From positions 12,958,001 to 13,022,000 of the forward strand of contig OZ059894.1 in assembly GCA_964057225.1 (NCBI GenBank): a stretch of 64,000 nucleotides of DNA, in the 5' to 3' direction. The DNA is from Auanema rhodensis. Taxonomy: Eukaryota; Animalia; Nematoda. Shown piece after piece: positions 1-64,000 of this stretch. Each line of letters starts with the position of its first letter. The stretch's first letter is position 1. A model generated the notes under the pieces. It worked only from the letters and a program-made list of their open reading frames with translations. It did no database searches and was not told the DNA's origin. The translations under genes were made by a program, and so were the position numbers.

Positions 1-3000
1 TGTTTCAAAACTATTGTAAAAATATGAGATTGTTTCAAAATACGTGATTAAATGAAGAAAATGGAGTAAAATGAATTGGAAAATTATAAAATATTTCCAT
101 GTTTTATTTTGTTAGTATCAGAAAATTCAAATTAAGATCGTTTTTAATGTTTCAAATCTCAATGAACGAATGAATTGTTTCAAAACTATTGTAAAAATAT
201 GAGATTGTTTCAAAATACGTGATTAAATGAAGAAAATGGAGTAAAATGAATTGGAAAATTATAAAATATTTTCATGTTTTATTTCTTGAGTTTCAAAATA
301 TTCAAACTTTTTTTTTTCACTGTTTAAAATCTTAATGAACGAATGAATTGTTTCAAAACTATTGTAAAAATATGAGATTGTTTCAAAATACGTGATTAAA
401 TGAAGAAAATGGAGTAAAATGAATTGGAAACTTATAAAATATTTCCATGTTTTATTTTCTTAGTATCAGAAAATTCAAATTAAGATCGTTTTCAATGTTT
501 CAAATCTTAATGAACGAATTAATCGTTTCAAAACTATTGTAAAAATATGAGATTGTTTCAAAATACGTGATTAAATGAAGAAAATAGAGTAAAATGAATT
601 GGAATATTATAAAATATTTTCATGTTTTATTTCTTGAGTATCAAAATATTCAAACTTTTTTTTTTCACTGTTTAAAATCTTAATGAACGAATGAATTGTT
701 TCAAAACTATTGTAAAAATATGAGATTGTTTCAAAATACGTGATTAAATGAAGGAAATGGAGTAAAATGAATTGGAAAATTATAAAATATTTTCATGTTT
801 TATTTCTTGAGTTTCAAAATATTCAAACTTTTTTTTTTCACTGTTTAAAATCTTAATGAACGAATGAATTGTTTCAAAACTATTGTAAAAATTTGAGATT
901 GTTTCAAAATACGTGATTAAATGAAGAAAATGGAGTAAAATGAATTGGAAAATTATAAAATATTTCCATGTTTTATTTTTTTAGTATCAGAAAATTCAAA
1001 TTAAGATCGTTTTTAATGTTTCAAATCTCAATGAACGAATGAATTGTTTCAAAACTATTGTAAAAATATGAGATTGTTTCAAAATACGTGATTAAATGAA
1101 GAAAATGGAGTAAAATGAATTGGAAAATTATAAAATATTTTCATGTTTTATTTCTTGAGTTTCAAAATATTCAAACTTTTTTTTTTCACTGTTTAAAATC
1201 TTAATGAACGAATGAATTGTTTCAAAACTATTGTAAAAATTTGAGATTGTTTCAAAATACGTGATTAAATGAAGAAAATGGAGTAAAATGAATTGGAAAA
1301 TTATAAAATATTTCCATGTTTTATTTTTTTAGTATCAGAAAATTCAAATTAAGATCGTTTTTAATGTTTCAAATCTCAATGAACGAATGAATTGTTTCAA
1401 AACTATTGTAAAAATATGAGATTGTTTCAAAATACGTGATTAAATGAAGAAAATGGAGTAAAATGAATTGGAAAATTATAAAATATTTTCATTTTTTATT
1501 TCTTGAGTATCAAAATATTCAAAATTATATCTTTTTTACTGTTAAAAACATTATTAACTGGATGATTTGTTTGGAAATTATTGTAAAAATATGAGATTGT
1601 TTCAAAATACGTGATTAAATGAAGAAAATGGAGCAAAATGAATTGGAAAATTATAAAATATTTTCATGTTTTATTTCTTGAGTATCAAAATATTTAAACT
1701 TTTTTTTTCACTGTTTAAAATCTTACAGAACGAATGAATTGTTTCAAAACTATTGTAAAAATTTGAGATTGTTTCAAAATTTGTGATTAAATGAAGAAAA
1801 TGGAGTAAAATGAATTGGAAAATTATAAAATATTTCCATGTTTTATTTTCTTAGTATCAGAAAATTCAAATTAAGATCGTTTTTAATGTTTCAAATCTTA
1901 ATGAACGAATGAATTGTTTCAAAACTATTGTAAAAATATGAGATTGTTTCAAAATACGTGATTAAATGAAGAAAATGGAGTAAAATGAATTGGAAAATTA
2001 TAAAATATTTCCATGTTTTATTTTCTTAGTATCAGAAAATTCAAATTAAGATCGTTTTTAATGTTTCAAATCTTAATGAACGAATGAATTGTTTCAAAAC
2101 TATTGTAAAAATATGAGATTAATTCAAAATACGTGATTAAATGAAGAAAATGGAGTAAAATGAATTGGAAAATTATAAAATATTTTCATGTTTTATTTCT
2201 TGAGTTTCAAAATATTCAAACTTTTTTTTTTCACTGTTTAAAATCTTAATGAACGAATGAATTGTTTCAAAACTATTGTAAAAATATGAGATTGTTTCAA
2301 AATACGTGATTAAATGAAGAAAATGGAGTAAAATGAATTGGAAAATTATAAAATATTTTCATGTTTTATTTCTTGAGTTTCAAAATATTCAAACTTTTTT
2401 TTTTCACTGTTTAAAATCTTAATTAACGAATGAATTGTTTCAAAACTATTGTAAAAATATGAGATTGTTTCAAAATACGTGATTAAATGAAGAAAATGGA
2501 GTAAAATGAATTGGAAAATTATAAAATATTTCCATGTTTTATTTTTTTAGTATCAGAAAATTCAAATTAAGATCGTTTTTAATGTTTCAAATCTCAATGA
2601 ACGAATGAATTGTTTCAAAACTATTGTAAAAATATGAGATTGTTTCAAAATACGTGATTAAATGAAGAAAATGGAGCAAAATGAATTGGAAAATTATAAA
2701 ATATTTTCATGTTTTATTTCTTGAGTATCAAAATATTTAAACTTTTTTTTTTCACTGTTTAAAATCTTAATGAACGAATGAATTGTTTCAAAACTATTGT
2801 AAAAATATGAGATTGTTTCAAAATACGTGATTAAATGAAGAAAATGGAGTAAAATGAATTGGAAAATTATAAAATATTTTCATGTTTTATTTCTTGAGTT
2901 TCAAAATATTCAAACTTTTTTTTTTCACTGTTTAAAATCTTACAGAACGAATGAATTGTTTCAAAACTATTGTAAAAATTTGAGATTGTTTCAAAATACG

Positions 3001-6000
3001 TGATTAAATGAAGAAAATGGAGTAAAATGAATTGGAAAATTATAAAATATTTCCATGTTTTATTTTCTTAGTATCAGAAAATTCGAATTAAGATCGTTTT
3101 CAATGTTTCAAATCTTAATGAACGAATGAATTGTTTCAAAACTATTGTAAAAATATGAGATTGTTTCAAAATACGTGATTAAATGAAGAAAATGGAGTAA
3201 AATGAATTGGAAAATTATAAAATATTTTCATGTTTTATTTCTTGAGTTTCAAAATATTTAAACTTTTTTTTTTCACTGTTTAAAATCTTAATGAACGAAT
3301 GAATTGTTTCAAAACTATTGTAAAAATATGAGATTGTTTCAAAATACGTGATTAAATGAAGAAAATGGAGTAAAATGAATTGGAAAATTATAAAATATTT
3401 TCATGTTTTATTTCTTGAGTTTCAAAATATTCAAACTTTTTTTTTTCACTGTTTAAAATCTTACAGAACGAATTAATTGTTTCAAAACTATTGTAAAAAT
3501 ATGAGATTGTTTCAAAATACGTGATTAAATGAAGAAAATGGAGTAAAATGAATTGGAAAATTATAAAATATTTCCATGTTTTATTTTTTTAGTATCAGAA
3601 AATTCAAATTAAGATCGTTTTTAATGTTTCAAATCTCAATGAACGAATGAATTGTTTCAAAACTATTGTAAAAATATGAGATTGTTTCAAAATACGTGAT
3701 TAAATGAAGAAAATGGAGTAAAATGAATTGGAAAATTATAAAATATTTTCATTTTTTATTTCTTGAGTATCAAAATATTCAAAATTATATCTTTTTTACT
3801 GTTAAAAACATTATTAACTGGATGATTTGTTTGGAAATTATTGTAAAAATATGAGATTGTTTCAAAATACGTGATTAAATGAAGAAAATGGAGCAAAATG
3901 AATTGGAAAATTATAAAATATTTTCATGTTTTATTTCTTGAGTATCAAAATATTTAAACTTTTTTTTTCACTGTTTAAAATCTTACAGAACGAATGAATT
4001 GTTTCAAAACTATTGTAAAAATTTGAGATTGTTTCAAAATTTGTGATTAAATGAAGAAAATGGAGTAAAATGAATTGGAAAATTATAAAATATTTCCATG
4101 TTTTATTTTCTTAGTATCAGAAAATTCAAATTAAGATCGTTTTTAATGTTTCAAATCTTAATGAACGAATGAATTGTTTCAAAACTATTGTAAAAATATG
4201 AGATTGTTTCAAAATACGTGATTAAATGAAGAAAATGGAGTAAAATGAATTGGAAAATTATAAAATATTTCCATGTTTTATTTTCTTAGTATCAGAAAAT
4301 TCAAATTAAGATCGTTTTTAATGTTTCAAATCTTAATGAACGAATGAATTGTTTCAAAACTATTGTAAAAATATGAGATTAATTCAAAATACGTGATTAA
4401 ATGAAGAAAATGGAGTAAAATGAATTGGAAAATTATAAAATATTTTCATGTTTTATTTCTTGAGTTTCAAAATATTCAAACTTTTTTTTTTCACTGTTTA
4501 AAATCTTAATGAACGAATGAATTGTTTCAAAACTATTGTAAAAATATGAGATTGTTTCAAAATACGTGATTAAATGAAGAAAATGGAGTAAAATGAATTG
4601 GAAAATTATAAAATATTTTCATGTTTTATTTCTTGAGTTTCAAAATATTCAAACTTTTTTTTTTCACTGTTTAAAATCTTAATTAACGAATGAATTGTTT
4701 CAAAACTATTGTAAAAATATGAGATTGTTTCAAAATACGTGATTAAATGAAGAAAATGGAGTAAAATGAATTGGAAAATTATAAAATATTTCCATGTTTT
4801 ATTTTTTTAGTATCAGAAAATTCAAATTAAGATCGTTTTTAATGTTTCAAATCTCAATGAACGAATGAATTGTTTCAAAACTATTGTAAAAATATGAGAT
4901 TGTTTCAAAATACGTGATTAAATGAAGAAAATGGAGCAAAATGAATTGGAAAATTATAAAATATTTTCATGTTTTATTTCTTGAGTATCAAAATATTTAA
5001 ACTTTTTTTTTTCACTGTTTAAAATCTTAATGAACGAATGAATTGTTTCAAAACTATTGTAAAAATATGAGATTGTTTCAAAATACGTGATTAAATGAAG
5101 AAAATGGAGTAAAATGAATTGGAAAATTATAAAATATTTTCATGTTTTATTTCTTGAGTTTCAAAATATTCAAACTTTTTTTTTTCACTGTTTAAAATCT
5201 TACAGAACGAATGAATTGTTTCAAAACTATTGTAAAAATTTGAGATTGTTTCAAAATACGTGATTAAATGAAGAAAATGGAGTAAAATGAATTGGAAAAT
5301 TATAAAATATTTCCATGTTTTATTTTCTTAGTATCAGAAAATTCGAATTAAGATCGTTTTCAATGTTTCAAATCTTAATGAACGAATGAATTGTTTCAAA
5401 ACTATTGTAAAAATATGAGATTGTTTCAAAATACGTGATTAAATGAAGAAAATGGAGTAAAATGAATTGGAAAATTATAAAATATTTTCATGTTTTATTT
5501 CTTGAGTTTCAAAATATTTAAACTTTTTTTTTTCACTGTTTAAAATCTTAATGAACGAATGAATTGTTTCAAAACTATTGTAAAAATATGAGATTGTTTC
5601 AAAATACGTGATTAAATGAAGAAAATGGAGTAAAATGAATTGGAAAATTATAAAATATTTTCATGTTTTATTTCTTGAGTTTCAAAATATTCAAACTTTT
5701 TTTTTTCACTGTTTAAAATCTTACAGAACGAATTAATTGTTTCAAAACTATTGTAAAAATATGAGATTGTTTCAAAATACGTGATTAAATGAAGAAAATG
5801 GAGTAAAATGAATTGGAAAATTATAAAATATTTCCATGTTTTATTTTTTTAGTATCAGAAAATTCAAATTAAGATCGTTTTTAATGTTTCAAATCTCAAT
5901 GAACGAATGAATTGTTTCAAAACTATTGTAAAAATATGAGATTGTTTCAAAATACGTGATTAAATGAAGAAAATGGAGTAAAATGAATTGGAAAATTATA

Positions 6001-9000
6001 AAATATTTTCATGTTTTATTTCTTGAGTTTCAAAATATTCAAACTTTTTTTTTTCACTGTTTAAAATCTTAATGAACGAATGAATTGTTTCAAAACTATT
6101 GTAAAAATTTGAGATTGTTTCAAAATACGTGATTAAATGAAGAAAATGGAGTAAAATGAATTGGAAAATTATAAAATATTTCCATGTTTTATTTTTTTAG
6201 TATCAGAAAATTCAAATTAAGATCGTTTTTAATGTTTCAAATCTCAATGAACGAATGAATTGTTTCAAAACTATTGTAAAAATATGAGATTGTTTCAAAA
6301 TACGTGATTAAATGAAGAAAATGGAGTAAAATGAATTGGAAAATTATAAAATATTTTCATTTTTTATTTCTTGAGTATCAAAATATTCAAAATTATATCT
6401 TTTTTTACTGTTAAAAACATTATTAACTGGATGATTTGTTTGGAAATTATTGTAAAAATATGAGATTGTTTCAAAATACGTGATTAAATGAAGAAAATGG
6501 AGCAAAATGAATTGGAAAATTATAAAATATTTTCATGTTTTATTTCTTGAGTATCAAAATATTTAAACTTTTTTTTTCACTGTTTAAAATCTTACAGAAC
6601 GAATGAATTGTTTCAAAACTATTGTAAAAATTTGAGATTGTTTCAAAATTTGTGATTAAATGAAGAAAATGGAGTAAAATGAATTGGAAAATTATAAAAT
6701 ATTTCCATGTTTTATTTTCTTAGTATCAGAAAATTCAAATTAAGATCGTTTTTAATGTTTCAAATCTTAATGAACGAATGAATTGTTTCAAAACTATTGT
6801 AAAAATATGAGATTGTTTCAAAATACGTGATTAAATGAAGAAAATGGAGTAAAATGAATTGGAAAATTATAAAATATTTCCATGTTTTATTTTCTTAGTA
6901 TCAGAAAATTCAAATTAAGATCGTTTTTAATGTTTCAAATCTTAATGAACGAATGAATTGTTTCAAAACTATTGTAAAAATATGAGATTAATTCAAAATA
7001 CGTGATTAAATGAAGAAAATGGAGTAAAATGAATTGGAAAATTATAAAATATTTTCATGTTTTATTTCTTGAGTTTCAAAATATTCAAACTTTTTTTTTT
7101 CACTGTTTAAAATCTTAATGAACGAATGAATTGTTTCAAAACTATTGTAAAAATATGAGATTGTTTCAAAATACGTGATTAAATGAAGAAAATGGAGTAA
7201 AATGAATTGGAAAATTATAAAATATTTTCATGTTTTATTTCTTGAGTTTCAAAATATTCAAACTTTTTTTTTTCACTGTTTAAAATCTTAATTAACGAAT
7301 GAATTGTTTCAAAACTATTGTAAAAATATGAGATTGTTTCAAAATACGTGATTAAATGAAGAAAATGGAGTAAAATGAATTGGAAAATTATAAAATATTT
7401 CCATGTTTTATTTTTTTAGTATCAGAAAATTCAAATTAAGATCGTTTTTAATGTTTCAAATCTCAATGAACGAATGAATTGTTTCAAAACTATTGTAAAA
7501 ATATGAGATTGTTTCAAAATACGTGATTAAATGAAGAAAATGGAGCAAAATGAATTGGAAAATTATAAAATATTTTCATGTTTTATTTCTTGAGTATCAA
7601 AATATTTAAACTTTTTTTTTTCACTGTTTAAAATCTTAATGAACGAATGAATTGTTTCAAAACTATTGTAAAAATATGAGATTGTTTCAAAATACGTGAT
7701 TAAATGAAGAAAATGGAGTAAAATGAATTGGAAAATTATAAAATATTTTCATGTTTTATTTCTTGAGTTTCAAAATATTCAAACTTTTTTTTTTCACTGT
7801 TTAAAATCTTACAGAACGAATGAATTGTTTCAAAACTATTGTAAAAATTTGAGATTGTTTCAAAATACGTGATTAAATGAAGAAAATGGAGTAAAATGAA
7901 TTGGAAAATTATAAAATATTTCCATGTTTTATTTTCTTAGTATCAGAAAATTCGAATTAAGATCGTTTTTAATGTTTCAAATCTTAATGAACGAATGAAT
8001 TGTTTCAAAACTATTGTAAAAATATGAGATTGTTTCAAAATACGTGATTAAATGAAGAAAATGGAGTAAAATGAATTGGAAAATTATAAAATATTTCCAT
8101 GTTTTATTTTTTTAGTATCAGAAAATTCAAATTAAGATCGTTTTTAATGTTTCAAATCTCAATGAACGAATGAATTGTTTCAAAACTATTGTAAAAATAT
8201 GAGATTGTTTCAAAATACGTGATTAAATGAAGAAAATGGAGTAAAATGAATTGGAAAATTATAAAATATTTTCATGTTTTATTTCTTGAGTTTCAAAATA
8301 TTCAAACTTTTTTTTTTCACTGTTTAAAATCTTAATGAACGAATGAATTGTTTCAAAACTATTGTAAAAATATGAGATTGTTTCAAAATACGTGATTAAA
8401 TGAAGAAAATGGAGCAAAATGAATTGGAAAATTATAAAATATTTTCATGTTTTATTTCTTGAGTATCAAAATATTTAAACTTTTTTTTTTCACTGTTTAA
8501 AATCTTAATGAACGAATGAATTGTTTCAAAACTATTGTAAAAATATGAGATTGTTTCAAAATACGTGATTAAATGAAGAAAATGGAGTAAAATGAATTGG
8601 AAAATTATAAAATATTTTCATGTTTTATTTCTTGAGTTTCAAAATATTCAAACTTTTTTTTTTCACTGTTTAAAATCTTACAGAACGAATGAATTGTTTC
8701 AAAACTATTGTAAAAATTTGAGATTGTTTCAAAATACGTGATTAAATGAAGAAAATGGAGTAAAATGAATTGGAAAATTATAAAATATTTCCATGTTTTA
8801 TTTTCTTAGTATCAGAAAATTCGAATTAAGATCGTTTTTAATGTTTCAAATCTTAATGAACGAATGAATTGTTTCAAAACTATTGTAAAAATATGAGATT
8901 GTTTCAAAATACGTGATTAAATGAAGAAAATGGAGTAAAATGAATTGGAAAATTATAAAATATTTCCATGTTTTATTTTTTTAGTATCAGAAAATTCAAA

Positions 9001-12000
9001 TTAAGATCGTTTTTAATGTTTCAAATCTCAATGAACGAATGAATTGTTTCAAAACTATTGTAAAAATATGAGATTGTTTCAAAATACGTGATTAAATGAA
9101 GAAAATGGAGTAAAATGAATTGGAAAATTATAAAATATTTTCATGTTTTATTTCTTGAGTTTCAAAATATTCAAACTTTTTTTTTTCACTGTTTAAAATC
9201 TTAATGAACGAATGAATTGTTTCAAAACTATTGTAAAAATTTGAGATTGTTTCAAAATACGTGATTAAATGAAGAAAATGGAGTAAAATGAATTGGAAAA
9301 TTATAAAATATTTCCATGTTTTATTTTTTTAGTATCAGAAAATTCAAATTAAGATCGTTTTTAATGTTTCAAATCTCAATGAACGAATGAATTGTTTCAA
9401 AACTATTGTAAAAATATGAGATTGTTTCAAAATACGTGATTAAATGAAGAAAATGGAGTAAAATGAATTGGAAAATTATAAAATATTTTCATGTTTTATT
9501 TCTTGAGTTTCAAAATATTCAAACTTTTTTTTTTCACTGTTTAAAATCTTAATGAACGAATGAATTGTTTCAAAACTATTGTAAAAATTTGAGATTGTTT
9601 CAAAATACGTGATTAAATGAAGAAAATGGAGCAAAATGAATTGGAAAATTATAAAATATTTTCATGTTTTATTTCTTGAGTATCAAAATATTTAAACTTT
9701 TTTTTTTCACTGTTTAAAATCTTACAGAACGAATGAATTGTTTCAAAACTATTGTAAAAATTTGAGATTGTTTCAAAATTTGTGATTAAATGAAGAAAAT
9801 GGAGTAAAATGAATTGGAAAATTATAAAATATTTCCATGTTTTATTTTCTTAGTATCAGAAAATTCAAATTAAGATCGTTTTTAATGTTTCAAATCTTAA
9901 TGAACGAATGAATTGTTTCAAAACTATTGTAAAAATATGAGATTGTTTCAAAATACGTGATTAAATGAAGAAAATGGAGTAAAATGAATTGGAAAATTAT
10001 AAAATATTTCCATGTTTTATTTTCTTAGTATCAGAAAATTCAAATTAAGATCGTTTTTAATGTTTCAAATCTTAATGAACGAATGAATTGTTTCAAAACT
10101 ATTGTAAAAATATGAGATTAATTCAAAATACGTGATTAAATGAAGAAAATGGAGTAAAATGAATTGGAAAATTATAAAATATTTTCATGTTTTATTTCTT
10201 GAGTTTCAAAATATTCAAACTTTTTTTTTTCACTGTTTAAAATCTTAATGAACGAATGAATTGTTTCAAAACTATTGTAAAAATATGAGATTGTTTCAAA
10301 ATACGTGATTAAATGAAGAAAATGGAGTAAAATGAATTGGAAAATTATAAAATATTTTCATGTTTTATTTCTTGAGTTTCAAAATATTCAAACTTTTTTT
10401 TTTCACTGTTTAAAATCTTAATTAACGAATGAATTGTTTCAAAACTATTGTAAAAATATGAGATTGTTTCAAAATACGTGATTAAATGAAGAAAATGGAG
10501 TAAAATGAATTGGAAAATTATAAAATATTTCCATGTTTTATTTTTTTAGTATCAGAAAATTCAAATTAAGATCGTTTTTAATGTTTCAAATCTCAATGAA
10601 CGAATGAATTGTTTCAAAACTATTGTAAAAATATGAGATTGTTTCAAAATACGTGATTAAATGAAGAAAATGGAGCAAAATGAATTGGAAAATTATAAAA
10701 TATTTTCATGTTTTATTTCTTGAGTATCAAAATATTTAAACTTTTTTTTTTCACTGTTTAAAATCTTAATGAACGAATGAATTGTTTCAAAACTATTGTA
10801 AAAATATGAGATTGTTTCAAAATACGTGATTAAATGAAGAAAATGGAGTAAAATGAATTGGAAAATTATAAAATATTTTCATGTTTTATTTCTTGAGTTT
10901 CAAAATATTCAAACTTTTTTTTTTCACTGTTTAAAATCTTACAGAACGAATGAATTGTTTCAAAACTATTGTAAAAATTTGAGATTGTTTCAAAATACGT
11001 GATTAAATGAAGAAAATGGAGTAAAATGAATTGGAAAATTATAAAATATTTCCATGTTTTATTTTCTTAGTATCAGAAAATTCGAATTAAGATCGTTTTC
11101 AATGTTTCAAATCTTAATGAACGAATTAATTGTTTCAAAACTATTGTAAAAATATGAGATTGTTTCAAAATACGTGATTAAATGAAGAAAATGGAGTAAA
11201 ATGAATTGGAAAATTATAAAATATTTCCATGTTTTATTTTTTTAGTATCAGAAAATTCAAATTAAGATCGTTTTTAATGTTTCAAATCTCAATGAACAAA
11301 TGAATTGTTTCAAAACTATTGTAAAAATATGAGATTGTTTCAAAATACGTGATTAAATGAAGAAAATGGAGTAAAATGAATTGGAAAATTATAAAATATT
11401 TTCATGTTTTATTTCTTGAGTTTCAAAATATTCAAACTTTTTTTTTTCACTGTTTAAAATCTTAATGAACGAATGAATTGTTTCAAAACTATTGTAAAAA
11501 TATGAGATTGTTTCAAAATTCGTGATTAAATGAAGAAAATGGAGTAAAATGAATTGGAAAATTATAAAATATTTCCATGTTTTATTTTCTTAGTATCAGA
11601 AAATTCAAATTAAGATCGTTTTCAATGTTTCAAATCTTAATGAACGAATTAATCGTTTCAAAACTATTGTAAAAATATGAGATTGTTTCAAAATACGTGA
11701 TTAAATGAAGAAAATAGAGTAAAATGAATTGGAATATTATAAAATATTTTCATGTTTTATTTCTTGAGTATCAAAATATTCAAACTTTTTTTTTTCACTG
11801 TTTAAAATCTTAATGAACGAATGAATTGTTTCAAAACTATTGTAAAAATATGAGATTGTTTCAAAATTCGTGATTAAATGAAGAAAATGGAGTAAAATGA
11901 ATTGGAAAATTATAAAATATTTCCATGTTTTATTTTCTTAGTATCAGAAAATTCAAATTAAGATCGTTTTCAATGTTTCAAATCTTAATGAACGAATTAA

Positions 12001-15000
12001 TCGTTTCAAAACTATTGTAAAAATATGAGATTGTTTCAAAATACGTGATTAAATGAAGAAAATAGAGTAAAATGAATTGGAATATTATAAAATATTTTCA
12101 TGTTTTATTTCTTGAGTATCAAAATATTCAAACTTTTTTTTTTCACTGTTTAAAATCTTAATGAACGAATGAATTGTTTCAAAACTATTGTAAAAATATG
12201 AGATTGTTTCAAAATACGTGATTAAATGAAGGAAATGGAGTAAAATGAATTGGAAAATTATAAAATATTTTCATGTTTTATTTCTTGAGTTTCAAAATAT
12301 TCAAACTTTTTTTTTTCACTGTTTAAAATCTTAATGAACGAATGAATTGTTTCAAAACTATTGTAAAAATTTGAGATTGTTTCAAAATACGTGATTAAAT
12401 GAAGAAAATGGAGTAAAATGAATTGGAAAATTATAAAATATTTCCATGTTTTAATTTTTTAGTATCAGAAAATTCAAATTAAGATCGTTTTTAATGTTTC
12501 AAATCTCAATGAACGAATGAATTGTTTCAAAACTATTGTAAAAATATGAGATTGTTTCAAAATACGTGATTAAATGAAGAAAATGGAGTAAAATGAATTG
12601 GAAAATTATAAAATATTTTCATGTTTTATTTCTTGAGTTTCAAAATATTCAAACTTTTTTTTTTCACTGTTTAAAATCTTAATGAACGAATGAATTGTTT
12701 CAAAACTATTGTAAAAATTTGAGATTGTTTCAAAATACGTGATTTAATGAAGAAAATAGAGTAAAATGAATTGGAAAATTATAAAATATTTTCATGTTTT
12801 ATTTTTTTAGTATCAGAAAATTCAAATTAAGATCGTTTTTAATGTTTCAAATCTTAATGAACGAATGAATTGTTTCAAAACTATTGTAAAAATATGAGAT
12901 TGTTTCAAAATACGTGATTAAATGAAGAAAATGGAGTAAAATGAATTGGAAAATTATAAAATATTTTCATTTTTTATTTCTTGAGTATCAAAATATTCAA
13001 AATTATATCTTTTTTACTGTTAAAAACATTATTAACTGGATGATTTGTTTGGAAATTATTGTAAAAATATGAGATTGTTTCAAAATACGTGATTAAATGA
13101 AGAAAATGGAGCAAAATGAATTGGAAAATTATAAAATATTTTCATGTTTTATTTCTTGAGTATCAAAATATTTAAACTTTTTTTTTTCACTGTTTAAAAT
13201 CTTACAGAACGAATGAATTGTTTCAAAACTATTGTAAAAATTTGAGATTGTTTCAAAATTTGTGATTAAATGAAGAAAATGGAGTAAAATGAATTGGAAA
13301 ATTATAAAATATTTCCATGTTTTATTTTCTTAGTATCAGAAAATTCAAATTAAGATCGTTTTTAATGTTTCAAATCTTAATGAACGAATGAATTGTTTCA
13401 AAACTATTGTAAAAATATGAGATTGTTTCAAAATACGTGATTAAATGAAGAAAATGGAGTAAAATGAATTGGAAAATTATAAAATATTTTCATGTTTTAT
13501 TTCTTGAGTTTCAAAATATTCAAACTTTTTTTTTTCACTGTTTAAAATCTTAATGAACGAATGAATTGTTTCAAAACTATTGTAAAAATATGAGATTGTT
13601 TCAAAATACGTGATTAAATGAAGAAAATGGAGTAAAATGAATTGGAAAATTATAAAATATTTTCATGTTTTATTTCTTGAGTTTCAAAATATTCAAACTT
13701 TTTTTTTTCACTGTTTAAAATCTTAATTAACGAATGAATTGTTTCAAAACTATTGTAAAAATATGAGATTGTTTCAAAATACGTGATTAAATGAAGAAAA
13801 TGGAGTAAAATGAATTGGAAAATTATAAAATATTTCCATGTTTTATTTTTTTAGTATCAGAAAATTCAAATTAAGATCGTTTTTAATGTTTCAAATCTCA
13901 ATGAACGAATGAATTGTTTCAAAACTATTGTAAAAATATGAGATTGTTTCAAAATACGTGATTAAATGAAGAAAATGGAGCAAAATGAATTGGAAAATTA
14001 TAAAATATTTTCATGTTTTATTTCTTGAGTATCAAAATATTTAAACTTTTTTTTTTCACTGTTTAAAATCTTAATGAACGAATGAATTGTTTCAAAACTA
14101 TTGTAAAAATATGAGATTGTTTCAAAATACGTGATTAAATGAAGAAAATGGAGTAAAATGAATTGGAAAATTATAAAATATTTCCATGTTTTATTTTCTT
14201 AGTATCAGAAAATTCGAATTAAGATCGTTTTCAATGTTTCAAATCTTAATGAACGAATTAATTGTTTCAAAACTATTGTAAAAATATGAGATTGTTTCAA
14301 AATACGTGATTAAATGAAGAAAATGGAGTAAAATGAATTGGAAAATTATAAAATATTTCCATGTTTTATTTTTTTAGTATCAGAAAATTCAAATTAAGAT
14401 CGTTTTTAATGTTTCAAATCTCAATGAACGAATGAATTGTTTCAAAACTATTGTAAAAATATGAGATTGTTTCAAAATACGTGATTAAATGAAGAAAATG
14501 GAGTAAAATGAATTGGAAAATTATAAAATATTTTCATGTTTTATTTCTTGAGTTTCAAAATATTCAAACTTTTTTTTTTCACTGTTTAAAATCTTAATGA
14601 ACGAATGAATTGTTTCAAAACTATTGTAAAAATATGAGATTGTTTCAAAATACGTGATTAAATGAAGAAAATGGAGTAAAATGAATTGGAAAATTATAAA
14701 ATATTTCCATGTTTTATTTTCTTAGTATCAGAAAATTCAAATTAAGATCGTTTTCAATGTTTCAAATCTTAATGAACGAATTAATCGTCTCAAAACTATT
14801 GTAAAAATATGAGATTGTTTCAAAATACGTGATTAAATGAAGAAAATAGAGTAAAATGAATTGGAATATTATGAAATATTTTCATGTTTTATTTCTTGAG
14901 TATCAAAATATTCAAACTTTTTTTTTTCACTGTTTAAAATCTTAATGAACGAATGAATTGTTTCAAAACTATTGTAAAAATAAGAGATTGTTTCAAAATA

Positions 15001-16261
15001 CGTGATTAAATGAAGGAAATGGAGTAAAATGAATTGGAAAATTATAAAATATTTTCATGTTTTATTTCTTGAGTTTCAAAATATTCAAACTTTTTTTTTT
15101 CACTGTTTAAAATCTTAATGAACGAATGAATTGTTTCAAAACTATTGTAAAAATTTGAGATTGTTTCAAAATACGTGATTAAATGAAGAAAATGGAGTAA
15201 AATGAATTGGAAAATTATAAAATATTTCCATGTTTTATTTTTTTAGTATCAGAAAATTCAAATTAAGATCGTTTTTAATGTTTCAAATCTCAATGAACGA
15301 ATGAATTGTTTCAAAACTATTGTAAAAATATGAGATTGTTTCAAAATACGTGATTAAATGAAGAAAATGGAGTAAAATGAATTGGAAAATTATAAAATAT
15401 TTTCATGTTTTATTTCTTGAGTTTCAAAATATTCAAACTTTTTTTTTTCACTGTTTAAAATCTTAATGAACGAATGAATTGTTTCAAAACTATTGTAAAA
15501 ATTTGAGATTGTTTCAAAATACGTGATTTAATGAAGAAAATAGAGTAAAATGAATTGGAAAATTATAAAATATTTTCATGTTTTATTTTTTTAGTATCAG
15601 AAAATTCAAATTAAGATCGTTTTTAATGTTTCAAATCTTAATGAACGAATGAATTGTTTCAAAACTATTGTAAAAATATGAGATTGTTTCAAAATACGTG
15701 ATTAAATGAAGAAAATGGAGTAAAATGAATTGGAAAATTATAAAATATTTTCATTTTTTATTTCTTGAGTATCAAAATATTCAAAATTATATCTTTTTTA
15801 CTGTTAAAAACATTATTAACTGGATGATTTGTTTGGAAATTATTGTAAAAATATGAGATTGTTTCAAAATACGTGATTAAATGAAGAAAATGGAGTAAAA
15901 TGAATTGGAAAATTATAAAATATTTCCATGTTTTATTTTTTTAGTATCAGAAAATTCAAATTAAGATCGTTTTTAATGTTTCAAATCTCAATGAACGAAT
16001 GAATTGTTTCAAAACTATTGTAAAAATATGAGATTGTTTCAAAATACGTGATTAAATGAAGAAAATGGAGTAAAATGAATTGGAAAATTATAAAATATTT
16101 TCATGTTTTATTTCTTGAGTTTCAAAATATTCAAACTTTTTTTTTTCACTGTTTAAAATCTTAATGAACGAATGAATTGTTTCAAAACTATTGTAAAAAT
16201 TTGAGATTGTTTCAAAATACGTGATTTAATGAAGAAAATAGAGTAAAATGAATTGGAAAAT
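1..16261. repeat. AT-rich 173-175 bp satellite array, segment 1 (A/B/C monomers, highly homogeneous)
   Basis: TGTTTCAAAACTATTGTAAAAAT recurs at 1, 176, 349 and onward. Type A (175 bp) carries TCAGAAAATTCAAATTAAGATCG. Type B (173 bp) carries AAACT(10)CACTG. Type C (175 bp) carries AAATTATATCTTTTTTACTGTTAAAAACATTATTAACTGGATG. Confidence 0.98.
1521..6388. repeat. Higher-order repeat: 13-monomer unit (2260 bp) followed by a 15-monomer variant (2608 bp)
   Basis: Type C monomer marker at 1521, 3781 and 6389. The rare variant AAAATTTGTGATT near 1781, 4041 and 6650 shows the same spacing. Confidence 0.85.
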
Positions 16262-16474
16262 TTTCTTAAATTTTCCTATTTTATGAAGTAAAATTTTAAT
16301 TATATCCCATGTCTTAAGCTATTTATTTTCCAAATAACATATCTTCTCGGTAATCAATAAAACAAAAATTAACAGAAATCAACAGTATTTCGTAACACAT
16401 TGTAAAATGAGCGTATCATTACCCGTGGTGCTAACCAGTAATGACACGCCCCCTAACTAACACATAAACATCAG
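16262..16474 (-). repeat. Copy 1 right (3') ITR (16300-16474) plus 38-bp right extension (16262-16299)
   Basis: 16300-16474 is the reverse complement of 20536-20710. The extension TTTCTTAAATTTTCCTATTTTATGAAGTAAAATTTTAA is mirrored in the ICR. Confidence 0.93.
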
Positions 16475-16692
16475 AGTCAAAAAAATATAAACTTCACAAT
16501 GTAACAAGGTATAATACATCAAAACAAAAGAAACAATAAAATCACTTCTTCATTTTACTGTTGTTTCTATTAAAAGGTTTTACAGGTATTGAGTTCGAAG
16601 ACGACCATCTACTGCAATAACATAAACATTTTTTTCAAGCTGAATATAAAAGAGGGATGGTGAACACACACAGGGGATGGTGGAGGGAAGTC

Positions 16693-16768
16693 AGACATGG
16701 GATATAATTAAAATTTTACTTCATAAAATAGGAAAATTTAAGAAATTATATCCCATGTCTTAAGCTAT
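16693..16768 (-). repeat. Copy 1 internal complementary region (ICR)
   Basis: AGACATGGGATATAATTAAAA...TTTAAGAAA|TTATATCCCATGTCTTAAGCTAT joins the element's right and left termini. It lies just past the YR stop codon. Confidence 0.93.
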
Positions 16769-16771
16769 CTT

Positions 16772-17983
16772 TCAAAAAATTGCAGCTTGAAAGGATCTGG
16801 TTCTGCAGTAGTGTTTGAAAAATGAAGTGTCGGATTTCCAATTTGCGGCACTCATTATAGTTTTCAATGGAACCCCTTTTTTAAAAGCTGACGAAGTAGA
16901 AGCGTGACGGGTAGAGTGCGCAGAAAATCTATGCGGTATTTTTGCCAACGATAAAATATCCCTTATCCACCGAGCTACTGTTGTACTTGTAATACTCGTT
17001 CCTTGTGAGATGGATATCAGTAAATTATTTGAAAGCCGTTTAGACTCAGTTTTGTCTAAATATGCTTTGATACATGCTACCGGACAGAGTAACGGTCTGT
17101 CTAAAGAAATCTCATAGGTAGCTTTATGAGGTATTCCCGCTTTTCTATTTTTATTTCTATAATTTATGAAAAACGTAACACCGTTATCATTGAATTGAAC
17201 ATGGTCTATAGAGAACTGCGCTATTTCTGACACTCGTTTTGGGGAGCATAAAGCTAATAGCATTGCTAATTTTTTGGTTAGTAGTTCCAACGATAATTCG
17301 TTGTTGGGCCCCAGACTTTCTAAATATGAAAGAACAATGGAAGGTTCCCAAGAATCTATATATTTAGGTTGTGGAGGTTTTAATCTGAACGCTCCCCTAG
17401 ATATTCTACTAAGTAAAGGGTTATCCCGAAGAGGGGGACTAATTTTCAGAAAGTCAGCTAAAGCACAAAGTGCGGATTTATAGCCCAAAACTGTTGAAAC
17501 GGCTTTGTCGTTAAACATAGATGACAAAAAATCTGCAGCGGTTGAAGGAGAGGGAGTAATAGAAATTTTGTGAGAAGCACAATAAATTTCCCACTTTTTA
17601 AGAGCTGTATTATATTGCTTACGAGTTCCTGCAGCCCAGGAGTTTAAGAATAGAGACATGGTATCATTAGATATATCAGGAATTAGGCCAGTCAAATTCT
17701 CCATGCTAAGAGCTGGAAGTTGTGGCTCTTCAACAGTGGGTGAACTTCTCCCACTGGGTTCCGTAAGAGGTAAGGGTGTTGTAATACCCGTACTTCCTTG
17801 TGAATTTTCTTTAATGTAGGGAACCAATATTGACTTGTCCAGTTCGGAGCTATTAAGATTGCTTTGCATCGATCTCGAACAATCTTTGCTATTGCTTTCC
17901 CCACCATTGAAAATGGAGGGAAAATGTAAGCGTATCCTTGTGATACTTCTGCCCAATTTACGGCAAAGGAGTTGATAAAGCAA
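16772..17983 (-). CDS. Tyrosine recombinase (YR) of DIRS copy 1; real start probably ATG at 17869 or 17704
   Basis: Catalytic R (PKRVSEI), K (KNRK), HSTR (H-x-x-R), ANW and HY. Integrase N-terminal-like segment SWAAGTRKQYNTALKKW. The ORF-track start is a TTG. Confidence 0.93.
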   Translation of the reverse strand: MLYQLLCRKLGRSITRIRLHFPSIFNGGESNSKDCSRSMQSNLNSSELDKSILVPYIKENSQGSTGITTPLPLTEPSGRSSPTVEEPQLPALSMENLTGLIPDISNDTMSLFLNSWAAGTRKQYNTALKKWEIYCASHKISITPSPSTAADFLSSMFNDKAVSTVLGYKSALCALADFLKISPPLRDNPLLSRISRGAFRLKPPQPKYIDSWEPSIVLSYLESLGPNNELSLELLTKKLAMLLALCSPKRVSEIAQFSIDHVQFNDNGVTFFINYRNKNRKAGIPHKATYEISLDRPLLCPVACIKAYLDKTESKRLSNNLLISISQGTSITSTTVARWIRDILSLAKIPHRFSAHSTRHASTSSAFKKGVPLKTIMSAANWKSDTSFFKHYCRTRSFQAAIF

Positions 17984-19746
17984 GCTCCCGGGTCTGGAAG
18001 GTATGAAATATATCTATCTAATTTGAAATTATTTGAAGAAGCAAATAGATCAATGTTAGGTGTTCCCCATTCAAGGAATATTTCTTTAATGATTTCATCA
18101 TGTAAGGACCACTCCTCACTATCTAAGAACTGTCCTCTCGATAACTTGTCGGCGGAAATATTTTGTCGTCCCGGAATATGAGAAGCTTTTATTCTGATAC
18201 CGCGGACAGTGCAAAATTCCCATAACTTTAAGGCTATATCTGAGCCTTCAGCCGAACGAGTGCCTCCTCGTTTGTTAATATAAGCAATAGCCGACATGTT
18301 ATCAAGAAGTAAGGTCACGTCTACGTAACTTTTAGATTTGAGGAAGAATGAAACCGCTTTATAAGCAGCGCTCAGTTCTCTCCAGTTAATATGAAGTTTC
18401 TTTTCTTCAATAGACCAGATTCCGGAAATTTGTTGACCGTCCATACAACCTCCATATCCTCGCAAGGAAGCGTCGGATGTTATAGTTATCGAAGGTGAAA
18501 ACGGACAAAACGAAACAGGCAGATGCATTACAGTTTCCAAGATAAATTTAACTTGAGGAAATATTATGTCCAAATCTCGCGATCTATTTAACTTTTCGTT
18601 AATGTGTAAGGAAGAAGAGAGAGCTTTCAAGGATACCACACCTAGCGCACGTTGGAGAGAGTGAACGAAAAAACTGATTTCGGGATGAACAATAGCAGTA
18701 AAGTTCAATAAGCCCAACAGGGATGCAAAACATCTTAATGTGGCGTCTGGTTTATTTACCCGATCTAATGCATTTTGAATGCGATCTAACTTTGATACTG
18801 GTATTGACCATGTACCTTCCTGGGCATTTAGATTGATTCCCAGAAATTCTATTCTTTGAGTAGGGATTAAAATGGATTTAGTGTGGTTAACTGAGAAACC
18901 AGATTGCTTGAATAAACACAAGGCTAACTGAATATGCTCTTGTACTTGAGTGACAGATGACCCAATAAACAGCCAATCGTCTAGATAGTTAATAATGCGA
19001 ACTCCTTTACTTCGTAAATACGAAGCAAGGACTCTAACGATCTTATGAAAGGTGAATGGAGCTGAACTAAGGCCAAATGGCATGGCTTGAAAAACATAAC
19101 CAGAACCTCCAGCTCGAAAAGCTAGGAAAGGTTGATGTTCTGGATCAATAGGAACAGCATGATATGCAGACGAAAAATCTATTTTAGCTAACCAATCCGA
19201 TGGTTGTATCAATAGTGATACATCTTTAATTGATTCTAGCTTGAAGGGAAGGTCCTGCAGATATGAATTGAGTCGTCTCAGATTCAAAATAAAGCGAAAC
19301 TCTCCATCTTTCTTGGGCACAACAAAAGCAGGGGATAAGAATACCTTTTCATTTTTTTGAATAGGTCTAATGGTGCCTTCTGACAGCATATCCACTATCA
19401 ATAAGTCAAGGTTTCTTGAAGAGACCGAGTTATTAAGCGAGGAATCAAAATTACTCAAAGGAGGTAGATAACCGTTAAATGGTAAACGATAATTAATAAC
19501 TGATTGCAAAATGAACAAATCAGACGAAATAGAAAACCAAAATGAACAATGATTGGCTAATGAACGTGCAGAAAAGGAGGGAACTAACTTCGTACGTTGA
19601 GCAACAGAGCGGGAAGTAGTTTTCCTATTAACAGTGTGTCTACGGTCCGATGGTACCACACGACGTTGAGATTGCTCCGAGCGGTGTTTCATAACCTCGT
19701 TAGGTTTTCTCAGTTCGGCTCGCAGTGCTCGCCCAAACAGTTCCAC
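17692..19746 (-). CDS. pol: Pol (reverse transcriptase, RNase H, Dam-like N6-adenine methyltransferase domain) of DIRS copy 1
   Basis: FVVPKKDG..RFILNL, KIDFSSAYH, MPFGLSSAP and YLDD (RT). SDAS..HINWREL..DN..ADKLSR (RNase H). IDLFAS..YIFPPF (MT). The ORF begins at GTG and is probably translated as a spliced Gag-Pol. Confidence 0.96.
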   Translation of the reverse strand: MELFGRALRAELRKPNEVMKHRSEQSQRRVVPSDRRHTVNRKTTSRSVAQRTKLVPSFSARSLANHCSFWFSISSDLFILQSVINYRLPFNGYLPPLSNFDSSLNNSVSSRNLDLLIVDMLSEGTIRPIQKNEKVFLSPAFVVPKKDGEFRFILNLRRLNSYLQDLPFKLESIKDVSLLIQPSDWLAKIDFSSAYHAVPIDPEHQPFLAFRAGGSGYVFQAMPFGLSSAPFTFHKIVRVLASYLRSKGVRIINYLDDWLFIGSSVTQVQEHIQLALCLFKQSGFSVNHTKSILIPTQRIEFLGINLNAQEGTWSIPVSKLDRIQNALDRVNKPDATLRCFASLLGLLNFTAIVHPEISFFVHSLQRALGVVSLKALSSSLHINEKLNRSRDLDIIFPQVKFILETVMHLPVSFCPFSPSITITSDASLRGYGGCMDGQQISGIWSIEEKKLHINWRELSAAYKAVSFFLKSKSYVDVTLLLDNMSAIAYINKRGGTRSAEGSDIALKLWEFCTVRGIRIKASHIPGRQNISADKLSRGQFLDSEEWSLHDEIIKEIFLEWGTPNIDLFASSNNFKLDRYISYLPDPGACFINSFAVNWAEVSQGYAYIFPPFSMVGKAIAKIVRDRCKAILIAPNWTSQYWFPTLKKIHKEVRVLQHPYLLRNPVGEVHPLLKSHNFQLLAWRI

Positions 19747-19755
19747 GGCCTGAGC

Positions 19756-19798
19756 CTGTAAAACAAATAATATAAGGTTAAAAGGCGGAGTGACTTAC
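19756..19798 (-). other. Predicted 43-nt spliceosomal intron joining gag and pol (copy 1)
   Basis: Reverse complement of GTAAGT...TTTTAAC...TTTGTTTTACAG, identical to the copy 2 intron. Confidence 0.75.
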
Positions 19799-20503
19799 TC
19801 CTAGTACCGTATCAAAGGAGGAAGACGAACTAAGGCCAACTTTACGATAGTTCGGCATGCTCTGTGAAGGGCGAGAGAATCCCATTCTGAGAAGGGCAAG
19901 CTCTCGAGTTGCTCCTAAGAAAGTGCGCAGATTTGCACTGACAAAGCGTTCCAGAATTGAGAGATAACCAGCAACTTTCGGAGAAAGTGGGCCACCTTCA
20001 TCATTGGATCCGAGAAAACGGATAATAGTAACGATATTCAGAACTTGTAACTCGTTTTCGTAAAGTCCTCGTAACTCCTGTTCTGATACTTTATGAAATG
20101 ATCTCGTTGAGCCATCCAAAAGATTTTGAAGTTTAGAGTCCAACACCGGGAGATCTGCTAAGATGGATTCCGGGCGAGGGAGTTCTTGAATTAGTGATGA
20201 GCGGTCCGAAGGAAGGAGAGTAATACCAGCTGCGAGATGTTCAAAGTTAGTAAGAAGATCTTCCGCAAGCGAGATAACCGGTCGTTCCTTGGAGGCTGGA
20301 GTTGAAGGAGGTAGAGGAACAGAGCTAGGTTGAGGACAAGGCCTCTGGCGCTTGAAAGGCCTGAGAGATAGTGAACAGGATCTAGATGACGAAACGGATC
20401 TAGAACGTGAACGTCGAATATTTTGCTCTCGCGAAGGCGAACGCGAATAATGAGACGAAGAATCCAAATCACGGGGAGTTGAAGGTTCCCGTGAAGACGG
20501 CAT
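19778..20503 (-). CDS. gag: Gag-like ORF1 of DIRS copy 1 (241 aa unspliced)
   Basis: First ATG-initiated ORF after the left ITR, upstream of pol, with an S/R/P-rich N-terminus. Assigned by position, not by a recognised domain. Confidence 0.8.
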   Translation of the reverse strand: MPSSREPSTPRDLDSSSHYSRSPSREQNIRRSRSRSVSSSRSCSLSLRPFKRQRPCPQPSSVPLPPSTPASKERPVISLAEDLLTNFEHLAAGITLLPSDRSSLIQELPRPESILADLPVLDSKLQNLLDGSTRSFHKVSEQELRGLYENELQVLNIVTIIRFLGSNDEGGPLSPKVAGYLSILERFVSANLRTFLGATRELALLRMGFSRPSQSMPNYRKVGLSSSSSFDTVLGVSHSAF

Positions 20504-20535
20504 AGCGACCGATCAGCGTATGTCGGAAAATAAAA

Positions 20536-20710
20536 CTGATGTTTATGTGTTAGTTAGGGGGCGTGTCATTACTGGTTAGCACCACGGGTAATGATACGCT
20601 CATTTTACAATGTGTTACGAAATACTGTTGATTTCTGTTAATTTTTGTTTTATTGATTACCGAGAAGATATGTTATTTGGAAAATAAATAGCTTAAGACA
20701 TGGGATATAA
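20536..20710 (-). repeat. Copy 1 left (5') ITR, 175 bp
   Basis: CTGATGTTTATGTG...GACATGGGATATAA, an inverted match to 16300-16474. Confidence 0.94.
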
Positions 20711-23700
20711 TATAAAATATTTTCATGTTTTATTTTTTTAGTATCAGAAAATTCAAATTAAGATCGTTTTTAATGTTTCAAATCTTAATGAACGAATGAA
20801 TTGTTTCAAAACTATTGTAAAAATATGAGATTGTTTCAAAATACGTGATTAAATGAAGAAAATGGAGTAAAATGAATTGGAAAATTATAAAATATTTTCA
20901 TTTTTTATTTCTTGAGTATCAAAATATTCAAAATTATATCTTTTTTACTGTTAAAAACATTATTAACTGGATGATTTGTTTGGAAATTATTGTAAAAATA
21001 TGAGATTGTTTCAAAATACGTGATTAAATGAAGAAAATGGAGCAAAATGAATTGGAAAATTATAAAATATTTTCATGTTTTATTTCTTGAGTATCAAAAT
21101 ATTTAAACTTTTTTTTTTCACTGTTTAAAATCTTACAGAACGAATGAATTGTTTCAAAACTATTGTAAAAATTTGAGATTGTTTCAAAATTTGTGATTAA
21201 ATGAAGAAAATGGAGTAAAATGAATTGGAAAATTATAAAATATTTCCATGTTTTATTTTCTTAGTATCAGAAAATTCAAATTAAGATCGTTTTTAATGTT
21301 TCAAATCTTAATGAACGAATGAATTGTTTCAAAACTATTGTAAAAATATGAGATTGTTTCAAAATACGTGATTAAATGAAGAAAATGGAGTAAAATGAAT
21401 TGGAAAATTATAAAATATTTTCATGTTTTATTTCTTGAGTTTCAAAATATTCAAACTTTTTTTTTTCACTGTTTAAAATCTTAATGAACGAATGAATTGT
21501 TTCAAAACTATTGTAAAAATATGAGATTGTTTTAAAATACGTGATTAAATGAAGAAAATGGAGTAAAATGAATTGGAAAATTATAAAATATTTCCATGTT
21601 TTATTTTTTTAGTATCAGAAAATTCAAATTAAGATCGTTTTTAATGTTTCAAATCTCAATGAACGAATGAATTGTTTCAAAACTATTGTAAAAATATGAG
21701 ATTGTTTCAAAATACGTGATTAAATGAAGAAAATGGAGCAAAATGAATTGGAAAATTATAAAATATTTTCATGTTTTATTTCTTGAGTATCAAAATATTT
21801 AAACTTTTTTTTTTCACTGTTTAAAATCTTAATGAACGAATGAATTGTTTCAAAACTATTGTAAAAATATGAGATTGTTTCAAAATACGTGATTAAATGA
21901 AGAAAATGGAGTAAAATGAATTGGAAAATTATAAAATATTTTCATGTTTTATTTCTTGAGTTTCAAAATATTCAAACTTTTTTTTTTCACTGTTTAAAAT
22001 CTTACAGAACGAATGAATTGTTTCAAAACTATTGTAAAAATTTGAGATTGTTTCAAAATACGTGATTAAATGAAGAAAATGGAGTAAAATGAATTGGAAA
22101 ATTATAAAATATTTCCATGTTTTATTTTCTTAGTATCAGAAAATTCGAATTAAGATCGTTTTCAATGTTTCAAATCTTAATGAACGAATTAATTGTTTCA
22201 AAACTATTGTAAAAATATGAGATTGTTTCAAAATACGTGATTAAATGAAGAAAATGGAGTAAAATGAATTGGAAAATTATAAAATATTTCCATGTTTTAT
22301 TTTTTTAGTATCAGAAAATTCAAATTAAGATCGTTTTTAATGTTTCAAATCTCAATGAACGAATGAATTGTTTCAAAACTATTGTAAAAATATGAGATTG
22401 TTTCAAAATACGTGATTAAATGAAGAAAATGGAGTAAAATGAATTGGAAAATTATAAAATATTTTCATGTTTTATTTCTTGAGTTTCAAAATATTCAAAC
22501 TTTTTTTTTTCACTGTTTAAAATCTTAATGAACGAATGAATTGTTTCAAAACTATTGTAAAAATATGAGATTGTTTCAAAATACGTGATTAAATGAAGAA
22601 AATGGAGTAAAATGAATTGGAAAATTATAAAATATTTCCATGTTTTATTTTCTTAGTATCAGAAAATTCAAATTAAGATCGTTTTCAATGTTTCAAATCT
22701 TAATGAACGAATTAATCGTTTCAAAACTATTGTAAAAATATGAGATTGTTTCAAAATACGTGATTAAATGAAGAAAATAGAGTAAAATGAATTGGAATAT
22801 TATGAAATATTTTCATGTTTTATTTCTTGAGTATCAAAATATTCAAACTTTTTTTTTTCACTGTTTAAAATCTTAATGAACGAATGAATTGTTTCAAAAC
22901 TATTGTAAAAATATGAGATTGTTTCAAAATACGTGATTAAATGAAGGAAATGGAGTAAAATGAATTGGAAAATTATAAAATATTTTCATGTTTTATTTCT
23001 TGAGTTTCAAAATATTCAAACTTTTTTTTTTCACTGTTTAAAATCTTAATGAACGAATGAATTGTTTCAAAACTATTGTAAAAATTTGAGATTGTTTCAA
23101 AATACGTGATTAAATGAAGAAAATGGAGTAAAATGAATTGGAAAATTATAAAATATTTCCATGTTTTATTTTTTTAGTATCAGAAAATTCAAATTAAGAT
23201 CGTTTTTAATGTTTCAAATCTCAATGAACGAATGAATTGTTTCAAAACTATTGTAAAAATATGAGATTGTTTCAAAATACGTGATTAAATGAAGAAAATG
23301 GAGTAAAATGAATTGGAAAATTATAAAATATTTTCATGTTTTATTTCTTGAGTTTCAAAATATTCAAACTTTTTTTTTTCACTGTTTAAAATCTTAATGA
23401 ACGAATGAATTGTTTCAAAACTATTGTAAAAATTTGAGATTGTTTCAAAATACGTGATTTAATGAAGAAAATAGAGTAAAATGAATTGGAAAATTATAAA
23501 ATATTTTCATGTTTTATTTTTTTAGTATCAGAAAATTCAAATTAAGATCGTTTTTAATGTTTCAAATCTTAATGAACGAATGAATTGTTTCAAAACTATT
23601 GTAAAAATATGAGATTGTTTCAAAATACGTGATTAAATGAAGAAAATGGAGTAAAATGAATTGGAAAATTATAAAATATTTTCATTTTTTATTTCTTGAG

Positions 23701-26700
23701 TATCAAAATATTCAAAATTATATCTTTTTTACTGTTAAAAACATTATTAACTGGATGATTTGTTTGGAAATTATTGTAAAAATATGAGATTGTTTCAAAA
23801 TACGTGATTAAATGAAGAAAATGGAGCAAAATGAATTGGAAAATTATAAAATATTTCCATGTTTTATTTTCTTAGTATCAGAAAATTCAAATTAAGATCG
23901 TTTTTAATGTTTCAAATCTTAATGAACGAATGAATTGTTTCAAAACTATTGTAAAAATATGAGATTGTTTCAAAATACGTGATTAAATGAAGAAAATGGA
24001 GTAAAATGAATTGGAAAATTATAAAATATTTTCATTTTTTATTTCTTGAGTATCAAAATATTCAAAATTATATCTTTTTTACTGTTAAAAACATTATTAA
24101 CTGGATGATTTGTTTGGAAATTATTGTAAAAATATGAGATTGTTTCAAAATACGTGATTAAATGAAGAAAATGGAGCAAAATGAATTGGAAAATTATAAA
24201 ATATTTCCATGTTTTATTTTCTTAGTATCAGAAAATTCAAATTAAGATCGTTTTTAATGTTTCAAATCTTAATGAACGAATGAATTGTTTCAAAACTATT
24301 GTAAAAATATGAGATTGTTTCAAAATACGTGATTAAATGAAGAAAATGGAGTAAAATGAATTGGAAAATTATAAAATATTTTCATTTTTTATTTCTTGAG
24401 TATCAAAATATTCAAAATTATATCTTTTTTACTGTTAAAAACATTATTAACTGGATGATTTGTTTGGAAATTATTGTAAAAATATGAGATTGTTTCAAAA
24501 TACGTGATTAAATGAAGAAAATGGAGCAAAATGAATTGGAAAATTATAAAATATTTCCATGTTTTATTTTCTTAGTATCAGAAAATTCAAATTAAGATCG
24601 TTTTTAATGTTTCAAATCTTAATGAACGAATGAATTGTTTCAAAACTATTGTAAAAATATGAGATTGTTTCAAAATACGTGATTAAATGAAGAAAATGGA
24701 GTAAAATGAATTGGAAAATTATAAAACATTTCCATGTTTTATTTTCTTAGTATCAGAAAATTCAAATTAAGATCGTTTTTAATGTTTCAAATCTTAATGA
24801 ACGAATGAATTGTTTCAAAACTATTGTAAAAATATGAGATTGTTTCAAAATACGTGATTAAATGAAGAAAATGGAGTAAAATGAATTGGAAAATTATAAA
24901 ATATTTTCATTTTTTATTTCTTGAGTATCAAAATATTCAAAATTATATCTTTTTTACTGTTAAAAACATTATTAACTGGATGATTTGTTTGGAAATTATT
25001 GTAAAAATATGAGATTGTTTCAAAATACGTGATTAAATGAAGAAAATGGAGCAAAATGAATTGGAAAATTATAAAATATTTCCATGTTTTATTTTCTTAG
25101 TATCAGAAAATTCAAATTAAGATCGTTTTTAATGTTTCAAATCTTAATGAACGAATGAATTGTTTCAAAACTATTGTAAAAATATGAGATTGTTTCAAAA
25201 TACGTGATTAAATGAAGAAAATGGAGTAAAATGAATTGGAAAATTATAAAATATTTTCATTTTTTATTTCTTGAGTATCAAAATATTCAAAATTATATCT
25301 TTTTTACTGTTAAAAACATTATTAACTGGATGATTTGTTTGGAAATTATTGTAAAAATATGAGATTGTTTCAAAATACGTGATTAAATGAAGAAAATGGA
25401 GCAAAATGAATTGGAAAATTATAAAATATTTCCATGTTTTATTTTCTTAGTATCAGAAAATTCAAATTAAGATCGTTTTTAATGTTTCAAATCTTAATGA
25501 ACGAATGAATTGTTTCAAAACTATTGTAAAAATATGAGATTGTTTCAAAATACGTGATTAAATGAAGAAAATGGAGTAAAATGAATTGGAAAATTATAAA
25601 ATATTTTCATTTTTTATTTCTTGAGTATCAAAATATTCAAAATTATATCTTTTTTACTGTTAAAAACATTATTAACTGGATGATTTGTTTGGAAATTATT
25701 GTAAAAATATGAGATTGTTTCAAAATACGTGATTAAATGAAGAAAATGGAGCAAAATGAATTGGAAAATTATAAAATATTTCCATGTTTTATTTTCTTAG
25801 TATCAGAAAATTCAAATTAAGATCGTTTTTAATGTTTCAAATCTTAATGAACGAATGAATTGTTTCAAAACTATTGTAAAAATATGAGATTGTTTCAAAA
25901 TACGTGATTAAATGAAGAAAATGGAGTAAAATGAATTGGAAAATTATAAAACATTTCCATGTTTTATTTTCTTAGTATCAGAAAATTCAAATTAAGATCG
26001 TTTTTAATGTTTCAAATCTTAATGAACGAATGAATTGTTTCAAAACTATTGTAAAAATATGAGATTAATTCAAAATACGTGATTAAATGAAGAAAATGGA
26101 GTAAAATGAATTGGAAAATTATAAAATATTTTCATGTTTTATTTCTTGAGTTTCAAAATATTCAAACTTTTTTTTTTCACTGTTTAAAATCTTAATGAAC
26201 GAATGAATTGTTTCAAAACTATTGTAAAAATATGAGATTGTTTCAAAATACGTGATTAAATGAAGAAAATGGAGTAAAATGAATTGGAAAATTATAAAAT
26301 ATTTTCATGTTTTATTTCTTGAGTTTCAAAATATTCAAACTTTTTTTTTTCACTGTTTAAAATCTTAATTAACGAATGAATTGTTTCAAAACTATTGTAA
26401 AAATATGAGATTGTTTCAAAATACGTGATTAAATGAAGAAAATGGAGTAAAATGAATTGGAAAATTATAAAATATTTCCATGTTTTATTTTTTTAGTATC
26501 AGAAAATTCAAATTAAGATCGTTTTTAATGTTTCAAATCTCAATGAACGAATGAATTGTTTCAAAACTATTGTAAAAATATGAGATTGTTTCAAAATACG
26601 TGATTAAATGAAGAAAATGGAGTAAAATGAATTGGAAAATTATAAAATATTTTCATGTTTTATTTCTTGAGTTTCAAAATATTCAAACTTTTTTTTTTCA

Positions 26701-29700
26701 CTGTTTAAAATCTTAATTAACGAATGAATTGTTTCAAAACTATTGTAAAAATATGAGATTGTTTCAAAATACGTGATTAAATGAAGAAAATGGAGTAAAA
26801 TGAATTGGAAAATTATAAAATATTTCCATGTTTTATTTTTTTAGTATCAGAAAATTCAAATTAAGATCGTTTTTAATGTTTCAAATCTCAATGAACGAAT
26901 GAATTGTTTCAAAACTATTGTAAAAATATGAGATTGTTTCAAAATACGTGATTAAATGAAGAAAATGGAGCAAAATGAATTTGAAAATTATAAAATATTT
27001 TCATGTTTTATTTCTTGAGTATCAAAATATTTAAACTTTTTTTTTTCACTGTTTAAAATCTTAATGAACGAATGAATTGTTTCAAAACTATTGTAAAAAT
27101 ATGAGATTGTTTCAAAATACGTGATTAAATGAAGAAAATGGAGTAAAATGAATTGGAAAATTATAAAATATTTTCATGTTTTATTTCTTGAGTTTCAAAA
27201 TATTCAAACTTTTTTTTTTCACTGTTTAAAATCTTACAGAACGAATGAATTGTTTCAAAACTATTGTAAAAATTTGAGATTGTTTCAAAATACGTGATTA
27301 AATGAAGAAAATGGAGTAAAATGAATTGGAAAATTATAAAATATTTCCATGTTTTATTTTCTTAGTATCAGAAAATTCAAATTAAGATCGTTTTTAATGT
27401 TTCAAATCTTAATGAACGAATGAATTGTTTCAAAACTATTGTAAAAATATGAGATTGTTTCAAAATACGTGATTAAATGAAGAAAATGGAGTAAAATGAA
27501 TTGGAAAATTATAAAATATTTCCATGTTTTATTTTTTTAGTATCAGAAAATTCAAATTAAGATCGTTTTTAATGTTTCAAATCTCAATGAACGAATGAAT
27601 TGTTTCAAAACTATTGTAAAAATATGAGATTAATTCAAAATACGTGATTAAATGAAGAAAATGGAGTAAAATGAATTGGAAAATTATAAAATATTTTCAT
27701 GTTTTATTTCTTGAGTTTCAAAATATTCAAACTTTTTTTTTTCACTGTTTAAAATCTTAATGAACGAATGAATTGTTTCAAAACTATTGTAAAAATATGA
27801 GATTGTTTCAAAATACGTGATTAAATGAAGAAAATGGAGTAAAATGAATTGGAAAATTATAAAATATTTCCATGTTTTATTTTTTTAGTATCAGAAAATT
27901 CAAATTAAGATCGTTTTTAATGTTTCAAATCTCAATGAACGAATGAATTGTTTCAAAACTATTGTAAAAATATGAGATTAATTCAAAATACGTGATTAAA
28001 TGAAGAAAATGGAGTAAAATGAATTGGAAAATTATGAAATATTTTCATGTTTTATTTCTTGAGTATCAAAATATTCAAACTTTTTTTTTTCACTGTTTAA
28101 AATCTTAATGAACGAATGAATTGTTTCAAAACTATTGTAAAAATATGAGATTAATTCAAAATACGTGATTAAATGAAGAAAATGGAGTAAAATGAATTGG
28201 AAAATTATAAAATATTTTCATGTTTTATTTCTTGAGTTTCAAAATATTCAAACTTTTTTTTTTCACTGTTTAAAATCTTAATGAACGAATGAATTGTTTC
28301 AAAACTATTGTAAAAATATGAGATTGTTTCAAAATACGTGATTAAATGAAGAAAATGGAGTAAAATGAATTGGAAAATTATAAAATATTTTCATGTTTTA
28401 TTTCTTGAGTTTCAAAATATTCAAACTTTTTTTTTTCACTGTTTAAAATCTTACAGAACGAATGAATTGTTTCAAAACTATTGTAAAAATTTGAGATTGT
28501 TTCAAAATACGTGATTAAATGAAGAAAATAGAGTAAAATGAATTGGAAAATTATAAAATATTTCCATGTTTTATTTTCTTAGTATCAGAAAATTCAAATT
28601 AAGATCGTTTCTAATGTTTCAAATCTTAATGAACGAATTAATTGTTTCAAAACTATTGTAAAAATATGAGATTGTTTCAAAATACGTGATTAAATGAAGA
28701 AAATAGAGTAAAATGAATTGGAATATTATAAAATATTTTCATGTTTTATTTCTTGAGTATCAAAATATTCAAACTTTTTTTTTTCACTGTTTAAAATCTT
28801 AATGAACGAATGAATTGTTTCAAAACTATTGTAAAAATTTGAGATTGTTTCAAAATACGTGATTAAATGAAGAAAATAGAGTAAAATGAATTGGAAAATT
28901 ATAAAATATTTTCATGTTTTATTTTTTGAGTATCAAAATAATTAAAATTATATCTACTTTACTGTTAAAAACATTATTAACTGGATGATTTGTTTCGAAA
29001 TTATTGTAAAATTTAAAATTGTTCCAAGAAACATGATTAAATGAAGAAAATAGAGTAAAATGAATTGGAAAATTTTAAAATATTTTCATGTTTTATTTTT
29101 TGAGTATCAAAATATTTGAAATTATATCTTCTTTACTGTTAAAAACATTATTAAATGAATGATTTGTTTCAAAATTATTGTAAAAATTTAAAATTGTTCC
29201 AAGAAACATGATTAAATGAAGAAAATAGAGTAAAATGAATTGGAAAATTATAAAATATTTTCATGTTTTATTTCTTGAGTATCAAAATATTCAAACTTTT
29301 TTTTTCACTGTTTAAAATCTTAATGAACGAATGAATTGTTTCAAAACTATTGTAAAAATTTGAGATTGTTTCAAAATACGTGATTAAATGAAGAAAATGG
29401 AATAAAATGAATTGGAAAATTATAAAATATTTCCATGTTTTATTTTCTTAGTATCAGAAAATTCAATTTAAGATCGTTTTTAATGTTTCAAATCTTAATG
29501 AACGAATGAATTGTTTCAAAACTATTGTAAAAATATGAGATTGTTTCAAAATACGTGATTAAATGAAGGAAATGGAGTAAAATGAATTGGAAAATTATAA
29601 AATATTTTCATGTTTTATTTCTTGAGTTTCAAAATATTCAAACTTTTTTTTTCACTGTTTAAAATCTTAATGAACGAATGAATTGTTTCAAAACTATTGT

Positions 29701-32700
29701 AAAAATATGAGATAAATTCAAAATACGTGATTAAATGAAGAAAATGGAGTAAAATGAATTGGAAAATTATAAAATATTTTCATGTTTTATTTCTTGAGTT
29801 TCAAAATATTCAAACTTTTTTTTTTCACTGTTTGAAATCTTAATGAACGAATGAATTGTTTCAAAACTATAGTAAAAATATGAGATTGTTTCAAAATACG
29901 TGATTAAATGAAGAAAATGGAGTAAAATGAATTGGAAAATTATAAAATATTTTCATGTTTTATTTCTTGAGTTTCAAAATATTCAAACTTTTTTTTTTCA
30001 CTGTTTAAAATCTTAATGAACGAATGAATTGTTTCAAAACTATTGTAAAAATATGAGATTGTTTCAAAATACGTGATTAAATGAAGGAAATGGAGTAAAA
30101 TGAATTGGAAAATTATAAAATATTTTCATGTTTTATTTCTTGAGTTTCAAAATATTCAAACTTTTTTTTTCACTGTTTAAAATCTTAATGAACGAATGAA
30201 TTGTTTCAAAACTATTGTAAAAATATGAGATAAATTCAAAATACGTGATTAAATGAAGAAAATGGAGTAAAATGAATTGGAAAATTATAAAATATTTTCA
30301 TGTTTTATTTCTTGAGTTTCAAAATATTCAAACTTTTTTTTTTCACTGTTTAAAATCTTAATGAACGAATGAATTGTTTCAAAACTATTGTAAAAATATG
30401 AGATTGTTTCAAAATACGTGATTAAATGAAGAAAATGGAGTAAAATGAATTGGAAAATTATAAAATATTTCCATGTTTTATTTTTTTAGTATCAGAAAAT
30501 TCAAATTAAGATCGTTTTTAATGTTTCAAATCTCAATGAACGAATGAATTGTTTCAAAACTATTGTAAAAATATGAGATTGTTTCAAAATACGTGATTAA
30601 ATGAAGAAAATGGAGCAAAATGAATTGGAAAATTATAAAATATTTTCATGTTTTATTTCTTGAGTATCAAAATATTTAAACTTTTTTTTTTCACTGTTTA
30701 AAATCTTACAGAACGAATGAATTGTTTCAAAACTATTGTGAAAATTTGAGATTGTTTCAAAATACGTGATTAAATGAAGAAAATGGAGTAAAATGAATTG
30801 GAAAATTATAAAATATTTCCATGTTTTATTTTCTTAGTATCAGAAAATTCAAATTAAGATCGTTTTCAATGTTTCAAATCTTAATGAACGAATTAATCGT
30901 TTCAAAACTATTGTAAAAATATGAGATTGTTTCAAAATACGTGATTAAATGAAGAAAATAGAGTAAAATGAATTGGAATATTATAAAATATTTTCATGTT
31001 TTATTTCTTGAGTTTCAAAATATTCGAACTTTTTTTTTCACTGTTTAAAATCTTAATGAACGAATGAATTGTTTCAAAACTATTGTAAAAATATGAGATT
31101 GTTTCAAAATACGTGATTAAATGAAGGAAATGGAGTAAAATGAATTGGAAAATTATAAAATATTTTCATGTTTTATTTCTTGAGTTTCAAAATATTCAAA
31201 CTTTTTTTTTCACTGTTTAAAATCTTAATGAACGAATGAATTGTTTCAAAACTATTGTAAAAATTTGAGATTGTTTCAAAATACGTGATTAAATGAAGAA
31301 AATGGAGTAAAATGAATTGGAAAATTATAAAATATTTCCATGTTTTATTTTTTTAGTATCAGAAAATTCAAATTAAGATCGTTTTTAATGTTTCAAATCT
31401 CAATGAACGAATGAATTGTTTCAAAACTATTGTAAAAATATGAGATTGTTTCAAAATACGTGATTAAATGAAGAAAATGGAGTAAAATGAATTGGAAAAT
31501 TATAAAATATTTTCATGTTTTATTTCTTGAGTTTCAAAATATTCAAACTTTTTTTTTTCACTGTTTAAAATCTTAATGAACGAATGAATTGTTTCAAAAC
31601 TATTGTAAAAATTTGAGATTGTTTCAAAATACGTGATTAAATGAAGAAAATGGAGTAAAATGAATTGGAAAATTATAAAATATTTCCATGTTTTATTTTT
31701 TTAGTATCAGAAAATTCAAATTAAGATCGTTTTTAATGTTTCAAATCTCAATGAACGAATGAATTGTTTCAAAACTATTGTAAAAATATGAGATTGTTTC
31801 AAAATACGTGATTAAATGAAGAAAATGAAGTAAAATGAATTGGAAAATTATAAAATATTTTCATGTTTTATTTCTTGAGTTTCAAAATATTCAAACTTTT
31901 TTTTTTCACTGTTTAAAATCTTAATGAACGAATGAATTGTTTCAAAACTATTGTAAAAATTTGAGATTGTTTCAAAATACGTGATTTAATGAAGAAAATA
32001 GAGTAAAATGAATATAGAAAATTATAAAATATTTTCATGTTTTTTTTTTTGAGTATCAAAATAATTAAAATTATATCTACTTTACTGTTAAAAACATTAT
32101 TAACTGGATGATTTGTTTCGAAATTATTGTAAAATTTAAAATTGTTCCGAGAAACATGATTAAATGAAGAAAATAGAGTAAAATGAATTGGAAAATTTTA
32201 AAATATTTTCATGTTTTATTTTTTGAGTATCAAAATATTTAAAATTATATCTTCTTTACTGTTAAAAACATTATTAAATGAATGATTTGTTTCGAAATTA
32301 TTGTAAAAATTTAAAATTGTTCCAAGAAACATGATTAAATGAAGAAAATGGAGTAAAATGAATTGGAAAATTTTAAAATATTTTCATGTTTTATTTTTTG
32401 AGTATCAAAATATTCAAACTTTTTTTTTCACTGTTTAAAATCTTAATGAACGAATGAATTGTTTCAAAACTATTGTAAAAATTTGAGATTGTTTCAAAAT
32501 ACGTGATTAAATGAAGAAAATGGAATAAAATGAATTGGAAAATTATAAAATATTTCCATGTTTTATTTTCTTAGTATCAGAAAATTCAAATTAAGATCGT
32601 TTTTAATGTTTAAAATCTTAATGAACGAATGAATTGTTTCAAAACTATTGTAAAAATATGAGATTGTTTCAAAATACGTGATTAAATGAAGAAAATAGAG

Positions 32701-35700
32701 TAAAATGAATTGGAAAATTATAAAATATTTTCATGTTTTATTTCTTGAGTATCAAAATATTCAAAATTATATCTTTTTTACTGTTAAAAACATTATTAAC
32801 TGGATGATTTGTTTCAAAACTATTGTAAAAATATGAGATTGTTTCAAAATACGTGATCAAATGAAGAAAATGGAGTAAAATGAATTGGAAAATTATAAAA
32901 TATTTTCATGTTTTATTTCTTGAGTATCAAAATATTTAAACTTTTTTTTTTCACTGTTTAAAATCTTACAGAACGAATGAATTGTTTCAAAACTATTGTA
33001 AAAATTTGAGATTGTTTCAAAATACGTGATTAAATGAAGAAAATGGAGTAAAATGAATTAGAAAATTATAAAATATTTCCATGTTTTATTTTCTTATTAT
33101 CAGAAAATTCAAATTAAGATCGTTTTTAATGTTTCAAATCTTAATGAACGAATGAATTGTTTCAAAACTATTGTAAAAATATGAGATTGTTTCAAAATAC
33201 GTGATTAAATGAAGAAAATGGAGTAAAATGAATTGGAAAAATATAAAATATTTTCATGTTTTATTTCTTGAGTTTCAAAATATTCAAACTTTTTTTTTTC
33301 ACTGTTTAAAATCTTAATGAACGAATGAATTGTTTCAAAACTATTGTAAAAATTTGAGATTGTTTCAAAATACGTGATTAAATGAAGAAAATAGAGTAAA
33401 ATGAATTGGAAAATTATAAAATATTTTCATGTTTTATTTTTTGAGTATCAAAATATTTGAAATTATAACTTCTTTACTGTTAAAAACATTATTAACTGGA
33501 TGATTTGTTTCGAAATTATTGTAAAAATTTAAAATTGTTCCAAGAAACATGATTAAATGAAGAAAATAGAGTAAAATGAATTGGAAAATTATAAAATATT
33601 TTCATGTTTTATTTTTTATTTTTTGAGTATCAAAATAATTAAAATTATATCTACTTTACTGTTAAAAACATTATTAACTGGATGATTTGTTTCGAAATTA
33701 TTGTAAAATTTAAAATTGTTCCAAGAAACATGATTAAATGAAGAAAATAGAGTAAAATGAATTGGAAAATTTTAAAATATTTTCATGTTTTATTTCTTGA
33801 GTATCAAAATATTCAAACTTTTTTTTTCACTGTTTAAAATCTTAATGAACGAATGATTTGTTTCGAAATTATTGTAAAATTTAAAATTGTTCCAAGAAAC
33901 ATGATTAAATGAAGAAAATAGAGTAAAATGAATTGGAAAATTTTAAAATATTTTCATGTTTTATTTTTTGAGTATCAAAATATTTAAAATTATATCTTCT
34001 TTACTGTTAAAAACATTATTAAATGAATGATTTGTTTCGAAATTATTGTAAAAATTTAAAATTGTTCCAAGAAACATGATTAAATGAAGAAAATAGAGTA
34101 AAATGAATTGGAAAATTATAAAATATTTTCATGTTTTATTTCTTGAGTATCAAAATATTCAAACTTTTTTTTTCACTGTTTAAAATCTTAATGAACGAAT
34201 GATTTGTTTCGAAATTATTGTAAAATTTAAAATTGTTCCAAGAAACATGATTAAATGAAGAAAATAGAGTAAAATGAATTGGAAAATTTTAAAATATTTT
34301 CATGTTTTATTTTTTGAGTATCAAAATATTTAAAATTATATCTTCTTTACTGTTAAAAACATTATTAAATGAATGATTTGTTTCGAAATTATTGTAAAAA
34401 TTTAAAATTGTTCCAAGAAACATGATTAAATGAAGAAAATGGAATAAAATGAATTGGAAAATTATAAAATATTTCCATGTTTTATTTCTTGAGTATCAAA
34501 ATATTCAAAATTATATCTTTTTTACTGTTAAAAACATTATTAACTGGATGATTTGTTACGAAATTATTGCAAAAATATGAGATTGTTTCAAAATACGTGA
34601 TTAAATGAAGAAAATGGAGTAAAATGAATTGGAAAATTATAAAATATTTTCCTGTTTTATTTCTTGAGTTTCAAAATATTCAAACTTTTTTTTTTCACTG
34701 TTTAAAATCTTAATGAACGAATGAATTGTTTCAAAACTATTGTAAAAATATGAGATTGTTTCAAAATACGTGATTAAATGAAGAAAATAGAGTAAAATGA
34801 ATTGGAATATTATAAAATATTTTCATGTTTTATTTCTTGAGTATCAAAATACTCAAACTTTTTTTTTTCACTGTTTAAAATCTTAATGAACGAATGAATT
34901 GTTTCAAAACTATTGTAAAAATATGAGATTGTTTCAAAATACGTGATTAAATAAAGAAAATGGAGTAAAATGAATTGGAAAATTATAAAATATTTTCATG
35001 TTTTATTTCTTGAGTTTCAAAATATTCAAACTTTTTTTTTTCACTGTTTAAAATCTTAATGAACGAATGAATTGTTTCAAAACTATTGTAAAAATATGAG
35101 ATTGTTTCAAAATACGTGATTAAATGAAGAAAATGGAGTAAAATGAATTGGAAAATTATAAAATATTTCCATGTTTTATTTTCTTAGTATCAGAAAATTC
35201 AAATTAAGATCGTTTTTAATGTTTCAAATCTCAATGAACGAATGAATTGTTTCAAAACTATTGTAAAAATATGAGATTGTTTCAAAATACGTGATTAAAT
35301 GAAGAAAATGGAGTAAAATGAATTGGAAAATTATAAAATATTTCCATGTTTTATTTTCTTATTATCAGAAAATTCAAATTAAGATCGTTTTTAATGTTTC
35401 AAATCTTAATGAACGAATTAATTGTTTCAAAACTATTGTAAAAATATGAGATTGTTTCCAAATACGTGATTAAATGAAGAAAATAGAGTAAAATGAATTG
35501 GAAAATTATAAAATATATCCATGTTTTATTTTTTTTTTTCTTTTTTTTTTCAACTTTTTTTTTTCACTGTTTAAAATCTTAATGAACGAATGAATTGTTT
35601 CAAAACTATTGTAAAAATTTGAGATTGTTTCAAAATACGTGATTAAATGAAGAAAATGGAGTAAAATGAATTGGAAAATTATAAAATATTTCCATGTTTC

Positions 35701-36320
35701 ATTTTTTTAGTATCAGAAAATTCAAATTAAGATCGTTTTTAATGTTTCAAATCTCAATGAACGAATGAATTGTTTCAAAACTATTCTAAAAATATGAGAT
35801 TGTTTCAAAATACGTGATTAAATGAAGAAAATGGAGTAAAATGAATTGGAAAATTATAAAATATTTTCATGTTTTATTTCTTGAGTTTCAAAATATTCAA
35901 ACTTTTTTTTTTCACTGTTTAAAATCTTAATGAACGAATGAATTGTTTCAAAACTATTGTAAAAATTTGAGATTGTTTCAAAATACGTGATTAAATGAAG
36001 AAAATAGAGTAAAATGAATTGGAAAATTATAAAATATTTTCATGTTTTATTTTTTGAGTATCAAAATAATTAAAATTATATCTACTTTACTGTTAAAAAC
36101 ATTATTAACTGGATGATTTGTTTCGAAATTATTGTAAAATTTAAAATTGTTCCAAGAAACATGATTAAATGAAGAAAATAGAGTAAAATGAATTGGAAAA
36201 TTTTAAAATATTTTCATGTTTTATTTTTTGAGTATCAAAATATTTGAAATTATATCTTCTTTACTGTTAAAAACATTATTAAATGAATGATTTGTTTCAA
36301 AATTATTGTAAAAATTTAAA
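20711..36320. repeat. Satellite array, segment 2 (A/B/C, with divergent D-type monomers from about 28.9 kb)
   Basis: Same monomer and orientation as segment 1. D-type monomers carry TTTCGAAATTATTGTAAAA(A)TTTAAAATTGTTCCAAGAAACATG. Confidence 0.98.
23580..26030. repeat. Nested local expansion: (C-A dimer x3 + A) x2, with periods of 350 bp and 1225 bp
   Basis: C markers near 23715, 24065, 24415, 24940, 25290 and 25640. The AAAACATTTCC variant has its C at 24727 and 25952. Confidence 0.85.
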
Positions 36321-36495
36321 TTATATCCCATGTCTTAAGCTATTTATTTTCCAAATAACATATCTTCTCGGTAATCAATAAAACAAAAATTAACAGAAAT
36401 CAACAGTATTTCGTAACACATTGTAAAATGAGCGTATCATTGCCCGTGGTGCTAACCAGTAATGACACGCCCCCTAACTAACACATAAACATCAG
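36321..36495 (+). repeat. Copy 2 left (5') ITR, 175 bp
   Basis: TTATATCCCATGTC...CATAAACATCAG is the reverse complement of 40557-40731. Confidence 0.94.
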
Positions 36496-36527
36496 TTTTA
36501 TTTTCCGACATACGCTGATCGGTCGCT

Positions 36528-37253
36528 ATGCCGTCTTCACGGGAACCTTCAACTCCCCGTGATTTGGATTCTTCGTCACATTATTCGCGTTCGCCTTCGC
36601 GAGAGCAAGATATTCGACGTTCACGTTCTAGATCCGTTTCGTCATCTAGATCCTGTTCACTATCTCTCAGGCCTTTTAAGCGTCAGAGGCCTTGTCCTCA
36701 ACCTAGCTCTGTTCCTTTACCTCCTTCAACTCCAGCCTCCAAGGAACGACCGGTTATCTCGCTTGCGGAAGATCTTCTTACTAACTTTGAACATCTCGCA
36801 GCTGGTATTACTCTCCTTCCTTCGGACCGCTCATCACTAATTCAAGAACTCCCTCGCCCGGAATCCATCTTAGCAGATCTCCCGGTGTTGGACTCTAAAC
36901 TTCAAAATCTTTTGGATGGCTCAACGAGATCATTTCATAAAGTATCAGAACAGGAGTTACGAGGACTTTACGAAAACGAGTTACAAGTTTTGAATATCGT
37001 TACTATTATCCGTTTTCTCGGATCCAATGATGAAGGTGGCCCACTTTCTCCGAAAGTTGCTGGTTATCTCTCAATTCTGGAACGCTTTGTCAGTGCAAAT
37101 CTGCGCACTTTCTTAGGAGCAACTCGAGAGCTTGCCCTTCTCAGAATGGGATTCTCTCGCCCTTCACAGAGCATGCCGAACTATCGTAAAGTTGGCCTTA
37201 GTTCGTCTTCCTCCTTTGATACGGTACTAGGAGTAAGTCACTCCGCCTTTTAA
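36528..37253 (+). CDS. gag: Gag-like ORF1 of DIRS copy 2 (241 aa unspliced)
   Basis: ATG 33 bp after the left ITR, in the position typical of DIRS ORF1. Differences from copy 1 are mostly synonymous in this frame. Confidence 0.8.
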   Translation: MPSSREPSTPRDLDSSSHYSRSPSREQDIRRSRSRSVSSSRSCSLSLRPFKRQRPCPQPSSVPLPPSTPASKERPVISLAEDLLTNFEHLAAGITLLPSDRSSLIQELPRPESILADLPVLDSKLQNLLDGSTRSFHKVSEQELRGLYENELQVLNIVTIIRFLGSNDEGGPLSPKVAGYLSILERFVSANLRTFLGATRELALLRMGFSRPSQSMPNYRKVGLSSSSSFDTVLGVSHSAF

Positions 37254-37275
37254 CCTTATATTATTTGTTTTACAG
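37233..37275 (+). other. Predicted 43-nt spliceosomal intron joining gag and pol (copy 2)
   Basis: GGA|GTAAGT donor, TTTTAAC branch-like motif and T-rich tract ending TTTTACAG|GCT. Phase 0, and removal puts gag in frame with pol. Confidence 0.75.
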
Positions 37276-37284
37276 GCTCAGGCC

Positions 37285-39339
37285 GTGGAACTGTTTGGGC
37301 GAGCACTGCGAGCCGAACTGAGAAAACCTAACGAGGTTATGAAACACCGCTCGGAGCAATCTCAACGTCGTGTGGTACCATCGGACCGTAGACACACTGT
37401 TAATAGGAAAACTACTTCCCGCTCTGTTGCTCAACGTACGAAGTTAGTTCCCTCCTTTTCTGCACGTTCATTAGCCAATCATTGTTCATTTTGGTTTTCT
37501 ATTTCGTCTGATTTGTTCATTTTGCAATCAGTTATTAATTATCGTTTACCATTTAACGGTTCTCTACCTCCTTTGAGTAATTTTGATTCCTCGCTTAATC
37601 ACTCGGTCTCTTCAAGAAACCTTGACTTATTGATAGTGGATATGCTGTCAGAAGGCACCATTAGACCTATTCAAAAAAATGAAAAGGTATTCTTATCCCC
37701 TGCTTTTGTTGTGCCCAAGAAAGATGGAGAGTTTCGCTTTATTTTGAATCTGAGACGACTCAATTCATATCTGCAGGACCTTCCCTTCAAGCTAGAATCA
37801 ATTAAAGATGTATCACTATTGATACAACCATCGGATTGGTTAGCTAAAATAGATTTCTCGTCTGCATATCATGCTGTTCCTATTGATCCAGAACATCAAC
37901 CTTTCCTAGCTTTTCGAGCTGGAGGTTCTGGTTATGTTTTTCAAGCCATGCCATTTGGCCTTAGTTCAGCTCCATTCACTTTTCATAAGATCGTTAGAGT
38001 CCTTGCTTCGTATTTACGAAGTAAAGGAGTTCGCATTATTAACTATCTAGACGATTGGCTGTTTATTGGGTCATCTGTCACTCAAGTACAAGAGCATATT
38101 CAGTTAGCCTTGTGTTTATTCAAGCAATCTGGTTTCTCAGTTAACCACACTAAGTCCATTTTAATCCCTACTCAAAGAATAGAATTTCTGGGAATCAATC
38201 TAAATGCCCAGGAAGGTACATGGTCAATACCAGTATCAAAGTTAGATCGCATTCAAAATGCATTAGATCGGGTAAATAAACCAGACGCCACATTAAGATG
38301 TTTTGCATCCCTGTTGGGCTTATTGAACTTTACTGCTATTGTTCATCCCGAAATCAGTTTTTTCGTTCACTCTCTCCAACGTGCGCTAGGTGTGGTATCC
38401 TTGAAAGCTCTCTCTTCTTCTTTACACATTAACGAAAAGTTAAATAGATCGCGAGATTTGGACATAATATTTCCTCAAGTTAAATTTATCTTGGAAACTG
38501 TAATGCATCTGCCTGTTTCGTTTTGTCCGTTTTCACCTTCGATAACTATAACATCCGACGCTTCCTTGCGAGGATATGGAGGTTGTATGGACGGTCAACA
38601 AATTTCCGGAATCTGGTCTATTGAAGAAAAGAAACTTCATATTAACTGGAGAGAACTGAGCGCTGCTTATAAAGCGGTTTCCTTCTTCCTCAAATCTAAA
38701 AGTTACGTAGACGTGACCTTACTTCTTGATAACATGTCGGCTATTGCTTATATTAACAAACGAGGAGGCACTCGTTCGGCTGAAGGCTCAGATATAGCCT
38801 TAAAGTTATGGGAATTTTGCACTGTCCGCGGTATCAGAATAAAAGCTTCTCATATTCCGGGACGACAAAATATTTCCGCCGACAAGTTATCGAGAGGACA
38901 GTTCTTAGATAGTGAGGAGTGGTCCTTACATGATGAAATCATTAAAGAAATATTCCTTGAATGGGGAACACCTAACATTGATCTATTTGCTTCTTCAAAT
39001 AATTTCAAATTAGATAGATATATTTCATACCTTCCAGACCCGGGAGCTTGCTTTATCAACTCCTTTGCCGTAAATTGGGCAGAAGTATCACAAGGATACG
39101 CTTACATTTTCCCTCCATTTTCAATGGTGGGGAAAGCAATAGCAAAGATTGTTCGAGATCGATGCAAAGCAATCTTAATAGCTCCGAACTGGACAAGTCA
39201 ATATTGGTTCCCTACATTAAAGAAAATTCACAAGGAAGTACGGGTATTACAACACCCTTACCTTTTACGGAACCCAGTGGGAGAAGTTCACCCACTGTTG
39301 AAGAGCCACAACTTCCAGCTCTTAGCATGGAGAATTTGA
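37285..39339 (+). CDS. pol: Pol (reverse transcriptase, RNase H, Dam-like methyltransferase domain) of DIRS copy 2
   Basis: YLDD RT motif, RNase H motifs DAS/REL/DN/AD, and MT motifs DLFAS and FPPF, as expected for DIRS1-group pol. Confidence 0.96.
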   Translation: MELFGRALRAELRKPNEVMKHRSEQSQRRVVPSDRRHTVNRKTTSRSVAQRTKLVPSFSARSLANHCSFWFSISSDLFILQSVINYRLPFNGSLPPLSNFDSSLNHSVSSRNLDLLIVDMLSEGTIRPIQKNEKVFLSPAFVVPKKDGEFRFILNLRRLNSYLQDLPFKLESIKDVSLLIQPSDWLAKIDFSSAYHAVPIDPEHQPFLAFRAGGSGYVFQAMPFGLSSAPFTFHKIVRVLASYLRSKGVRIINYLDDWLFIGSSVTQVQEHIQLALCLFKQSGFSVNHTKSILIPTQRIEFLGINLNAQEGTWSIPVSKLDRIQNALDRVNKPDATLRCFASLLGLLNFTAIVHPEISFFVHSLQRALGVVSLKALSSSLHINEKLNRSRDLDIIFPQVKFILETVMHLPVSFCPFSPSITITSDASLRGYGGCMDGQQISGIWSIEEKKLHINWRELSAAYKAVSFFLKSKSYVDVTLLLDNMSAIAYINKRGGTRSAEGSDIALKLWEFCTVRGIRIKASHIPGRQNISADKLSRGQFLDSEEWSLHDEIIKEIFLEWGTPNIDLFASSNNFKLDRYISYLPDPGACFINSFAVNWAEVSQGYAYIFPPFSMVGKAIAKIVRDRCKAILIAPNWTSQYWFPTLKKIHKEVRVLQHPYLLRNPVGEVHPLLKSHNFQLLAWRI

Positions 39340-40259
39340 CTGGCCTAATTCCTGATATATCTAATGATACCATGTCTCTATTCTTAAACTCCTGGGCTGC
39401 AGGAACTCGTAAGCAATATAATTCAGCTCTTAAAAAGTGGGAAATTTATTGTGCATCTCACAAAATTTCTATTACTCCCTCTCCTTCAACCGCTGCAGAT
39501 TTTTTGTCATCTATGTTTAACGACAAAGCCGTTTCAACAGTTTTGGGCTATAAATCCGCACTTTGTGCTTTAGCTGACTTTCTGAAAATTAGTCCCCCTC
39601 TTCGGGATAACCCATTACTTAGTAGAATATCTAGGGGAGCGTTCAGATTAAAACCTCCACAACCTAAATATATAGATTCTTGGGAACCTTCCATTGTTCT
39701 TTCATATTTAGAAAGTCTGGGGCCCAACAACGAATTATCGTTGGAACTACTAACCAAAAAATTAGCAATGCTATTAGCTTTATGCTCCCCAAAACGAGTG
39801 TCAGAAATAGCGCAGTTCTCTATAGACCATGTTCAATTCAATGATAACGGTGTTACGTTTTTCATAAATTATAGAAATAAAAATAGAAAAGCGGGAATAC
39901 CTCATAAAGCTACCTATGAGATTTCTTTAGACAGACCGTTACTCTGTCCGGTAGCATGTATTAAAGCATATTTAGACAAAACTGAGTCTAAACGGCTTTC
40001 AAATAATTTACTGATATCCATCTCACAAGGAACGAGTATTACAAGTACAACAGTAGCTCGGTGGATAAGGGATATTTTATCGTTGGCAAAAATACCGCAT
40101 AGATTTTCTGCGCACTCTACCCGTCACGCTTCTACTTCGTCAGCTTTTAAAAAAGGGGTTCCATTGAAAACTATAATGAGTGCCGCAAATTGGAAATCCG
40201 ACACTTCATTTTTCAAACACTACTGCAGAACCAGATCCTTTCAAGCTGCAATTTTTTGA
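39048..40259 (+). CDS. Tyrosine recombinase (YR) of DIRS copy 2; probable ATG at 39162 or 39327; overlaps the pol 3' end
   Basis: R...K...HSTR...W...HY catalytic set of lambda-integrase-family recombinases. Confidence 0.93.
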   Translation: MLYQLLCRKLGRSITRIRLHFPSIFNGGESNSKDCSRSMQSNLNSSELDKSILVPYIKENSQGSTGITTPLPFTEPSGRSSPTVEEPQLPALSMENLTGLIPDISNDTMSLFLNSWAAGTRKQYNSALKKWEIYCASHKISITPSPSTAADFLSSMFNDKAVSTVLGYKSALCALADFLKISPPLRDNPLLSRISRGAFRLKPPQPKYIDSWEPSIVLSYLESLGPNNELSLELLTKKLAMLLALCSPKRVSEIAQFSIDHVQFNDNGVTFFINYRNKNRKAGIPHKATYEISLDRPLLCPVACIKAYLDKTESKRLSNNLLISISQGTSITSTTVARWIRDILSLAKIPHRFSAHSTRHASTSSAFKKGVPLKTIMSAANWKSDTSFFKHYCRTRSFQAAIF

Positions 40260-40262
40260 AAG

Positions 40263-40338
40263 ATAGCTTAAGACATGGGATATAATTTCTTAAATTTTCC
40301 TATTTTATGAAGTAAAATTTTAATTATATCCCATGTCT
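40263..40338 (+). repeat. Copy 2 internal complementary region (ICR), 76 bp
   Basis: 40263-40285 is complementary to the first 23 nt of the left ITR. 40286-40338 is complementary to the last 53 nt of the element. Confidence 0.93.
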
Positions 40339-40556
40339 GACTTCCCTCCACCATCCCCTGTGTGTGTTCACCATCCCTCTTTTATATTCAGCTTGAAAAA
40401 AATGTTTATGTTATTGCAGTAGATGGTCGTCTTCGAACTCAATACCTGTAAAACCTTTTAATAGAAACAACAGTAAAATGAAGAAGTGATTTTATTGTTT
40501 CTTTTGTTTTGATGTTATATACCTTGTTACATTGTGAAGTTTATATTTTTTTGACT

Positions 40557-40769
40557 CTGATGTTTATGTGTTAGTTAGGGGGCGTGTCATTACTGGTTAG
40601 CACCACGGGCAATGATACGCTCATTTTACAATGTGTTACGAAATACTGTTGATTTCTGTTAATTTTTGTTTTATTGATTACCGAGAAGATATGTTATTTG
40701 GAAAATAAATAGCTTAAGACATGGGATATAATTAAAATTTTACTTCATAAAATAGGAAAATTTAAGAAA
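40557..40769 (+). repeat. Copy 2 right (3') ITR (40557-40731) plus right extension (40732-40769)
   Basis: Inverted copy of the left ITR followed by TTAAAATTTTACTTCATAAAATAGGAAAATTTAAGAAA. Confidence 0.93.
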
Positions 40770-43700
40770 ATTGTTCCAAGAAACATGATTAAATGAAGAA
40801 AATAGAGTAAAATGAATTGGAAAATTATAAAATATTTTCATGTTTTATTTCTTGAGTATCAAAATATTCAAATTAAGATCGTTTTTAATGTTTCAAATCT
40901 CAATGAACGAATGAATTGTTTCAAAACTATTGTAAAAATATGAGATTGTTTCAAAATACGTGATTAAATGAAGAAAATGGAGTAAAATGAATTGGAAAAT
41001 TATAAAATATTTTCATGTTTTATTTCTTGAGTTTCAAAATATTCAAACTTTTTTTTTTCACTGTTTAAAATCTTAATGAACGAATGAATTGTTTCAAAAC
41101 TATTGTAAAAATTTGAGATTGTTTCAAAATACGTGATTTAATGAAGAAAATAGAGTAAAATGAATTGGAAAATTATAAAATATTTTCATGTTTTATTTTT
41201 TTAGTATCAGAAAATTCAAATTAAGATCGTTTTTAATGTTTCAAATCTCAATGAACGAATGAATTGTTTCAAAACTATTGTAAAAATATGAGATTGTTTC
41301 AAAATACGTGATTAAATGAAGAAAATGGAGTAAAATGAATTGGAAAATTATAAAATATTTTCATGTTTTATTTCTTGAGTTTCAAAATATTCAAACTTTT
41401 TTTTTTCACTGTTTAAAATCTTAATGAACGAATGAATTGTTTCAAAACTATTGTAAAAATATGAGATTGTTTCAAAATACGTGATTAAATGAAGAAAATG
41501 GAGTAAAATGAATTGGAAAATTATAAAATATTTCCATGTTTTATTTTCTTAGTATCAGAAAATTCAAATTAAGATCGTTTTCAATGTTTCAAATCTTAAT
41601 GAACGAATTAATCGTTTCAAAACTATTGTAAAAATATGAGATTGTTTCAAAATACGTGATTAAATGAAGAAAATAGAGTAAAATGAATTGGAATATTATA
41701 AAATATTTTCATGTTTTATTTCTTGAGTATCAAAATATTCAAACTTTTTTTTTTCACTGTTTAAAATCTTAATGAACGAATGAATTGTTTCAAAACTATT
41801 GTAAAAATATGAGATTGTTTCAAAATACGTGATTAAATGAAGGAAATGGAGTAAAATGAATTGGAAAATTATAAAATATTTTCATGTTTTATTTCTTGAG
41901 TTTCAAAATATTCAAACTTTTTTTTTTCACTGTTTAAAATCTTAATGAACGAATGAATTGTTTCAAAACTATTGTAAAAATTTGAGATTGTTTCAAAATA
42001 CGTGATTAAATGAAGAAAATGGAGTAAAATGAATTGGAAAATTATAAAATATTTCCATGTTTTATTTTTTTAGTATCAGAAAATTCAAATTAAGATCGTT
42101 TTTAATGTTTCAAATCTCAATGAACGAATGATTTGTTTCAAAACTATTGTAAAAATATGAGATTGTTTCAAAATACGTGATTAAATGAAGAAAATGGAGT
42201 AAAATGAATTGGAAAATTATAAAATATTTTCATTTTTTATTTCTTGAGTATCAAAATATTTAAACTTTTTTTTTCACTGTTTAAAATCTTAATGAACGAA
42301 TGAATTGTTTCAAAACTATTGTAAAAATATGAGATTGTTTCAAAATACGTGATTAAATGAAGAAAATGGAGTAAAATGAATTGGAAAATTATAAAATATT
42401 TTCATGTTTTATTTCTTGAGTTTCAAAATATTCAAACTTTTTTTTTTCACTGTTTAAAATCTTACAGAACGAATGAATTGTTTCAAAACTATTGTAAAAA
42501 TTTGAGATTGTTTCAAAATACGTGATTAAATGAAGAAAATGGAGTAAAATGAATTGGAAAATTATAAAATATTTCCATGTTTTATTTTCTTAGTATCAGA
42601 AAATTCGAATTAAGATCGTTTTCAATGTTTCAAATCTTAAAGAACGAATTAATTGTTTCAAAACTATTGTAAAAATATGAGATTGTTTCAAAATACGTGA
42701 TTAAATGAAGAAAATGGAGTAAAATGAATTGGAAAATTATAAAATATTTCCATGTTTTATTTTTTTAGTATCAGAAAATTCAAATTAAGATCGTTTTTAA
42801 TGTTTCAAATCTCAATGAACGAATGAATTGTTTCAAAACTATTGTAAAAATATGAGATTGTTTCAAAATACGTGATTAAATGAAGAAAATGGAGTAAAAT
42901 GAATTGGAAAATTATAAAATATTTCCATGTTTTATTTTTTTAGTATCAGAAAATTCAAATTAAGATTGTTTTTAATGTTTCAAATCTTAATGAACGAATG
43001 AATTGTTTCAAAACTATTGTAAAAATATGAGATTGTTTCAAAATACGTGATTAAATGAAGAAAATGGAGTAAAATGAATTGGAAAATTATAAAATATTTT
43101 CATGTTTTATTTCTTGAGTTTCAAAATATTCAAACTTTTTTTTTTCACTGTTTAAAATCTTAATGAACGAATGAATTGTTTCAAAACTATTGTAAAAATT
43201 TGAGATTGTTTCAAAATACGTGATTTAATGAAGAAAATAGAGTAAAATGAATTGGAAAATTATAAAATATTTTCATGTTTTATTTTTTTAGTATCAGAAA
43301 ATTCAAATTAAGATCGTTTTTAATGTTTCAAATCTTAATGAACGAATGAATTGTTTCAAAACTATTGTAAAAATATGAGATTGTTTCAAAATACGTGATT
43401 AAATGAAGAAAATGGAGTAAAATGAATTGGAAAATTATAAAATATTTTCATTTTTTATTTCTTGAGTATCAAAATATTCAAAATTATATCTTTTTTACTG
43501 TTAAAAACATTATTAACTGGATGATTTGTTTGGAAATTATTGTAAAAATATGAGATTGTTTCAAAATACGTGATTAAATGAAGAAAATGGAGCAAAATGA
43601 ATTGGAAAATTATAAAATATTTCCATGTTTTATTTTCTTAGTATCAGAAAATTCAAATTAAGATCGTTTTTAATGTTTCAAATCTTGATGAACGAATGAA

Positions 43701-46700
43701 TTGTTTCAAAACTATTGTAAAAATATGAGATTGTTTCAAAATACGTGATTAAATGAAGAAAATGGAGTAAAATGAATTGGAAAATTATAAAACATTTCCA
43801 TGTTTTATTTTCTTAGTATCAGAAAATTCAAATTAAGATCGTTTTTAATGTTTCAAATCTTAATGAACGAATGAATTGTTTCAAAACTATTGTAAAAATA
43901 TGAGATTAATTCAAAATACGTGATTAAATGAAGAAAATGGAGTAAAATGAATTGGAAAATTATAAAATATTTTCATGTTTTATTTCTTGAGTTTCAAAAT
44001 ATTCAAACTTTTTTTTTTCACTGTTTAAAATCTTAATGAACGAATGAATTGTTTCAAAACTATTGTAAAAATATGAGATTGTTTCAAAATACGTGATTAA
44101 ATGAAGAAAATGGAGTAAAATGAATTGGAAAATTATAAAATATTTTCATGTTTTATTTCTTGAGTATCAAAATATTTAAACTTTTTTTTTTCACTGTTTA
44201 AAATCTTAATGAACGAATGAATTGTTTCAAAACTATTGTAAAAATATGAGATTGTTTCAAAATACGTGATTAAATGAAGAAAATGGAGTAAAATGAATTG
44301 GAAAATTATAAAATATTTTCATGTTTTATTTCTTGAGTTTCAAAATATTCAAACTTTTTTTTTTCACTGTTTAAAATCTTAATTAACGAATGAATTGTTT
44401 CAAAACTATTGTAAAAATATGAGATTGTTTCAAAATACGTGATTAAATGAAGAAAATGGAGTAAAATGAATTGGAAAATTATAAAATATTTTCATGTTTT
44501 ATTTCTTGAGTTTCAAAATATTCAAACTTTTTTTTTTCACTGTTTAAAATCTTAATGAACGAATGAATTGTTTCAAAACTATTGTAAAAATATGAGATTG
44601 TTTCAAAATACGTGATTAAATGAAGAAAATGGAGTAAAATGAATTGGAAAATTATAAAATATTTTCATGTTTTATTTCTTGAGTTTCAAAATATTCAAAC
44701 TTTTTTTTTTCACTGTTTAAAATCTTAATTAACGAATGAATTGTTTCAAAACTATTGTAAAAATATGAGATTGTTTCAAAATACGTGATTAAATGAAGAA
44801 AATGGAGTAAAATGAATTGGAAAATTATAAAATATTTCCATGTTTTATTTTTTTAGTATCAGAAAATTCAAATTAAGATCGTTTTTAATGTTTCAAATCT
44901 CAATGAACGAATGAATTGTTTCAAAACTATTGTAAAAATATGAGATTGTTTCAAAATACGTGATTAAATGAAGAAAATGGAGCAAAATGAATTGGAAAAT
45001 TATAAAATATTTTCATGTTTTATTTCTTGAGTATCAAAATATTTAAACTTTTTTTTTTCACTGTTTAAAATCTTAATGAACGAATGAATTGTTTCAAAAC
45101 TATTGTAAAAATATGAGATTGTTTCAAAATACGTGATTAAATGAAGAAAATGGAGTAAAATGAATTGGAAAATTATAAAATATTTTCATGTTTTATTTCT
45201 TGAGTTTCAAAATATTCAAACTTTTTTTTTTCACTGTTTAAAATCTTACAGAACGAATGAATTGTTTCAAAACTATTGTAAAAATTTGAGATTGTTTCAA
45301 AATACGTGATTAAATGAAGAAAATGGAGTAAAATGAATTGGAAAATTATAAAATATTTCCATGTTTTATTTTCTTAGTATCAGAAAATTCAAATTAAGAT
45401 CGTTTTTAATGTTTCAAATCTTAATGAACGAATGAATTGTTTCAAAACTATTGTAAAAATATGAGATTGTTTCAAAATACGTGATTAAATGAAGAAAATG
45501 GAGTAAAATGAATTGGAAAATTATAAAATATTTCCATGTTTTATTTTTTTAGTATCAGAAAATTCAAATTAAGATCGTTTTTAATGTTTCAAATCTCAAT
45601 GAACGAATGAATTGTTTCAAAACTATTGTAAAAATATGAGATTGTTTCAAAATACGTGATTAAATGAAGAAAATGGAGTAAAATGAATTGGAAAATTATA
45701 AAATATTTTCATGTTTTATTTCTTGAGTTTCAAAATATTCAAACTTTTTTTTTTCACTGTTTAAAATCTTAATGAACGAATGAATTGTTTCAAAACTATT
45801 GTAAAAATATGAGATTGTTTCAAAATACGTGATTAAATGAAGAAAATGGAGTAAAATGAATTGGAAAATTATAAAATATTTTCATGTTTTATTTCTTGAG
45901 TTTCAAAATATTCAAACTTTTTTTTTTCACTGTTTAAAATCTTACAGAACGAATGAATTGTTTCAAAACTATTGTAAAAATTTGAGATTGTTTCAAAATA
46001 CGTGATTAAATGAAGAAAATGGAGTAAAATGAATTGGAAAATTATAAAATATTTCCATGTTTTATTTTCTTAGTATCAGAAAATTCAAATTAAGATCGTT
46101 TCTAATGTTTCAAATCTTAATGAACGAATTAATTGTTTCAAAACTATTGTAAAAATATGAGATTGTTTCAAAATACGTGATTAAATGAAGAAAATAGAGT
46201 AAAATGAATTGGAATATTATAAAATATTTTCATGTTTTATTTCTTGAGTATCAAAATATTCAAACTTTTTTTTTTCACTGTTTAAAATCTTAATGAACGA
46301 ATGAATTGTTTCAAAACTATTGTAAAAATTTGAGATTGTTTCAAAATACGTGATTAAATGAAGAAAATAGAGTAAAATGAATTGGAAAATTATAAAATAT
46401 TTTCATGTTTTATTTTTTGAGTATCAAAATATTTGAAATTATATCTTCTTTACTGTTAAAAACATTATTAAATGAATGATTTGTTTCAAAATTATTGTAA
46501 AAATTTAAAATTGTTCCAAGAAACATGATTAAATGAAGAAAATAGAGTAAAATGAATTGGAAAATTATAAAATATTTTCATGTTTTATTTCTTGAGTATC
46601 AAAATATTCAAACTTTTTTTTTCACTGTTTAAAATCTTAATGAACGAATGAATTGTTTCAAAACTATTGTAAAAATTTGAGATTGTTTCAAAATACGTGA

Positions 46701-47199
46701 TTAAATGAAGAAAATGGAATAAAATGAATTGGAAAATTATAAAATATTTCCATGTTTTATTTTCTTAGTATCAGAAAATTCAATTTAAGATCGTTTTTAA
46801 TGTTTCAAATCTTAATGAACGAATGAATTGTTTCAAAACTATTGTAAAAATATGAGATTGTTTCAAAATACGTGATTAAATGAAGGAAATGGAGTAAAAT
46901 GAATTGGAAAATTATAAAATATTTTCATGTTTTATTTCTTGAGTTTCAAAATATTCAAACTTTTTTTTTCACTGTTTAAAATCTTAATGAACGAATGAAT
47001 TGTTTCAAAACTATTGTAAAAATATGAGATAAATTCAAAATACGTGATTAAATGAAGAAAATGGAGTAAAATGAATTGGTAAATTATAAAATATTTTCAT
47101 GTTTTATTTCTTGAGTTTCAAAATATTCAAACTTTTTTTTTTCACTGTTTGAAATCTTAATGAACGAATGAATTGTTTCAAAACTATTGTAAAAATATG

Positions 47200-49800
47200 A
47201 GATTGTTTCAAAATACGTGATTAAATGAAGAAAATGGAGTAAAATGAATTGGAAAATTATAAAATATTTTCATGTTTTATTTCTTGAGTTTCAAAATATT
47301 CAAACTTTTTTTTTTCACTGTTTAAAATCTTAATGAACGAATGAATTGTTTCAAAACTATTGTAAAAATATGAGATTGTTTCAAAATACGTGATTAAATG
47401 AAGAAAATGGAGTAAAATGAATTGGAAAATTATAAAATATTTCCATGTTTTATTTTTTTAGTATCAGAAAATTCAAATTAAGATCGTTTTTAATGTTTCA
47501 AATCTCAATGAACGAATGAATTGTTTCGAAACTATTGTAAAAATATGAGATTGTTTCAAAATACGTGATTAAATGAAGAAAATGGAGCAAAATGAATTGG
47601 AAAATTATAAAATATTTTCATGTTTTATTTCTTGAGTATCAAAATATTTAAACTTTTTTTTTTCACTGTTTAAAATCTTACAGAACGAATGAATTGTTTC
47701 AAAACTATTGTAAAAATTTGAGATTGTTTCAAAATACGTGATTAAATGAAGAAAATGGAGTAAAATGAATTGGAAAATTATAAAATATTTCCATGTTTTA
47801 TTTTCTTAGTATCAGAAAATTCAAATTAAGATCGTTTTCAATGTTTCAAATCTTAATGAACGAATTAATCGTTTCAAAACTATTGTAAAAATATGAGATT
47901 GTTTCAAAATACGTGATTAAATGAAGAAAATAGAGTAAAATGAATTGGAATATTATAAAATATTTTCATGTTTTATTTCTTGAGTATCAAAAGATTCAAA
48001 CTTTTTTTTTTCACTGTTTAAAATCTTAATGAACGAATGAATTGTTTCAAAACTATTGTAAAAATATGAGATTGTTTCAAAATACGTGATTAAATGAAGA
48101 AAATGGAGTAAAATGAATTGGAAAATTATAAAATATTTTCATGTTTTATTTCTTGAGTTTCAAAATATTCAAACTTTTTTTTTTCACTGTTTAAAATCTT
48201 AATGAACGAATGAATTGTTTCAAAACTATTGTAAAAATATGAGATTGTTTCAAAATACGTGATTAAATGAAGAAAATGGAGTAAAATGAATTAGAAAATT
48301 ATAAAATATTTCCATGTTTTATTTTTTTAGTATCAGAAAATTCAAATTAAGATCGTTTTTAATGTTTCAAATCTCAATGAACGAATGAATTGTTTCAAAA
48401 CTATTGTAAAAATATGAGATTGTTTCAAAATACGTGATTAAATGAAGAAAATGGAGCAAAATGAATTGGAAAATTATAAAATATTTTCATGTTTTATTTC
48501 TTGAGTATCAAAATATTTAAACTTTTTTTTTTCACTGTTTAAAATCTTACAGAACGAATGAATTGTTTCAAAACTATTGTAAAAATTTGAGATTGTTTCA
48601 AAATACGTGATTAAATGAAGAAAATGGAGTAAAATGAATTGGAAAATTATAAAATATTTCCATGTTTTATTTTCTTAGTATCAGAAAATTCAAATTAAGA
48701 TCGTTTTCAATGTTTCAAATCTTAATGAACGAATTAATCGTTTCAAAACTATTGTAAAAATATGAGATTGTTTCAAAATACGTGATTAAATGAAGAAAAT
48801 AGAGTAAAATGAATTGGAATATTATAAAATATTTTCATGTTTTATTTCTTGAGTATCAAAAGATTCAAACTTTTTTTTTTCACTGTTTAAAATCTTAATG
48901 AACGAATGAATTGTTTCAAAACTATTGTAAAAATATGAGATTGTTTCAAAATACGTGATTAAATGAAGAAAATGGAGTAAAATGAATTGGAAAATTATAA
49001 AATATTTTCATGTTTTATTTCTTGAGTTTCAAAATATTCAAACTTTTTTTTTTCACTGTTTAAAATCTTAATGAACGAATGAATTGTTTCAAAACTATTG
49101 TAAAAATATGAGATTGTTTCAAAATACGTGATTAAATGAAGAAAATGGAGTAAAATGAATTAGAAAATTATAAAATATTTCCATGTTTTATTTTTTTAGT
49201 ATCAGAAAATTCAAATTAAGATCGTTTTTAATGTTTCAAATCTCAATGAACGAATGAATTGTTTCAAAACTATTGTAAAAATATGAGATTGTTTCAAAAT
49301 ACGTGATTAAATGAAGAAAATGGAGCAAAATGAATTGGAAAATTATAAAATATTTTCATGTTTTATTTCTTGAGTATCAAAATATTTAAACTTTTTTTTT
49401 TCACTGTTTAAAATCTTACAGAACGAATGAATTGTTTCAAAACTATTGTAAAAATTTGAGATTGTTTCAAAATACGTGATTAAATGAAGAAAATGGAGTA
49501 AAATGAATTGGAAAATTATAAAATATTTCCATGTTTTATTTTCTTAGTATCAGAAAATTCAAATTAAGATCGTTTTCAATGTTTCAAATCTTAATGAACG
49601 AATTAATCGTTTCAAAACTATTGTAAAAATATGAGATTGTTTCAAAATACGTGATTAAATGAAGAAAATAGAGTAAAATGAATTGGAATATTATAAAATA
49701 TTTTCATGTTTTATTTCTTGAGTATCAAAAGATTCAAACTTTTTTTTTTCACTGTTTAAAATCTTAATGAACGAATGAATTGTTTCAAAACTATTGTAAA
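47200..49800. repeat. 5-monomer (869 bp) unit triplicated
   Basis: Private variant AAAAGATTCAAAC with its G at 47993, 48862 and 49731. Confidence 0.85.
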
Positions 49801-52800
49801 AATATGAGATTGTTTCAAAATACGTGATTAAATGAAGGAAATGGAGTAAAATGAATTGGAAAATTATAAAATATTTTCATGTTTTATTTCTTGAGTTTCA
49901 AAATATTCAAACTTTTTTTTTCACTGTTTAAAATCTTAATGAACGAATGAATTGTTTCAAAACTATTGTAAAAATTTGAGATTGTTTCAAAATACGTGAT
50001 TAAATGAAGAAAATGGAGTAAAATGAATTGGAAAATTATAAAATATTTCCATGTTTTATTTTTTTAGTATCAGAAAATTCAAATTAAGATCGTTTTTAAT
50101 GTTTCAAATCTCAATGAACGAATGAATTGTTTCAAAACTATTGTAAAAATATGAGATTGTTTCAAAATACGTGATTAAATGAAGAAAATGGAGTAAAATG
50201 AATTGGAAAATTATAAAATATTTTCATGTTTTATTTCTTGAGTTTCAAAATATTCAAACTTTTTTTTTTCACTGTTTAAAATCTTAATGAACGAATGAAT
50301 TGTTTCAAAACTATTGTAAAAATTTGAGATTGTTTCAAAATACGTGATTTAATGAAGAAAATAGAGTAAAATGAATTGGAAAATTATAAAATATTTTCAT
50401 GTTTTTTTTTTTGAGTATCAAAATATTTGAAATTATAACTTCTTTACTGTTAAAAACATTATTAACTGGATGATTTGTTTCGAAATTATTGTAAAAATTT
50501 AAAATTGTTCCAAGAAACATGATTAAATGAAGAAAATAGAGTTAAATGAATTGGAAAATTATAAAATAATTTCATGTTTTATTTTTTGAGTATCAAAATA
50601 ATTAAAATTATATCTACTTTACTGTTAAAAACATTATTAACTGGATGATTTGTTTCGAAATTATTGTAAAATTTAAAATTGTTCCAAGAAACATGATTAA
50701 ATGAAGAAAATAGAGTAAAATGAATTGGAAAATTTTAAAATATTTTCATGTTTTATTTTTTGAGTATCAAAATATTTAAAATTATATCTTCTTTACTGTT
50801 AAAAACATTATTAAATGAATGATTTGTTTCGAAATTATTGTAAAAATTTAAAATTGTTCCAAGAAACATGATTAAATGAAGAAAATGGAGTAAAATGAAT
50901 TGGAAAATTTTAAAATATTTTCATGTTTTATTTTTTGAGTATCAAAATATTCAAACTTTTTTTTTCACTGTTTAAAACATTATTAACTGGATGATTTGTT
51001 TCGAAATTATTGTAAAATTTAAAATTGTTCCAAGAAACATGATTAAATGAAGAAAATAGAGTAAAATGAATTGGAAAATTTTAAAATATTTTCATGTTTT
51101 ATTTTTTGAGTATCAAAATATTTAAAATTATATCTTCTTTACTGTTAAAAACATTATTAAATGAATGATTTGTTTCGAAATTATTGTAAAAATTTAAAAT
51201 TGTTCCAAGAAACATGATTAAATGAAGAAAATGGAGTAAAATGAATTGGAAAATTTTAAAAAATTTTCATGTTTTATTTTTTGAGTATCAAAATATTCAA
51301 ACTTTTTTTTTCACTGTTTAAAATCTTGATGAACGAATGAATTGTTTCAAAACTATTGTAAAAATATGAGATTGTTTCAAAATACGTGATTAAATGAAGA
51401 AAATGGAGTAAAATGAATTGGAAAATTATAAAATATTTTCATGTTTTATTTCTTGAGTATCAAAATATTTAAACTTTTTTTTTTCACTGTTTAAAATCTT
51501 ACAGAACGAATGAATTGTTTCAAAACTATTGTAAAAATTTGAGATTGTTTCAAAATACGTGATTAAATGAAGAAAATGGAGTAAAATGAATTGGAAAATT
51601 ATAAAATATTTTCATGTTTTATTTCTTGAGTATCAAAATATTTAAACTTTTTTTTTTCACTGTTTAAAATCTTACAGAACGAATGAATTGTTTCAAAACT
51701 ATTGTAAAAATTTGAGATTGTTTCAAAATACGTGATTAAATGAAGAAAATGGAGTAAAATGAATTGGAAAATTATAAAATATTTCCATGTTTTATTTTCT
51801 TATTATCAGAAAATTCAAATTAAGATCGTTTTTAATGTTTCAAATCTTAATGAACGAATGAATTGTTTCAAAACTATTGTAAAAATATGAGATTGTTTCA
51901 AAATACGTGATTAAATGAAGAAAATGGAGTAAAATGAATTGGAAAAATATAAAATATTTTCATGTTTTATTTCTTGAGTTTCAAAATATTCAAACTTTTT
52001 TTTTTCACTGTTTAAAATCTTAATGAACGAATGAATTGTTTCAAAACTATTGTAAAAATTTGAGATTGTTTCAAAATACGTGATTAAATGAAGAAAATAG
52101 AGTAAAATGAATTGGAAAATTATAAAATATTTTCATGTTTTATTTTTTGAGTATCAAAATATTTGAAATTATAACTTCTTTACTGTTAAAAACATTATTA
52201 ACTGGATGATTTGTTTCGAAATTATTGTAAAAATTTAAAATTGTTCCAAGAAACATGATTAAATGAAGAAAATAGAGTAAAATGAATTGGAAAATTATAA
52301 AATATTTTCATGTTTTATTTTTTGAGTATCAAAATAATTAAAATTATATCTACTTTACTGTTAAAAACATTATTAACTGGATGATTTGTTTCGAAATTAT
52401 TGTAAAATTTAAAATTGTTCCAAGAAACATGATTAAATGAAGAAAATAGAGTAAAATGAATTGGAAAATTATAAAATATTTTCATGTTTTATTTCTTGAG
52501 TATCAAAATATTCAAACTTTTTTTTTCACTGTTTAAAATCTTAATGAACGAATGATTTGTTTCGAAATTATTGTAAAATTTAAAATTGTTCCAAGAAACA
52601 TGATTAAATGAAGAAAATAGAGTAAAATGAATTGGAAAATTTTAAAATATTTTCATGTTTTATTTTTTGAGTATCAAAATATTTAAAATTATATCTTCTT
52701 TACTGTTAAAAACATTATTAAATGAATGATTTGTTTCGAAATTATTGTAAAAATTTAAAATTGTTCCAAGAAACATGATTAAATGAAGAAAATAGAGTAA

Positions 52801-55800
52801 AATGAATTGGAAAATTATAAAATATTTTCATGTTTTATTTCTTGAGTATCAAAATATTCAAACTTTTTTTTTCACTGTTTAAAATCTTAATGAACGAATG
52901 ATTTGTTTCGAAATTATTGTAAAATTTAAAATTGTTCCAAGAAACATGATTAAATGAAGAAAATAGAGTAAAATGAATTGGAAAATTTTAAAATATTTTC
53001 ATGTTTTATTTTTTGAGTATCAAAATATTTAAAATTATATCTTCTTTACTGTTAAAAACATTATTAAATGAATGATTTGTTTCGAAATTATTGTAAAAAT
53101 TTAAAATTGTTCCAAGAAACATGATTAAATGAAGAAAATGGAATAAAATGAATTGGAAAATTATAAAATATTTCCATGTTTTATTTCTTGAGTATCAAAA
53201 TATTCAAAATTATATCTTTTTTACTGTTAAAAACATTATTAACTGGATGATTTGTTACGAAATTATTGCAAAAATATGAGATTGTTTCAAAATACGTGAT
53301 TAAATGAAGAAAATGGAGTAAAATGAATTGGAAAATTATAAAATATTTTCCTGTTTTATTTCTTGAGTTTCAAAATATTCAAACTTTTTTTTTTCACTGT
53401 TTAAAATCTTAATGAACGAATGAATTGTTTCAAAACTATTGTAAAAATATGAGATTGTTTCAAAATACGTGATTAAATGAAGAAAATAGAGTAAAATGAA
53501 TTGGAATATTATAAAATATTTTCATGTTTTATTTCTTGAGTATCAAAATACTCAAACTTTTTTTTTTCACTGTTTAAAATCTTAATGAACGAATGAATTG
53601 TTTCAAAACTATTGTAAAAATATGAGATTGTTTCAAAATACGTGATTAAATAAAGAAAATGGAGTAAAATGAATTGGAAAATTATAAAATATTTTCATGT
53701 TTTATTTCTTGAGTTTCAAAATATTCAAACTTTTTTTTTTCACTGTTTAAAATCTTAATGAACGAATGAATTGTTTCAAAACTATTGTAAAAATATGAGA
53801 TTGTTTCAAAATACGTGATTAAATGAAGAAAATGGAGTAAAATGAATTGGAAAATTATAAAATATTTCCATGTTTTATTTTCTTAGTATCAGAAAATTCA
53901 AATTAAGATCGTTTTTAATGTTTCAAATCTCAATGAACGAATGAATTGTTTCAAAACTATTGTAAAAATATGAGATTGTTTCAAAATACGTGATTAAATG
54001 AAGAAAATGGAGTAAAATGAATTGGAAAATTATAAAATATTTTCATGTTTTATTTCTTGAGTATCAAAATATTTAAACTTTTTTTTTTCACTGTTTAAAA
54101 TCTTACAGAACGAATGAATTGTTTCAAAACTATTGTAAAAATTTGAGATTGTTTCAAAATACGTGATTAAATGAAGAAAATGGAGTAAAATGAATTGGAA
54201 AATTATAAAATATTTCCATGTTTTATTTTCTTATTATCAGAAAATTCAAATTAAGATCGTTTTTAATGTTTCAAATCTTAATGAACGAATTAATTGTTTC
54301 AAAACTATTGTAAAAATATGAGATTGTTTCAAAATACGTGATTAAATGAAGAAAATAGAGTAAAATGAATTGGAAAATTTTAAAATATATCCATGTTTTA
54401 TTTTTTTTTTTCTTTTTTTTTTCAACTTTTTTTTTTCACTGTTTAGAATCTTAATGAACGAATGAATTGTTTCAAAACTATTGTAAAAATTTGAGATTGT
54501 TTCAAAATACGTGATTAAATGAAGAAAATGGAGTAAAACGAATTGGAAAATTATAAAATATTTCCATGTTTTATTTTTTTAGTATCAGAAAATTCAAATT
54601 AAGATCGTTTTTAATGTTTCAAATCTCAATGAACGAATGAATTGTTTCAAAACTATTCTAAAAATATGAGATTGTTTCAAAATACGTGATTAAATGAAGA
54701 AAATGGAGTAAAATGAATTGGAAAATTATAAAATATTTTCATGTTTTATTTCTTGAGTTTCAAAATATTCAAACTTTTTTTTTTCACTGTTTAAAATCTT
54801 AATGAACGAATGAATTGTTTCAAAACTATTGTAAAAATATGAGATTGTTTCAAAATACGTGATTAAATGAAGAAAATGGAGTAAAATGAATTGGAAAATT
54901 ATAAAATATTTCCATGTTTTATTTTCTTATTATCAGAAAATTCAAATTAAGATCGTTTTTAATGTTTCAAATCTTAATGAACGAATTAATTGTTTCAAAA
55001 CTATTGTAAAAATTTGAGATTGTTTCAAAATACGTGATTAAATGAAGAAAATAGAGTAAAATGAATTGGAAAATTATAAAATATTTCCATGTTTTATTTT
55101 TTTAGTATCAGAAAATTCAAATTAAGATCGTTTTTAATGTTTCAAATCTCAATGAACGAATGAATTGTTTCAAAACTATTCTAAAAATATGAGATTGTTT
55201 CAAAATACGTGATTAAATGAAGAAAATGGAGTAAAATGAATTGGAAAATTATAAAATATTTTCATGTTTTATTTTTTGAGTATCAAAATAATTAAAATTA
55301 TATCTACTTTACTGTTAAAAACATTATTAACTGGATGATTTGTTTCGAAATTATTGTAAAATTTAAAATTGTTCCAAGAAACATGATTAAATGAAGAAAA
55401 TAGAGTAAAATGAATTGGAAAATTTTAAAATATTTTCATGTTTTATTTTTTGAGTATCAAAATATTTGAAATTATATCTTCTTTACTGTTAAAAACATTA
55501 TTAAATGAATGATTTGTTTCAAAATTATTGTAAAAATTTAAAATTGTTTCAAAATACGTGATTAAATGAAGAAAATGGAGTAAAACGAATTGGAAAATTA
55601 TAAAATATTTCCATGTTTTATTTTTTTAGTATCAGAAAATTCAAATTAAGATCGTTTTTAATGTTTCAAATCTCAATGAACGAATGAATTGTTTCAAAAC
55701 TATTCTAAAAATATAAATATTTCCATGTTTTATTTTTTTAGTATCAGAAAATTCAAATTAAGATCGTTTTTAATGTTTCAAATCTCAATGAACGAATGAA

Positions 55801-58099
55801 TTGTTTCAAAACTATTCTAAAAATATGAGATTGTTTCAAAATACGTGATTAAATGAAGAAAATGGAGTAAAATGAATTGGAAAATTATAAAATATTTTCA
55901 TGTTTTATTTTTTGAGTATCAAAATAATTAAAATTATATCTACTTTACTGTTAAAAACATTATTAACTGGATGATTTGTTTCGAAATTATTGTAAAATTT
56001 AAAATTGTTCCAAGAAACATGATTAAATGAAGAAAATAGAGTAAAATGAATTGGAAAATTTTAAAATATTTTCATGTTTTATTTTTTGAGTATCAAAATA
56101 TTTGAAATTATATCTTCTTTACTGTTAAAAACATTATTAAATGAATGATTTGTTTCAAAATTATTGTAAAAATTTAAAATTGTTTCAAAATACGTGATTA
56201 AATGAAGAAAATGGAGTAAAACGAATTGGAAAATTATAAAATATTTCCATGTTTTATTTTTTTAGTATCAGAAAATTCAAATTAAGATCGTTTTTAATGT
56301 TTCAAATCTCAATGAACGAATGAATTGTTTCAAAACTATTCTAAAAATATAAATATTTCCATGTTTTATTTTTTTAGTATCAGAAAATTCAAACTTTTTT
56401 TTTTCACTGTTTAAAATCTTAATGAACGAATGAATTGTTTCAAAACTATTGTAAAAATTTGAGATTGTTTCAAAATACGTGATTAAATAAAGAAAATGGA
56501 GTAAAATGAATTGGAAAATTATAAAATATTTTCATGTTTTATTTCTTGAGTTTCAAAATATTCAAACTTTTTTTTTTCACTGTTTAAAATCTTAATGAAC
56601 GAATGAATTGTTTCAAAACTATTGTAAAAATTTGAGATTGTTTCAAAATACGTGATTAAATGAAGAAAATGGAATAAAATGAATTGGAAAATTATAAAAT
56701 ATTTCCATGTTTTATTTTCTTAGTATCAGAAAATTCAAATTAAGATCGTTTTTAATGTTTAAAATCTTAATGAACGAATGAATTGTTTCAAAACTATTGT
56801 AAAAATATGAGATTGTTTCAAAATACGTGATTAAATGAAGAAAATGGAGTAAAATGAATTGGAAAATTATAAAATATTTCCATGTTTTATTTTCTTAGTA
56901 TCAGAAAATTCAAATTAAGATCGTTTTTAATGTTTCAAATCTCAATGAACGAATGAATTGTTTCAAAACTATTGTAAAAATATGAGATTGTTTCAAAATA
57001 CGTGATTAAATGAAGAAAATGGAGTAAAATGAATTGGAAAATTATAAAATATTTTCATGTTTTATTTCTTGAGTATCAAAACATTTAAACTTTTTTTTTT
57101 CACTGTTTAAAATCTTACAGAACGAATGAATTGTTTCAAAACTATTGTAAAAATTTGAGATTGTTTCAAAATACGTGATTAAATGAAGAAAATGGAGTAA
57201 AATGAATTGGAAAATTATAAAATATTTCCATGTTTTATTTTCTTATTATCAGAAAATTCAAATTAAGATCGTTTTTAATGTTTCAAATCTTAATGAACGA
57301 ATTAATTGTTTCAAAACTATTGTAAAAATATGAGATTGTTTCAAAATACGTGATTAAATGAAGAAAATAGAGTAAAATGAATTGGAAAATTATGAAATAT
57401 TTCCATGTTTTATTTTTTTTTTCTTTTTTTTTTCAACTTTTTTTTTTCACTGTTTAAAATCTTAATGAACGAATGAATTGTTTCAAAACTATTGTAAAAA
57501 TTTGAGATTGTTTCAAAATACGTGATTAAATGAAGAAAATGGAGTAAAATGAATTGGAAAATTATAAAATATTTCAATGTTTTATTTTTTTAGTATCAAA
57601 ATATTCAAAATTATATCTTTTTTACTGTTAAAAACATTATTAACTGGATGATTTGTTTGGAAATTATTGTAAAAATATGAGATTGTTTCAAAATACGTGA
57701 TTAAATGAAGAAAATGGAGTAAAATGAATTGGAAAATTATAAAATATTTTCCTGTTTTATTTCTTGAGTTTCAAAATATTCAAACTTTTTTTTTTCACTG
57801 TTTAAAATCTTAATGAACGAATGAATTGTTTCAAAACTATTGTAAAAATTTGAGATTGTTTCAAAATACGTGATTAAATGAAGAAAATGGAGTAAAATGA
57901 ATTGGAAAATTATAAAATATTTCCATGTTTTATTTTCTTAGTATCAGAAAATTCAAATTAAGATCGTTTTTAATGTTTCAAATCTTAATGAACGAATGAA
58001 TTGTTTGAAAACTATTGTAAAAATATGAGATTGTTTCAAAATACGTGATTAAATGAAGAAAATGGAGTAAAATGAATTGGAAAAATATAAAATATTTTC

Positions 58100-61000
58100 A
58101 TGTTTTATTTCTTGAGTTTCAAAATATTCAAACTTTTTTTTTTCACTGTTTAAAATCTTAATGAACGAATGAATTGTTTCAAAACTATTGTAAAAATTTG
58201 AGATTGTTTCAAAATACGTGATTAAATGAAGAAAATAGAGTAAAATGAATTGGAAAATTATAAAATATTTTCATGTTTTATTTTTTGAGTATCAAAATAT
58301 TTGAAATTATAACTTCTTTACTGTTAAAAACATTATTAACTGGATGATTTGTTTCGAAATTATTGTAAAAATTTAAAATTGTTCCAAGAAACATGATTAA
58401 ATGAAGAAAATAGAGTAAAATGAATTGGAAAATTATAAAATATTTTCATGTTTTATTTTTTGAGTATCAAAATAATTAAAATTATATCTACTTTACTGTT
58501 AAAAACATTATTAACTGGATGATTTGTTTCGAAATTATTGTAAAATTTAAAATTGTTCCAAGAAACATGATTAAATGAAGAAAATAGAGTAAAATGAATT
58601 GGAAAATTTTAAAATATTTTCATGTTTTATTTTTTGAGTATCAAAATATTTAAAATTATATCTTCTTTACTGTTAAAAACATTATTAAATGAATGATTTG
58701 TTTCGAAATTATTGTAAAAATTTAAAATTGTTCCAAGAAACATGATTAAATGAAGAAAATAGAGTAAAATGAATTGGAAAATTATAAAATATTTTCATGT
58801 TTTATTTCTTGAGTATCAAAATATTCAAACTTTTTTTTTCATTGTTTAAAATCTTAATGAACGAATGATTTGTTTCGAAATTATTGTAAAATTTTAAATT
58901 GTTCCAAGAAACATGATTAAATGAAGAAAATAGAGTAAAATGAATTGGAAAATTTTAAAATATTTTCATGTTTTATTTTTTGAGTATCAAAATATTCAAA
59001 ATTATATCTTTTTTACTGTTAAAAACATTATTAACTGGATGATTTGTTTCGAAATTATTGCAAAAATATGAGATTGTTTCAAAATACGTGATTAAATGAA
59101 GAAAATGGAGTAAAATGAATTGGAAAATTATAAAATATTTCCATGTTTTATTTCTTGAGTATCAAAATATTCAAAATTATATCTTTTTTACTGTTAAAAA
59201 CATTATTAACTGGATGATTTGTTTCGAAATTATTGCAAAAATATGAGATTGTTTCAAAATACGTGATTAAATGAAGAAAATGGAGTAAAATGAATTGGAA
59301 AATTATAAAATATTTTCCTGTTTTATTTCTTGAGTTTCAAAATATTCAAACTTTTTTTTTTCACTGTTTAAAATCTTAATGAACGAATGAATTGTTTCAA
59401 AACTATTGTAAAAATATGAGATTGTTTCAAAATACGTGATTAAATGAAGAAAATAGAGTAAAATGAATTGGAATATTATAAAATATTTTCATGTTTTATT
59501 TCTTGAGTATCAAAATATTCAAACTTTTTTTTTTCACTGTTTAAAATCTTAATGAACGAATGAATTGTTTCAAAACTATTGTAAAAATATGAGATTGTTT
59601 CAAAATACGTGATTAAATAAAGAAAATGGAGTAAAATGAATTGGAAAATTATAAAATATTTCCATGTTTTATTTTCTTAGTATCAGAAAATTCAAATTAA
59701 GATCGTTTTTAATGTTTCAAATCTCAATGAACGAATGAATTGTTTCAAAACTATTGCAAAAATATGAGATTGTTTCAAAATACGTGATTAAATGAAGAAA
59801 ATAGAGTAAAATGAATTGGAATATTATAAAATATTTTCATGTTTTATTTCTTGAGTATCAAAATATTCAAACTTTTTTTTTTCACTGTTTAAAATCTTAA
59901 TGAACGAATGAATTGTTTCAAAACTATTGTAAAAATATGAGATTGTTTCAAAATACGTGATTAAATAAAGAAAATGGAGTAAAATGAATTGGAAAATTAT
60001 AAAATATTTTCATGTTTTATTTCTTGAGTTTCAAAATATTCAAACTTTTTTTTTTCACTGTTTAAAATCTTAATGAACGAATGAATTGTTTCAAAACTAT
60101 TGTAAAAATATGAGATTGTTTCAAAATACGTGATTAAATGAAGAAAATGGAGTAAAATGAATTGGAAAATTATAAAATATTTCCATGTTTTATTTCTTGA
60201 GTATCAAAATATTCAAACTTTTTTTTTCACTGTTTAAAATCTTAATGAACGAATGAATTGTTTCAAAACTATTGTAAAAATATGAGATTGTTTCAAAATA
60301 CGTGATTAAATGAAGAAAATGGAGTAAAATGAATTGGAAAATTATAAAATATTTCCATGTTTTATTTCTTGAGTTTCAAAATATTCAAACTTTTTTTTTT
60401 CACTGTTTAAAATCTTAATGAACGAATGAATTGTTTCAAAACTATTGTAAAAATTTGAGATTGTTTCAAAATACGTGATTAAATGAAGAAAATAGAGTAA
60501 AATGAATTGGAAAATTATAAAATATTTTCATGTTTTATTTTTTGAGTATCAAAATATTTGAAATTATAACTTCTTTACTGTTAAAAACATTATTAACTGG
60601 ATGATTTGTTTCGAAATTATTGTAAAAATTTAAAATTGTTCCAAGAAACATGATTAAATGAAGAAAATAGAGTAAAATGAATTGGAAAATTATAAAATAT
60701 TTTCATGTTTTATTTTTTGAGTATCAAAATAATTAAAATTATATCTACTTTACTGTTAAAAACATTATTAACTGGATGATTTGTTTCGAAATTATTGTAA
60801 AATTTAAAATTGTTCCAAGAAACATGATTAAATGAAGAAAATAGAGTAAAATGAATTGGAAAATTTTAAAATATTTTCATGTTTTATTTTTTGAGTATCA
60901 AAATATTTAAAATTATATCTTCTTTACTGTTAAAAACATTATTAAATGAATGATTTGTTTCGAAATTATTGTAAAAATTTAAAATTGTTCCAAGAAACAT

Positions 61001-62450
61001 GATTAAATGAAGAAAATAGAGTAAAATGAATTGGAAAATTATAAAATATTTTCATGTTTTATTTCTTGAGTATCAAAATATTCAAACTTTTTTTTTCACT
61101 GTTTAAAATCTTAATGAACGAATGATTTGTTTCGAAATTATTGTAAAATTTTAAATTGTTCCAAGAAACATGATTAAATGAAGAAAATAGAGTAAAATGA
61201 ATTGGAAAATTTTAAAATATTTTCATGTTTTATTTTTTGAGTATCAAAATATTCAAAATTATATCTTTTTTACTGTTAAAAACATTATTAACTGGATGAT
61301 TTGTTTCGAAATTATTGCAAAAATATGAGATTGTTTCAAAATACGTGATTAAATGAAGAAAATGGAGTAAAATGAATTGGAAAATTATAAAATATTTCCA
61401 TGTTTTATTTCTTGAGTATCAAAATATTCAAAATTATATCTTTTTTACTGTTAAAAACATTATTAACTGGATGATTTGTTTCGAAATTATTGCAAAAATA
61501 TGAGATTGTTTCAAAATACGTGATTAAATGAAGAAAATGGAGTAAAATGAATTGGAAAATTATAAAATATTTTCCTGTTTTATTTCTTGAGTTTCAAAAT
61601 ATTCAAACTTTTTTTTTTCACTGTTTAAAATCTTAATGAACGAATGAATTGTTTCAAAACTATTGTAAAAATATGAGATTGTTTCAAAATACGTGATTAA
61701 ATGAAGAAAATAGAGTAAAATGAATTGGAATATTATAAAATATTTTCATGTTTTATTTCTTGAGTATCAAAATATTCAAACTTTTTTTTTTCACTGTTTA
61801 AAATCTTAATGAACGAATGAATTGTTTCAAAACTATTGTAAAAATATGAGATTGTTTCAAAATACGTGATTAAATAAAGAAAATGGAGTAAAATGAATTG
61901 GAAAATTATAAAATATTTCCATGTTTTATTTTCTTAGTATCAGAAAATTCAAATTAAGATCGTTTTTAATGTTTCAAATCTCAATGAACGAATGAATTGT
62001 TTCAAAACTATTGCAAAAATATGAGATTGTTTCAAAATACGTGATTAAATGAAGAAAATAGAGTAAAATGAATTGGAATATTATAAAATATTTTCATGTT
62101 TTATTTCTTGAGTATCAAAATATTCAAACTTTTTTTTTTCACTGTTTAAAATCTTAATGAACGAATGAATTGTTTCAAAACTATTGTAAAAATATGAGAT
62201 TGTTTCAAAATACGTGATTAAATAAAGAAAATGGAGTAAAATGAATTGGAAAATTATAAAATATTTTCATGTTTTATTTCTTGAGTTTCAAAATATTCAA
62301 ACTTTTTTTTTTCACTGTTTAAAATCTTAATGAACGAATGAATTGTTTCAAAACTATTGTAAAAATATGAGATTGTTTCAAAATACGTGATTAAATGAAG
62401 AAAATGGAGTAAAATGAATTGGAAAATTATAAAATATTTCCATGTTTTAT
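58100..62450. repeat. 13-monomer (about 2257 bp) tandem duplication
   Basis: Private variant AAAATTTTAAATTGTTCC (GTTCC at 58901 and 61158) with matching TATTGCAAAA and ATTAAATAAAG variant series. Confidence 0.8.
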
Positions 62451-64000
62451 TTTCTTAGTATCAGAAAATTCAAATTAAGATCGTTTTTAATGTTTCAAAT
62501 CTCAATGAACGAATGAATTGTTTCAAAACTATTGTAAAAATATGAGATTGTTTCAAAATACGTGATTAAATGAAGAAAATGGAGTAAAATGAATTGGAAA
62601 ATTATAAAATATTTTCATGTTTTATTTCTTGAGTATCAAAATATTCAAACTTTTTTTTTCACTGTTTAAAATCTTAATGAACGAATGAATTGTTTCAAAA
62701 CTATTGTAAAAATTTGAGATTGTTTCAAAATACGTGATTAAATGAAGAAAATGGAATAAAATGAATTGGAAAATTATAAAATATTTCCATGTTTTATTTT
62801 CTTAGTATCAGAAAATTCAAATTAAGATCGTTTTTAATGTTTCAAATCTTAATGAACGAATGAATTGTTTCAAAACTATTGTAAAAATATGAGATTGTTT
62901 CAAAATACGTGATTAAATGAAGAAAATAGAGTAAAATGAATTGGAAAATTATAAAATATTTTCATGTTTTATTTCTTGAGTATCAAAATATTCAAAATTA
63001 TATCTTTTTTACTGTTAAAAACATTATTAACTGGATGATTTGTTTCGAAATTATTGCAAAAATATGAGATTGTTTCAAAATACGTGATTAAATGAAGAAA
63101 ATGGAGTAAAATGAATTGGAAAATTATAAAATATTTTCCTGTTTTATTTCTTGAGTATCAAAATATTCAAACTTTTTTTTTTCACTGTTTAAAATCTTAA
63201 TGAACGAATGAATTGTTTCAAAACTATTGTAAAAATATGAGATTGTTTCAAAATACGTGATTAAATAAAGAAAATGGAGTAAAATGAATTGGAAAATTAT
63301 AAAATATTTTCATGTTTTATTTCTTGAGTTTCAAAATATTCAATCTTTTTTTTTTCACTGTTTAAAATCTTAATGAACGAATGAATTGTTTCAAAACTAT
63401 TGTAAAAATATGAGATTGTTTCAAAATACGTGATCAAATGAAGAAAATGGAGTAAAATGAATTGGAAAATTATAAAATATTTCCATGTTTTATTTTCTTA
63501 GTATCAGAAAATTCAAATTAAGATCGTTTTTCACTGTTTAAAATCTTAATGAACGAATGAATTGTTTCAAAACTATTGTAAAAATATGAGATTGTTTCAA
63601 AATACGTGATTAAATGAAGAAAATGGAGTAAAATGAATTGGAAAATTATAAAATATTTTCATGTTTTATTTCTTGAGTATCAAAATATTTAAACTTTTTT
63701 TTTTCACTGTTTAAAATCTTACAGAACGAATGAATTGTTTCAAAACTATTGTAAAAATTTGAGATTGTTTCAAAATACGTGATTAAATGAAGAAAATGGA
63801 GTAAAATGAATTGGAAAATTATAAAATATTTCCATGTTTTATTTTCTTATTATCAGAAAATTCAAATTAAGATCGTTTTTAATGTTTCAAATCTTAATGA
63901 ACGAATTAATTGTTTCAAAACTATTGTAAAAATATGAGATTGTTTCAAAATACGTGATTAAATGAAGAAAATAGAGTAAAATGAATTGGAAAATTATAAA

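Follow-up and report, generated by a model that had tools for sequence, protein, structure and literature searches.

A putative stop-codon-containing mini-intron at the gag-pol junction of a DIRS1-like retrotransposon in a rhabditid nematode

Retroelements have to produce Gag in large and Pol in small amounts from a single RNA, and the known routes to this are frameshifting, readthrough, or copia-type splicing to a Gag-only message. In Drosophila copia and the plant Ty1/copia elements EVD and BARE, alternative splicing sets the Gag to Gag-Pol ratio (PMC5580714); the unspliced RNA is the full-length genome and in copia encodes Gag-Pol, and splicing in these elements yields a Gag-only mRNA. The Ty3/gypsy element Cer1 of C. 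elegans carries consensus nematode splice sites within its coding region, and its RNA is partly SL1 trans-spliced; the Gag-Pol polyprotein is encoded by the unspliced 8-kb RNA, which has to avoid splicing in order to act as the full-length RNA, and a different protein by a spliced 2.4-kb RNA (PMC3315495). In the +1 frameshifting of Ty1, Ty3, antizyme and RF2, a slippery codon precedes the stop (PMC5009743), and genomic copies of Penelope-like elements keep a spliceosomal intron, the template being either unspliced or copied in a part that does not contain the intron (PMC4209133). For DIRS1-like elements, which include DIRS-1 of Dictyostelium, surveys describe separate or overlapping ORFs, and the word intron is absent from them (PMC3266345, PMC4157794, PMC3783388). 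The 2014 nematode survey among these placed Dirs1-like elements in Enoplia and Dorylaimia and considered them possibly absent from Rhabditida. The DIRS-1 reverse transcriptase is able to act in trans (PMC7192593).

The window analysed here is a 64,000-nt stretch of contig OZ059894.1 from Auanema rhodensis, a rhabditid nematode and thus a host from the group left possibly empty by the 2014 survey. It holds two copies of one DIRS1-like tyrosine-recombinase retrotransposon, hereafter family A: copy 2 on the plus strand (36310-40772) and copy 1, inverted, on the minus strand (16259-20721; gag 19778-20503, pol 17692-19746, tyrosine recombinase 16772-17983), which are 99% identical across the 4463-nt arm. 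Copy 2 is inserted in a 173/175-nt AT-rich satellite, and the GC content of the element is ~38%, compared with 20% for the satellite. The left inverted terminal repeat of copy 2 (36311-36495, plus strand as for all copy 2 features below) is 185 nt long and 99% complementary to 40557-40741, within the right inverted terminal repeat and its extension (40557-40772). The internal complementary region (40263-40338) consists of two adjoining parts, 40263-40288 complementary to 36318-36343 at the left end and 40286-40338 complementary to 40717-40769 at the right end. Pfam matches in copy 2 were to RVT_1, Dam-like methyltransferase and Phage_integrase. The reverse transcriptase (RT) domain lies at ~37711-38202 of pol (RVT_1, 1.9e-22; 80 bits, cut-off 29.6), a putative Dam-like methyltransferase (MT) follows RNase H at ~38914-39249 (PF05869, 9.2e-06; 25.9 bits, slightly below the curated 28.1), and the tyrosine recombinase ORF (39048-40259; Phage_integrase, 1.5e-13) is in the gag frame and overlaps pol by 292 nt. 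The Dam domain is also among the precomputed domains of many homologues of family A pol, and this pol is 31-37% identical to DIRS-type proteins carrying RVT_1 and Dam domains. The Pfam search found no integrase or protease families in the three ORFs and no match to the gag ORF; the family A gag is 37-48% identical to the gag parts of four further DIRS families of the same genome (B-E). The element thus has the DIRS1-like marks, an RT/RNase H pol, a tyrosine recombinase ORF, and inverted terminal repeats with an internal complementary region matching both termini, and like DIRS-1 it also has gag, a putative MT after RNase H and an overlap of the recombinase ORF with pol.

Read from unspliced RNA, the gag ORF runs from 36528 to 37253, ends at TAA (37251-37253) and encodes 241 aa. 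Within it, a 235-codon gag exon can be delimited from the ATG to the codon GGA at 37230-37232 (36528-37232), which is followed by 43 nt (37233-37275) with the outline of a phase 0 spliceosomal intron, GTAAGT...TTTTACAG. This stretch comprises a 5′ splice site candidate GTAAGT (37233-37238), a branch-like TTTTAAC (37248-37254) containing the gag stop, and a T-rich tract plus CAG (37264-37275), and it ends in TTTGTTTTACAG at 37275. The gag frame reads ...TVLGVSHSAF* through the stretch, and the pol frame, open from 37237 (17 nt ahead of the gag stop), reads ...LQAQAVELFGRALR. Because pol lies in the +1 frame with respect to gag and 43 leaves a remainder of 1 on division by three, removal of the 43 nt joins ...TVLG to AQAVELFG at the start of the proposed pol exon (37276-39339, RT-RNase H-Dam-like methyltransferase, beginning AQAV-ELFGRALRAEL), and the product is 922 aa long by arithmetic (235 + 687). 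An alternative CAG at 37279-37281, giving a 49-nt version, likewise preserves the frame. The pol ORF opens without an ATG, the earliest one in frame being at 37339. The identical 43 nt are found in copy 1 (19756-19798, minus strand), and all eight genomic copies of family A hold them. The sequence features put forward in an earlier note on this DNA, including the continuous 922-aa frame, the second CAG, the missing initial ATG and the identity with copy 1, were all reproduced here, as was its remark that the logic is opposite to that of copia: without splicing, the reading frame ends at the gag stop, and pol comes into frame with gag only once the 43 nt are taken out.

A scan of the entire 4463-nt element for intron candidates (GTRRG ... 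T-rich YAG, 36-79 nt) returned the 43-nt stretch and no other, so none that would link pol to the recombinase ORF; GTAAGT and the T-rich CAG each occur once in the 4463 nt, and family A has no second strong acceptor. Shuffled elements contained 0.92 candidates anywhere in the 4463 nt, which puts the expected number that both span the gag stop and have the right phase at ~0.003, and a chance origin of the intron-like stretch is unlikely. Its GC content is 33%, compared with 49/53% in the flanks. Five host actin introns, which served as the reference for host introns, are 44-47 nt long, have the form GTAxG...TTTCAG or TTTAAG and carry a TTACTNAT-like box, and the gaps between actin-family exon matches indicate an equal intron size in the host. 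The GT...AG ends of the 43-nt stretch agree with the host consensus at both sites, and its length and composition are within the host intron range.

Stretches of similar size occupy the homologous place in three other DIRS families, 45 nt in family B (GTAGGA...TCTCAG), 45 nt in family E (GTAAAT...TCTCAG) and 48 nt in family D (GTATAC...TTTTCAG). All three are in phase 0 and lie 12 nt (four codons) ahead of a conserved (E/D)LFG, and the GC content of the family stretches is 27-40% against 41-55% in the flanks. Family C is one fused ORF lacking exactly this stretch (...DNAPE|DSAPELFG, compared with ...DNSQE[15 aa]DSVPELFG in family B), and such a precise absence is the outcome expected from reverse transcription of spliced RNA. 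In the pol tree, (A,(C,(E,B))) with support of 100, 98 and 100, family C is nested among stretch-bearing families, although on this topology two gains would be equally parsimonious with one gain and one loss. Relatives from other species have no insert at the junction, and this includes P0001, P0002 and P0004, which diverge ahead of it; the closest relative of family A pol in public protein collections is 37% identical. Removal of the stretch leaves a frame colinear with family C and with the other-species relatives, which have no residues there, and homology to the latter begins at pol-frame residue 16, two residues past the proposed 3′ splice site. The conservation of GT/AG and phase in related families, which the earlier note had named as a check, is present in B, E and D and absent from C and the other-species relatives.

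The pattern of substitution supports relaxed, codon-blind change within the stretch. Between families B and E, substitutions at codon positions 1/2/3 number 3/4/5 in the stretch, compared with 18/6/84 and 116/72/275 in the flanks. A family A copy diverged by 1.7% carries 4 substitutions in the 43 nt, compared with ~1.6% elsewhere (P = 0.005), with GT and AG both intact; roughly half of the changes in its coding sequence are synonymous. Several points weigh against an intron. Identity between B and E is 73% in the stretch and 73-77% in the flanks, that is, no difference. The stretches of B, E and D are in frame and contain no stop (chance ~0.14 and ~0.09), and could be read as a variable coding linker with Val (GTA) first and Gln (CAG) last; in addition, B (GTAGGA) and D (GTATAC) have weak 5′ sites. 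Intronless copies of family A would be expected if spliced RNA encodes Gag-Pol, and the genome search suggested in the earlier note met none among the eight copies found, the state without the stretch being that of family C. Among the RNA runs listed, none contained the element, and three small runs under the species label gave zero contigs, an outcome neutral as to splicing. Finally, a +1 slip site, UUU-UAA-C, sits inside the 43 nt.

On balance, the 43-nt stretch is probably a real intron, and Gag-Pol is probably made by splicing and not by ribosomal recoding. We give a probability of roughly 0.65, judged from sequence, to the explanation as a whole, in which 37233-37275 would be a genuine U2-type mini-intron of the host kind in the gag-pol linker of a DIRS1-like element, old within the element group (four diverged families share its codon boundary) and acting as a stop-containing splicing switch in family A; family C would reflect a single precise loss, most simply via reverse transcription of spliced RNA. 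In family A, unspliced RNA would be translatable only into the 241-aa Gag, spliced RNA would encode the 922-aa Gag-RT-RNase H-MT fusion, and the spliced fraction would set the Gag to Gag-Pol ratio. The reverse-transcribed RNA would be the unspliced one because all copies keep the intron, which is the sole basis for this step, and Pol from the spliced mRNA would act on it in trans. We infer that splicing occurs, that both isoforms accumulate, that the ratio is of importance, and that family A thereby has a Gag/Gag-Pol switch. Since the gag stop and the frame shift are found in family A alone, this switch would be a derived feature of family A, and Gag alone appears dispensable for its close relatives, as the stretch is open in B, E and D and C is fused without it. 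The splicing switch proposed in the earlier note thus gains from the host-like signals and the conserved position, but it is not general in the clade.

The slip site inside the stretch provides the main rival reading, a programmed +1 frameshift on unspliced RNA (...SHSAF-NLILFVLQAQAVELFG...) at GCC-UUU-UAA-C (37245-37254), where the P-site tRNA-Phe could move ahead by one base along the four-U run while the stop occupies the A site. Pol is indeed +1 and open over the 17 nt ahead of the gag stop, a short overlap as in Ty1 and Ty3; in our own reading the heptamer resembles known +1 stop-codon sites (RF2, antizyme, Euplotes AAA-UAA; PMC5009743), and retention of the 43 nt in all copies would need no added assumption. 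Unlike in the described +1 systems, however, the site is not conserved in relatives, which have neither stop nor shift site (B, E and D read through and C has no stretch), and the overlap lies inside a full set of splice signals. The trans-frame peptide NLILFVLQ is hydrophobic, whereas the linkers of relatives are hydrophilic, and is without a homologue, and the four changes in the diverged copy are all non-synonymous or in the stop codon (TAA to TAG, still a stop). Nor would a frameshift account for the host-like length, for a perfect GTAAGT and a T-rich CAG, or for family C lacking exactly this stretch, and we consider it unlikely. The notion that the stretch is a variable coding linker and not an intron, with the frame of family A broken by a 2-nt change and the family spreading without its own Pol through that of another family in trans, draws on the open, in-frame stretches of B, E and D, on the trans activity of the DIRS-1 RT and on the practical identity of seven family A copies, so that an intact pol could reflect youth and not selection. 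Against it, the pol of family A is open throughout and retains its domains at a divergence of ~55% from the other families, which argues for long selection, and the older, 1.7%-diverged copy was already in the 43-nt state, with about half of its coding changes synonymous. A broken linker would likewise not account for the splice signals, the dip in GC, the codon-blind pattern of substitution or the lack of exactly this stretch in C, and is quite improbable.

Nematode trans-splice acceptors resemble cis acceptors, and in a rhabditid host Pol might be made without Gag, through spliced-leader trans-splicing at the CAG ending at 37275 or through internal initiation, with ATG 37339, the first in the pol frame, as the start. 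However, with a perfect 5′ splice site only 43 nt away on the upstream side, cis-splicing is to be expected, and Gag-Pol is a fusion in all close relatives. Moreover, ELFGRALRAEL, which lies within the 21 codons from 37276 to 37339 and directly follows the proposed 3′ splice site, is conserved in the pol frame in ~45%-identical families and in other-species relatives, so these codons must be translated and translation must enter pol upstream of 37285. Starts at GTG 37285 and at ATG 37339 were both rejected, as the conserved motif either precedes or spans these positions; the internal ATG, which the earlier note had named as a finding that would speak against splicing, is opposed by the same motif. 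Separate production of Pol is accordingly very improbable.

Compared with the described systems, the mini-intron reading of family A shares with copia and Ty1/copia a host-type GT-AG intron of host-like size and composition, spliced and unspliced RNAs encoding different protein sets, and an unspliced full-length genome. The polarity, predicted from sequence, is the reverse; the intron is 43 nt long and removes no coding domain, and copia is an LTR/integrase element whereas family A is a DIRS element with a tyrosine recombinase. Cer1 is similar as a nematode retrotransposon with splice sites in its coding region that must be bypassed in the full-length RNA, but it has no stop-containing mini-intron at its gag-pol boundary. 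Penelope-like elements, similar in the retention of introns by genomic copies, differ in their GIY-YIG/telomerase-like RT class, in an intron that is not at a gag-pol boundary and in that no expression switch has been proposed for them.

If the reading holds, family A would be a retroelement whose Gag to Gag-Pol stoichiometry is set by the removal of a stop-containing mini-intron, a step that creates Gag-Pol, and not by recoding, the opposite of the copia arrangement. Its intron would also be the first on record for the DIRS order; the surveys cited above, which bear on the question of novelty raised in the earlier note, do not mention introns. It raises the questions of how an intron survives reverse transcription, of DIRS Pol working in trans, and of the fate of such RNAs in the splicing surveillance and small-RNA pathways of nematodes. 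More tentatively, at somewhat less than even odds, the families may be read jointly as a nematode DIRS lineage in which a mini-intron was inherited and selectively maintained, translatable in three families, where the unspliced genomic RNA of B, E and D could itself encode Gag-Pol, and an obligatory switch in A, family C being a spliced copy of natural origin from which an intronless lineage arose. The five families of one genome would then form a natural series of stop-containing, in-frame and intronless states. In annotation, gag and pol of family A would come out of gene finders and transposon pipelines as separate or broken ORFs. A candidate homologue of the pol-frame residues inside the stretch, L046, proved to be a copy of family B that is degenerate and carries a deletion.

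Copy 2 of the element (36310-40772, + strand; 4463 nt) is 99% identical to copy 1 (16259-20721, - strand), which is inverted relative to it. The element carries inverted terminal repeats of 185 nt each and an internal complementary region (40263-40338), one half of which is complementary to the left terminus and the other to the right. The gag ORF (241 aa) generated no Pfam match, the pol frame matched RVT_1 and a Dam-like methyltransferase, and a third ORF overlapping pol contained a Phage_integrase domain; such an organisation is that of a DIRS1-like tyrosine-recombinase retrotransposon. The overlap of the recombinase ORF with pol covers 292 nt (39048-39339); this ORF shares the frame of gag, and its first ATG is found at about 39162. 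A scan of the window's element revealed no intron candidate joining the recombinase ORF to pol. The window outside both elements is made up of an AT-rich satellite repeat of 173/175 nt (~20% GC) with a higher-order unit of 348 nt (1-16258, 20722-36309 and 40773-64000), within which the oppositely oriented copies are separated by 15.6 kb. A 2014 survey of nematodes raised the possibility that Rhabditida lack Dirs1-like elements (PMC4157794); the genome of the rhabditid Auanema rhodensis contains at least four autonomous, structurally complete (ITR and ICR) Dirs1-like families. The rhabditid affiliation of the host was seen in an HSP70 ORF (430 aa) of this genome, which shares 88% and 86% identity with Auanema sp. 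JU1783 proteins and 81% with those of Caenorhabditis.

The earlier note placed a 43-nt intron across the gag stop codon, and its coordinates and letters at the junction were exact on re-reading the sequence. The stretch, which contains the gag stop, runs from GTAAGT (37233) to TTTGTTTTACAG (37275). The gag frame proceeds from ...TVLG to VSHSAF and the stop, and the pol frame, +1 relative to gag, is open from 37237 and begins without an ATG, the first in-frame ATG occurring only at 37339. As 43 mod 3 = 1, removal of the stretch joins ...TVLG to AQAVELFG and fuses gag to pol in frame, giving by arithmetic the predicted 922 codons (235 + 687). The stretch in copy 1 (19756-19798, - strand) is identical. 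We judge it very probable (about 0.75-0.8) that the stretch is a genuine intron passed down within this DIRS lineage.

When the entire 4463-nt element was scanned for a GTRRG 5′ end with a T-rich YAG 36-79 nt downstream, the 43-nt stretch was the sole candidate; the element contains a single GTAAGT and a single T-rich CAG. Shuffled elements contained 0.92 candidates anywhere per 4463 nt; from these shuffles, a candidate that lies across the gag stop and has the correct phase is expected at a few per thousand. In two host actin genes, the five introns read were 44-47 nt long, started with GTAxG, ended with TTTCAG, TTTAAG or TCTAG, and contained a TTACTNAT-like box, while gaps between other actin-family exon matches indicate the same intron size. 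Given the size and signals of the actin introns together with the scan and shuffle results, the stretch resembles the ordinary introns of the host.

Family A, to which the window's element belongs, has eight copies in the 181-Mb genome, seven of them identical across the 500 nt surrounding the junction and the eighth diverged by ~1.7-3%. A genome-wide search for intronless family A copies found none, the stretch being present in 8/8. Four related families share roughly 40-48% protein identity with family A. The 43 nt of family A (GGA^GTAAGT...TTTTACAG^GCT, carets marking the borders) enclose the gag stop and are followed by pol at +1. The corresponding 45 nt of family B (loci L017-L026 and L029; fused ORFs of 897-1033 aa; GAG^GTAGGA...ATTCTCAG^GAC) and family E (L045; 922-aa ORF; GAG^GTAAAT...TTTTCTCAG^GAG) and 48 nt of family D (L043/L044; gag only, closest to A; GGA^GTATAC...CTCTTTTCAG^CTT) are in frame and open. 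The stretch of A, B, D and E occupies the same codon boundary in phase 0, exactly four codons upstream of a conserved (E/D)LFG, and its GC content is 27-40% versus 41-55% in the flanks. Family C (L027-L038; 958-aa ORF) has no stretch and is colinear with B minus the 45 nt (...DNAPE^DSAPELFG in C, ...DNSQE^DSVPELFG in B after their removal). Conservation of GT/AG and phase among related families was thus borne out at the same place in B, D and E, but not in C. The LFG motif is common to relatives from other species, including a Panagrolaimus protein, and these had no residues aligned at the place of the stretch.

The maximum-likelihood pol tree, (A,(C,(E,B))) with supports of 100, 98 and 100, places the stretch on both sides of family C, which would imply either one gain and a precise loss in C, or two gains at the same nucleotide and phase. 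Such a precise loss is the outcome to be expected from reverse transcribing spliced RNA. The stretch differs at 12 sites between B and E, distributed 3/4/5 over codon positions 1/2/3, and the differences in the flanks (18/6/84 and 116/72/275) show a coding pattern. The diverged A copy has four substitutions in the 43 nt versus ~1.6% elsewhere (binomial P = 0.005); it retains GT and AG, and its gag stop TAA has become TAG. The codon-position spread and this excess are signs of relaxed constraint on the stretch. In B, E and D its length is a multiple of three and it is open in the gag-pol frame only, with a chance probability of ~0.14 for B/E and ~0.09 for D. This open, in-frame state most likely means that RNA retaining the intron is translated as well in these families, so that genomic RNA could itself encode Gag-Pol. 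The state of family A, with its stop and its shift of frame, is a derived one.

The family D locus (G000:C3:5318000-5330000, - strand; G000 denotes this genome) comprises two units separated by 5.2 kb; the 347-aa ORF encodes gag only and stops 33 codons past the intron-like 48 nt, with no pol downstream. The gag of family D is the nearest to that of A (48% identity over the conserved part, 42% over 219 aa by tblastn), and 10 nt into the family D stretch there is a perfect GTAAGT. Family D may represent a non-autonomous element or a gag that has been captured. L046 (G000:C1:17199500-17206000) is a degenerate B copy with a deletion that extends from the gag C-terminus into the first half of the 45 nt.

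Among the 21 codons that separate 37276 from the first pol ATG are those for ELFGRALRAEL, kept in frame in families ~45% identical overall and in relatives of other species. This conservation upstream of 37339 rules out initiation there and leaves splicing or a +1 ribosomal frameshift within 37237-37253. The shift would take place at UUU-UAA-C, which is in form a genuine shift site but is absent from every relative, and it would leave the splice signals, the length of the stretch, the GC dip and family C unexplained. Homology to other-species relatives begins two residues past the proposed 3′ splice site, and no homologue was found for the 13 pol-frame codons upstream of it (VTPPFNLILFVLQ). 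Removal of the stretch, with the intron claim included, is the best explanation for how family A would produce Gag-Pol, and we consider it reasonably probable. A search of sequencing runs found none containing the element, and three small runs under the species label yielded no contig.

The further proposal that unspliced RNA yields Gag alone and spliced RNA Gag-Pol survives as a plausible consequence in family A, but not as an established design. Family C makes a fusion protein only, and a separate Gag is therefore not required by the clade. That the spliced fraction serves as a tuned Gag to Gag-Pol switch is a tentative suggestion, somewhat short of an even chance. In plant Ty1/copia elements and Drosophila copia, splicing produces the Gag-only mRNA and unspliced RNA encodes Gag-Pol (PMC5580714); the logic proposed for family A is the reverse, as the earlier note had stated. 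In C. elegans Cer1, consensus splice sites must be skipped to yield unspliced Gag-Pol RNA (PMC3315495). The reverse transcriptase of DIRS-1 is able to work in trans (PMC7192593), as the model for A requires. The word "intron" is absent from surveys of DIRS elements in eukaryotes (PMC3266345), nematodes (PMC4157794) and fungi (PMC3783388), and no retrotransposon that uses splicing to join gag and pol was found in the literature searched, of which coverage was incomplete.

Elsewhere in the genome, G000:C3:4967934-4996510 contains at least ten tandem matches to the gag N-terminal part (query residues 5-87, 33% identity), each within a 129-aa open frame and mostly spaced ~1.5-2.9 kb apart; this region is a tandem array made from a gag fragment. 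Another retroelement with many copies (e.g., G000 C6:9841001, C3:4523521 and C5:7570264) carries an RT, 31% identical to the DIRS RT, in open frames of ~2500-2930 aa. Five HSP70 copies with identical match scores lie at G000:C5:15313560-15329144, four in a 3184-nt tandem array and one inverted.
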